A DNA stretch of 40,000 bases, taken from NCBI RefSeq assembly GCF_001017125.1, contig NZ_JXOJ01000008.1, positions 102,976 through 142,975 of the forward strand, in the 5' to 3' direction. The notes under the pieces were generated by a model, which did no database searches, was not told the DNA's origin, and was given only the letters and a program-made list of their open reading frames with translations. The stretch is from Methanoculleus sediminis (GTDB lineage Archaea; Halobacteriota; Methanomicrobia; Methanomicrobiales; Methanoculleaceae). The position numbers and the translations under genes were made by a program. Below, piece by piece: positions 1 to 40,000 of the stretch. Position 1 is the stretch's first letter; each line of letters starts with the position of its first letter.

Positions 1-165
1 CTCAACGGTGGTATCCCCGGCAAGGCCTTTGATGGAGAACCAGTCGGGCTTCTCGAACTTGTAGAACCCCTCGCCGAGGTTGGGGAGCGCCTCAACCTCC
101 CCGAAGTTCTCCAGATAGGCAAAGAACCCCGCCGGCACCGGTTCATTGAGGAGAAACTCCTTCAT
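1..165 (-). CDS. Hypothetical protein, N-terminal fragment (gene runs off the left edge of the window)
   Basis: ATG at 165-163 on the minus strand, open for 55 codons to position 1 (MKEFLLNEPVPAGFFAYLENFGEVEALPNLGEGFYKFEKPDW...). Absent from the ORF track because it is truncated. No family recognised. Confidence 0.3.
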   Translation of the reverse strand, partial: MKEFLLNEPVPAGFFAYLENFGEVEALPNLGEGFYKFEKPDWFSIKGLAGDTTVE

Positions 166-187
166 GAACGAGCCGTCTGCGCAGGAT

Positions 188-1354
188 TTATGACGAACCG
201 AACGAAGAATTCGCATTTCGTGCAATCTCCTTTACTGCTTTTGCGGCGGTCCGGCACTCTTCGTCCGTCGTGAACCAGGAGAGGCTGAGCCGCACGGAGC
301 CTTTCCCCCCGTCGATCGCCCGGTGCACGAGGGGGGCACAGTGCAGCCCCGTGCGGGCGACGATCCCGTAGGCGCGGGCGAGGATGAACCCCACGTCGTC
401 GTTCTCCATCTCATGGATGTTGAAGGAGACGATCGGAAGGGCGGGCGACTCGTTGTAGACCGTGATGTTGGGCTCTTTCTTCAATTCCCCGATAAGGAAC
501 GCCGTCTGGCGCTCCGCCTTCTCTGCGATGGCCTCTACCCCGATGGAGGCGATGTAGTTCACCCCGGCAGCGAGGGCCGCAAGGCCGGGATAGTTATGGG
601 TTCCGGTTTCGAACCGCTCCGGCATCTCCCGGGGCTGGAAGAGCGAGAAGGAGTCCGTCCCGGTCCCCCCGTAACGGAGAGGAGCAATCGACTCCGGGTC
701 CCGCAGGTAGAATCCGCCGGTGCCGGGAATGCCGAGGAGGCCCTTATGGCCGGTGAAGACGTAGGCGTCGACCGGGAGTTTTCTGAGATCGACGGGTATA
801 TGGCCGGCGGTCTGCGCTCCGTCGACGATGAAATAGACGCCGTGATCGTGCAGGAGTTCCCCGATCCGGGCGACGTCCTGCACCGACCCGAGCACGTTGC
901 TCCCGTGGGCCGTGACCATGAGCCGGGTCCCGGGCGTGATGGCCGCGCGAACGGCACCGGGGCAGACAGCGCCGTTCTCGAAGGGGAGAACCGTCAGCCG
1001 GATACGGCCCTGCCGCTCGAGCTCGTGAAGCGGCCGCAGAACCGAGTTGTGGTCGAGCTCGGTCGTGATGACGTGGCATCCGGCCTCTCCGGCGAGAAAT
1101 CCCTGGATGAGGATGTTCAAGGAATCGGTCGCGTTCTGGGTGAAAACAACGTGCTCCGGCGGATCTGCGGCGAGGAGGCCCGAGAGCGCCTCCCGGGCGA
1201 GCGAGATATAGTCCTCGCCCTGGCTCCCGGTGGTCCTCCCCGACCCGAAAACGGGGAGGGCAAGGGAGAGTCTCGCGGCCTCCAGCGCCTCCGGGGGTTT
1301 CGGCCAGGTCGTGGCGGCGTTATTCAGGTAGATGATCGGCGGGTTATCTGCCAT
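188..1354 (-). CDS. Cysteine desulfurase family / class V PLP-dependent aminotransferase
   Basis: PLP-lysine context FTGHKGLLG and a C-terminal catalytic Cys loop ARTGLHCAP. The N-terminus IYLNNAATTWPKP is typical of NifS/CsdA-like enzymes. The likely start is the ATG at 1354 (MADNPPIIYLNN), not the track start at 1462. Confidence 0.85.
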   Translation of the reverse strand: MADNPPIIYLNNAATTWPKPPEALEAARLSLALPVFGSGRTTGSQGEDYISLAREALSGLLAADPPEHVVFTQNATDSLNILIQGFLAGEAGCHVITTELDHNSVLRPLHELERQGRIRLTVLPFENGAVCPGAVRAAITPGTRLMVTAHGSNVLGSVQDVARIGELLHDHGVYFIVDGAQTAGHIPVDLRKLPVDAYVFTGHKGLLGIPGTGGFYLRDPESIAPLRYGGTGTDSFSLFQPREMPERFETGTHNYPGLAALAAGVNYIASIGVEAIAEKAERQTAFLIGELKKEPNITVYNESPALPIVSFNIHEMENDDVGFILARAYGIVARTGLHCAPLVHRAIDGGKGSVRLSLSWFTTDEECRTAAKAVKEIARNANSSFGSS

Positions 1355-1452
1355 AAGACTCGTTTTCAGTGAATCTATCGTCTGCGGCCAAAAAGAGATC
1401 GCTTTGGGCATTTCACAACGCTTATCCCGCAGGCACCGTACACGCATCTTTG

Positions 1453-1764
1453 ATGGCCACAATAACCGCCGGACGCGTGAGGGAAGCGGCCGAGCTGCTC
1501 GGCATCCGGGACCATGCCAGCCAGAGTGAGATTCGCGTGCGCTACTCCGAGAAGATCAAGGAGTGGCATCCCGACGTGTCGCGAAAAGACCCGGCGGAGT
1601 CCCACGAGATGACGATACGCTTAAAAGAGGCCTACGACCTCCTGGTCGACTACTGCATGAACCGTTCCGTCTCGTTCAGGCTCGAGGATCTCGAAAAGGA
1701 CCTGGAGCAGAACCCCGCCGATTACTGGATGGACCGGTTCGGCGACGACCCGATCTGGGGCTGA
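1453..1764 (+). CDS. J-domain (DnaJ-like) protein
   Basis: HPD tripeptide in the context RYSEKIKEWHPDVSRKD, preceded by AAELLGI....SQSEIR. The likely start is MATITAG at 1453, which avoids overlap with the divergent desulfurase gene. Confidence 0.7.
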   Translation: MATITAGRVREAAELLGIRDHASQSEIRVRYSEKIKEWHPDVSRKDPAESHEMTIRLKEAYDLLVDYCMNRSVSFRLEDLEKDLEQNPADYWMDRFGDDPIWG

Positions 1765-1772
1765 CGGTCCTG

Positions 1773-3035
1773 TCACGAACTGCGCCGCCTCTGTACGAGG
1801 TATACCGGTATGCCCGCCAGCATGACCGCGCTCCCGATGCCGACGGCCATGGCCGGCAGCGTGAAAGCAAGCAGCAGACACCCTGAAAGACCCAGTATCG
1901 CGAGGTATCTCCCGTACAGCCTCTCCTGCTCCGTCAGGGTGTACGCGGAGAGGTTCGTGACCGCGTAGTACAGCAGCACGGTGAAGGAGCTGAACCCTAT
2001 CGCCGCACGAAGGTCCGCGAGCAGCACCACCGCGACAAGGATTACGCCGACCGTCAGTTCGGCAAGGTGCGGAACCCTGTGCACCGGGTGAACCCGGGCG
2101 AGGTACGAAGGCATATTGCGGTCCGCCGCCATGGCAAAGAGCATCCGGCTGATACCCGTCATCAGGGAGAGCAGCACCCCGAGGGTCGCGAAGGTCGAAC
2201 CGACCCTGATGATCCACTGCCACGATTGAAGACCCGCCCCTGCGAGCGCCGTCACCAGGGGTGCATCGGACCGGGCGAGCGCCGCGGGCCCGACAAGGAG
2301 CAGCGCCGAGACGACGACGGCGGCGTAGACGATGAGCGTGATGCAAAGACCGAGCACGATTGCCCGTGGGATGGACGTCTCCGGGTCTTCGACCTCTTCT
2401 GCCAGGGTCGCGATCCTCGAATATCCCGCAAACGCGAAGAACCAGATCCCCGCCGACTGCAGAACCCCGTACAGGCCGTTCGATCCGAGGATCGGGCTTA
2501 AGTTACCGACATCCGGCTCGCCGACGAAGACAAGGGCAACGATCGCAGAAAGAGAAAGCAGCACCACCACGACAATGATCTTCGTGGCGTTGGCGGTCTT
2601 TTCTATCCCGAAGAAGTTCAACGCCGTGAATGCGATCACCGCCCCCGCGGCAAGGAATCGTGCATATTCCGGAGCCAGGTAGTAGCCGAACGTGAGCGCG
2701 ACCGCAGAGCAGCTGGCGAGTTTGCCGACCACGAACCCCCAGCCCGCAACCCAGGCCCAGAATCCGTTCAACCGTTCTCGTGCATATACGTAGGTGCCGC
2801 CCGATGCAGGGTAAAGGCGGGCGAGCTGTGCGGATGAGGAGGCGTTGCAGTACGCAACAGAGGCCGCAAGCGCGAGGCCGAAGAGCAGCCCTGCCCCGGC
2901 CGCGGCCGCCGCAGGTGCAAGAGCCGTGAAGATGCCGGCCCCGACCATGGAGCCGAGCCCGATAAAGACGGCATCCCCCGTATGCAGCCTTCGCGAGAGC
3001 CTGCTTGCCTCGATTCCGCGCGGGGTCTTTGCCAT
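1773..3035 (-). CDS. APC-family amino acid permease
   Basis: Multi-pass hydrophobic protein with the N-terminal motif FIGLGSMVGAGIF typical of amino acid/polyamine/organocation transporters. The likely start is MAKTPRGIE at 3035. Confidence 0.8.
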   Translation of the reverse strand: MAKTPRGIEASRLSRRLHTGDAVFIGLGSMVGAGIFTALAPAAAAAGAGLLFGLALAASVAYCNASSSAQLARLYPASGGTYVYARERLNGFWAWVAGWGFVVGKLASCSAVALTFGYYLAPEYARFLAAGAVIAFTALNFFGIEKTANATKIIVVVVLLSLSAIVALVFVGEPDVGNLSPILGSNGLYGVLQSAGIWFFAFAGYSRIATLAEEVEDPETSIPRAIVLGLCITLIVYAAVVVSALLLVGPAALARSDAPLVTALAGAGLQSWQWIIRVGSTFATLGVLLSLMTGISRMLFAMAADRNMPSYLARVHPVHRVPHLAELTVGVILVAVVLLADLRAAIGFSSFTVLLYYAVTNLSAYTLTEQERLYGRYLAILGLSGCLLLAFTLPAMAVGIGSAVMLAGIPVYLVQRRRSS

Positions 3036-3310
3036 ACGCCCTCCACGCCCACGACGGCCGGGGCCGGGGCGCACCTATACGACCGGCATGATAGTTAACC
3101 GTTCTGCCGACGCGAAAGAGGCGTTCCCCGGAGCCCCGGCAACATGAGCGAACGCAGGAGGTGAAAAATCCCTGATACTACAAAAGTGCCGCAAAAGGAG
3201 AGATAACCCAAAAATTCGTTCTTTTACCGGGATTTGCGATACATTGATATAGAGTCGTCCGGGTATACCACTCCTCCCTTCCGGGGGAGCGTATCGACAC
3301 TGGTGATCGG

Positions 3311-4369
3311 TTGATGTTAGATAGTATGGAAGGCGACGGGAAGAGCGGATACAGACCCACCCTCATATCGTGGAACGTCACCAGCCGGTGCAACCTGCGA
3401 TGCGCCCACTGTTACCTGGATGCTCATAACGGGGGAGGAGCGCGGGAACTCTCCACCGGTGAAGCGAAGATGCTCATCGACCAGGTTGCGCAGGTCGGCT
3501 CCCCGGTGATGATCCTCAGCGGCGGAGAACCCCTGTTGCGGGACGATATCTTCGAGATAGCCGGATACGGGACAGAGCAAGGGCTTCGAATGGCTATCGG
3601 ATCGAACGGGACGCTGATCGGCGGCCGCACCGCGGCGCGGCTCGCCGGGGCGGGAATCCGGAAAGCGGCGATAAGTCTCGACTCTGCAGACCCGGGAGTT
3701 CATGACCGGTTCAGGGGTGTTCGGGGCGCGTGGGAGCGTGCCGTCGCGGGCATCGAGGCCTGCAGGGATGCCGGTATCGGCGTCCAGGTGCACACGACGG
3801 TGACCCTGCAGAACCACTGCGAGCTCGAGGCTATTGCGGATCTCGGGGAAAGCCTCGGGGTGCATGACTTCCAGTTCTTCTTCCTCGTCCCCACGGGGAG
3901 GGGAAAGGGGCTCGCCGACCTGTCTCCCGGGATGTACGAGACCATTATCCGCGAGATCCTCCGGCTGCGAGCGGAGAGGGGTTTAGCCATCCGCCCGACG
4001 TGCGCCCCGCAACACGTGCGGATTGCGTCCGAGATGGGATTACCTGTGGCAGAGGGGGAGCGGGGGTGCATCGCGGGCATCCGCTACTGCAGGATAGACC
4101 CGCTGGGAGAGGTCACCCCATGTCCCTACCTTCCGCTGGGTCTTGGGAACATCCGCGAAACCACGTTTGCGGAGATCTGGAACGGGTCGGAAGTCTTTGC
4201 GAATCTTCGTTCCGGCGAGGCCCTGACAGGCAAGTGCGGCGCGTGCGAGTACCGTTTCACCTGCGGGGGATGCCGTGCCCGGGCATACGGGCTCACGAAA
4301 GAGAACTTTTATGCCGGCGACTACCTGGCACAAGACCCCTGGTGCCTGTACGAGCCGGGGGTGAGATGA
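3311..4369 (+). CDS. Radical SAM/SPASM enzyme, NirJ/AhbC/AhbD-like (alternative heme biosynthesis)
   Basis: CxxxCxxC cluster motif CNLRCAHCY near the N-terminus, a GGEPLL motif, and a C-terminal Cys-rich SPASM-like segment GKCGACEYRFTCGGCRARAY. It sits beside AsnC-like siroheme decarboxylase-type genes. AhbC and AhbD cannot be told apart by eye. Confidence 0.8.
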   Translation: MMLDSMEGDGKSGYRPTLISWNVTSRCNLRCAHCYLDAHNGGGARELSTGEAKMLIDQVAQVGSPVMILSGGEPLLRDDIFEIAGYGTEQGLRMAIGSNGTLIGGRTAARLAGAGIRKAAISLDSADPGVHDRFRGVRGAWERAVAGIEACRDAGIGVQVHTTVTLQNHCELEAIADLGESLGVHDFQFFFLVPTGRGKGLADLSPGMYETIIREILRLRAERGLAIRPTCAPQHVRIASEMGLPVAEGERGCIAGIRYCRIDPLGEVTPCPYLPLGLGNIRETTFAEIWNGSEVFANLRSGEALTGKCGACEYRFTCGGCRARAYGLTKENFYAGDYLAQDPWCLYEPGVR

Positions 4370-4861
4370 ATGCACCTCGATCCGCGTGACCGGGCGCTCC
4401 TCCAGCAGGTGCAGGACGACTTCCCGCTCGACCCCAGGCCGTACCGGGTTCTCGGCGAAGTGCTCGGGATGCCGGAGCGGGAGGTGATGGAACGGCTGAC
4501 CGATCTCTCCCGCCGCGGGGTGATCAGGCATATCGCGCCGATCCTCGAGCCCGGAAGTCTCGGCATCAGCGCTTCGACGCTCGTTGCGATGCGGGTGCCG
4601 AAAGAGCGGATGCACGAAGTTGCGGCGATCGTGAACGAGTACGACGGCGTATCCCACAACTACCGCCGCGATGGCGATTACAATCTCTGGTTCACCGTCG
4701 CTGCGGCAGGCGAGGGAGAACTGCTCGATACGCTCGACGAGATCATCCGGCGGTCGATGATCCCTTTCCGGGACGTCCTGAACCTCCCGATAGCGCGGAG
4801 GTTCAAACTCGATGTCCGGTTCCGGTTTCTCGCGGAGGAAGACGATGATGGACAGGATTGA
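4370..4861 (+). CDS. AsnC/Lrp-like siroheme decarboxylase subunit (AhbA/AhbB, NirD/L/G/H family)
   Basis: About 160 aa. N-terminal HTH-like LDPRDRALLQQVQDDFPL..RPY, followed by an AsnC-type effector domain. It starts one base after the upstream radical SAM gene ends, is paired with a paralog downstream, and is sandwiched by two NirJ-like radical SAM genes. Confidence 0.7.
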   Translation: MHLDPRDRALLQQVQDDFPLDPRPYRVLGEVLGMPEREVMERLTDLSRRGVIRHIAPILEPGSLGISASTLVAMRVPKERMHEVAAIVNEYDGVSHNYRRDGDYNLWFTVAAAGEGELLDTLDEIIRRSMIPFRDVLNLPIARRFKLDVRFRFLAEEDDDGQD

Positions 4862-5342
4862 CAGGGAGCTACTCAGATTGACGCAGGACGGTATCGGGAT
4901 CGAGGAGAGGCCGTTTCTTCATGCGGCAACGGCACTCGGGATCGGCGAGGAGGAGGTCGTCGCCAGGCTGCAGAGGCTCAGGCAGAACGGCGTCGTCCGC
5001 CGGTTCGGGACGAGGATCAACCCCCGGAAGGCCGACTTTCCGGCGAACGCCATGGTGGTCTGGAGCGTCCCCCGGGATCGTATCGCCGATATCGGAGCCG
5101 CCATGGCAGAGAGCCCCGACGTAACCCACTGCTACGAGCGCCGCACCATCCCCGGGCGCTGGGAGTACAACCTCTACACCGTGCTCCACTGCCGCGACCG
5201 TGAAGACGCTCTCCGCAGGGTCGCGGCACTCTCCCGGGCGACCGGTGCCGCCGAGTATCGGGTCCTCTTCAGCACCGAAGAGTTCAAGCAACGGCCGGGC
5301 GGCCGGATCGGCCCTGCGGCAGGGCCAGAGCGTGGACAATGA
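4845..5342 (+). CDS. AsnC/Lrp-like siroheme decarboxylase subunit, second paralog (AhbA/AhbB family)
   Basis: MMDRIDRELLRLTQDGIGIEERPF is paralogous to the upstream gene. The likely start at 4845 overlaps the upstream stop (4861). The stop overlaps the next start (ATGA at 5339-5342). Confidence 0.7.
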   Translation: MMDRIDRELLRLTQDGIGIEERPFLHAATALGIGEEEVVARLQRLRQNGVVRRFGTRINPRKADFPANAMVVWSVPRDRIADIGAAMAESPDVTHCYERRTIPGRWEYNLYTVLHCRDREDALRRVAALSRATGAAEYRVLFSTEEFKQRPGGRIGPAAGPERGQ

Positions 5343-6535
5343 ACCGGATCACCAGGTATATCCATGCAAAAGGCACGGTCAGCGAGGTGCTCCGGCACCG
5401 TGCCGGTGAGAGGACACCGAGCGGAATGCTTGCATTCTCCGACATTCGCCGGCCGGTCGTCTTCTGGAACGTCACGAACCGGTGCAACCTGCTCTGCTCC
5501 CACTGCTACATCCGTGCAGGGCCGGGGCGAGAGCGGGAGGACGAACTGACGACAGAGGAGGGACTTCGCCTGATCGACGACCTTGCAGAGATGCGGATCC
5601 CCCTCCTGCTCTTCTCCGGGGGCGAGCCGCTGATCCGGGGAGATTTCTGGGATCTCGCCGAACACGCGAAGGAGCACGGTCTTGCCACCGCCCTGAGCAC
5701 CAACGGCACGCTGCTCACGCCCGCCGCTGCACGGCGGCTCCACGATGTCGGCGTGGAGTACGCGGGAATCTCGCTTGACGGGGCGACCGCACGGACGCAT
5801 GACGGCATGCGAAACGTCCCGGGGAGCTTTGATAAGGCCGTTTCGGCGCTCGAAAACTGCAAGGCCGCCGGGCTGAAGTGCGGGGTCCGGGTGACCGCGA
5901 CCAGGGAGAACCGCACCGAGATTCCCGCCCTCATCGACCTCTCCCTGGACGTCGGGGCGGAGCGGTTCTGCGTCTACTGGCTGGTCCCGAGCGGTCGGGG
6001 AGGCGAGGGGTACGGCAGCCTGCAGCTCCGATCCCGGGAGATTGCCGGTCTTCTCGACCTGCTCATCGAGAGGGCGCATGACGTGGACCCGGAAGTCATG
6101 GAGTTCCTCACGGTCGACGCGCCCCAGGACGCCGTATACCTGCTCAGGAGATTGCAGGAAGAGGATCCTCCTCGATACGAGAACATGTGCACGCTCCTCG
6201 CACGCTCCGGGGTCGGGTGCAGCGCGGGAGACCGGATCGCAAACATCGATCCCTCCGGTACCGTCTACCCCTGCCAGTTCGCCCAGATGGACGAACTCAA
6301 GCTGGGAAGCATCAGGGAGAAGCCCTTCAGCGCCATCTGGAACGACCCGGAGAACCGGATCCTCGCCGACTTCAGGAGGAAGAAGGACCTGATCGGGGGC
6401 TCCTGCGGAAGGTGCTCCTACCGCGACCGCTGCGGAGGAGGGTGCAGGATCCGGGCGTTTGCCGATACCGGCGATCTCTGGGCGGAAGACCCTCTCTGCC
6501 CCATCTTTCGCGAGGAAACCCGGGACCGGCCGTGA
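5339..6535 (+). CDS. Radical SAM/SPASM enzyme, NirJ/AhbC/AhbD-like (alternative heme biosynthesis)
   Basis: CNLLCSHCY cluster motif, GGEPLI motif, and C-terminal GSCGRCSYRDRCGGGCRIRAF. Paralog of the 3311-4369 gene. Translationally coupled (ATGA) to the upstream gene. Confidence 0.8.
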   Translation: MNRITRYIHAKGTVSEVLRHRAGERTPSGMLAFSDIRRPVVFWNVTNRCNLLCSHCYIRAGPGREREDELTTEEGLRLIDDLAEMRIPLLLFSGGEPLIRGDFWDLAEHAKEHGLATALSTNGTLLTPAAARRLHDVGVEYAGISLDGATARTHDGMRNVPGSFDKAVSALENCKAAGLKCGVRVTATRENRTEIPALIDLSLDVGAERFCVYWLVPSGRGGEGYGSLQLRSREIAGLLDLLIERAHDVDPEVMEFLTVDAPQDAVYLLRRLQEEDPPRYENMCTLLARSGVGCSAGDRIANIDPSGTVYPCQFAQMDELKLGSIREKPFSAIWNDPENRILADFRRKKDLIGGSCGRCSYRDRCGGGCRIRAFADTGDLWAEDPLCPIFREETRDRP

Positions 6536-6735
6536 CCGGAAACGTCTGACGGATGGAAGAACCTGGTTTCCTCCATCAACCGATTCTACAGACACTTCTG
6601 GCTGCAAAGGCCGTTCTGAACATCCGTTTCCAGCGTGCAGTTACTTTTAAGATGGCTGGCCGGGATGTGGGGGCACGCCCGCCGGGGGATCAGCGGTATG
6701 ACCGGGCCGGGCGAGAGGGGTGCAGGTGAGAGAGT

Positions 6736-8859
6736 ATGGATGAGAGGAGAAAGGTCGATGAGAAGAGCAAGCAGGAGCAGCTCGATGAATTCCGCCAGGA
6801 CCCGGAACGCGAGTACCTGACGACGAACCAGGGGGTCCGGGTAAGCCATACCGACGACTCGTTAAAAGCGGGGGAGCGGGGGCCGACGCTTCTGGAGGAC
6901 TTTCACTTCCGCGAGAAACTGACGCATTTCGACCACGAGCGGATCCCCGAGCGGGTCGTCCACGCCCGGGGTTCGGGCGCCCACGGCTACTTCCAGGTCT
7001 ACGAGCCGATGACCGAGTATACGCGGGCGGCGTTCCTCCAGGATCCGGGGAAGAAGACGCCGGTCTTCGTCCGGTTCTCGACGGTCGTCGGATTCAGAGG
7101 GTCTGCCGATACGGTCCGGGACGTCCGGGGGTTCGCAACGAAGTTCTACACGGAGGAGGGGAACTACGACCTTGTCGGCAACAACATGCCGGTCTTCTTC
7201 ATCGTGGACGCCATCAAGTTCCCCGACCTCGTTCACTCCATCAAGCCGGAGCAGCACCACCAGATGCCGCAGGCTTCCGCCGCCCACGACACCTTCTGGG
7301 ACTTTGTCGGGAACCTGCCCGAGATCACGCACATGATCATGTGGGTCCTCTCGGACCGTGCGCTCCCGCGGAGTTACCGGATGATGGATGGGTTCGGGGT
7401 CAACACCTTCCGGTTCGTCAACGCCGAGGGGAAGGCGCGGTTCGTCAAGTTCCACTGGCGGCCGCTGCTCGGGGTTCACTCGCTCGTCTGGGACGAGACG
7501 CAGAAGATCGCCGGGAAGGACCCGGACTTCAACCGCCGCGACCTCTGGGAGGCGATAGAGATGGGGGACTACCCGGAGTTCGAGTTCGGGGTGCAGATGA
7601 TCGAGGAGGCGGACGAGCACAACTTCGACTTCGACATCCTGGACGCGACGAAGATCTGGCCCGAGGAGGAGGTGCCGATCCGGTGGATCGGGAAGATGAC
7701 CCTGAACAAGAACCCGGACAACTTCTTCGTCGAGACCGAGCAGGTCGCCTTCTGCCCGGCGAACGTCGTGCCGGGGATCGACCTCTCGAACGACCCGCTC
7801 CTCCAGGGCCGGCTCTTCTCGTACCTGGACACCCAGTTGATACGCCTCGGCGGCCCGAACTTCCAGGAGATCCCGATCAACCGGACGCTCGCGCCCGCCG
7901 CGAACAACCAGCGGGAGGGCTACAACCGGATGACGATCAACCGGGGCGAGAGCAGTTACTTCCCGAACGCGCTCGGCGAGAACAAACCCCGGCCGGCAAC
8001 GGCGAAGGAAGGCGGGTTCGTCCACTACCAGGAGAAGATCGAGGGCAAGAAGATCCGTGCACGGAGCGAGAAGTTCAACGACCACTTCAGCCAGGCGAAG
8101 CTCTTCTGGAACAGCATGTCGGACGCGGAGAAGGAGCATATCGTCAAGGCCTTCCACTTCGAGCTCGGGAAGGTCTCGGACTCCGAGGTCCGGAAGAAAG
8201 TTGTGGACCTCATCAACAACGTCGACGGCGACCTCGCCATACGGATCGCGGAAGGGATCGGGGTGCCGCCCCCGGCGGAGAAGGGCGCGTCCTCCGGGAC
8301 GAAGAAATCCCCGAACCTCAGCCAGGAGAGAACCGTCATGGACACCATCAAGAGCAGGAAGGTCGCGATCCTCGCGATGGAGGGCTACAACCACGACGAG
8401 GTGATGCAGGTGAAGCAGGCGCTCAAAGATGCCGGAGCCCATCCGCAGATCATCTCGCAGTTCCACGGCATGGTCAGATCCGCCGACGGCAAGGAGATAG
8501 AGGTGGACAAGAGTTACGTCACCACCACCTCCGTCGTGTACGACGCCGTGTATATCCCGGGCGGGATGCACGCGGAGACCCTGAAGAACCAGGGCTACGC
8601 GATCCACTTCGTCAACGAGGCCTTCAAGCACTGCAAGCCGATCGGGGCGATAGGAGAGGGGATCGAACTCTTAAAGGCCTCCGGCATCAAAGGCGTGGCC
8701 TTCGTCGACGCCGGCTCGGGGGGGGAGGCCGTCTCCGAGATGGGGGTCGTCACCTGCGGGAGCCAGGGAGACGTGAACTCGTTTGTCGAGCAGTTCAAGA
8801 CGGCCATTGCCCGGCACCGCCACTGGGACCGGGAGAAGAAGGAGCAGGTGCCCGCCTGA
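6736..8859 (+). CDS. katE: Large-subunit monofunctional heme catalase (HPII type) with a C-terminal DJ-1/PfpI-like domain
   Basis: 707 aa. Contains the catalase active-site region FDHERIPERVVHARGSGAHGYF and the proximal heme-ligand region RLFSYLDTQ. The ~150 aa C-terminal extension is typical of clade 2 catalases. Confidence 0.95.
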   Translation: MDERRKVDEKSKQEQLDEFRQDPEREYLTTNQGVRVSHTDDSLKAGERGPTLLEDFHFREKLTHFDHERIPERVVHARGSGAHGYFQVYEPMTEYTRAAFLQDPGKKTPVFVRFSTVVGFRGSADTVRDVRGFATKFYTEEGNYDLVGNNMPVFFIVDAIKFPDLVHSIKPEQHHQMPQASAAHDTFWDFVGNLPEITHMIMWVLSDRALPRSYRMMDGFGVNTFRFVNAEGKARFVKFHWRPLLGVHSLVWDETQKIAGKDPDFNRRDLWEAIEMGDYPEFEFGVQMIEEADEHNFDFDILDATKIWPEEEVPIRWIGKMTLNKNPDNFFVETEQVAFCPANVVPGIDLSNDPLLQGRLFSYLDTQLIRLGGPNFQEIPINRTLAPAANNQREGYNRMTINRGESSYFPNALGENKPRPATAKEGGFVHYQEKIEGKKIRARSEKFNDHFSQAKLFWNSMSDAEKEHIVKAFHFELGKVSDSEVRKKVVDLINNVDGDLAIRIAEGIGVPPPAEKGASSGTKKSPNLSQERTVMDTIKSRKVAILAMEGYNHDEVMQVKQALKDAGAHPQIISQFHGMVRSADGKEIEVDKSYVTTTSVVYDAVYIPGGMHAETLKNQGYAIHFVNEAFKHCKPIGAIGEGIELLKASGIKGVAFVDAGSGGEAVSEMGVVTCGSQGDVNSFVEQFKTAIARHRHWDREKKEQVPA

Positions 8860-8924
8860 CGCGGATCGTTGAAAAGGAGAAGGGCCGGGGGGAACCCCGG
8901 AATCTCTTTTAGCCAAAACGTGCC

Positions 8925-9371
8925 TCAACCGCGCAGCTTCGGCGAGTTGAACCAGAGCCCGTGGAGCCGGTGCGACGGATCATCCTTCTGGAAGACGAAC
9001 CGGAGAGCAACGCCGTCCTCCTGCTCGAACTCTGCCCGGTAGGTCACGGCGATATACTCTCCGGTCTCGGTGACGACGGGATCTCTTCTGGATTCATACA
9101 GCCCGATCCGGGACGTGACGTGTTCGCGGTTCTGCTCGAACGCGGCCTCGTCGAGAGCCTGCCTCATCTCCGGGCCGAAGTCGCGGGAGTAGATCGTGTA
9201 GTTGCCTTCGTTGAAGCCCTGCATGACGTTCCCGGCGATCGGGTCCGCGTATGCAAGCACCTCTGCCTTCACGCCGTCCGAGACCACGGTCTCCTGGGCC
9301 ATGCACCCGCATGCAACGGCCGCGGCGAGGATGAGCAGGGCGGCGAGGAGTGGGATCCGGGGGATATTCAT
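8925..9371 (-). CDS. DUF3887-family secreted/lipoprotein
   Basis: The likely start MNIPRIPLLAALLILAAAVACGC (ATG at 9371) gives a signal peptide with a lipobox-like Cys. The body (FNEGNYTIYSRDFGPEMRQAL ... LHGLWFNSPKLR) matches my recollection of DUF3887. Confidence 0.65.
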   Translation of the reverse strand: MNIPRIPLLAALLILAAAVACGCMAQETVVSDGVKAEVLAYADPIAGNVMQGFNEGNYTIYSRDFGPEMRQALDEAAFEQNREHVTSRIGLYESRRDPVVTETGEYIAVTYRAEFEQEDGVALRFVFQKDDPSHRLHGLWFNSPKLRG

Positions 9372-9470
9372 AGAGTAACGTTGGATTAAGGGGAGATTAA
9401 GGTAGGGGTCGGGTCGCGGGAGCCGGAGGGACGGCGATGCAGGAGGCCGGCTCACGGTCACAAAACTCCC

Positions 9471-10985
9471 TCATCCTTCGATCCGATACATCCCGCGGGG
9501 CACGAGCATCTCGAACCGTGCCCCCTTCCCGGGCTCGCCCGTCTCGGTGATGCCGATCCCGGTGATCCCGAGGATCTCCCGGATCAGGAAGAGCCCGAGC
9601 CCCGTGTTCTTCCCGACGCCCCGGTGAAAGATCCGCTCCTTCTCCCCGGCAGGAACACCGGCGCCGTCGTCCTCCCAGGCGAGGGTGAGATCCCCGTTCT
9701 CTTCCGGACGATACAGGACGCGGACCCGGGTCGCCGACTCTCCGTGCCGGATTGTGTTGTCCATCAGGTTGGAAAAGACCGTTGCAAGCATCGGATCCGC
9801 ATAGATGGCAAGATCTCCGGCCTCGTTCTCGACCGGCAGGCCGTGAACCGCCTCGGTCCCGAGCGCATCGGAGATCCGCTGCCATTCCGGAGACCGGACA
9901 CCGAGATCCGTGTAGTCACGGGTGAACTCGATCTGGCGGCGAATCCGGTCGGCTGCGCTCTGGACCCGGGCAAGGTATTCCAGGATGTCCTCGCCGGGCT
10001 CGGCCTCCTGGGCAAAATAGAGGTTGCCGAGAAGGATCGTCAGCTGGTTCAGGACGTCATGCCTGGTGATGCTGCTCATCAGGTTGAGTTTCCTGTTCGC
10101 AACGGCCAGGCTGTTCGTCTGACGGACAAGTTCCTCGGAGTGATACGCGATCTCCAGCTCCAGTGCCGTGTACTCGCTGATGTCCAGAACGGCAAACGTC
10201 ATGCCCCGCGAGGAATCCGTCGGATCGAGAGGCGTGCTGGAGAACTGCACGTCGAGAGTCGTTCCGTCCCTGCGCATACAACGGGTTTCAAGCGCGCACG
10301 TTCCGGCCTTCCCGATCTGGACGTCCATCTGCCGCAGGGCGGAGTCATACTCCGCGTCGCCCGGAAAAAACAGCCGCATGCACTGACCGAGGAGTTCGTC
10401 GCGGGTGTAGCCGACAATCTCGCAAAGCCGCCCGTTGACCTCCGTGACGACCCCGTCCACAGCCATTCCGATACCGGCGGGGGCGGTGCGGAAGATGCTC
10501 TCCGCTCTCTGCAGCATCTCTTCACTCTTGCGCAACGCCGCTTCCGCCCGCCGCCTCCCGGCCAGCTGCCGGACCGCATTGGCAAGATCGGCAAACTGCG
10601 CCCTCGGGTCGCCGCCTTTCTGGAGGTAGAAGTCGGCACCGCAGTTCAGCGCCTCGATTGCCACCTCCTCGCGTCCTCTGCCGGTGAAGATGATGTAGGG
10701 CACCCGGGACCCCGCCTCCCTGACCTGCTTTAAGAGAGCAATCCCATCCATTCCCGGCATCATGTAGTCCGAGACGACCGCGTCGTACCGGCCGGTCATG
10801 ATCGTCTCGCATGCCTCCAGCGGGTTCGAGGTCGTATCGACGATGATGCTGCCCGTTCGCTCGAGGAAAGCCCGACCGATCTCGAGCAGCGCCTCTTCGT
10901 CGTCCACATAGAGGATGTGATCCGGGTTCGCGAGGGGATGCACTATATCTAAATGAGAGAGAACGAGTATAAAAAACATTTCCAA
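9471..10985 (-). CDS. Hybrid sensor: response-regulator receiver + PAS + histidine kinase
   Basis: Receiver domain (ILYVDDEEALLEI ... VVSDYMMPGMDGIALLKQVR), PAS-like middle region, H-box SITRHDVLNQL, and HATPase boxes (NLMDNTIRHG, DDGAGVP, GLGLFLIREI). The exact start is uncertain. Confidence 0.85.
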   Translation of the reverse strand: MEMFFILVLSHLDIVHPLANPDHILYVDDEEALLEIGRAFLERTGSIIVDTTSNPLEACETIMTGRYDAVVSDYMMPGMDGIALLKQVREAGSRVPYIIFTGRGREEVAIEALNCGADFYLQKGGDPRAQFADLANAVRQLAGRRRAEAALRKSEEMLQRAESIFRTAPAGIGMAVDGVVTEVNGRLCEIVGYTRDELLGQCMRLFFPGDAEYDSALRQMDVQIGKAGTCALETRCMRRDGTTLDVQFSSTPLDPTDSSRGMTFAVLDISEYTALELEIAYHSEELVRQTNSLAVANRKLNLMSSITRHDVLNQLTILLGNLYFAQEAEPGEDILEYLARVQSAADRIRRQIEFTRDYTDLGVRSPEWQRISDALGTEAVHGLPVENEAGDLAIYADPMLATVFSNLMDNTIRHGESATRVRVLYRPEENGDLTLAWEDDGAGVPAGEKERIFHRGVGKNTGLGLFLIREILGITGIGITETGEPGKGARFEMLVPRGMYRIEG

Positions 10986-11126
10986 TTGTCAGGACATTAT
11001 CATGACATTTTATCGCATTGTGCGAGATTGAAGAAAGATTTAGTTCGAAAGGCGGTCTGTACGCCCACAGAGGGGAGAATAAGATCTCTCCCGCGTGAGT
11101 ACTGCGCCTGCTTCTGGTCGCCCGGG

Positions 11127-11594
11127 TCACCGCACGCTTGCGATCATCTCGATCTCGACCCTCGCCCCTTTCGGGAGGGCGGCGACCTGCACCGTCGCCC
11201 GTGCGGGATACGGCTCCTGTAAGTACCCGGCGTAGACGGCGTTGACCGCATTGAAGTCCGCGAGGTCCGTCAAGTAGATCCGGGTCTGGACGACGTCGGA
11301 GAAGTCGAGGCCGCCTTCGGCAAGCACGGCCCGCAGGTTCTCCATCGCCTGCCTCGCCTCGCCGGCGGCGGTGCCGGAGAGGTTGCCGGTGACCGGGTCG
11401 AGACCGATCTGCCCCGAGATGAAGAGGTAGTCCCCGGACTGCACGGCCTGGCTGTACGGCCCGATGGGCTCCGGCGCGTTCGCCGTGTAGAGAGCGGTCT
11501 CGCCCGGGGCGGAGGATAGAACCGCGTATACGCCGAATCCCGCAAGGAGGCCGCATGCAAAAACGAGAACCGGGATCATCGTGCTGCCGTTCAT
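11127..11594 (-). CDS. RidA/YjgF/L-PSP family deaminase with an N-terminal hydrophobic anchor or signal
   Basis: The core (APEPIGPYSQAV..GDYLFISGQIGLDP ... ARATVQVAALPKGARVEIEMIA) is canonical RidA. It is preceded by MIPVLVFACGLLAGFGVYAVLS. Confidence 0.85.
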   Translation of the reverse strand: MNGSTMIPVLVFACGLLAGFGVYAVLSSAPGETALYTANAPEPIGPYSQAVQSGDYLFISGQIGLDPVTGNLSGTAAGEARQAMENLRAVLAEGGLDFSDVVQTRIYLTDLADFNAVNAVYAGYLQEPYPARATVQVAALPKGARVEIEMIASVR

Positions 11595-11738
11595 GATCTA
11601 TCCCTGCCCGTCGAGGCCGGAGCATCCATACAGGGTGTTTGATGCACCGATACGTATACCTTTGGAGGAGGGCGGCGGTTCCGGTGTCAGGCGGGCACCT
11701 CCTTGGAGCCGGACGAATCGGCGGTTGGTGTTCGGCCT

Positions 11739-12776
11739 CTATCCGCTCCCTTCCTGCAGCAGGGTGGAGATGTCTTTCTCGGTCCTGCAGAGGCGCACCA
11801 TCGATTGTGCGATCCGGTACGGGTCGATCTCTTCCCCGAAGAAGAACTGAAGCCTCGTCCACCCGGACGGGTCGGTAGCGAGCTCGACCCTCTGCGTGTC
11901 CGGGATGGCCGTGGCGAGGTGCTCGCGGAGTCTGGCGAGGAAGTCCGCGACCTTCGGGTACTCCTTATGTCTGACCTGTATCTCGATGCTGATGGAATCC
12001 CCCCGGTCGCCGAACTCGTAGCACACCGCTGCCGGCCACCCTTCGCGGTATACCCGGACGTTCTCCTTCCCTGTCGCGTGCGTCGAGAATATCGGCGGTT
12101 TCATCTTCGAGAACATCTCGACGATCAGGCGAAGCCGCAGCCTCTGTCGCTTTATCTCCGGATCCGTCTCTCCCGATACCAGGAACCGCGAATGGTAGAA
12201 GTACTCGTGCCTGCCGAGCCGGTAGCGCTCGACCACCAGCAGCCGGAGATCGAGATCGCTGTGTTCGTTGAGGTAACTGAACTCCCGGATAAGGTCGTCG
12301 GGGGCAGCGTCGAGGACGATGATGCCCCGAACCTGCCCGGCTCTCAGATACGAGGCAAAGGTACTCTTCACCAGGGCGAGCCGGGCCTCGGGATTCTCTT
12401 CCCCCTCGGCACCGGCCATGGATTGGAACGTTTCTTCGAGAAGGCCCGCGGATCGCTCGTTCACCGCATCGGGCGTAAGGTTACGCATTGCTGATAGAGA
12501 GTCGCATAACCGGCCGACGACCTCGCGCCGCGACTCCCCGTTGCGGGCCAGTTTCACCTCGACGATGACCGGCAGCCCGTTGCTGTCGACGAGAACGATA
12601 TCGGCGAACCCGCCTTCAAGCGGAAACTCCCGGCAGATCGTGACGAGCGCGGAATCGCCCCGGTCGACGAGGAGCACCGGGTGCCCGGCGAGGATCTCCT
12701 GCAGTTCGTACTCGTTCCTGAAGGGTTCCGGCTGCTGGGCCAGCTCGCTTCCTTCGCTTATTCGTATCGCGGGCAT
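11739..12776 (-). CDS. NucS/DUF91-like PD-(D/E)xK nuclease-domain protein with an unknown C-terminal domain (paralog 1)
   Basis: N-terminal ELQEILAGHPVLL, then the nuclease core FADIVLVDSNGLPVIVEVKLAR...RREVVGRL (D...EVK), then IIVLDAAPDDLIREFSYLNE. This architecture is shared with the adjacent gene 12957-14120. Confidence 0.6.
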   Translation of the reverse strand: MPAIRISEGSELAQQPEPFRNEYELQEILAGHPVLLVDRGDSALVTICREFPLEGGFADIVLVDSNGLPVIVEVKLARNGESRREVVGRLCDSLSAMRNLTPDAVNERSAGLLEETFQSMAGAEGEENPEARLALVKSTFASYLRAGQVRGIIVLDAAPDDLIREFSYLNEHSDLDLRLLVVERYRLGRHEYFYHSRFLVSGETDPEIKRQRLRLRLIVEMFSKMKPPIFSTHATGKENVRVYREGWPAAVCYEFGDRGDSISIEIQVRHKEYPKVADFLARLREHLATAIPDTQRVELATDPSGWTRLQFFFGEEIDPYRIAQSMVRLCRTEKDISTLLQEGSG

Positions 12777-12956
12777 CGAATCTCCATAGCGAATATGGAG
12801 GGAGAGGTTGATAGATGTTTATCAATGGGGGCGGGCAGGCATGGGGCTTGAGAGGTGACTCACAGTACAGAGCCAAAATAGGGAGATCTCAAGGTACGTC
12901 TCCAGACAACAGTTATACCCTCGAAAAAGGTATTGGATGCCCTTACGAAGAAGATT

Positions 12957-14120
12957 TTATCCCGATTGCGCTCCTGCAAGTCGGTGATGCTCTTCCAGCT
13001 TACCTCTCACCCACTCAAGGGTCTTGCAAAACGCATGGAAGTGGTTCTCATCTGCGAGCGGAGAGAGAGGTCGGTTTGACCAGGTATCGACTTTATTCGG
13101 ATCAAACCGGATATTGCTTTCGCGGCCCAATTTATTAAGCATCTTTAGGCGCATCTCCCTCTGATCAAATGGAGGAAAACCCAATAGCATATCAAAGTTA
13201 GGAGCGATGTTGCCTCCTCCATTCACTGTGATAATCCTGCAGTAATTCCCGCCGGGCAGGTCGAGTCCAATCGTTGCTGACCCCTCGTGCGCACCCTTTC
13301 CGTATTTCAATGAGAAATTGTGCGTCTCCGCCCATTCAAGGACATGATCTACAATACGCACAGATTCATCTCCTGCCCTCTCCTGCACCTGCAGAAGTAA
13401 CGACTCCCGATCCCATTGCCGTGGTTTTCCAGACCGAACCTTCTTGGTGTCGATCGCCCTCATCGTCTGGCCAACGACCCTGGAGACAAGGGTTTTTTCC
13501 TTTCGGCCGGTATACTGCTTAACCTCCACCCCGAGCACCTCCGCGGGATTCATCTGCTCATTCAGGAACTCGATAATCCTCTTCAATTCAGGGGGGATAA
13601 TATCGGTGACAAAGAGGAGTCGGATCTTCCCCTGCCGAAGGTTCGCCAACGCTATATCCCAATATTCCTCGGGATCGGTAGAGCCAGATAAGAAGGCTGC
13701 AAGTTCCTCTTCAGGGTCAACTCCTTTCTCTCCACAAGTGTGAGTAAAGGATCTGATGATATCTCCGATATTCCAGTACTGCACTGAGTTCGCTGCATAG
13801 TCCAGCATCTGGGCAACCACCTCACGGCGAGTTCGAGTGTCGCAGCTCCGCTTCACCTCAACGAGGGTAGGGATTCCGTCCTGGTCAATGAACAAATGGT
13901 CGAGTGCCCACCTCCCTGTACTGTCATCGCTATCCGGGACACCCATTTCACGAGTGATCAACAGCCATCTCCTCGGTTCGGTCGGATCAATCTGGTCACC
14001 GGCAAGAAGCGCAGGATGGTTCTTGAGGAGCTGCTGAAGGAGGTCTTCAGAATCATATGGGGTTTCGACCATCTCCTGCAATTCGTCACCGTCTTTGAGG
14101 AGGAATATCTTGCCGCCCAT
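12957..14120 (-). CDS. NucS/DUF91-like PD-(D/E)xK nuclease-domain protein with an unknown C-terminal domain (paralog 2)
   Basis: LLQQLLKNHPALL, then ALDHLFIDQDGIPTLVEVKRSCDTRTRREVVAQMLDYAAN (D...EVK plus the VxQxLxY helix typical of NucS-like nucleases), then IRLLFVTDIIPPELKRIIEFLNE. The likely start is MGGKIFLL at 14120; the track start 14186 is also possible. GC content is visibly lower than in the core genes. Confidence 0.6.
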   Translation of the reverse strand: MGGKIFLLKDGDELQEMVETPYDSEDLLQQLLKNHPALLAGDQIDPTEPRRWLLITREMGVPDSDDSTGRWALDHLFIDQDGIPTLVEVKRSCDTRTRREVVAQMLDYAANSVQYWNIGDIIRSFTHTCGEKGVDPEEELAAFLSGSTDPEEYWDIALANLRQGKIRLLFVTDIIPPELKRIIEFLNEQMNPAEVLGVEVKQYTGRKEKTLVSRVVGQTMRAIDTKKVRSGKPRQWDRESLLLQVQERAGDESVRIVDHVLEWAETHNFSLKYGKGAHEGSATIGLDLPGGNYCRIITVNGGGNIAPNFDMLLGFPPFDQREMRLKMLNKLGRESNIRFDPNKVDTWSNRPLSPLADENHFHAFCKTLEWVRGKLEEHHRLAGAQSG

Positions 14121-14458
14121 ATAGTAGATCTCAGCAGAACCGACATATAAAAAGAGACGACTGGAACATATCGATTGGCGAAACATTTCGCCGGGGATTG
14201 CCTCAAGTATGAAGGAGGAATAAACTCCGAACCGTAGTATTCCGGTTTATCACTGTAGATGGGGCAAAATAAAAGATGCCTCCTGCAGATTCGGGATTGA
14301 GCAAATCAAGAGTTCGCTGAATACAGAAAAATGGTAGGTTAATATAGCCCCGATCCAAAATGGGTACTTATCGTATCGCAACAACCAGAGAGGGAAGATG
14401 GGAACGGGATCTACAGAGACAGCCTACCTTCTGCCCCCTCCGCAACGAGGCTCCCCCC

Positions 14459-15847
14459 ATGATCCCTGATATCCTCCGAGCCCAGATCGCCACCGGTGAA
14501 GACAGCCGATGCCAGTTCAAGCGCGACGTTACCAATGCCGATGCCCTTGCTGCTGAGATGGCGGCATTTGCCAACGCCGATGGAGGTACGCTCTTTCTCG
14601 GTGTGGCTGATGACGGTTCCGTACCCGGTCTGTCGCGCACGGATGTGAACCGGATCAATCAGATCATCAGCAACGCGGCCTCTCAGCACGTGAAGAGCCC
14701 ATTGACGGTACAGACCAAAAATATCCCGGTAGATGGAGATCGCGTTGTTATCATACTCACCGTTCCGAAGGGGCAGGATAAGCCATACTTCGATAGGAAC
14801 GGTGTGATCTGGTTCAAAAACGGGGCCGACAAACGGCGGGTGAACTCCAGGGAGGAGCTCCGCCGCCTCTTCCAGAGCGTCGATATCTTCCATGCCGACG
14901 AACTGCCGACCAGAGCAGGCGTCGACAAACTGGACAGACTGCGCTTCCGGGACTTTCTGCGGGACACCTACAATCAACCCTACCCGGATTCGCCTGAAGA
15001 ACTGCTAACGCTCCTGCAGAACATGAACCTTGCCGCGGATAACGGGATGCTGAATCTGGCCGGGGTGCTCCTCTTTGCCGAGAGGCCGGAATGGATCAAA
15101 CCGCAGTTTATCATCAAGGCCATCCGCTATCCGGGCAATGGCATCCACGTAAGCGAATATCTCGACACTGAGGATTTTACGGGGACGTTTCCTGATGTAT
15201 TCGAGGGCGCTATGGCCTTTGTCATGCGCAACCTCCGAAAGATCCAGGCCGGCAAGGGAGTCAACGCCCCGGGTGTTCCGGAGATCCCGCCGGTGGTCTT
15301 TGAGGAACTCCTGGTCAATGCCCTGGTGCACCGGGATTATCTGATCAGCGCACCGATCCGGCTGTTCATATTCGATGACCGTATCGAGATCATCAGCCCC
15401 GGTCACCTCCCGAACAACCTGACGGTGGAAAAGATTCGGGCCGGCAACTCCAATATCAGAAACCCGATTCTTGCATCGTACGTCGCAAAGGGGCTGCTGC
15501 CATACCGCGGCCTCGGCTCCGGCATCAAACGGGCACTCGAAGACTGGCCTGAGATCGACTTTACCGACGATCAAGAGGGAGATCTTTTCACCGTCACGGT
15601 TCACCGAAAAGAGGAGAGAAGTTCGGAGAAAGGTTCCCAGAAAAGTTCCCCAAAAGGTTCCCAGAAAAGTTCCCAGAAGATCATTGAACTCATGCAACAT
15701 GACCCAACCGTGACCATTGCTGAACTCGCCCGGAGCGTAGGTGTAACCGACCGAGCGATCAAGAAACAGATCGAAAAATTGAAACAGCAAGGCCGGCTCC
15801 GTCGCATCGGCCCTGCCCGGAGCGGTCACTGGGAGGTACTGGAATGA
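14459..15847 (+). CDS. AlbA_2 (Schlafen-like divergent AAA) + HATPase-like + C-terminal wHTH protein, the type often annotated as a RecG-like putative transcriptional regulator
   Basis: The N-terminus GEDSRCQFKRDVTNADALAAEMAAFANADGGTLFLGVADDGSVPGL is the classic AlbA_2 signature. The middle region has FEELLVNALVHRDY. An S/Q/K low-complexity linker follows, then the wHTH TIAELARSVGVTDRAIKKQIEKLKQQGRLRRIG. The likely start is MIPDILRAQ at 14459. Confidence 0.75.
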   Translation: MIPDILRAQIATGEDSRCQFKRDVTNADALAAEMAAFANADGGTLFLGVADDGSVPGLSRTDVNRINQIISNAASQHVKSPLTVQTKNIPVDGDRVVIILTVPKGQDKPYFDRNGVIWFKNGADKRRVNSREELRRLFQSVDIFHADELPTRAGVDKLDRLRFRDFLRDTYNQPYPDSPEELLTLLQNMNLAADNGMLNLAGVLLFAERPEWIKPQFIIKAIRYPGNGIHVSEYLDTEDFTGTFPDVFEGAMAFVMRNLRKIQAGKGVNAPGVPEIPPVVFEELLVNALVHRDYLISAPIRLFIFDDRIEIISPGHLPNNLTVEKIRAGNSNIRNPILASYVAKGLLPYRGLGSGIKRALEDWPEIDFTDDQEGDLFTVTVHRKEERSSEKGSQKSSPKGSQKSSQKIIELMQHDPTVTIAELARSVGVTDRAIKKQIEKLKQQGRLRRIGPARSGHWEVLE

Positions 15848-16114
15848 CCTTCACTGAAGCATGCTCCATCCCCGGGACAGGTGAGCCGACGACATGAGCG
15901 AGGGGAAAGACCGGTTCCATGAGGAGATGTTTTCCGGGTTACCTGAACCAGCTCGTGATATTAGAGTGAACAAAAGAACAAACTACCGTCCCACAACGGA
16001 ACGGTAGCGAGTATAATAGGTACACATGCTGTACAATCCCATAAGTGGTTTTTGGTGCCACCAATCCAGATTGCGCCGTTATGGGCAAGTGAAAAAAGTA
16101 GACACCCTCCCCCA

Positions 16115-16498
16115 TCACTGCGCCGCCTTCTTCTCCTGCACCGGGGGGTTCTTGATCGTAACGTCGATCGACTTCGAGTTCTTCCCGCGAACCTCCACCT
16201 TGTAGGTGCCCGCTGCCGGGAACTTGTGCGCGAAGAACGCGTAGGTCTGCGGGCCACCGGCGGAGAGGTCCTGTTTCTTGCCGACCTGTTCGCCGTTGAT
16301 CCACAACTGCGCCTTGAAGTGCGTATCCCAGTCCGAAGACGGAACTCCTTCGTTGTCGAACCAGTAGCCGATGCTCACCGAGACGTTCGGGAAGAAATAC
16401 ACGTTGCCCTTCTCGTCGCGGCCGCCGCCGGTGCTGCCGCTGACCGTGGCAGTCGCTTCGACGGAGTTGATGGTTGCATCACGGTATGTTGGAGCCAT
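16115..16498 (-). CDS. Hypothetical small protein (beta-rich, no family recognised)
   Basis: 127 aa with balanced composition (…YFFPNVSVSIGYWFDNEGVPSSDWDTHFKAQLWINGEQVGKK…). The overlapping plus-strand ORF 16052-16525 is Arg/Leu-rich shadow sequence. Confidence 0.5.
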   Translation of the reverse strand: MAPTYRDATINSVEATATVSGSTGGGRDEKGNVYFFPNVSVSIGYWFDNEGVPSSDWDTHFKAQLWINGEQVGKKQDLSAGGPQTYAFFAHKFPAAGTYKVEVRGKNSKSIDVTIKNPPVQEKKAAQ

Positions 16499-16619
16499 GG
16501 TGCCACATTAATAAAAGTAGTATAATAAATTACGTGTCCGGTGCGTTGGTGCGGTCAGGTTTGTCAATATAGCGTGCGGGACCGTTTCGAAATCTGCCTA
16601 AATATCTTGAACTATCAGA

Positions 16620-17463
16620 GAGGTGATCCTAAAATTATAAGACCTCCAAAATAAAACCGGGGATCATGGTATTCCGGGAAATTGATGACGATCTCTGGGA
16701 GATTGTTCAGAAATACCTCCCACCAACGAAGCCGCACATTGGCCGACCGCGGTGTGACCCCCGCGGGTTGATCAACGGCATCCTGTACGTTCTGACCACC
16801 GGATGCTCCTGGCTCGATGTGCCGGTAAAGTACGGTACCAAATCGACGGTTCACCGGTACCACCTCGAACTCTGCGAGAAAGGAGTGTACCAGGCGATCT
16901 TCCTCGACCTCCTCCGATCTGGCTACGAGATCAAAAAGATCGATCTCTCGCACTGTTCTACCGATACCAAGGATATCCAGGCGAAAAAAGGGGATCGACT
17001 GGCTATGATGGCTATAAAAAAGTAAACGGCAACAAGCTGAGCGCTCTGGTCGATCGGCATGGTCTCCCCCTTGCCTGCACGGTTGCACCCGCAAATGTCC
17101 ATGATTCCCGGCTCTATGAGCCAACCCTCGAAGCATTTGAGATTCCCGAAGTGCAGGATCGTCCCGTGATCATCTCCGCAGATGCAGCCTATGATGCTCG
17201 GGAAATTCGTCAGTACAACCGGAAACGAGGAATTAAGAGCAATATTCCAGTCAACCGGAGATCCCGGAGATATCCGAAACGTGGGAGACCATTCTGGTTC
17301 GATCCGAAACTCTACAAGGAGCGCAATGCAGTAGAACGGTTCTTCAGTTGGATTGAGGCATTTAAGAAGATTGTCCCACGCTACGAGCGGTATGAACACT
17401 CATTCCTGGGATTGATTTACCTGGCATGTAGTGTCATGATCGGGAGAATATTGGGATGACCTC
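16620..17463 (+). mobile_element. IS5-family (IS427/IS1031-like) insertion sequence
   Basis: Imperfect terminal inverted repeats: gaggtgatcctaaaattat at 16620 versus the reverse complement of gggatgacctc ending at 17463 (about 15 of 20 matches by eye). A two-frame DDE transposase lies inside. The boundaries are approximate and no target duplication could be confirmed. Confidence 0.7.
16666..17459 (+). CDS. IS5-family DDE transposase, produced from orfA (16666-17025) and orfB (to 17459) by a programmed -1 frameshift
   Basis: orfA has an HTH-like N-terminus (LWEIVQKYLPP...GRPRCDPRGLINGILYVLTTGCSWLDVP). A slippery AAAAAAG lies at 16984-16990. The -1 frame continues GYDGYKKVNGNKLSALVD...ISADAAYD...ERNAVERFFSWIEAFKKIVPRYER, which is the DDE_Tnp_1 signature. 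Confidence 0.8.
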
Positions 17464-17497
17464 GTAGTCAATACCAACAACAAGGGCTTTCCGCATA

Positions 17498-17902
17498 TCA
17501 ATCTAATTCCCGTATTGCTGCCACAATTGATTCTGTGTTCCATTTTACAATTTTATTTGCTGCTTGCTTTACAACGCTGGATGTTTTTTCTGATCCCCAA
17601 GGTTCAATCGCTAAGATAGGTTTTCCATACTCTCGGGCAATTTCAATCTCTTTGTTAATCCACTTACTATATGTGGAGTAAACTCCTGCTAAGATGATAA
17701 TTACGCCACAAGGTTTAATTTTACGCTCTATTGCCTCTCGGAGTTCTTTATCAGTCCCATTTGTGTGAATTGGATCATTTCTGGGAACTGAATAATCAGA
17801 GTAAGAAAAATAGGGCCTATTCTTAAGTAATTCTGTTAAATTATTGTATTGATTACCATATGTCCACGAATGACTGATAAACAAATGATGGTGCTTTGAC
17901 AT
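17498..17902 (-). CDS. Stand-alone TIR-like domain protein (DUF1863 / MTH538-like, ThsB-like)
   Basis: 134 aa. The N-terminal strand HHLFISHSWTYGNQY, VIIILAGVYSTYSKWINKEIEIA and KPILAIEPWGS match the flavodoxin-like TIR-like fold family. The gene is very AT-rich compared with its surroundings. Confidence 0.65.
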   Translation of the reverse strand: MSKHHHLFISHSWTYGNQYNNLTELLKNRPYFSYSDYSVPRNDPIHTNGTDKELREAIERKIKPCGVIIILAGVYSTYSKWINKEIEIAREYGKPILAIEPWGSEKTSSVVKQAANKIVKWNTESIVAAIRELD

Positions 17903-18093
17903 AATTAACTCCCTTAAATAGCGTTAATTAACTATTCTTACATAAATAATTTTCTAATTATGTAATCACCTCTTCGATGCCCTCACTGCATCATAAGACT
18001 AATAGCATGCAATAAAATCTAGTCAGGCATTGAAACCCCAGGAAAGGTGTGCTCGCCCACAAGTGGACAATAAAAATGATTCTTCAGAGTACT

Positions 18094-18335
18094 AGAAGAT
18101 TCTGTCATCTACAAACAGTAAGATGATCACACAGGTTGGAAAACAAGACCCCAAATTTCCTCTGGAGATTCTGCAGCTGCGCTCCCCGATCACCGTCCAC
18201 AGGTTGTGAAACAAGACCCCAGATTTCCTCTGGAGATTCTGTATCTACGCCTCCCGATCACTGTCCACAGGCTGAGAAGAGACCCCAAATTTCCTCTGGA
18301 GATCCCATACCTATCCTACTTCCCATCTGTGTTCC
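18094..18335. repeat. Tandem array of a 68-bp unit (about 3.5 copies) abutting the left casposon target-site duplication
   Basis: Units are 18132-18199, 18200-18267 and 18268-18335, with a partial unit at 18094-18131. The first ~42 nt (caggttgKRaaacaagaccccaRatttcctctggagattctg) are nearly identical between units. The last ~26 nt are more diverged but still clearly homologous. Confidence 0.85.
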
Positions 18336-18343
18336 GGAATGCG
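18330..18343. repeat. Left copy of the 14-bp target-site duplication (tgttccggaatgcg)
   Basis: Identical 14-mer at 27691-27704, immediately outside the two TIRs. The bases flanking each copy differ, so the length is exactly 14 bp. Confidence 0.9.
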
Positions 18344-18452
18344 GGGTTATAGCTATTCAAAAAAAATTTGACATCTGTCACCTGTGGCATGATCACGGTG
18401 GTGGATGAAGTGGCCCCCTGACAGGACGATGGTGGGGCATGCTCTTCTGAAG
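18344..18452 (+). repeat. Left terminal inverted repeat of the casposon (109 bp, perfect)
   Basis: gggttatagctattcaaaaaaaatttgacatctgtcacctgtggcatgatcacggtggtggatgaagtggccccctgacaggacgatggtggggcatgctcttctgaag is the exact reverse complement of 27582-27690. Weaker similarity continues ~35 bp further inward. Confidence 0.95.
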
Positions 18453-18571
18453 TGGTGAGATGAGGGGACCATGCGCGGCATGTGGGACATGCCGTACCGG
18501 ATGCGGGGTTCCTGCTATAATGGGGTCGGTGGGAGGAACCACCTTATGATTCTCTATCCAACTTGACTCGA

Positions 18572-21223
18572 TTAATCGATCAGCCGTTTAACAGCTGGGG
18601 TGTTCAAATTAATATCCCCTGATTCTGTAATACGCCTCTTTATCTGTCTGAACGCTTCCCGACCGACGCCACGCATCTCGGCTTCTGCAGTGGACATCGC
18701 TAAAATTTGCTGCATAGTCGCGTCTTTATCTCTAAATATTTGCGGTTCTAACACGCTCAGCGGTTGCTCATCAATTTTGTTCGCCTCTTTACCTATGTAG
18801 ATCACTCCCTGGGCGTCGACGGGCCTCCGTGCAAGATAGCCGATGTCGCCTTTATATTTGTATTCGGGATGGCTAAAGTACTGAAGTATTGTTGTGCTGA
18901 GGGACTTGAAACAGTGCAGCCCGGACATCGTTTTCCCCGTGTTATAGTCGATAAATGGCTGATGCACTACGGTTTGCGGATAACCTGAGTACGCGGATAG
19001 AGGCTTGACTACCTTACCCTCGTTATTAATCGTCTGGAAACCCACGATAACGAAATTAAATGGCTTAATCGTTACATTCCAACGCTTGCGCTTATTCAGG
19101 TTAGAGAATCGGTTCCAAACCTGCGATGTGCTCACAGTCAGGCGGGAAAGCGCGTATAGATCCCTGTACTTCTCCATAATACTCCCCCTAGAGATCTTCC
19201 CGTAGTGTAGGCAGAGCAGATCACGCCAGATCTCTGCGTGCCAGTGTTCCGAACCCCTTGGATAGGGGTTAAGGAGATGACCGAGCCCGTGGAGCTTGTA
19301 GTCTATCAACTCAATTTCCCCGCCTTCATAGTAATAGAGAGCATAGCGTTTTGATGAAATCCCATAGAACCACACGTTAACCTTACCTGTTTCGATCTTC
19401 AAGATGGGGATATCAATACCATAGGGATTCAGCGGTTGGAAAAAGGCTGAAAGTTCGTTTGCATAATCCACGGGCGCAAAAACACTGTCTGTGTCCATGT
19501 ATGCGTGAGGGACCTCCCTAGCCTGCAGCCATGCCTCTGCCATAGCGAGGAGCAAGCGGGAGGCGGACGTGATCATAACTGCAAGAAATGGATTGAAAAA
19601 AAGGCCCGGTCTTTCAAACAGGTTTGCTTCTGTCGAGAAGCGGCCCAGCCCATACACGTCTAATGCAGTTTTGCGGTCCTCCGGGTTCAACTCTATGAAT
19701 ATCCCATAACTCATTGCATTGACGAGAATTTTCATTGCCTGTGCTCGGCTCTCCAGCAGTCCATGTTCAGGGTCATTCCTATCCATTCCCTTCATGCGTT
19801 GCTTGATTTTCTGCCGTTCCTCTACCAGTAACTGGATAAGGTTGTCTTTGCGTGGATCTACTGGAATTCCGAGGATTTCGGATTTCGTCAAATTGGGTTG
19901 CACACCCTTGGGGGTAAACCTGATCGCTTCGATGACCTCAGGCGCTTTCTTCGTCAGGATACATGAGGCAATGACATCGGGCAAAGCATACCACATGGGG
20001 GTGTCGGAGCTAAGGGGATTGATGCCCACGTTGAAGGATTCGCCACTCCCGTTATAGTCCATCCGGACGGGAAGGATATCCCCAGCCGGTTTGATCTTCA
20101 CCATGACAGTGAGCCCTCCCCAGTTACTTGGGTCCTGCAGGAACGCGAGATCGACATGTGCCAACAGATCGCGAACCTCTTCGGTCACGACCTTGGTATC
20201 TATCCACCTGGCAACAATGAACGGCCAGAGTTTGAGCAGCATGGTGACGGAGGGATACATGCTTGTAAAGTCAAGGACGGTGACCAGATGTGGTTTTTTG
20301 CGCACCCTGCATTCAGTTCGTCCACCGTAATAGGCTGTCATGATATGACCAACAGTGTTACTATCACCTGACAGGGGGGGCTGCCCAATGCCGAGCTGTT
20401 TAAGGGCGAATTTTGCAAGCGACGCAGAGCTATAGATCTTGGTAAGCGGAGCCTGGATCTGGTAAAGGTCTAATTCCGCACAGAGGCGCGTGTATACCTC
20501 AAACGTGGTTACAACATCGGTGATGAGATAATCGATATAATTCTCTGTAACCGTCCCATGTTCGTCAACGGTCATTTTCCGGGTTTTTGTGGCTAATTTT
20601 TCCGCTGCTTTCGCTAGTGGGATATGGCGGCTCTGTAAAAAAATTTCAGCGAGCCTCTGGACATCTAAAAAGTGTCCTGGGAAGTGAGGCGTATCACTCT
20701 TTTTCCTCAGGGATGAAAACTTAAAGGTGTAAGCCGTCCCCAACTGCTTCACGATTATACGGGGCTTGAACCTGTCGCTGGAAAGTATAAATGAAAATCC
20801 CCCCTTATTCCGCTTTCTCGACTTTGCTGCCTTCTTTGCGATCCGACTTACATCGAACGCGAGGTTGTATCCTATGCAGAGGGTGTGAAGTTCATATACC
20901 TCAGGATAGAACACATCGTCAATAAATTCGGGGAGCGAATACAACCCAATGTAGTTCTCCGTTGCATAGGACTTCAGCGTCGCCATCTCTTCCGTGGTGA
21001 GCAATGAAGGGTCGTGGAATAACCCTTCATGCTGTATGTATCCGTCGTGGTATACTCGAAAATACCCGATCTTGAGGTTCTGATAGGCATCTATGGTGGT
21101 TTCCGTATCGAAAACCAACACCCTGGAGTGCCGAAGTGGGGGATCCTTACGCTCTTTCGTGAAAAACGCTTTCGGGCACACTGTTTTTTGTGTGTACACC
21201 CGTAACGCCAGCTTATCCATCAC
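18572..21223 (-). CDS. polB: Family B DNA polymerase (casposon PolB)
   Basis: Exo I VLVFDTETT, Exo II GYNLAFDVSRI, Pol A VLDFTSMYPS, Pol B KILVNAMSYGIF, Pol C HAYMDTDSVF. The track start at 21223 is a GTG; an ATG follows at 21220. Both overlap the HNH gene's stop codon. Confidence 0.95.
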   Translation of the reverse strand: MMDKLALRVYTQKTVCPKAFFTKERKDPPLRHSRVLVFDTETTIDAYQNLKIGYFRVYHDGYIQHEGLFHDPSLLTTEEMATLKSYATENYIGLYSLPEFIDDVFYPEVYELHTLCIGYNLAFDVSRIAKKAAKSRKRNKGGFSFILSSDRFKPRIIVKQLGTAYTFKFSSLRKKSDTPHFPGHFLDVQRLAEIFLQSRHIPLAKAAEKLATKTRKMTVDEHGTVTENYIDYLITDVVTTFEVYTRLCAELDLYQIQAPLTKIYSSASLAKFALKQLGIGQPPLSGDSNTVGHIMTAYYGGRTECRVRKKPHLVTVLDFTSMYPSVTMLLKLWPFIVARWIDTKVVTEEVRDLLAHVDLAFLQDPSNWGGLTVMVKIKPAGDILPVRMDYNGSGESFNVGINPLSSDTPMWYALPDVIASCILTKKAPEVIEAIRFTPKGVQPNLTKSEILGIPVDPRKDNLIQLLVEERQKIKQRMKGMDRNDPEHGLLESRAQAMKILVNAMSYGIFIELNPEDRKTALDVYGLGRFSTEANLFERPGLFFNPFLAVMITSASRLLLAMAEAWLQAREVPHAYMDTDSVFAPVDYANELSAFFQPLNPYGIDIPILKIETGKVNVWFYGISSKRYALYYYEGGEIELIDYKLHGLGHLLNPYPRGSEHWHAEIWRDLLCLHYGKISRGSIMEKYRDLYALSRLTVSTSQVWNRFSNLNKRKRWNVTIKPFNFVIVGFQTINNEGKVVKPLSAYSGYPQTVVHQPFIDYNTGKTMSGLHCFKSLSTTILQYFSHPEYKYKGDIGYLARRPVDAQGVIYIGKEANKIDEQPLSVLEPQIFRDKDATMQQILAMSTAEAEMRGVGREAFRQIKRRITESGDINLNTPAVKRLID

Positions 21224-21528
21224 GTGTCCACTCCCTTATGGGCCTGATCGATGCACTGTTGTCCCCACACTACGGCGAGCGCTCCTATGCTTACTCCGAT
21301 AAACGGACACCCCTTTCTGTCCTTCGGTGGAAGTTTGTTTTGTTCGGCGGTGATTTTTGCGTGGCAATTCTTGCACAGCGGAACTTCCAGCCATGAAAGT
21401 TTCCTTCCAAATACGTGATGGAGCTCGATCACGCTGCGATCACTTTCCCCACAGGCTATACAACAAATCTTGGCATCGCCATCCCTGATCATTTTCAGGA
21501 TTGCTTCCCGATATGTGTCTTTATGCAT
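21220..21528 (-). CDS. HNH endonuclease
   Basis: CIACGESDRSVIELHHVFGRK...PLCKNCHAKIT (CxxC...HH...CxxCH zinc/HNH motif). Translationally coupled to polB. Confidence 0.85.
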   Translation of the reverse strand: MHKDTYREAILKMIRDGDAKICCIACGESDRSVIELHHVFGRKLSWLEVPLCKNCHAKITAEQNKLPPKDRKGCPFIGVSIGALAVVWGQQCIDQAHKGVDT

Positions 21529-21534
21529 AGATCC

Positions 21535-22188
21535 TCACAGATCCTCCGTATGATAGATCTCAAAGAATTCCGGCTCTTCCTGCATTTCGTGGTACAGATA
21601 GAGTTTGTCCAGGTCGGTCTCGAAGTAGTGGGCAACACCGTGCGCATCGAGAACCCTCTTACCGACAAACTCTGCCAACGCGGATTGATTACGCGCCTCA
21701 AGCGCATCGCTCACCGCCGCCATGTATCTACCAATGAGCGACCGGTCCTGGCTTTTCGCGGTGACAACAGACCTAATCCCCATGTCCCGCACGAAAAAGC
21801 TCATTTCGACTTCGATCGTGTCAGATGGTGCACACCGTAGCGTCCGCTGTTTTTGGTCCCAGCAGAGGTAGTATGGTGCAAGATGGGCAAGCACCTCACT
21901 CTCTGTCAGCCCAACCGCGCTTATTGCGCTCTGGAACTCCGCCCCCGCCCGTAATTGACGCAGCGCATTTACGGCGAGTGAACGGATACATTTCTGCTGG
22001 GGGGTTAGGTCCTCCCACCGGGTTCGTGTGAGCGTGTGATCCGCGTACCGCACTTGTACCAGTTCTTTCCGGGTTTGGTCGGGACAGAGGTGATGTTTAA
22101 GGTGTATCCGTCGTGCATACCTGCTCTCTGCTCGCACAACCTTAGCCCAGTCATCGTAGGTTGGATACCCACGTGCAAATTGTCCCAT
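21535..22188 (-). CDS. Hypothetical casposon protein (first gene of the hyp-HNH-polB operon)
   Basis: Open frame with protein-like composition. The likely start is MGQFARGYPTYDDW at 22188; the track start is 22257. No family recognised. Confidence 0.5.
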   Translation of the reverse strand: MGQFARGYPTYDDWAKVVRAESRYARRIHLKHHLCPDQTRKELVQVRYADHTLTRTRWEDLTPQQKCIRSLAVNALRQLRAGAEFQSAISAVGLTESEVLAHLAPYYLCWDQKQRTLRCAPSDTIEVEMSFFVRDMGIRSVVTAKSQDRSLIGRYMAAVSDALEARNQSALAEFVGKRVLDAHGVAHYFETDLDKLYLYHEMQEEPEFFEIYHTEDL

Positions 22189-22340
22189 AGTTACCAGTTG
22201 ATTACGCCCCTCCTGTGGCCTACCGGCGTGTCCCAGCCAAGATGAGCCGCGGACCAATCCCCTGGCCCAATCATCAATTTACAGGGCCGGCGGTGCTCAA
22301 ACGCGACCTTAATCGATCGTTCCATACACCAGATGGATTG

Positions 22341-22445
22341 TGTTTTGGATATATAATTGTATCTTTTGGTAACATCTTTGGTAGTAACTTTTGGGCTTAA
22401 AATTGGGCCGATAAAGATTGGCGGTACATAATCATTAAATATAAG
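22341..22445. promoter_or_regulatory. Divergent promoter/operator region of the casposon, with phased T-tract-GG motifs and a TATA-like box
   Basis: Six TTGG motifs preceded by T-runs sit at about 22345, 22366, 22378, 22391, 22403 and 22418, mostly 12-15 bp apart. A TATA-like ttaaatataag lies at 22435-22445, about 46-56 nt upstream of the ATG at 22491. Confidence 0.3.
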
Positions 22446-22490
22446 TTAGCGATATAGATTACTTCGATAGCGAAAATACAGGGGTTAAGG

Positions 22491-23408
22491 ATGAGGATTC
22501 GCGAGTTTGATGAAAAAATCCTGTCAGAACTTGAGCAGGCCGGGTATATCCGCAGGAAGGACCTCCTTGAGGTTCTGAAAGCGAAGTATGCAAAAGAGAA
22601 AGGGTTTAGCACCACTTCGCTCAATCGAAGGATTGGCGAGCTAATCAGCGCTGGCAAAATCGGGGTTATCGAACCAGCGGAGTTTGCAGAGTATGGCATC
22701 TCTGACGAGGATAAACGTGCGAAGTACCTCATATCAGGCCCTTATGCCGATAAGAAAAGAGTTGTCGACGGCCTAATAGCCAAGTCTTCAACAGGCGATC
22801 AATTCGAGAAGCGCCTCGCACTCAAGGAAATCAAGCGTAACTTGGCTGAGTACTCCTTAAACCCCGTCCAGTTATCCCGCCTGTCGACGTGTTTGGGTGC
22901 TGATGAGGATACAGATAAACTGGTTATTGAAATCCTGCACGAAGCCCTCCTTAAACAGAGATCATGCATTGGTGAGGAGGAACGGGCATCATTAATCGGA
23001 GACGTAAGCCAAGCACTTGGTGCATATACCCTCCCTCCGGTCAATACAAGTAAAAATCTCTTGTTGGAGATACTAGGGTTTTTTTCCGATGAGTTCATGG
23101 TAGAGATGCTGAAAGTGGATCTTGAAAGAGTTGAAGGCGAAAAGGAGTTGTTATCTAAAGAGGACGACGAAGTTCGGAAAAAGACGTGGATAAAGACCGT
23201 CTATCATTCAAAATACCTCATCCATGCGTTTGAAGAGAATATAGACAGCCTCCTCGAGCAGATGTGGAAATACAATGAGATGGGGAAAAAGGAAGGACAC
23301 CAGGACGAGCGTAAAATTGCGTTAATCATTGATGACCTTCTCGATTACATAGCCGAAAACAGAGATAAGGCTGTCTACTATGAGAAGATGTGTGGAGCCC
23401 GGAAATGA
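22491..23408 (+). CDS. Winged-helix (wHTH) protein of unknown function, upstream of and coupled to cas1
   Basis: The N-terminus FDEKILSELEQAGYIRRKDLLEVLKAKY....TSLNRRIGELISAGKIGVIE looks like a wHTH. The stop overlaps the cas1 start (ATGA at 23405-23408). Confidence 0.6.
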   Translation: MRIREFDEKILSELEQAGYIRRKDLLEVLKAKYAKEKGFSTTSLNRRIGELISAGKIGVIEPAEFAEYGISDEDKRAKYLISGPYADKKRVVDGLIAKSSTGDQFEKRLALKEIKRNLAEYSLNPVQLSRLSTCLGADEDTDKLVIEILHEALLKQRSCIGEEERASLIGDVSQALGAYTLPPVNTSKNLLLEILGFFSDEFMVEMLKVDLERVEGEKELLSKEDDEVRKKTWIKTVYHSKYLIHAFEENIDSLLEQMWKYNEMGKKEGHQDERKIALIIDDLLDYIAENRDKAVYYEKMCGARK

Positions 23409-24637
23409 AGTTCATGCTGCTCAACGGGCATGGGATCCGCATGAATATCGACGGTGCAAAGCTCCATGTCCGGGATGGGAAGTTCTCCACAAAAGAGGAG
23501 CCTGCATCCTATGTTTTCGCACCGAAGAAGATCGATGTTGACTCAATCGCCATCTATGGGCAGAGCGGGACCATCTCCATCCCTGCTATACGCTGGTTGG
23601 TCAAGCAGGGTGTGCAGGTGTCGGTGCTCAACTGGGACGGGAAGTTGCTCACCACGATGCTCCCGCCTGAGAGCGTCCAGGTGAAGACAAAGTTTGACCA
23701 GTACCGTGCCTACGAGAATATAGGGCTCAGGATACAGATTGCCCGGAAACTGATCGAAGCTAAGTTCGCGCGGACACGGCTTGTTCTCGACTACCTGGGA
23801 CAGAGATACACGAACATTGGTACGGATATTGAACGGGATGCTTCCAAGCTCAGTGACACAAATACGATCCGGGAAGTAATGGGTGTTGAGGGGGCAGTTG
23901 CACAGTTATATTGGAGTGAATTTCAGAAGATTATCCCGGATAAGTATGAGTTTGACGGGCGGAACATCGGCAAGACGGGCCGCCCGATGGGAGCCGTAGA
24001 CCACGTGAACTGCATGCTAAACTACGGATATTCATTGCTGGAAGCGGAGTGCCTGCGAGCCATCAACAGCACTGGCTTGGACGCACACGTTGGCTTCCTC
24101 CACGAGATGCAGGCCGGGAAATATAGCCTCGCCTATGACCTGCAGGAGCCGTTCCGGTTCTTGGTGGATCTCGCCGTGATCACCCTCATAGAAAGTGAGG
24201 CTATGGCGAAAGGCGACTTTGTCCGGACCGAGAACTATAACCTCCGTCTCCGACCTGCTGGCGCACGCAAAGTCACCGAAGAGGTCAACCGGTGGTTCAA
24301 CAAGGTAGTGGAGTATCAGGGGAAGGAAACCGTGTGGAGTTATGTCATCTTCCTCAAGACCAGGGAACTTGCACATTATCTCACCGAGAAGAAGCGGAAA
24401 CTTGACTTTGCATCACCCTCCTACGAGATCGACCGGCAGGACTCCGATGAGATGCGCCGGAAGATACTTGCGATCCCATACGCCGAGTGGAAGAAGATGG
24501 GGTTCTCCAAGGGGACGCTGTTTTACCTGAAGAAGAACGCGCGGGACGGGAAGCCGTTCACGATGAACAAGCATGTGCGGGAGCGGCTGGAGCAATGGGA
24601 ATGTTATGAAGATTTACCACTTGGATCTCCCGTATAA
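23405..24637 (+). CDS. cas1: Cas1-family integrase (casposase) with a C-terminal HTH
   Basis: The Cas1 catalytic region NCMLNYGYSLLEAECLRAINSTGLDAHVGFLHEMQAGKYSLAYDLQEPFRFLVD contains the conserved His and acidic residues. The N-terminal beta domain reads MKFMLLNGHGIRMNIDGAKLHVRDG. The C-terminal YAEWKKMGFSKGTLFYLKKNA is HTH-like. The track ORF starts at 23390; the ATG at 23405 is favoured because of the ATGA coupling. Confidence 0.92.
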   Translation: MKFMLLNGHGIRMNIDGAKLHVRDGKFSTKEEPASYVFAPKKIDVDSIAIYGQSGTISIPAIRWLVKQGVQVSVLNWDGKLLTTMLPPESVQVKTKFDQYRAYENIGLRIQIARKLIEAKFARTRLVLDYLGQRYTNIGTDIERDASKLSDTNTIREVMGVEGAVAQLYWSEFQKIIPDKYEFDGRNIGKTGRPMGAVDHVNCMLNYGYSLLEAECLRAINSTGLDAHVGFLHEMQAGKYSLAYDLQEPFRFLVDLAVITLIESEAMAKGDFVRTENYNLRLRPAGARKVTEEVNRWFNKVVEYQGKETVWSYVIFLKTRELAHYLTEKKRKLDFASPSYEIDRQDSDEMRRKILAIPYAEWKKMGFSKGTLFYLKKNARDGKPFTMNKHVRERLEQWECYEDLPLGSPV

Positions 24638-24959
24638 CTGTTATAGGTCTGACCCCCCTTTTTAAGTGATTGCTTAATGTATCCTACCTATCCCCTCCAG
24701 GCCACGTGGATGTAAGTTTTGGGTGCACTGGAAGGAACCTGACGTGCCAAAATATCAACCCCATCGAGATCAGTATGGAGGGTCGAGATTACTTCACGGA
24801 GGTAGGTTTGCACGGGACGGATACAACACCTCCCACAGATGCATTCCATTACTATAGGCCATCTCTCATAGAAGCCACAAAATAAAATAACCGCGTTTAA
24901 TGAGGAAATAAAATCCATAAATATTAAATGTCTGTCAACCAATTTCGTATAAGTGCTCC

Positions 24960-25934
24960 ATGTCTGTATCAGTTGCTGAGTACCTAGGTCAACGAACCGA
25001 CGTCGAAACCCCGATTATTCAACCTGTAGAGCCAGGGTCTGAACCGCCATGTCCATTTATGGGGACATATTGTCCCAAAGTAAAAAAAAAGCAGGCACCA
25101 GTCTGTTCTGTCAGAAAATCCGATGGCACGTTGTGGATTGTCTGCCCCGATAGGCTCTGCTCTACTAAAAAGAATATCCCTAAGACACAGCAACCGCTCC
25201 CCCTTTCGAATTATCAAAAAGAAATTTTACACAGTGTTGCGAAAACGCTTTATGGAGACAGCGTCCCCCCTTCTGAAATATATTATAAGCGTGAAGAAAA
25301 GATTGAAGTGATCGACGGCACTGACTACCGGGCTGATTTTATTATGTTTAGAAAGCATGGAGTATGCTTTGATCCCCGTAGGGCAGTCGTAGAAATGCAA
25401 GGAGGCGGGGAAACCTCTCAGACTAAAAATCTAACCAATCATGTCAAGGCGTTTGAGCGAAATCCAGAACGTACAAACCAAATGTTGGCCCAAATTGTCG
25501 ATGGTGTTGGAACAATTGAAACAAATGCATGGCGCCGACAGCAGGAGCAATTTATCGTCAAAGGGAACATTGCCCAGCAGACAGGTGGGCAGATGGTCTT
25601 CTGCATGGGGTCTCTTTTATACGACTATCTCTGGAAGCGAATCAGCGACGCAAAGTTAAACAACCTACGGGATTTTAACTGGACGCTAGCGCTCATTGCG
25701 TTTGTTGAAGATACATCACAAGAGCCACAACCAGGGCCTATACCCATAAAAATCGATGAGGACCGCTTGCTCTTTACAAATTACCATACATTCGTCCAAG
25801 CGCTCATCAATCAAGGTGGACCATCCGCTACTCTGTTTAGGGGTGAATTCTTTTGCTTAGATGGAGACAGAATTAACCTGAGCCAGCAAGCATTAGGCGA
25901 AAATAGATGCTGTTTGAATTTTAAGAGGTTTTAA
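24960..25934 (+). CDS. Putative type II restriction endonuclease, NotI-family-like
   Basis: The N-terminal Cys cluster CPFMGTYCPKV...APVCSV....GTLWIVCPDRLC resembles the Fe-Cys4 motif of NotI as I recall it (CPF...C...C...W.VCP.R). A PD-(D/E)xK-like core follows: YRADFIMF...AVVEMQGGG (D...E.Q). It is convergent with an m5C MTase 4 bp away. Confidence 0.55.
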   Translation: MSVSVAEYLGQRTDVETPIIQPVEPGSEPPCPFMGTYCPKVKKKQAPVCSVRKSDGTLWIVCPDRLCSTKKNIPKTQQPLPLSNYQKEILHSVAKTLYGDSVPPSEIYYKREEKIEVIDGTDYRADFIMFRKHGVCFDPRRAVVEMQGGGETSQTKNLTNHVKAFERNPERTNQMLAQIVDGVGTIETNAWRRQQEQFIVKGNIAQQTGGQMVFCMGSLLYDYLWKRISDAKLNNLRDFNWTLALIAFVEDTSQEPQPGPIPIKIDEDRLLFTNYHTFVQALINQGGPSATLFRGEFFCLDGDRINLSQQALGENRCCLNFKRF

Positions 25935-25938
25935 TCCC

Positions 25939-26835
25939 TTATTTTGGATAATAGTGACTATCTACATTTAAGATCCGTCGTCCGATCCACTCAATAACAT
26001 GCACATTCACTGCATTACCTATTGCTCGGTGCCGGTTTCCGTCCATCCCCGGGGGAACCCCTGTAATTGCTCGCATTCCAAAGGGGTCAGCCGTCGAACA
26101 AACAGCATCTGCTCCCCCTCTTGAATCGAGTGTATATGTTTCCCCGTCATTTCTGTACCCTTTGGCTTGCGGTCCAGCTGTATGCTTTCTTCCAATTGCG
26201 GCATGCTGGATAGCATAGAGATCTGTTTCTCTATTGCGCTTTTGAGTTCCTCTGGCAAGGGCTTCCCACTTGCCAAGGCCCGCTCGAGGAGCGATTGTAG
26301 TTGCTCCCGGTTCAAAAAGTACCTCGGCGGACACGAGAGAGCCAAGACTTCCGACAACATAGACTCTTCGCCGTCTCTGTGGTGTTCCAAAGTATTTTGC
26401 ATCCAGTACTCGCCACGATATGCCATACCCGAGTTCATCCAGCGCTTGGATGAGTGCTTGGAAATCCTTTCCACTGTTACTGTTAAGAATTCCGGGAACA
26501 TTCTCAATAATAATCCAGCGAGGTCTTCTTGCTGATATGAGTTCTGCAAATTGGAAGAATAATCCACTTCGATCACCTTTAAGCCCTTTTCGCTTCCCCT
26601 GGTTAGCGAGAGAAAGATCTTGACATGGAAACCCTCCACACCAAAGATCCGCATCTGGTATTTCGCTGGCCTTTACATCTTTAATATCGCTTACAAGCGG
26701 CACATTAGGCCAATGCTTTTTCAGGACGCGCTGGCAAAATGGGTTTATTTCACATTGGAAGACTATCTTCATGCCAATATTCTCAAACCCGAGATCGAAC
26801 CCACCAATACCGCTGAAAAACGACGCTACTTTCAT
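25939..26835 (-). CDS. DNA (cytosine-5) methyltransferase
   Basis: Motif I FSGIGGFDLG, motif IV GGFPCQDLS, motif VI IIENVPGIL, motif VIII QRRRRVYVVG, motif X IGNAVNVHV. Confidence 0.95.
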   Translation of the reverse strand: MKVASFFSGIGGFDLGFENIGMKIVFQCEINPFCQRVLKKHWPNVPLVSDIKDVKASEIPDADLWCGGFPCQDLSLANQGKRKGLKGDRSGLFFQFAELISARRPRWIIIENVPGILNSNSGKDFQALIQALDELGYGISWRVLDAKYFGTPQRRRRVYVVGSLGSLVSAEVLFEPGATTIAPRAGLGKWEALARGTQKRNRETDLYAIQHAAIGRKHTAGPQAKGYRNDGETYTLDSRGGADAVCSTADPFGMRAITGVPPGMDGNRHRAIGNAVNVHVIEWIGRRILNVDSHYYPK

Positions 26836-27284
26836 TTTACCACTGGCTTTTGTGCATTCTCACTTTCTTTGAGATCTAACAAGGATTTCAATGCGCTGAT
26901 TAATCTGTCTTCATGTTTTACGTCACACTCCCAAATAACAATTACTTTCCATCCGTCAGATTCTAGCATTCTCTGATTTTCTTTGTCACGGGCGATATTT
27001 TTCTCAATTTTTGGAATCCAATAATCTGTGTTTGATTTTGGTTTGCGAAGTCCGCTTCCGATTTTGCATGAATGCCCATGCCAAAAACAGCCATGTACAA
27101 AGATAACAGTCCGATATTTTGGTAAAACGATATCCGGCTTACCTGGGAGGTCTTTCTGATGTACCCTGTACCGAAAGCCATGAGAATACAGAAACCTTCG
27201 GACAACTAATTCAGGAGATGTATTTTTAGCCTTAATCTTACTCATTATTTGACTGCGTTTTTCCTTGGGGAAGATATCAGGCAT
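26832..27284 (-). CDS. vsr: Very-short-patch repair endonuclease (Vsr)
   Basis: KRSQIMSKIKAKNTSPEL, LPGKPDIVLPKYRTVIFVHGCFWHGH and GWKVIVIWECDV align well with E. coli Vsr as I recall it. It overlaps the downstream MTase gene by 4 bp. Confidence 0.9.
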   Translation of the reverse strand: MPDIFPKEKRSQIMSKIKAKNTSPELVVRRFLYSHGFRYRVHQKDLPGKPDIVLPKYRTVIFVHGCFWHGHSCKIGSGLRKPKSNTDYWIPKIEKNIARDKENQRMLESDGWKVIVIWECDVKHEDRLISALKSLLDLKESENAQKPVVK

Positions 27285-27581
27285 TACTATATCCGTAGGC
27301 GTAGCACCTAATTAATTTAAGGAGGGGCGAATATTGGTGGGTACGCTCAACTGTATGCCCAGTTCCCATCACAGACCTTTTACTCGTGCAACTCACTGCC
27401 GCTCGCTTCCCGGAATCAAATAGATGGTACCCCTAACTACCTACGGATAGAATCCTCCACTAGATACCAATGCTCGTTCGTTCTGGTGGGTGCACGTCAC
27501 TACTACACCATACGTGCCGATGAAAAGTCAGTAAACCACTTGACCCCACCTCCCGCGCGAGGTGGTCACTCCTCCCAAACC

Positions 27582-27690
27582 CTTCAGAAGAGCATGCCCC
27601 ACCATCGTCCTGTCAGGGGGCCACTTCATCCACCACCGTGATCATGCCACAGGTGACAGATGTCAAATTTTTTTTGAATAGCTATAACCC
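27582..27690 (-). repeat. Right terminal inverted repeat of the casposon (109 bp, perfect)
   Basis: Exact reverse complement of 18344-18452. It ends ...gaatagctataaccc immediately before the TSD. Confidence 0.95.
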
Positions 27691-27704
27691 TGTTCCGGAA
27701 TGCG
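27691..27704. repeat. Right copy of the 14-bp target-site duplication (tgttccggaatgcg), overlapping the tRNA-Leu 3' end
   Basis: Identical to 18330-18343. Its last 4 nt (tgcg, 27701-27704) are the discriminator base plus the first 3 nt of the acceptor stem, as the complement of the minus-strand tRNA. Confidence 0.9.
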
Positions 27705-27785
27705 AGGGGTGGGATTCGAACCCACGGACCCCTTCGGGACCGGATCTTAAGTCCGGCGCCGTTGGCCGGGCTTGGCTACCCTCGC
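27701..27785 (-). tRNA. tRNA-Leu (anticodon UAA)
   Basis: The minus strand reads GCGAGGGTAGCCAAGCCCGGCCAACGGCGCCGGACTTAAGATCCGGTCCCGAAGGGGTCCGTGGGTTCGAATCCCACCCCTCGCA. It folds by hand into a cloverleaf: 7-bp acceptor stem, anticodon stem CCGGA/TCCGG with loop CTTAAGA, a long variable arm (CCC-GAA-GGG), and T arm GTGGG-TTCGAAT-CCCAC. No CCA is encoded. Confidence 0.9.
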
Positions 27786-27933
27786 TCGAAAAGTGCCATT
27801 ACCTATTCTCCACCGCATGTATTAAGTCCGACGCCCGCATGCCGCCGGCGAAAACCCGGATCCGGCAGCCGTTCTCCAGGGCGACTCCCGGGGCCAAAGG
27901 TATTTGAGGACGGGGCCGAAGATTGGAGGCTGC

Positions 27934-28395
27934 ATGGAGAGAGACCGTAACCCGGACAGTCCCGAAGTGCCCTACTGGCACGTCCGGACCGACGAGAACG
28001 GCGTGAGCCGGCAGGACCGCTGCCGGATGAGCGACTTTCAGTTCGCAAGCGTATCGAGCGGTGCCGCACCGTCGTGGATCGGGAGGCCCGGCGACCCGGC
28101 TCGCCGCGTCGTCGTCCTCGTCCTCCCCGCGGGCTGGGTCGGCGAGTGGCATGAGAACCCGGAGCCGCAGTGGATCGTGCCCCTGTCGGGGCGCTGGTTC
28201 GTCGAGACCATGGACGGCACCCGCGTGGAGATGGGGCCGGGGGAACTCTCGTTCGGGAACGACCAGAACACCCGGCCTGACCATCGGGGGCGCAGGGGAC
28301 ACCGTTCCGGAACCGTAGGTGACCAGCCCGCGGTGCTGATGCTCGTCCAGGTGGAGCGCGGGCCCGACCCCGGCCGGCCGTGCCTGGAGGGATAG
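27934..28395 (+). CDS. Cupin-domain protein
   Basis: GEWHENPEPQWIVPLSGRWFVETMDGTRVEMGPGELSF resembles the two-motif cupin barrel. The ATG at 27934 is preceded by ggagg; the track start is 27904. Confidence 0.5.
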   Translation: MERDRNPDSPEVPYWHVRTDENGVSRQDRCRMSDFQFASVSSGAAPSWIGRPGDPARRVVVLVLPAGWVGEWHENPEPQWIVPLSGRWFVETMDGTRVEMGPGELSFGNDQNTRPDHRGRRGHRSGTVGDQPAVLMLVQVERGPDPGRPCLEG

Positions 28396-28524
28396 CAAGA
28401 CCTGATCGTGGAGGCATAGACCCAACTCCTGAACTCCGCGGCTCGAAGCCTACGGCTTCTCAAACTCCTTCCCCAAAGGGAAGTCGTTCTTCGCGTAAGT
28501 TAGTAGGTGCAGATAGCAATATAA

Positions 28525-28608
28525 TCTCACGCGAAGCCGCGAAGGACGCGAAGATCGGCTTATCCGAGAGGGGACCCCCCTTCGCGGCTTCGCGCTCTTC
28601 GCGTGAGA
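28525..28608. repeat. Palindromic element built from (NN)GCGAAG sub-repeats, copy 1
   Basis: tctcacgcgaagccgcgaaggacgcgaag ... cttcgcggcttcgcgctcttcgcgtgaga: inverted arms of ~29 nt around a ~26-nt centre. It is related to the element at 39650-39840. Small hairpins lie just upstream (gaagcctacggcttc, cttccccaaagggaag). Confidence 0.75.
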
Positions 28609-28724
28609 TGACGATTTATGAGCGATGGTACGGCCTCATGCGAAGTGCGACGGACGGAACGTCCGGGGCATGAGCACCGTTAAGTACGAAGACACGAAGG
28701 GAATGCGAACCCGGGGAGAAACCG

Positions 28725-29354
28725 ATGACTCGAACCAGGATCAATCTCGCGGCGCTCTCGCTCGCGGTTGCAGGCGCCTGCTTCTTCGCGTATCCCGCGA
28801 TCCGGCCGTACACCGATGAAGCGTCCCTCGCCGGCGCCGGGGCGTTCGCCTCCCCCGCCTGGACCCTCTCGCACACGCTCGCCATGGTCGGGTTCATCCT
28901 GCTCGTGCTCGGGCTGCTCGGCCTCTACGGCCGCCTCCGGGAGACAGAGGCCGAACCCCGGGCCGTCGCGGCGCTCGTCCTGACCTGGGCCGGCGTCGGG
29001 CTGGTTCTCCCCTACTACGGGGCCGAGACGTTCGCGCTCGCCGCCGTGGGCCGGGAAGCACTCCAGCAGAACAGCGTCGACCTCCTCCTCGCGCTCACGG
29101 ACGCGATCCGGTTCGGGGAAGGCGTCTGGCTCTTCGGTGCGGGCCTCCTCGCCCTTGCGGCAGGCAGCATCCTCTTTGCAGCCGCGATCCGGCGCTCGGG
29201 CATCCTCCCCCGGTGGAGCGGCATCCCGCTCGCGCTCGGCTTCGCGCTCTTCCTCCCGCAGTTCTTCACGCCGCCGGCGGTCCGGATCGCCCACGGGCTG
29301 CTCGTCATGATCGGGTGCTGGCTCGTGGCGTGGAGCATGACGAAACGCCGGTAG
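28725..29354 (+). CDS. Hypothetical integral membrane protein
   Basis: 209 aa with about six hydrophobic segments (LAALSLAVAGACFFAY, MVGFILLVLGLLGLY, and others). No family recognised. Confidence 0.6.
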   Translation: MTRTRINLAALSLAVAGACFFAYPAIRPYTDEASLAGAGAFASPAWTLSHTLAMVGFILLVLGLLGLYGRLRETEAEPRAVAALVLTWAGVGLVLPYYGAETFALAAVGREALQQNSVDLLLALTDAIRFGEGVWLFGAGLLALAAGSILFAAAIRRSGILPRWSGIPLALGFALFLPQFFTPPAVRIAHGLLVMIGCWLVAWSMTKRR

Positions 29355-29360
29355 CCGGCT

Positions 29361-30536
29361 TCACGCCAGCCGTCGCACCACCCTCGCCAGCCGGTGCATC
29401 CCCTCGACGATCTCCTCCTCACCCGCCGCCGAGAAGTTCAGCCGGATCGTGTCCTCCCCGCCGCCGCCGACGTAGAACGGCACCCCGGGAAGGACCGCGA
29501 CGCCTTCTCTGACACCCTCACGGAAGACCTCCATCGACGAGACGCCGTCCGGCAGGGCCGCCGTCATGAACATCCCGCCCTCGGGATTGGTGTGGGTCAC
29601 CTGCGGCATCAGGTCGTCGAGGAGTTCGCACATCAGCCGGCAGTGCTCGCCGTAGACCGCAGAGACCCGGGCGACGTGGGCGTCGAGATCGTGGGTCGAT
29701 AGATAGCGGTGCAGGATCACCTGGCAGAGGAAGTTCGAGTGGAGATCGGCCGCCTGCTTCGCGACGTTGAACTGCCGGAGAACCGGCGCCGGCGCGTATA
29801 TCCAGCCGATCCGCATCCCGGGTGCGACGATCTTCGAAAACGACCCAGATATCACCGTCTGTTCAGGGAGGTGGCGCTTCACCGGCGGACGCGGCTTCCC
29901 GTCGAAGAATAACTCTCCAAAAGCGTCGTCCTCGTAGAATACCGTATCCGTCCCCTCGAGGATCTCCGCAACGGCACGCCGCTTCCCTTCCGAGTAGGTT
30001 CTCCCCGAAGGGTTCTGCGAGTTCGGGATGCCGTAGAAGAACTTCGGCGCGCGACCGCGGATGAGCGACTCGAACGCCGCGAGATCCGGCCCGTCCTCCT
30101 CCAGGGGAACCGAATAGAAGTCGGGCTCGTAGAGGGAGAAGGCCTCGATCGCCCCGAGGTAGCCCGGCCGCTCCATCCCGACGGCGTCGCCGGGGTCGAG
30201 GAAGATCTTCCCGACGAGGTCCAGGCACTGCTGGGAGCCGTTCACGATCTGGATCTCCTCGGGGGCCGCCGGGAGGCCGAGCCTTCTCCGGTAACGGTCG
30301 GCGATGAACTCCCGGAGCGGCAGGTAGCCGTCCGTCGTCGTGTACTGCAGCGCCGTCCGCCCCTCTTCGGCGAAGACCTCGCGGGCCGCCTCCCGGATTC
30401 CCTCGACGTCGATGTATGCCGAACCCGGCAGCCCTCCTGCAAACGATATCACCCCGGGAACGCCCGAGACCCGGAAGAGTTCTTCGAGGAACGACTCCGG
30501 GACCCGCCCCATCCGGGAAGAAAACCGGTATTCCAT
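29361..30536 (-). CDS. PLP-dependent aminotransferase, class I/II (2-aminoadipate/aromatic aminotransferase-like)
   Basis: ISFAGGLP...ALQYTTTDGYLPLREFIA, IQIVNGSQQCLDL, PNSQNPSGRT, and the PLP-lysine motif SGSFSKIVAPGMRIGW. Confidence 0.85.
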   Translation of the reverse strand: MEYRFSSRMGRVPESFLEELFRVSGVPGVISFAGGLPGSAYIDVEGIREAAREVFAEEGRTALQYTTTDGYLPLREFIADRYRRRLGLPAAPEEIQIVNGSQQCLDLVGKIFLDPGDAVGMERPGYLGAIEAFSLYEPDFYSVPLEEDGPDLAAFESLIRGRAPKFFYGIPNSQNPSGRTYSEGKRRAVAEILEGTDTVFYEDDAFGELFFDGKPRPPVKRHLPEQTVISGSFSKIVAPGMRIGWIYAPAPVLRQFNVAKQAADLHSNFLCQVILHRYLSTHDLDAHVARVSAVYGEHCRLMCELLDDLMPQVTHTNPEGGMFMTAALPDGVSSMEVFREGVREGVAVLPGVPFYVGGGGEDTIRLNFSAAGEEEIVEGMHRLARVVRRLA

Positions 30537-30578
30537 ATAACCAGTATTGAGCGTCTCAAAAGAAAAATGCCGGGTATC

Positions 30579-32318
30579 TTACTGCAGCATGATGTAGGCA
30601 ACGACCGAGAGCAGGAACGCGAGCACCAGGATCATGAAACTCAGCGGGGCGATGAACGCAAGCATCGCGTTCACGGTGCTCGCGAGCTGCGAGACCCGCT
30701 GCGACCCGAAGACCGTGATCCCCTCGCACGAGGCCGTCGCCGCCCCCACGCGGGCCCCCGAGAGGTCGGCGAGCGCTTCGCGGACCGCCTGCTCGATGTA
30801 GGGGACGATCTCCCCCGGCGGCACCGCGTAGCCGACCGGGTTCTTCCCGCTGATCGTGTTCACCGTGTGCGTGTCGGTCGTCATGATCTCCGCCTCGTCG
30901 ACGTGGGCGAGAGCCACCGCCCGCAACTGCTCCCGGACGCCCCGGGCCACATTGTTCCCGTCGATCAGGACGTAGGCCGCCCGAACACCCTCGACCTCCG
31001 TCACCAGCGCCTGCACCCCGAGCGACCCGAACCCCTGCTCGCGGGTGAACGGGACCCGGACGTGGGAGACCCCGATCGCGAACGGCTCCGTCGGGAGGTC
31101 CCGTGCGACCCGGAATCCCTCGCGTGCGGCGGCGACATACTCCGTCGCGATCCGCGTCGCCGGGAGGACCGGGGAGCCCACGCTGGTCATGCAGTTGTGA
31201 GCGTCCACGAACGCGACCTCCGAGAAGGCGCACCTCCCCTCGGCCATGATAGCCATCCCGATCGAGTAGTCGAGATCCTCCGTCCGCTCCGGCGACCGGG
31301 TGCTCACCATCAGGAGGGCGTCCCCGAACCGCTGGCAGAGGATCGAGACCGAGCCCGATACGACCCTGACGGGCCGGCTCGCGGTGTCGGAGTAGGCAAG
31401 CCCCTCCCGGGACGCCTCCACGGCGCGGGCGATCTTTTCAATCTCGCTCTCCGAGACCAGGTTGAAGTCGTGGGTGGCGCAGCCGTGAGCGACCAGCGTC
31501 TCCTCGGGAAACGTATCGTGGAGTATCCGGGGGAGGTTGCCGCCGCCGACGTCGCCCATCGGGCCGGGGTGGACGTTCGGAACGGTGAAGAGGACGTCTT
31601 TTCCGGAGTTGCGGGAGAAGAAGAGCGAGATCTGGGGCACATAGACCTCCTCCCCGATCTCGCGGAAGAAGTCCTCCATGTTCTTCGAGCCGTCGGTCAG
31701 GTGGGCGATGAAGGTGTTGAGGAAGTTGAGCCCGCTGATCTGGAACGCCCGTTTCAGCGGCCGCTCGATCAGCCAGATCAGGAAGACGAAGACCATCCCG
31801 AAGACCGCCTGGAGGAGGAGGGCGTAGGGAACGAATCCGGGGGTGAAGAACCAGGCCCCGACCGCTATGGCGGCCGCGCTCTGGGTAAACGCGGGAAGAG
31901 CCATCCGGCTGACCCGGTAGTCGGCCACGGCCGCGAGGACCAGCAGCCGGAGGCCGAGGGCCAGGCCGAGCGCGATCGCATAGAGCGTGGGGAAGAGCGC
32001 ACGGCCAAAGACGAGAGCCGGCGAAAGGCTCAGGATCACCGTAAGGACCGTGCAGGCCAGGGCTAGGAGAGCCGACCGGTTCCACGTGATATGCCGGCCG
32101 AAGATCCCCACGAGCGGCACCGTCAGCAGGAAGGCGAGCAGTGCCGGAACCGAAAACCCGAGGGTGCCGATCAGGAAGAACTCGGTTCCGGGCCGGTAGG
32201 TAGCTATGTCGATGATGAGCCCGAGCACCACGATGATCGCGAGCGACCGCGGCCAGGACGGGGCGGAGAAGATGTACCGGGTGAGCCGCTCGACACGGAC
32301 GTCGGGGCCGGATTCCAT
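30579..32318 (-). CDS. DUF2070-family archaeal membrane protein
   Basis: 579 aa. The N-terminal half is polytopic membrane; the C-terminal half is a soluble domain ending in a TM segment. Size and architecture fit my recollection of DUF2070, but the family assignment is not verified. Confidence 0.5.
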   Translation of the reverse strand: MESGPDVRVERLTRYIFSAPSWPRSLAIIVVLGLIIDIATYRPGTEFFLIGTLGFSVPALLAFLLTVPLVGIFGRHITWNRSALLALACTVLTVILSLSPALVFGRALFPTLYAIALGLALGLRLLVLAAVADYRVSRMALPAFTQSAAAIAVGAWFFTPGFVPYALLLQAVFGMVFVFLIWLIERPLKRAFQISGLNFLNTFIAHLTDGSKNMEDFFREIGEEVYVPQISLFFSRNSGKDVLFTVPNVHPGPMGDVGGGNLPRILHDTFPEETLVAHGCATHDFNLVSESEIEKIARAVEASREGLAYSDTASRPVRVVSGSVSILCQRFGDALLMVSTRSPERTEDLDYSIGMAIMAEGRCAFSEVAFVDAHNCMTSVGSPVLPATRIATEYVAAAREGFRVARDLPTEPFAIGVSHVRVPFTREQGFGSLGVQALVTEVEGVRAAYVLIDGNNVARGVREQLRAVALAHVDEAEIMTTDTHTVNTISGKNPVGYAVPPGEIVPYIEQAVREALADLSGARVGAATASCEGITVFGSQRVSQLASTVNAMLAFIAPLSFMILVLAFLLSVVAYIMLQ

Positions 32319-32398
32319 CAGGCGCCTCCGGGTGCTCTCGGGCCGGACACGGCAGCCGGCATAACAATGCCGGCTATCAGCGCTGTATTCCCCATAAT

Positions 32399-33289
32399 TC
32401 AGACAATAATTTCGCCGGGCTCGTCAAAGACCTTCCGGTACCGCCCAAGCATCCGCTCCCAGTCGGGGAGGTTCGTCTGGGTGCCCGGCCGCTCGACGAC
32501 GAAGGACGAGACCACCGCACCGACGCGGCAGCAGTCGAGCGGGGCGTAGCCCTTCCGGAACGCCGTGAGGAACCCGGCACGGTAGCCGTCGCCGGCGCCG
32601 GTGGGGTCGACGGCCTCCACGCTGACGGCCGGGACGTGATACTCCTCGCCGTCCATGCAGAGGAGGCTTCCCTCCGCCCCCCGGGTCGTGACCGTCATCG
32701 GGATCGACGCGACGAGTGCGGAGCGCTCCAGCCCCAGCATATCGCACATCCGGTCCATCTCGTGATTGTTCGAGAAGAGAATATCGACGTTCGCGAGGAT
32801 GATCTCAAGTTGATCCCGCGTGTAGCGGAGGAGATCCTGCCCCGGGTCGAAGGAGGCGAATTTGCTCTTCTCGGCCACCCGGACGTTGAAGTCGGGGTCG
32901 GCCGTCGCCATATGGACGAAGTCGAGAGCGGGAGCCTCCGCACGGGAGAACGCGGTCGACGCGCCCCACTCGAAGAAGGTCTCCTGGTCGCCGTCGTCGT
33001 CCGTGAAGACGTACGCGGTCGCGGTCCGGGCATCCTTCACCTGGGTGAAGTCCTGCACGATCTCAAGATCGTGCAGCCACCGATCGTAGTCGCTGCCCGG
33101 GAAGTCGCCCCCGACCGCGGAGACCAGCCGGCACCGCTCGCCGAGCACCGCAATCCCGGCCGCGATGTTCGCCGCCCCGCCGCCGAAGTAGACCTCGTGA
33201 CCGGTGATGTAGGTCGAGTTGTGCCGTCCGGGGAGTTTCGGCACCCGGAAGAGATGGTCGATGGCGGTATGCCCGACGACGGAGATCAT
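32399..33289 (-). CDS. PfkB-family carbohydrate/nucleoside kinase
   Basis: N-terminal [12 protein letters not shown] and the C-terminal PfkB signature [14 protein letters not shown]. Confidence 0.85.
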
Positions 33290-33624
33290 AACTCCTGCAC
33301 TTCCTGGACCTTCAGCGGCACGTCGTGAAGTGCTTTCCCGACGACCGACTTCGCTATCCTGGCCGCGTGCTCTTCGGACTCCGCACGGAAGACCTTCATC
33401 TGCAGCACGAGCCCGACGAGGGCGGTGCCGGCGACCACGAGAGCGGTGTTCAACTCCCCTTCGCAGAAGGGGCAGGCGATCATCCCCGCCTCGATCTCCA
33501 CGAACTTCGCCGAAGGGTTGAGCCGCTTTCCGGCCTCGCTGATCGCGATGCTCACGGCGTCGTCCATAGACTTGACGTCTTTAATTATCCACGCTGATTC
33601 AAGCGTAACCAAATAATCCGGCAT
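33286..33624 (-). CDS. UPF0212/DUF555-family archaeal protein
   Basis: The likely start is [37 protein letters not shown]...ACPFCEGEL...[32 protein letters not shown] (ATG at 33624). The longer track ORF (to 33837) has an Arg/Ser/Pro-rich, non-protein-like N-terminus. Confidence 0.7.
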
Positions 33625-33646
33625 ATTCTCTCCGAAAATGTTAATC

Positions 33647-34174
33647 CTACCAGGTCTCGCGGTGCAGGTGCTCCTCGATGGGCATCCGCTCCATGGGCTC
33701 GAGCGGCGGCGTCCCCTTCCCGACCGCGAGAAGCGCGACGGGACGGAGGTGCTGCGGGAGGCCGAGAACCTCGCGAACCTCGTCTTCCTCGAACGCCCCC
33801 GTCCAGCACGAGTGGAGGCTGCGGGCGTGGGCGGCAAGCATCATGTAGGTGCAGGCGATCGTGGCGTCCTCGAGCGCGTAGAGGATCCCCCGCTCCCCGT
33901 AGTGCGACATCGACCGGACATAGTTCGCGCAGACCACGAAGACCGCCGGGGCCTCCCGGACGTGCACCTGCTCGAGGGCCGCCGACGCGAGTTCCAGCCT
34001 GACATCGTCGTCGGTGACGACGACGACGTCCCAGCCTTCGCGGTTGCCGGCGCTCGGCGCCGCACTCGCGCAGGCGAGGATGTAATCGATATCCTCTTCT
34101 TCGAGCGGCTCCCCGGAGTATTCCCGGACCGACGACCGTGCTCTCACGAAACGGAGGAAATCAGAGGAGTTCAT
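33647..34174 (-). CDS. Nitroreductase-family protein
   Basis: [19 protein letters not shown]...[20 protein letters not shown] is the typical nitroreductase N-terminus. About 175 aa. Confidence 0.8.
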
Positions 34175-34517
34175 GCTCTTTGAGCGTTTCCCATGCGGCC
34201 TGGGCTGCGGTCGTGGCGGCGCTGACGGCCCTGCTCATCCGCTCCGACGCGGCGCCCAGTTCCATGCTTTCTGTCAGGCTGATCGCCTCGTTGAGGTGAT
34301 CGATCGCCTTCTTAAACTCGGAAAGTTCCGTATCGCCATACGCGAACTCGAGTTCCGAGCGGATCGATTCGAGCACCATCACAAGCATCCGTTTTCCGCC
34401 GGGCTTCTCCTGGAGCGGAAACTGGATCAGGGCTGTCGTCAGCTGCGACCCCACAATCAGCTCGGATTTCGCCCGTTCGGCAAACTGATAGGTCCTGATG
34501 GCGGTTTTGAGATCCAT
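34161..34517 (-). CDS. Hypothetical helical protein
   Basis: The likely start is MDLKTAIRTYQF at 34517. Composition is helical. It overlaps the downstream nitroreductase start by 14 nt. No family recognised. Confidence 0.45.
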   Translation of the reverse strand: MDLKTAIRTYQFAERAKSELIVGSQLTTALIQFPLQEKPGGKRMLVMVLESIRSELEFAYGDTELSEFKKAIDHLNEAISLTESMELGAASERMSRAVSAATTAAQAAWETLKEHELL

Positions 34518-34573
34518 ACCACATACTGGAACTCTCAAGTATAAAAAGTATTGAAGGAGAAGAGGGGGACGGT

Positions 34574-34879
34574 TTATCTCGATTTCTGCTTGGTCCCGAG
34601 AGCCGAAACCTTCGGGCGGCGTATGCCCCGGCGTACCCGCACGTCCACCGTCGGGCCGCTTGCTCCCCTGCCCCGGCCGCCGCGACCGCCGCGACCGCCG
34701 CGTCCGCCGCGGCGCTGGTCCTGCCCTTCCCTGCTCTCCCGCTTCTGGATAGCCGCCGCAGGCTTGAACCGCTGGTTCGGGCCGGGTTTCTTCACTTCGC
34801 CTTCACTTGCAGGGACGAGTCGAATCTGCCCCTTGACGCCCTTGACCTGGGCCCACTGAACACTGCCTGTCTTTCCCAT
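34574..34879 (-). CDS. Small basic protein with an RGG repeat box
   Basis: 101 aa: MGKTGSVQWAQVKGVKGQIRLVP... followed by RRGGRGGRGGRGGRGRG (nucleotide repeat ccgccgcgaccgccgcgaccgccgcgtccgccgcgg on the plus strand). No family confidently recognised. Confidence 0.5.
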   Translation of the reverse strand: MGKTGSVQWAQVKGVKGQIRLVPASEGEVKKPGPNQRFKPAAAIQKRESREGQDQRRGGRGGRGGRGGRGRGASGPTVDVRVRRGIRRPKVSALGTKQKSR

Positions 34880-34953
34880 GATAAAACTCCTTTATATTTA
34901 TGCACTGATCCGGTGATAAAAGTAACCCGGCCGGGACGGGCCCGGGCCGGGGA

Positions 34954-36813
34954 TCAGGAGAGTAACCGCTGAAGCTCGCGCCGGAGAGTCTCGCTGATGA
35001 CCTTCCCGTCGACGCTCCCGCGGAGCTCCTGCATGACGACGCCCATCAGGGGGCCGAGCGCGCCCATACCCTTCTCCCGGGCGAACGCCTCGCGCTCGGC
35101 AACGATACGGCGCACGATCTCCTCCACGTCCGCCTGCGAGACGGCGGGCCCCATGGCCTCGATCGCCGCGTCCACCCGTTCTCCGGGTGCACCGGCGCTT
35201 CCGGCGGTCCGCGCGAGTTCGGTGAGAAGGTCGGGGATCGCCTCTTTTGCGGCACGCCCGGCCTCGACGGCCGAGAGGAGAGCTAGGATTTCCTCCTCGG
35301 TCACCCGGCCGACGCCGACGCCGCCGCGGGCAAGCTCCCGGCAGGTGCCGAGCAGCGTCCGCGCAGCAAGGGTGGGGCGGACGCCGGCGGCGACCGCCTT
35401 CTCGAAGAGCGCCAATCGCTCGGAGAACGCCACCTGCCGCGCCAGCCCTTCGTCGAGCCCGAACTCCCGGACGAACCGTTCGGCCCGGTCGGTGAGAAGT
35501 TCGGGGATCTTGATGCTCTCCCAGAGTTCCTCGCCGATCGCGACCTCGAAGACGTCGGTCTCGGGGTACATCCGGGCGGCTCCCGGGAGCGGGCGCATGT
35601 AGGCCGTGCTCCCTTCTTCGAGCATCTTCCGGGTCTCCTCGGGAACGCCCGAGAGGGCCATCTCCGCGCGGATCATCACCTGCTCGGCGGCACACCCGGC
35701 ACGCTCTCTCCCGGCCGCGACGATGACGACGCAGTCCTCCTCCGCGGCGCCGACGAACTCGCGCAGGTGCGCCACCTCTTCTGCGGTGACGCCGTAGGCG
35801 GGGAGCTCGTCGGTATGGAAGATCCCGCCGACGCCGCACTTCTTCGCGTAGTCCGACATCTCGCTCCCGAGACGCCTGCCGGGCTGGATCTCTTTGCCGA
35901 CGAGGCCCGCGAACCCGCAGAGCCGGACCGCGAGGACGGCTTTCGCCTTCTTCAGGATCGAGGATTTCGTCCCGGCAAAGAGGGCGGTGACGTCGACGAC
36001 GGTATGGTCGACCCGGGCGTTCCGTGCCCGGAGTTCACCCCGGATGGCGAGGAGATTTGTCTGCCGCTCCACCTCGCGGCGCACCACCTCGGCGATCAGG
36101 TCGAGGTCCTGGACGCCCTTGATCTCCACCCGGGCACCGTCGGCGATGGAGACGTTGATGTCCTGCCGGATCGTCCCGAGCCCGCGCTTCACCCGGCCGG
36201 TCGAACGGAGCACCATCCCGATATGCGCCGCGACCTCCTGGACGGCCTCGGGGGTGTGCATGCAGGGGGCGGTGGTGATCTCGACGAGCGGGATCCCCAG
36301 GCGGTCGAGGGAGAAGGTCTCGTCCTCCACCCGCTGCGCCGCCTCCTCCTCCAGGCAGATCGTCTCGACCCGGCAGCCGCCGGGAAGGGCGCCGGAGAGC
36401 GCGACGAGCGCCGTCCGCTGGAACCCGCTGGTGTTCGAACCGTCGATGACGAGTTTCCGCATCGTGTGCACCTGCTCGACCGGGGTCATCTCGAGCATCT
36501 TTGCTATCGTGAGACAGACCTCGAGCGCCTCGGGGTTCATCGGGGCCGGGGGCTCCTCGTCGTGTTCCACCAGGCAAACCGTGTCGTAGGTGTAGTAGCA
36601 GAACTTCCGGACAAGTTTCATCTCCTCACGCGCCGCCCGGTCGATCTCCCCGAGCTCGCTCTCCGTCGCCCGGAGGTAACGGTGAAACTCCCCGGTCCGC
36701 TCCGCGGTCTCCCGGAGGCAGGTCGGGCACCGGCAGAAGAGCTTCTCGGTGGTGTCGAGCTGCTGGTGGATCTCGATACCGGCCTTGAGACCGAGTTTCT
36801 TGTAATCCGTCAT
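34954..36813 (-). CDS. gatE: Glutamyl-tRNA(Gln) amidotransferase subunit E
   Basis: N-terminus YKKLGLKAGIEIHQQLDT.KLFCRCP. 619 aa with a GatB/E-like C-terminal YqeY-type tail. Overlaps gatD by 4 nt. Confidence 0.93.
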   Translation of the reverse strand: MTDYKKLGLKAGIEIHQQLDTTEKLFCRCPTCLRETAERTGEFHRYLRATESELGEIDRAAREEMKLVRKFCYYTYDTVCLVEHDEEPPAPMNPEALEVCLTIAKMLEMTPVEQVHTMRKLVIDGSNTSGFQRTALVALSGALPGGCRVETICLEEEAAQRVEDETFSLDRLGIPLVEITTAPCMHTPEAVQEVAAHIGMVLRSTGRVKRGLGTIRQDINVSIADGARVEIKGVQDLDLIAEVVRREVERQTNLLAIRGELRARNARVDHTVVDVTALFAGTKSSILKKAKAVLAVRLCGFAGLVGKEIQPGRRLGSEMSDYAKKCGVGGIFHTDELPAYGVTAEEVAHLREFVGAAEEDCVVIVAAGRERAGCAAEQVMIRAEMALSGVPEETRKMLEEGSTAYMRPLPGAARMYPETDVFEVAIGEELWESIKIPELLTDRAERFVREFGLDEGLARQVAFSERLALFEKAVAAGVRPTLAARTLLGTCRELARGGVGVGRVTEEEILALLSAVEAGRAAKEAIPDLLTELARTAGSAGAPGERVDAAIEAMGPAVSQADVEEIVRRIVAEREAFAREKGMGALGPLMGVVMQELRGSVDGKVISETLRRELQRLLS

Positions 36814-38042
36814 AGGATCGACCTCCGCCGGATCTCACCGGCAAGATCGGTCTGCATCAGTGTCCTCGCCCGTTCGGGGTCGGGTTCGTTCCCGAGCACC
36901 CACATCTGTTTGACGAGCGCCGCTTCGGGGAGCATATCCTCGCCCTCGACGACGCCGGCGGAGAGAAGGTCTCTACCCGTGTTGTAGACCCGGTCGCAGA
37001 CCCGGCCGTGCAGGCACTGCGACGTCATGACGACCATCGTCCCGTCCTCGATCATCTCCTGGAGTTTCGGGATCCACGCAGTCGCCACGTGCCCGAGCCC
37101 CGTCCCCGATATGACCAGGCCGGCGTAGCCCTCGAAAGCGTCGAGGACGCTAGAAGGCATCCCCGGGTAGAAGTGGAGGAGGGCGCAGCGCTCCTCGAGG
37201 TTGTCGTGGAGTTCCGGCTCTTCGGTCCCCCGCCGGACCGCCTCGTCCGAGAGGGTGACGGAGAGCGAGGGGTAGTCGACGTAGCCGAGCGGTTCCATCC
37301 CCATGCTCTGGAAGGCGTCGCGCCGGGAGGTGTGCATCTTTCTGACTCTCGTCGCCCTGTGGACGGCGCACCGGTCGTCGTTCGTCGTCGCGTGCATCAC
37401 CACCGTCACCTCGCCGAGATCGCCGGTGGCGACGGCGGCGCTGCAGAGAGCGTTCATGGCGTTGTCGGAACTCGGGCGGTCGGCGGACCGCTGCGACCCG
37501 ACGAAGACGACCGGCACCGGCGTCTTGAGCATGAACCGGATCGCCGCGGCCGAGTAGGCCATCGTATCGGTGCCGTGGGTGACAATCACCCCGGAAACAC
37601 CGGCCCGGATCTCGTCGTAGATCGCCCGGGCAAGTTCCCGCCAGAGCGCCGGCTGCATGTTCTCGGAGAGAATGCTTGCAATCTGCCGGTCGCGGTAGCG
37701 GGCGATGTCCCCGAGTTCCGGGATCGCCCGCAGGATATCGCTCGCCGAGAACTGGCTCATCACCGCGCCGGTCCGGTAGTCCACCCTGCTCGCGATCGTC
37801 CCGCCGGTGGAGATGATGGCAAGATCGGGGAGGTCGGAGTTCTGGACGACGACTCCCGCGCATGCCGGCGGCTGCCGGGCCGGGCGCTCGACGAACTCGA
37901 TCTTCTCAAGCGACGTTCCGATGTTGTAGCCGCTCTCCAGTTTGACGACGGCCATACCGTCCCGTTCGGCGATGTAGGTGCCGGTGAGCGCGGTTCCGCC
38001 GTTTGCGTACCGCACCAGATCACCGGTCTCGAGTCTCTCCAT
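36810..38042 (-). CDS. gatD: Glutamyl-tRNA(Gln) amidotransferase subunit D (asparaginase-like)
   Basis: Asparaginase-type motifs ISTGGTIAS and VIVTHGTDTMAYSAAA. Sits immediately upstream of gatE. Confidence 0.93.
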   Translation of the reverse strand: MERLETGDLVRYANGGTALTGTYIAERDGMAVVKLESGYNIGTSLEKIEFVERPARQPPACAGVVVQNSDLPDLAIISTGGTIASRVDYRTGAVMSQFSASDILRAIPELGDIARYRDRQIASILSENMQPALWRELARAIYDEIRAGVSGVIVTHGTDTMAYSAAAIRFMLKTPVPVVFVGSQRSADRPSSDNAMNALCSAAVATGDLGEVTVVMHATTNDDRCAVHRATRVRKMHTSRRDAFQSMGMEPLGYVDYPSLSVTLSDEAVRRGTEEPELHDNLEERCALLHFYPGMPSSVLDAFEGYAGLVISGTGLGHVATAWIPKLQEMIEDGTMVVMTSQCLHGRVCDRVYNTGRDLLSAGVVEGEDMLPEAALVKQMWVLGNEPDPERARTLMQTDLAGEIRRRSIL

Positions 38043-39520
38043 TATGCTGCAAACCTCCGTGCTTCAAGGATAAGGTCTTCGAATGCGCTCGATAGTGCTG
38101 AATCCGTCTCCTCCGCCCACGCCGCGTCGCGGGCGAGGAGTTCTCTCTGCTCCGAGATCTGCGCCGCGACCGCCGCGGGCGCCGGACCGCCGACGATCTT
38201 CCTGACCGCGACGGCATGGCGGGGGTCGAGGACGGCGTCGATCTTCTCCTGGGTCAGCCCCAGATCCACGACCGAGAGATCGGCCGCTTCACGGGCGGCG
38301 GCCTCGAGTATCGCGAGGTCGAGCGACCCGTGCCTGACCGCCCGCCCGACGATCCGGTGGGCGGTGCGGAAGGCAAGTCCGTACTCCCGGACGAGGACGT
38401 CGGCGAGCTCCGTCGCGGTGGAGAACCCTTTCCCCGCCTCGGCGGCCATCCGCTCCGTTTCGAAGGCCGCAGACCCGAGCATCCCGGACAAGAGGGGGAT
38501 GCTCTGCCTCGCGGCCTCCACGCCCCGCCAGAGGTGCGGGGTCAGTTCCTGGAGGTCACGGTTGTAACTCATGGGAAGGCCCTTCACGATCGTGATCGCC
38601 GCTGTAAGCGAGCCTGCGGCCGACCCCGCCTTCGCCCGCATGATCTCCGCGACGTCCGGGTTCTTCTTCTGGGGCATGATCGAGGAGGAGGAGCAGTAGG
38701 CGTCGTCGAGCCGGACGAACCCGACGAACGAGGTGCTCCAGAGGACGAGCTCCTCGCAGAGCCGGCTCGCCGTCGCCATGCAGATGGAGGCATCGGCAAG
38801 CACCTCGATCGCGAAGTCCCGTGCTGCGACCGCGTCCATGCTATTTCCCGCCGGCCGGGCGAACCCGAGGAGCCGGGCGGTGTAGGCGCGGTCGAGGGGG
38901 AAGCCGGTCGAGGCGAACGCCGCCGAACCGAGCGGGGATACATCCACCCGGGCATACGCCTCCCGCAGCCGGGCCGTATCGCGGGAGAAGGCCTGCTCGT
39001 AGGCGAGGAGATAGTGGGCCAGCGTCGTGGGCTGGGCGTGCTGGAGATGGGTGAAGCCCGGCATCACCGTCCCCGTATGGCCGGCGGCGACGTCGAGCAG
39101 GGTCGCCCTGAGATCGGCGAGCGACCGCACGAGTGCGAGGATCTCCTCTTTTAACCGAATCCTGATGCAGGTCGCGACCTCGTCGTTCCGCGACCGGCCC
39201 ATGTGGAGGCGGCCGCCGAAGTCCTCGCCCACCCGGTCGATGAGGTAGGCCTCCTTGCCCGCGTGGACGTCCTCGAACCGCTCGTCGAACGCCTCCTCCG
39301 GGAGGCCGTTGTCGTAGAGATCGAGGAGCGCCGCCATCAGCGCACGTGCCGGGGCCTCGTCGATGATCTCCTGCCGCGAGAGGCCGAGGAGGTGCGCCAT
39401 ATCCACGAGAAGGTCCGCCCTTGCAATCCAGCGGTCGGCGTCCATCGATGCAAGAAAGTGCTCGAGATCGCCCGACCGCTCGCCGGCAAGACGGCCCTGC
39501 CGAATCTGATCCGAACGCAT
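38042..39520 (-). CDS. argH: Argininosuccinate lyase
   Basis: Fumarate-lyase signature SSSSIMPQKKNPD. Also GRSRNDEVATC and TGTVMPGFTHLQHAQP. Confidence 0.93.
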   Translation of the reverse strand: MRSDQIRQGRLAGERSGDLEHFLASMDADRWIARADLLVDMAHLLGLSRQEIIDEAPARALMAALLDLYDNGLPEEAFDERFEDVHAGKEAYLIDRVGEDFGGRLHMGRSRNDEVATCIRIRLKEEILALVRSLADLRATLLDVAAGHTGTVMPGFTHLQHAQPTTLAHYLLAYEQAFSRDTARLREAYARVDVSPLGSAAFASTGFPLDRAYTARLLGFARPAGNSMDAVAARDFAIEVLADASICMATASRLCEELVLWSTSFVGFVRLDDAYCSSSSIMPQKKNPDVAEIMRAKAGSAAGSLTAAITIVKGLPMSYNRDLQELTPHLWRGVEAARQSIPLLSGMLGSAAFETERMAAEAGKGFSTATELADVLVREYGLAFRTAHRIVGRAVRHGSLDLAILEAAAREAADLSVVDLGLTQEKIDAVLDPRHAVAVRKIVGGPAPAAVAAQISEQRELLARDAAWAEETDSALSSAFEDLILEARRFAA

Positions 39521-39649
39521 TATATCAACAGTCCTGTCTGTACCGTTTGACCGGGGGAGAGATTAAAACAACGCCCGGGAGATGGGGGGGTCAGCGATCG
39601 GTGGCGCCGCAGTCTTGTGCAAAGCAGTGGTGCATTGCTGACGGCATAG

Positions 39650-39840
39650 TCTCACGCGAAGAACGCGAAGCCGCGAAGGACAATTTTGGCCCGGAGCGTG
39701 AGAAAGCGCTTCACGTTTTCAAACTGCGGCTTCATCGCAGGATGCGGCACTCTGTAGGAGCGGAGCTTGAGCACCAATAGTGCAGAAGGCTTTGTTCTAG
39801 CCACCTACCGAATTTCGCGTTCTTCGCGGCTTCGCGTGAG
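39650..39840. repeat. Palindromic GCGAAG-repeat element, copy 2 (long-spacer form)
   Basis: tctcacgcgaagaacgcgaagccgcgaagg at 39650-39679 and ttcgcgttcttcgcggcttcgcgtgag at 39814-39840 are inverted. They flank ~134 bp. The arms are nearly the same as at 28525-28608. Confidence 0.7.
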
Positions 39841-40000
39841 GTAACGATGCTGGACAGCCGTATCTCCCAAAGATGCATGTACCCCCAACCGTCTCCACTC
39901 CGCACCCGATCACCCTCATAAGAACAAAATCGAAGCGAAAATATCTACTAAAGTATAACAATCCCTCCTATTTTCGACAATACTATATACTGATACCATG

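Follow-up and report, generated by a model that had tools for sequence, protein, structure and literature searches.

Genes and features of the locus

Casposons are transposons moved by a Cas1 integrase. The window analysed here, a stretch of 40,000 nucleotides from Methanoculleus sediminis, to which protein matches of 100% also point as the host, holds a Cas1 gene and a DNA polymerase gene in a segment of 48.5% GC, against 63-67% in the host flanks, which is bounded by terminal inverted repeats (TIR) and by a short target site duplication (TSD). The features are as follows:

18330-18343, no strand: left TSD copy, a 14-mer direct repeat that flanks the left TIR
18344-18452, plus strand: left TIR, 109 nt exact, pairing more weakly as far as 18471; tip GGGTTATAGCTATT
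18572-21223, minus strand: family B DNA polymerase (PolB), 882-883 aa, from a GTG start at 21223 or an ATG at 21220; PF03175/PF00136
21220-21528, minus strand: putative HNH-like nuclease, 102 aa, with an invariant CxxC..HH..CKNCH; its stop overlaps the polB start
21535-22257, minus strand: conserved core ORF of unknown fold, 240 aa if read from a TTG but more probably 217 aa, with its start at ATG 22188
22491-23408, plus strand: core protein of 305 aa, conserved, weakly matching a winged HTH at its N-terminus; its stop codon and the cas1 start codon overlap (ATGA)
23405-24637, plus strand: casposase (Cas1 homolog), 410 aa; catalytic triad E162/H233/E248, HTH at the C-terminus; PF01867, 6OPM
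24960-25934, plus strand: putative type II restriction endonuclease, 324 aa, with an N-terminal Cys cluster and an invariant D126..E145-x-Q147 on adjacent beta strands
25939-26835, minus strand: C-5 cytosine DNA methyltransferase, 298 aa, strong profile match
26832-27284, minus strand: Vsr very-short-patch (T:G mismatch) repair endonuclease, 137-150 aa, strong profile match
27582-27690, minus strand: right TIR, exact over 109 nt
27691-27704, no strand: right TSD copy, whose last 4 nt are CGCA, the tRNA 3' end
27701-27785, minus strand: intact host tRNA-Leu(UAA), the integration target (ARAGORN; Rfam tRNA match of 56 bits)

A sequence-only reading of this DNA had placed 109-bp inverted repeats at these positions, and they were reproduced computationally: the two are exact reverse complements over 109 nt, and the repeat finder extended the pair to 128 nt at 93%. 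The further similarity that had been seen inward of them is real but spans about 19 nt and not about 35. The inner part of the repeat has probably decayed in M. sediminis, because the TIR of a 91%-identical casposon (L015) measures 131 nt at 97%. In the window the 30-nt TIR tip is found at only two sites, which are the two TIRs (shuffled sequences expect 0), and the tip GGGTTATAGCTATT is conserved in the relatives L002, L003, L005, L015, L018 and L019. The window contains exactly two copies of the 14-mer direct repeat that had also been claimed, TGTTCCGGAATGCG, one at 18330-18343 and the other at 27691-27704. The repeat consists of CGCA plus 10 nt, which is the target signature of M. mazei, and its right copy overlaps the final 4 nt of the tRNA-Leu(UAA) gene as called by ARAGORN, an overlap that had been proposed.

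The casposase and the conserved core

The product of cas1 matches PF01867 (E=1.5e-67), and among solved structures its best match is the casposase crystallised from M. mazei, of which it is an ortholog (6OPM; E=2.7e-174, 583 bits, residues 1-400, 63% identity). The active site published as E162/H232/E247 (PMC6977970) corresponds in the alignment to E162/H233/E248 of the M. sediminis protein, so that the proposed Cas1 homolog keeps its catalytic triad.

The polymerase had been recognized from its motifs and is also supported by profiles, since it matches PF03175/PF00136 above their cut-offs. It contains DTETT, NLAFD, SMYPS, KILVNAMSYG and YMDTDS, corresponding to Exo I/II and Pol A/B/C, and orthologs of 882-891 aa are present in L002, L003, L005 and L015. 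A search of solved structures with its sequence gave no significant match. The HTH-like tail at its C-terminus resembles the HTH of Cas1 (E=2e-4), and such a similarity has been described as a trait of family 2 (PMC4046053).

The genes called an HNH nuclease and a winged-HTH protein in the earlier reading are less certain. The pattern CxxC..HH..CxNCH and the gene order stood, but the profile E-values were not significant, neither for the HNH-like ORF (Pfam HNH E=0.12; PDB HNH 4H9D E=0.1) nor for the 305-aa protein, whose match to HTH_24 (E=0.009) is below the cut-off. Both assignments are putative and are based on motifs and synteny. The 305-aa protein has orthologs of 285-311 aa in the relatives. 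A Pfam search with the ORF at 21535-22257 returned no match; positional orthologs of this core ORF of about 215 aa, with 213-219 aa, are found in all relatives.

The order PolB, HNH-like ORF of 102-112 aa, ORF of about 215 aa, ORF of about 300 aa and Cas1 is kept in L002, L003, L005 and L015, and the core is syntenic in every relative fetched. All five core ORFs of M. sediminis are full length when compared with their orthologs.

The cargo

The 2.9 kb downstream of cas1 are occupied by cargo, namely the genes encoding a putative restriction endonuclease, an m5C methyltransferase and a Vsr protein, the gene of the latter overlapping the methyltransferase gene by 4 nt. These three had been left among the unknown proteins in the sequence-only reading, which was incomplete in this respect. 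The endonuclease call is putative and is founded on the database name and the gene neighbourhood; Pfam, NCBIfam and PDB sequence searches with this protein gave no match, and a Foldseek search with its confident model (pLDDT 88.7) gave no significant one. The convergent endonuclease-methyltransferase pair is kept in Paenibacillus, with 55% and 67% identity, respectively.

The casposon of L015 is 91% identical to that of M. sediminis over 18344-24593 and then unrelated up to the right TIR, and the restriction-modification (R-M) and Vsr genes are absent from it. The region downstream of cas1 is a swappable cargo slot, which here holds a bacterial-type R-M and Vsr cassette. Its role is plausibly that of a defence or addiction module.

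Target site, empty sites and identity of the element

At the M. sediminis junction and seven others we observed ...C(T/C)CGCA plus 10 nt, followed by GGGT(T/A)ATAG, adjoining a tRNA-Leu gene, the casposons of the relatives occupying the tRNA-Leu(UAA), (GAG), (UAG) and (CAG) genes. This rule agrees with the 14-bp, CGCA-initiated TSD overlapping 4 nt of tRNA-Leu that was published for M. mazei casposons (PMC4779613, PMC6977970), a parallel that the earlier reading had drawn correctly.

An empty site, which had been suggested as a check, was found in four related contigs (L007-L010). Their flanks encode an aminotransferase, a cupin, the tRNA-Leu(UAA) and ThsB as at the M. sediminis locus, and one 14-mer, CGCATTCTGGAACA, is followed directly by the left flank, CAGATGGGAAGTAGG, with no element between them. 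In L008/L010 one position of the single 14-mer is changed, in L007/L009 a 13-mer variant takes its place, and the tRNA-side flank diverges by 8-10%; these are related lineages and not isogenic strains.

We conclude that positions 18344-27690 are, with very high probability, a complete family 2 casposon of M. sediminis, 9,347 bp long and integrated site-specifically at the 3' end of tRNA-Leu(UAA). The casposase homology, the core synteny, the TSD of CGCA plus 10 nt and the empty site all agree with the classification first made from the sequence. The element is a textbook family 2 casposon and a fresh example of an already known type.

If the M. mazei ortholog is taken as the model, the Cas1-type casposase would act as a tetramer that holds both 3'-...CTATAACCC ends and joins the two to opposite strands, 14 bp apart. 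Gap filling would then duplicate the 14-mer and leave the tRNA intact. The PolB of the element is presumed to copy the casposon, and accessory roles are presumed for the HNH-like nuclease and for both conserved core proteins.

Alternative explanations

The alternative that survives best, and which we consider possible though rather unlikely, is that the casposon is genuine but an immobile relic inherited vertically, its perfect ends reflecting a recent insertion and not ongoing activity. Only one copy is visible in the window, because the window spans a single locus, and the sole other exact copy that was found (L001/L012, Logan SRR21730149) occupies the same site. Moreover, measurements on M. 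mazei MetMaz-C1 gave low excision frequencies (PMC10359463), and decayed casposons are known from M. burtonii (PMC4779613). Against this, the TIRs and the TSD are perfect, the five core ORFs are full length and the catalytic triad is intact. Presence and absence of the element vary among related lineages, and a 91%-identical element lies at a different tRNA-Leu gene in another Methanoculleus. The M. sediminis casposon may still be mobile at present.

We give very little credence to another type of tRNA-targeting integrative element (a provirus, an integrative plasmid or a pipolin-like PolB element) that is moved by a tyrosine or serine recombinase and carries Cas1 as a passenger. A tRNA 3' end is a classic att site, the element resembles pipolins in carrying a PolB and defence cargo (PMC11551731), and a low-GC island is found nearby. 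However, none of the eight ORFs matched a recombinase or integrase, and capsid or packaging genes were not found. The element terminates in inverted repeats, beside a 14-bp duplication, and not in direct att repeats with a tRNA fragment, no further 11-mer of the tRNA region being repeated in the window.

That cas1 is a remnant of a CRISPR-Cas adaptation module and the repeats a coincidence is refuted in practice. Generic Cas1 models do match the protein strongly, and NCBI names an identical protein 'CRISPR-associated endonuclease Cas1', but none of the subtype-specific CRISPR Cas1 models reached its cut-off and the best CRISPR Cas1 match scored 136 bits against 583 for 6OPM. As the earlier reading had stated, no CRISPR-like array was found, nor any Cas2 among the ORFs scanned; the C-terminal HTH, the linkage to polB, the TIR, the TSD and the empty site also speak against such a remnant.

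It is just as hard to credit a group 1 'Cas1-solo' gene, of a group said to be restricted to Methanomicrobiales, as the host is, and not to be mobile (PMC4046053), when the protein is a full-length ortholog, HTH included, of a Methanosarcinales casposase, and when its linkage to polB and an HNH-like gene and its TIR/TSD bounds are traits of group 2, the casposons (PMC4046053).

Comparison with known systems

The M. sediminis casposon closely resembles the family 2 casposons found at tRNA-Leu in M. mazei (e.g. MetMaz1FA1A3-C2; casposase 6OPM). They share a casposase (63% identity across 400 aa, triad and C-terminal HTH included), a core of PolB, HNH, two more conserved proteins and Cas1, a 14-bp TSD that starts with CGCA and overlaps the final 4 nt of tRNA-Leu, and a TIR tip of GGG(A/T)TATAG..TA, ending in CCC-3' (PMC4779613, PMC6977970). 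Of 16 positions compared between the M. sediminis tip and the M. mazei end, 10 are identical, the terminal CCC-3' included. Nevertheless the hosts differ, M. mazei belonging to the Methanosarcinales and M. sediminis to the Methanomicrobiales (Methanoculleus, about 65% GC). In Methanoculleus the TIR reaches 109-131 nt and exceeds the 31-mer used for M. mazei. The 10 nt that follow CGCA in M. sediminis (TTCCGGAACA) are not rich in AT, and its cargo is the putative R-M and Vsr cassette.

The casposon of the Methanoculleus sp. 10 MAG (L015, GCA_913757945.1) has 91% nucleotide identity from the left TIR through cas1, with the same TIR tips, a 14-bp CGCA TSD and a tRNA-Leu target. It differs in its target, tRNA-Leu(GAG) and not UAA, in its longer TIR (131 nt at 97%) and in its cargo, which comprises DUF4352, DUF2085 and a small ORF in place of R-M and Vsr. 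Both this casposon and L016-L019, its relatives from metagenomes, carry no annotation other than Cas1.

In Methanoregula formicica SMSP (L003, CP003167) the same five-gene core order adjoins a tRNA-Leu(GAG), with the 14-bp TSD CGCATACGTTTCTT, and defence-type cargo (GmrSD_N) again follows cas1. Its Cas1 is only 66% identical, and the element is much larger: its outer TIRs lie about 14.9 kb apart and enclose a second inverted repeat.

AciBoo-C1 of Aciduliprofundum boonei, also of family 2, is alike by published description: it has a Cas1-HTH casposase, site-specific insertion at a tRNA 3' end, a 14-15-bp TSD and a DNA methyltransferase in its cargo (PMC4046053, PMC6977970). However, it resides in a distant host lineage and targets tRNA-Pro, where recognition needs the TSD plus 15 bp.

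Finally, the Cas1-Cas2 integrase of CRISPR-Cas adaptation has in common with the casposase the Cas1 fold and catalytic residues, as well as two staggered transesterifications followed by duplication of the target, which in CRISPR is the repeat. The casposon has neither Cas2 nor an array and its duplication is of 14 bp, against 25-50 bp in CRISPR; the C-terminal HTH belongs to the casposase, and what is integrated is a 9-kb element instead of a spacer.

Element boundaries and target site

A repeat search of the window identified two inverted-repeat arms (18344-18471 and 27563-27690) of 128 nt and 93% identity, and a base-by-base comparison showed that the outermost 109 nt of both are exact reverse complements. 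In the published set, the terminal inverted repeats (TIRs) of casposons span 25-602 nt (PMC4046053). The 3' end of the TIR reads ...CTATAACCC-3', and its 30-nt tip has only two sites within the window, one at each arm end, with 0 expected in shuffles. Directly outside each arm lies the 14-mer TGTTCCGGAATGCG, which occurs exactly twice in the window. The right copy shares four nucleotides (27701-27704) with the 3' end of a tRNA-Leu(UAA) gene (27701-27785, minus strand), the sole tRNA found by ARAGORN in the 40 kb. This tRNA was also matched by Rfam (56 bits), the Rfam scan of the window giving no other match. The 9,347 bp between the duplications have a GC content of 48.5%, against 63-67% in the surrounding host DNA. 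Apart from the target site duplication (TSD), the window was found to contain no further att-like repeat of the tRNA 3' region, such as would bound a larger island.

The exact TIRs, the duplicated 14-mer and its overlap with the last four tRNA bases, as described in the sequence-only reading, were all reproduced. The weaker similarity said to continue inwards past the 109 nt is present, but it extends for about 19 nt and not 35.

A site at 18501-18518 (ATGCGGGGTTCCTGCTAT), 160 nt within the element and past the TIR, matches the left junction ATGCG/GGGTTATAGCTAT at 15 of 18 positions. Chance may account for this likeness; alternatively the site may be a remnant of a former end, or a subterminal binding site.

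Gene content

Genes of the casposon (coordinates, strand, product)
18572-21223, minus, family B polymerase (PolB); PF03175 E=3.7e-9 and PF00136 E=5e-7, both above cut-off
21220-21528, minus, HNH-like protein of 102 aa; CxxC..HH..CKNCH motif, profiles weak
21535-22188/22257, minus, conserved core protein of 217/240 aa; positional orthologs in relatives, no family match
22491-23408, plus, conserved core protein of 305 aa; weak wHTH match
23405-24637, plus, Cas1 of 410 aa; PF01867 E=1.5e-67, TIGR00287 E=4.9e-60
24960-25934, plus, protein of 324 aa; no family match
25939-26835, minus, m5C DNA methyltransferase; PF00145, TIGR00675
26832-27284, minus, Vsr; PF03852, TIGR00632

Several of these genes are tightly packed and overlap by 4 nt, and the scan of the element's ORFs gave neither a recombinase nor a capsid gene nor Cas2. 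The polymerase carries the motifs DTETT, NLAFD, SMYPS, KILVNAMSYG and YMDTDS (Exo I/II, Pol A/B/C). It had no match among PDB sequences; synteny and 62-91% nucleotide identity make it an ortholog of the polymerases in other family 2 casposons, a family whose type is the RNA-primed (PolB3-like) and not the protein-primed one.

In family 2 the core includes an HNH endonuclease and two more conserved proteins with HTH domains. The small ORF next to polB has weak profile scores: HNH proteins are its top PDB matches at E=0.1-0.2, and Pfam HNH gives E=0.12. Its residues C23xxC26..H37H38..C52-K-N54-C55-H56 are unchanged in four orthologs, and it adjoins polB in all relatives compared (L002, L003, L005 and L015, contigs carrying related casposons). 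Both further core ORFs have positional orthologs in every relative; the 305-aa protein matches HTH_24 at E=0.009, below cut-off, and Pfam profile searches gave no HTH match for the 217/240-aa protein.

Cas1 as the casposase

Searched against all PDB sequences, Cas1 has as its top match 6OPM, the casposase of Methanosarcina mazei (E=2.7e-174, 583 bits, 63% identity), with residues 1-400 aligned to chain residues 18-416; the highest-scoring CRISPR Cas1 in the PDB, 4N06, reaches 136 bits. Residues E162, H233 and E248, which lie in GVEG, GFLHE and DLQEPF, align to E162, H232 and E247 of the M. mazei protein, which form its active site (PMC6977970). The alignment extends across the C-terminal HTH domain, which is required for integration in the casposase (PMC6977970). 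In addition, 51 aa of the Cas1 tail can be aligned to the tail of PolB (E=2e-4), and like HTH tails on these two proteins are a family 2 trait (PMC4046053). The best 120 database homologs are all from Methanomicrobia, including M. burtonii and M. psychrophilus, and those that carry a name are annotated 'CRISPR-associated Cas1'. Judged by this homology, Cas1 is a casposase, nearer to known casposases than to CRISPR Cas1. A Methanoculleus sediminis protein, WP_048185621.1/KLK87259.1, matches it at 100% identity under the public name 'CRISPR-associated endonuclease Cas1'; that label is corrected here, the protein being a transposase.

A role in a CRISPR-Cas adaptation module is very unlikely, the neighbours of cas1 being a wHTH-like protein and a putative endonuclease, with no cas2 beside it. 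Consistent with what had been noticed from the sequence alone, namely a Cas1 homolog with neither cas2 nor a CRISPR array, the PF01867 match and the catalytic triad were found, ORF scans gave no cas2, the repeat search gave no CRISPR-like spaced repeats in the 40-kb window, and no subtype-specific CRISPR Cas1 model scored above cut-off.

A Cas1 peptide scan of the genome contig collection gave no match. One member of the cluster of Cas1 proteins at least 90% identical is labelled as a 'Bacteroidales bacterium' MAG on a 3.5-kb contig, which is probably a binning error.

The empty site

Related contigs (L007-L010) were obtained by exact-protein look-up of the ThsB-like TIR-domain gene that flanks the casposon on the left (17498-17902). 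They contain an aminotransferase, a 207-aa ORF, a cupin protein, tRNA-Leu(UAA) and ThsB, and lack the casposon. A BLASTN comparison shows these contigs running from window positions 28386-27692 straight into 18346-17464, the two matches overlapping by 16 nt. At the junction, L008 and L010 read ...CCCCTCGCATTCTGGAACA/CAGATGGGAAGTAGG, that is, a single 14-mer with one mismatch and then the left flank of the window, and L007 and L009 have a 13-mer variant at this place. The empty site proposed as a check, tRNA-Leu(UAA) followed by a single 14-mer, thus exists in related lineages, and the pattern of presence and absence is as expected for a transposon insertion with target duplication.

After excision, the restored empty site of M. 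sediminis itself would read ...CTCGCATTCCGGAACACAGATGGG. The exact junction of tRNA and TSD had no match in the genome or metagenome contig collections; the empty sites carry a one-base difference in the 14-mer, and the host contig is apparently not in the collections. Exact-protein look-ups of the host aminotransferase and the 209-aa ORF also gave no match. The only other exact copy of the element found was in Logan SRR21730149, at the same site.

The flanking island to the left

The flank on the ThsB side (17464-18346) is 99.1-99.7% identical to the empty-site contigs, whereas the tRNA side (27692-32041) is only 90-92% identical (compared with L007-L011), and the break in identity falls exactly at the 3' end of tRNA-Leu. 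This inequality suggests a recent exchange of the ThsB island between lineages that did not involve the casposon. That the island is a casposon remnant was rejected, there being no TIR-tip motifs in it or in the empty-site contigs.

An IS4/IS5-type element (16666-17459, with DUF4096 and DDE_Tnp_1 ORFs in two frames) abuts the ThsB-like gene (17498-17902, minus strand). In L007, L009 and L011 a Peptidase_C14 (caspase-like) gene follows the ThsB gene, and a second ThsB_TIR gene follows it in L007-L009. Since the homology of the window to L007-L011 ends at 17464, the IS seems to have removed, or taken the place of, part of a candidate defence cluster of TIR-caspase type.

The space from the ThsB start to the left duplication holds three tandem units of 66-68 bp (18130-18313, 86% matches), which are also present in the empty-site contigs and have no Rfam match; they are not CRISPR, because the copies are alike throughout. 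About 5.5 kb between the host genes and the casposon (~13000-18330) have a GC content of 42-55% (host 60-67%). This low-GC stretch encodes a Schlafen/AlbA_2, HATPase_c_4 and HTH protein (14360-15847), and a homologous Schlafen-type architecture is found at 15852-17261 of L003 (Methanoregula formicica SMSP, CP003167), just beyond the distal end of its casposon.

The cargo slot

The casposon of Methanoculleus sp. 10 (L015, MAG GCA_913757945.1) matches the window at 91% nucleotide identity over 18344-24593, which spans the left TIR up to the cas1 end, and is unrelated from there up to the right TIR; its cargo consists of DUF4352, DUF2085 and a small ORF. In M. formicica the place after cas1 is occupied by a GmrSD_N protein; in the window it is taken by the 324-aa protein together with the methyltransferase and Vsr. 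Downstream of cas1 there is thus a cargo slot able to hold a restriction-modification cassette.

The methyltransferase (PF00145 E=1.3e-57, TIGR00675 E=6.8e-60) is full length with respect to a 297-aa Paenibacillus homolog, and Vsr, a T:G mismatch endonuclease, is recognized by PF03852 (E=4.5e-37) and TIGR00632 (E=4.6e-46). The 324-aa protein is 100% identical to an M. sediminis database protein that NCBI names 'NotI family restriction endonuclease', and had no sequence match in Pfam, NCBIfam or PDB. Its nearest other homologs are ~55% identical, the named ones being bacterial (Paenibacillus, Brevibacillus, Treponema, Clostridia), and in Paenibacillus the homolog is convergent with a methyltransferase 67% identical to that of the window. 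D126 and E145-x-Q147, on adjacent strands, are invariant, as is an N-terminal Cys cluster. A Foldseek search of the AlphaFold model (pLDDT 88.7) against the PDB gave nothing significant, NotI being absent among the matches listed. From the model and the invariant residues we infer features that would fit a PD-(D/E)xK-type nuclease with a metal-binding module, and the protein is a putative restriction endonuclease paired with the methyltransferase.

Other casposons have been reported with DNA methyltransferases alone or a putative restriction endonuclease alone (PMC4046053), and the cassette of restriction, modification and Vsr genes is therefore an increment and not a new principle.

Mechanism and activity

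Based on its sequence, the element is a family 2 casposon. The initial assignment to this family was correct: the anatomy with its TIRs, the orthology to a casposase of known structure and biochemistry, the target signature (a 14-bp CGCA duplication at tRNA-Leu) and the insertion polymorphism were all observed here.

The steps of a possible mechanism can be drawn from the work on M. mazei and A. boonei (PMC6977970, PMC10359463, PMC4046053). By analogy, a tetramer of the casposase would direct the 3'-OH groups of the ...ACCC ends against the two strands of the tRNA-Leu end, with a stagger of 14 bp, and repair would next copy the 14-mer, the tRNA being kept. PolB would replicate the casposon, with the HNH-like protein and the two core proteins probably assisting, and the restriction-modification and Vsr cassette would aid retention of the element or defence of the host. 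Casposase-dependent integration or excision has been demonstrated for A. boonei and M. mazei only (PMC6977970, PMC10359463).

The case for a recent insertion of the M. sediminis element is strong, and the element may still be active today. It is a tentative and rather unlikely proposition that, both taken together, the casposon is active in a cultivable Methanoculleus and a whole restriction-methylase-Vsr cassette of bacterial type has been captured in its post-cas1 slot. If true, the casposons of Methanomicrobiales would be exchangeable carriers of defence or addiction modules, hopping among the tRNA-Leu UAA, GAG, UAG and CAG genes by means of their common ...CTCGCA 3' end, and the chromosome would be rearranged when copies sitting at different tRNA-Leu genes recombine, as L005 suggests.

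The CRISPR adaptation machinery is presumed to descend from casposons, of which, to our knowledge, few have been studied so far. The element is unusually clean: its ends match perfectly and its core is intact, related lineages supply a natural empty site, and a close relative occupies another tRNA-Leu gene. It is well suited to experimental work and is a second candidate for tests of casposition in vivo. A search of the literature library gave no paper that names casposons together with Methanoculleus. The text of the 2016 casposon survey gives Methanosarcinales as the source of all its new family 2 elements; the present element may already be listed elsewhere.

Relatives and the tRNA-Leu target rule

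The Cas1 of L002 is 81% identical to that of the window, and those of L003 and L005 (a Methanoculleus MAG) 66%; L015 and L016 (Methanoculleus sp. 10) come from the cluster of P0001, the best match, with a 90% identical Cas1. L002, L003, L005 and L015/L016 have a common core order, with PolB, the HNH-like ORF and a ~215-aa ORF, and a divergent ~300-aa ORF with Cas1. A tRNA-Leu gene adjoins the casposon in every relative.

tRNA-Leu genes and duplications at the insertion sites (source, tRNA-Leu, duplication where listed)
Window, UAA, CGCATTCCGGAACA
L002, UAA, CGCATTTGCTCATC
L018 and L019, UAA
L003, GAG, CGCATACGTTTCTT
L015/L016, GAG, CGCATTCTATCTTT (L015)
L005, UAG and CAG

All junctions read ...C(T/C)CGCA plus 10 nt, followed by GGGT(T/A)ATAG, and a 14-bp duplication is present at every insertion whose two ends are both available.

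In L005 (ERZ27245514 k141_263687) the stretch 3663-11856 holds a casposon flanked by inward-facing tRNA-Leu genes, UAG at 3663-3746 (plus strand) and CAG at 11772-11856 (minus strand); each side has CGCA with a differing 10 nt and there is no duplication. This suggests recombination between two copies at different tRNA-Leu genes, inverting the intervening segment. The left TIR of L005 also contains the tip and an inverted tip inside 37 bp.

The inner inverted repeat of L003 (4555-4663 and 13185-13293, 109 nt, 82%) is nested in the outer TIRs (681-784 and 15459-15562). Its arms overlap polB (4532-7183) at the 3' end of that gene, and the sequence that lies downstream of GmrSD_N.

L002 (JGI 3300005665) lies at the orthologous chromosomal locus, with DUF555, PfkB, DUF2070 and tRNA-Leu(UAA). 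At 13302-13420 of this contig, straight after the distal duplication, a second, differing TIR tip starts (GGGTTATAGTTAGTAGTGG...), a sign that another casposon, or what is left of one, lies in tandem, as described in Methanosarcina.

The TSD of the M. mazei type is 14 bp long with a conserved CGCA start and overlaps the last 4 bp of tRNA-Leu (PMC4779613, PMC6977970), and its specificity in vitro needs the TSD and 30 bp of the tRNA gene (PMC6977970). The window and its relatives have the same TSD signature as the M. mazei casposons, and this target rule, established by experiment as CGCA plus 10 nt at the 3' end of tRNA-Leu, is thereby widened to another methanogen order and four isoacceptor genes. 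When compared with the M. mazei end (the reverse complement of GAGTTACCTATATCCC), the TIR tip described here matches at 10 of 16 positions, including the terminal CCC-3' contacted by the casposase.
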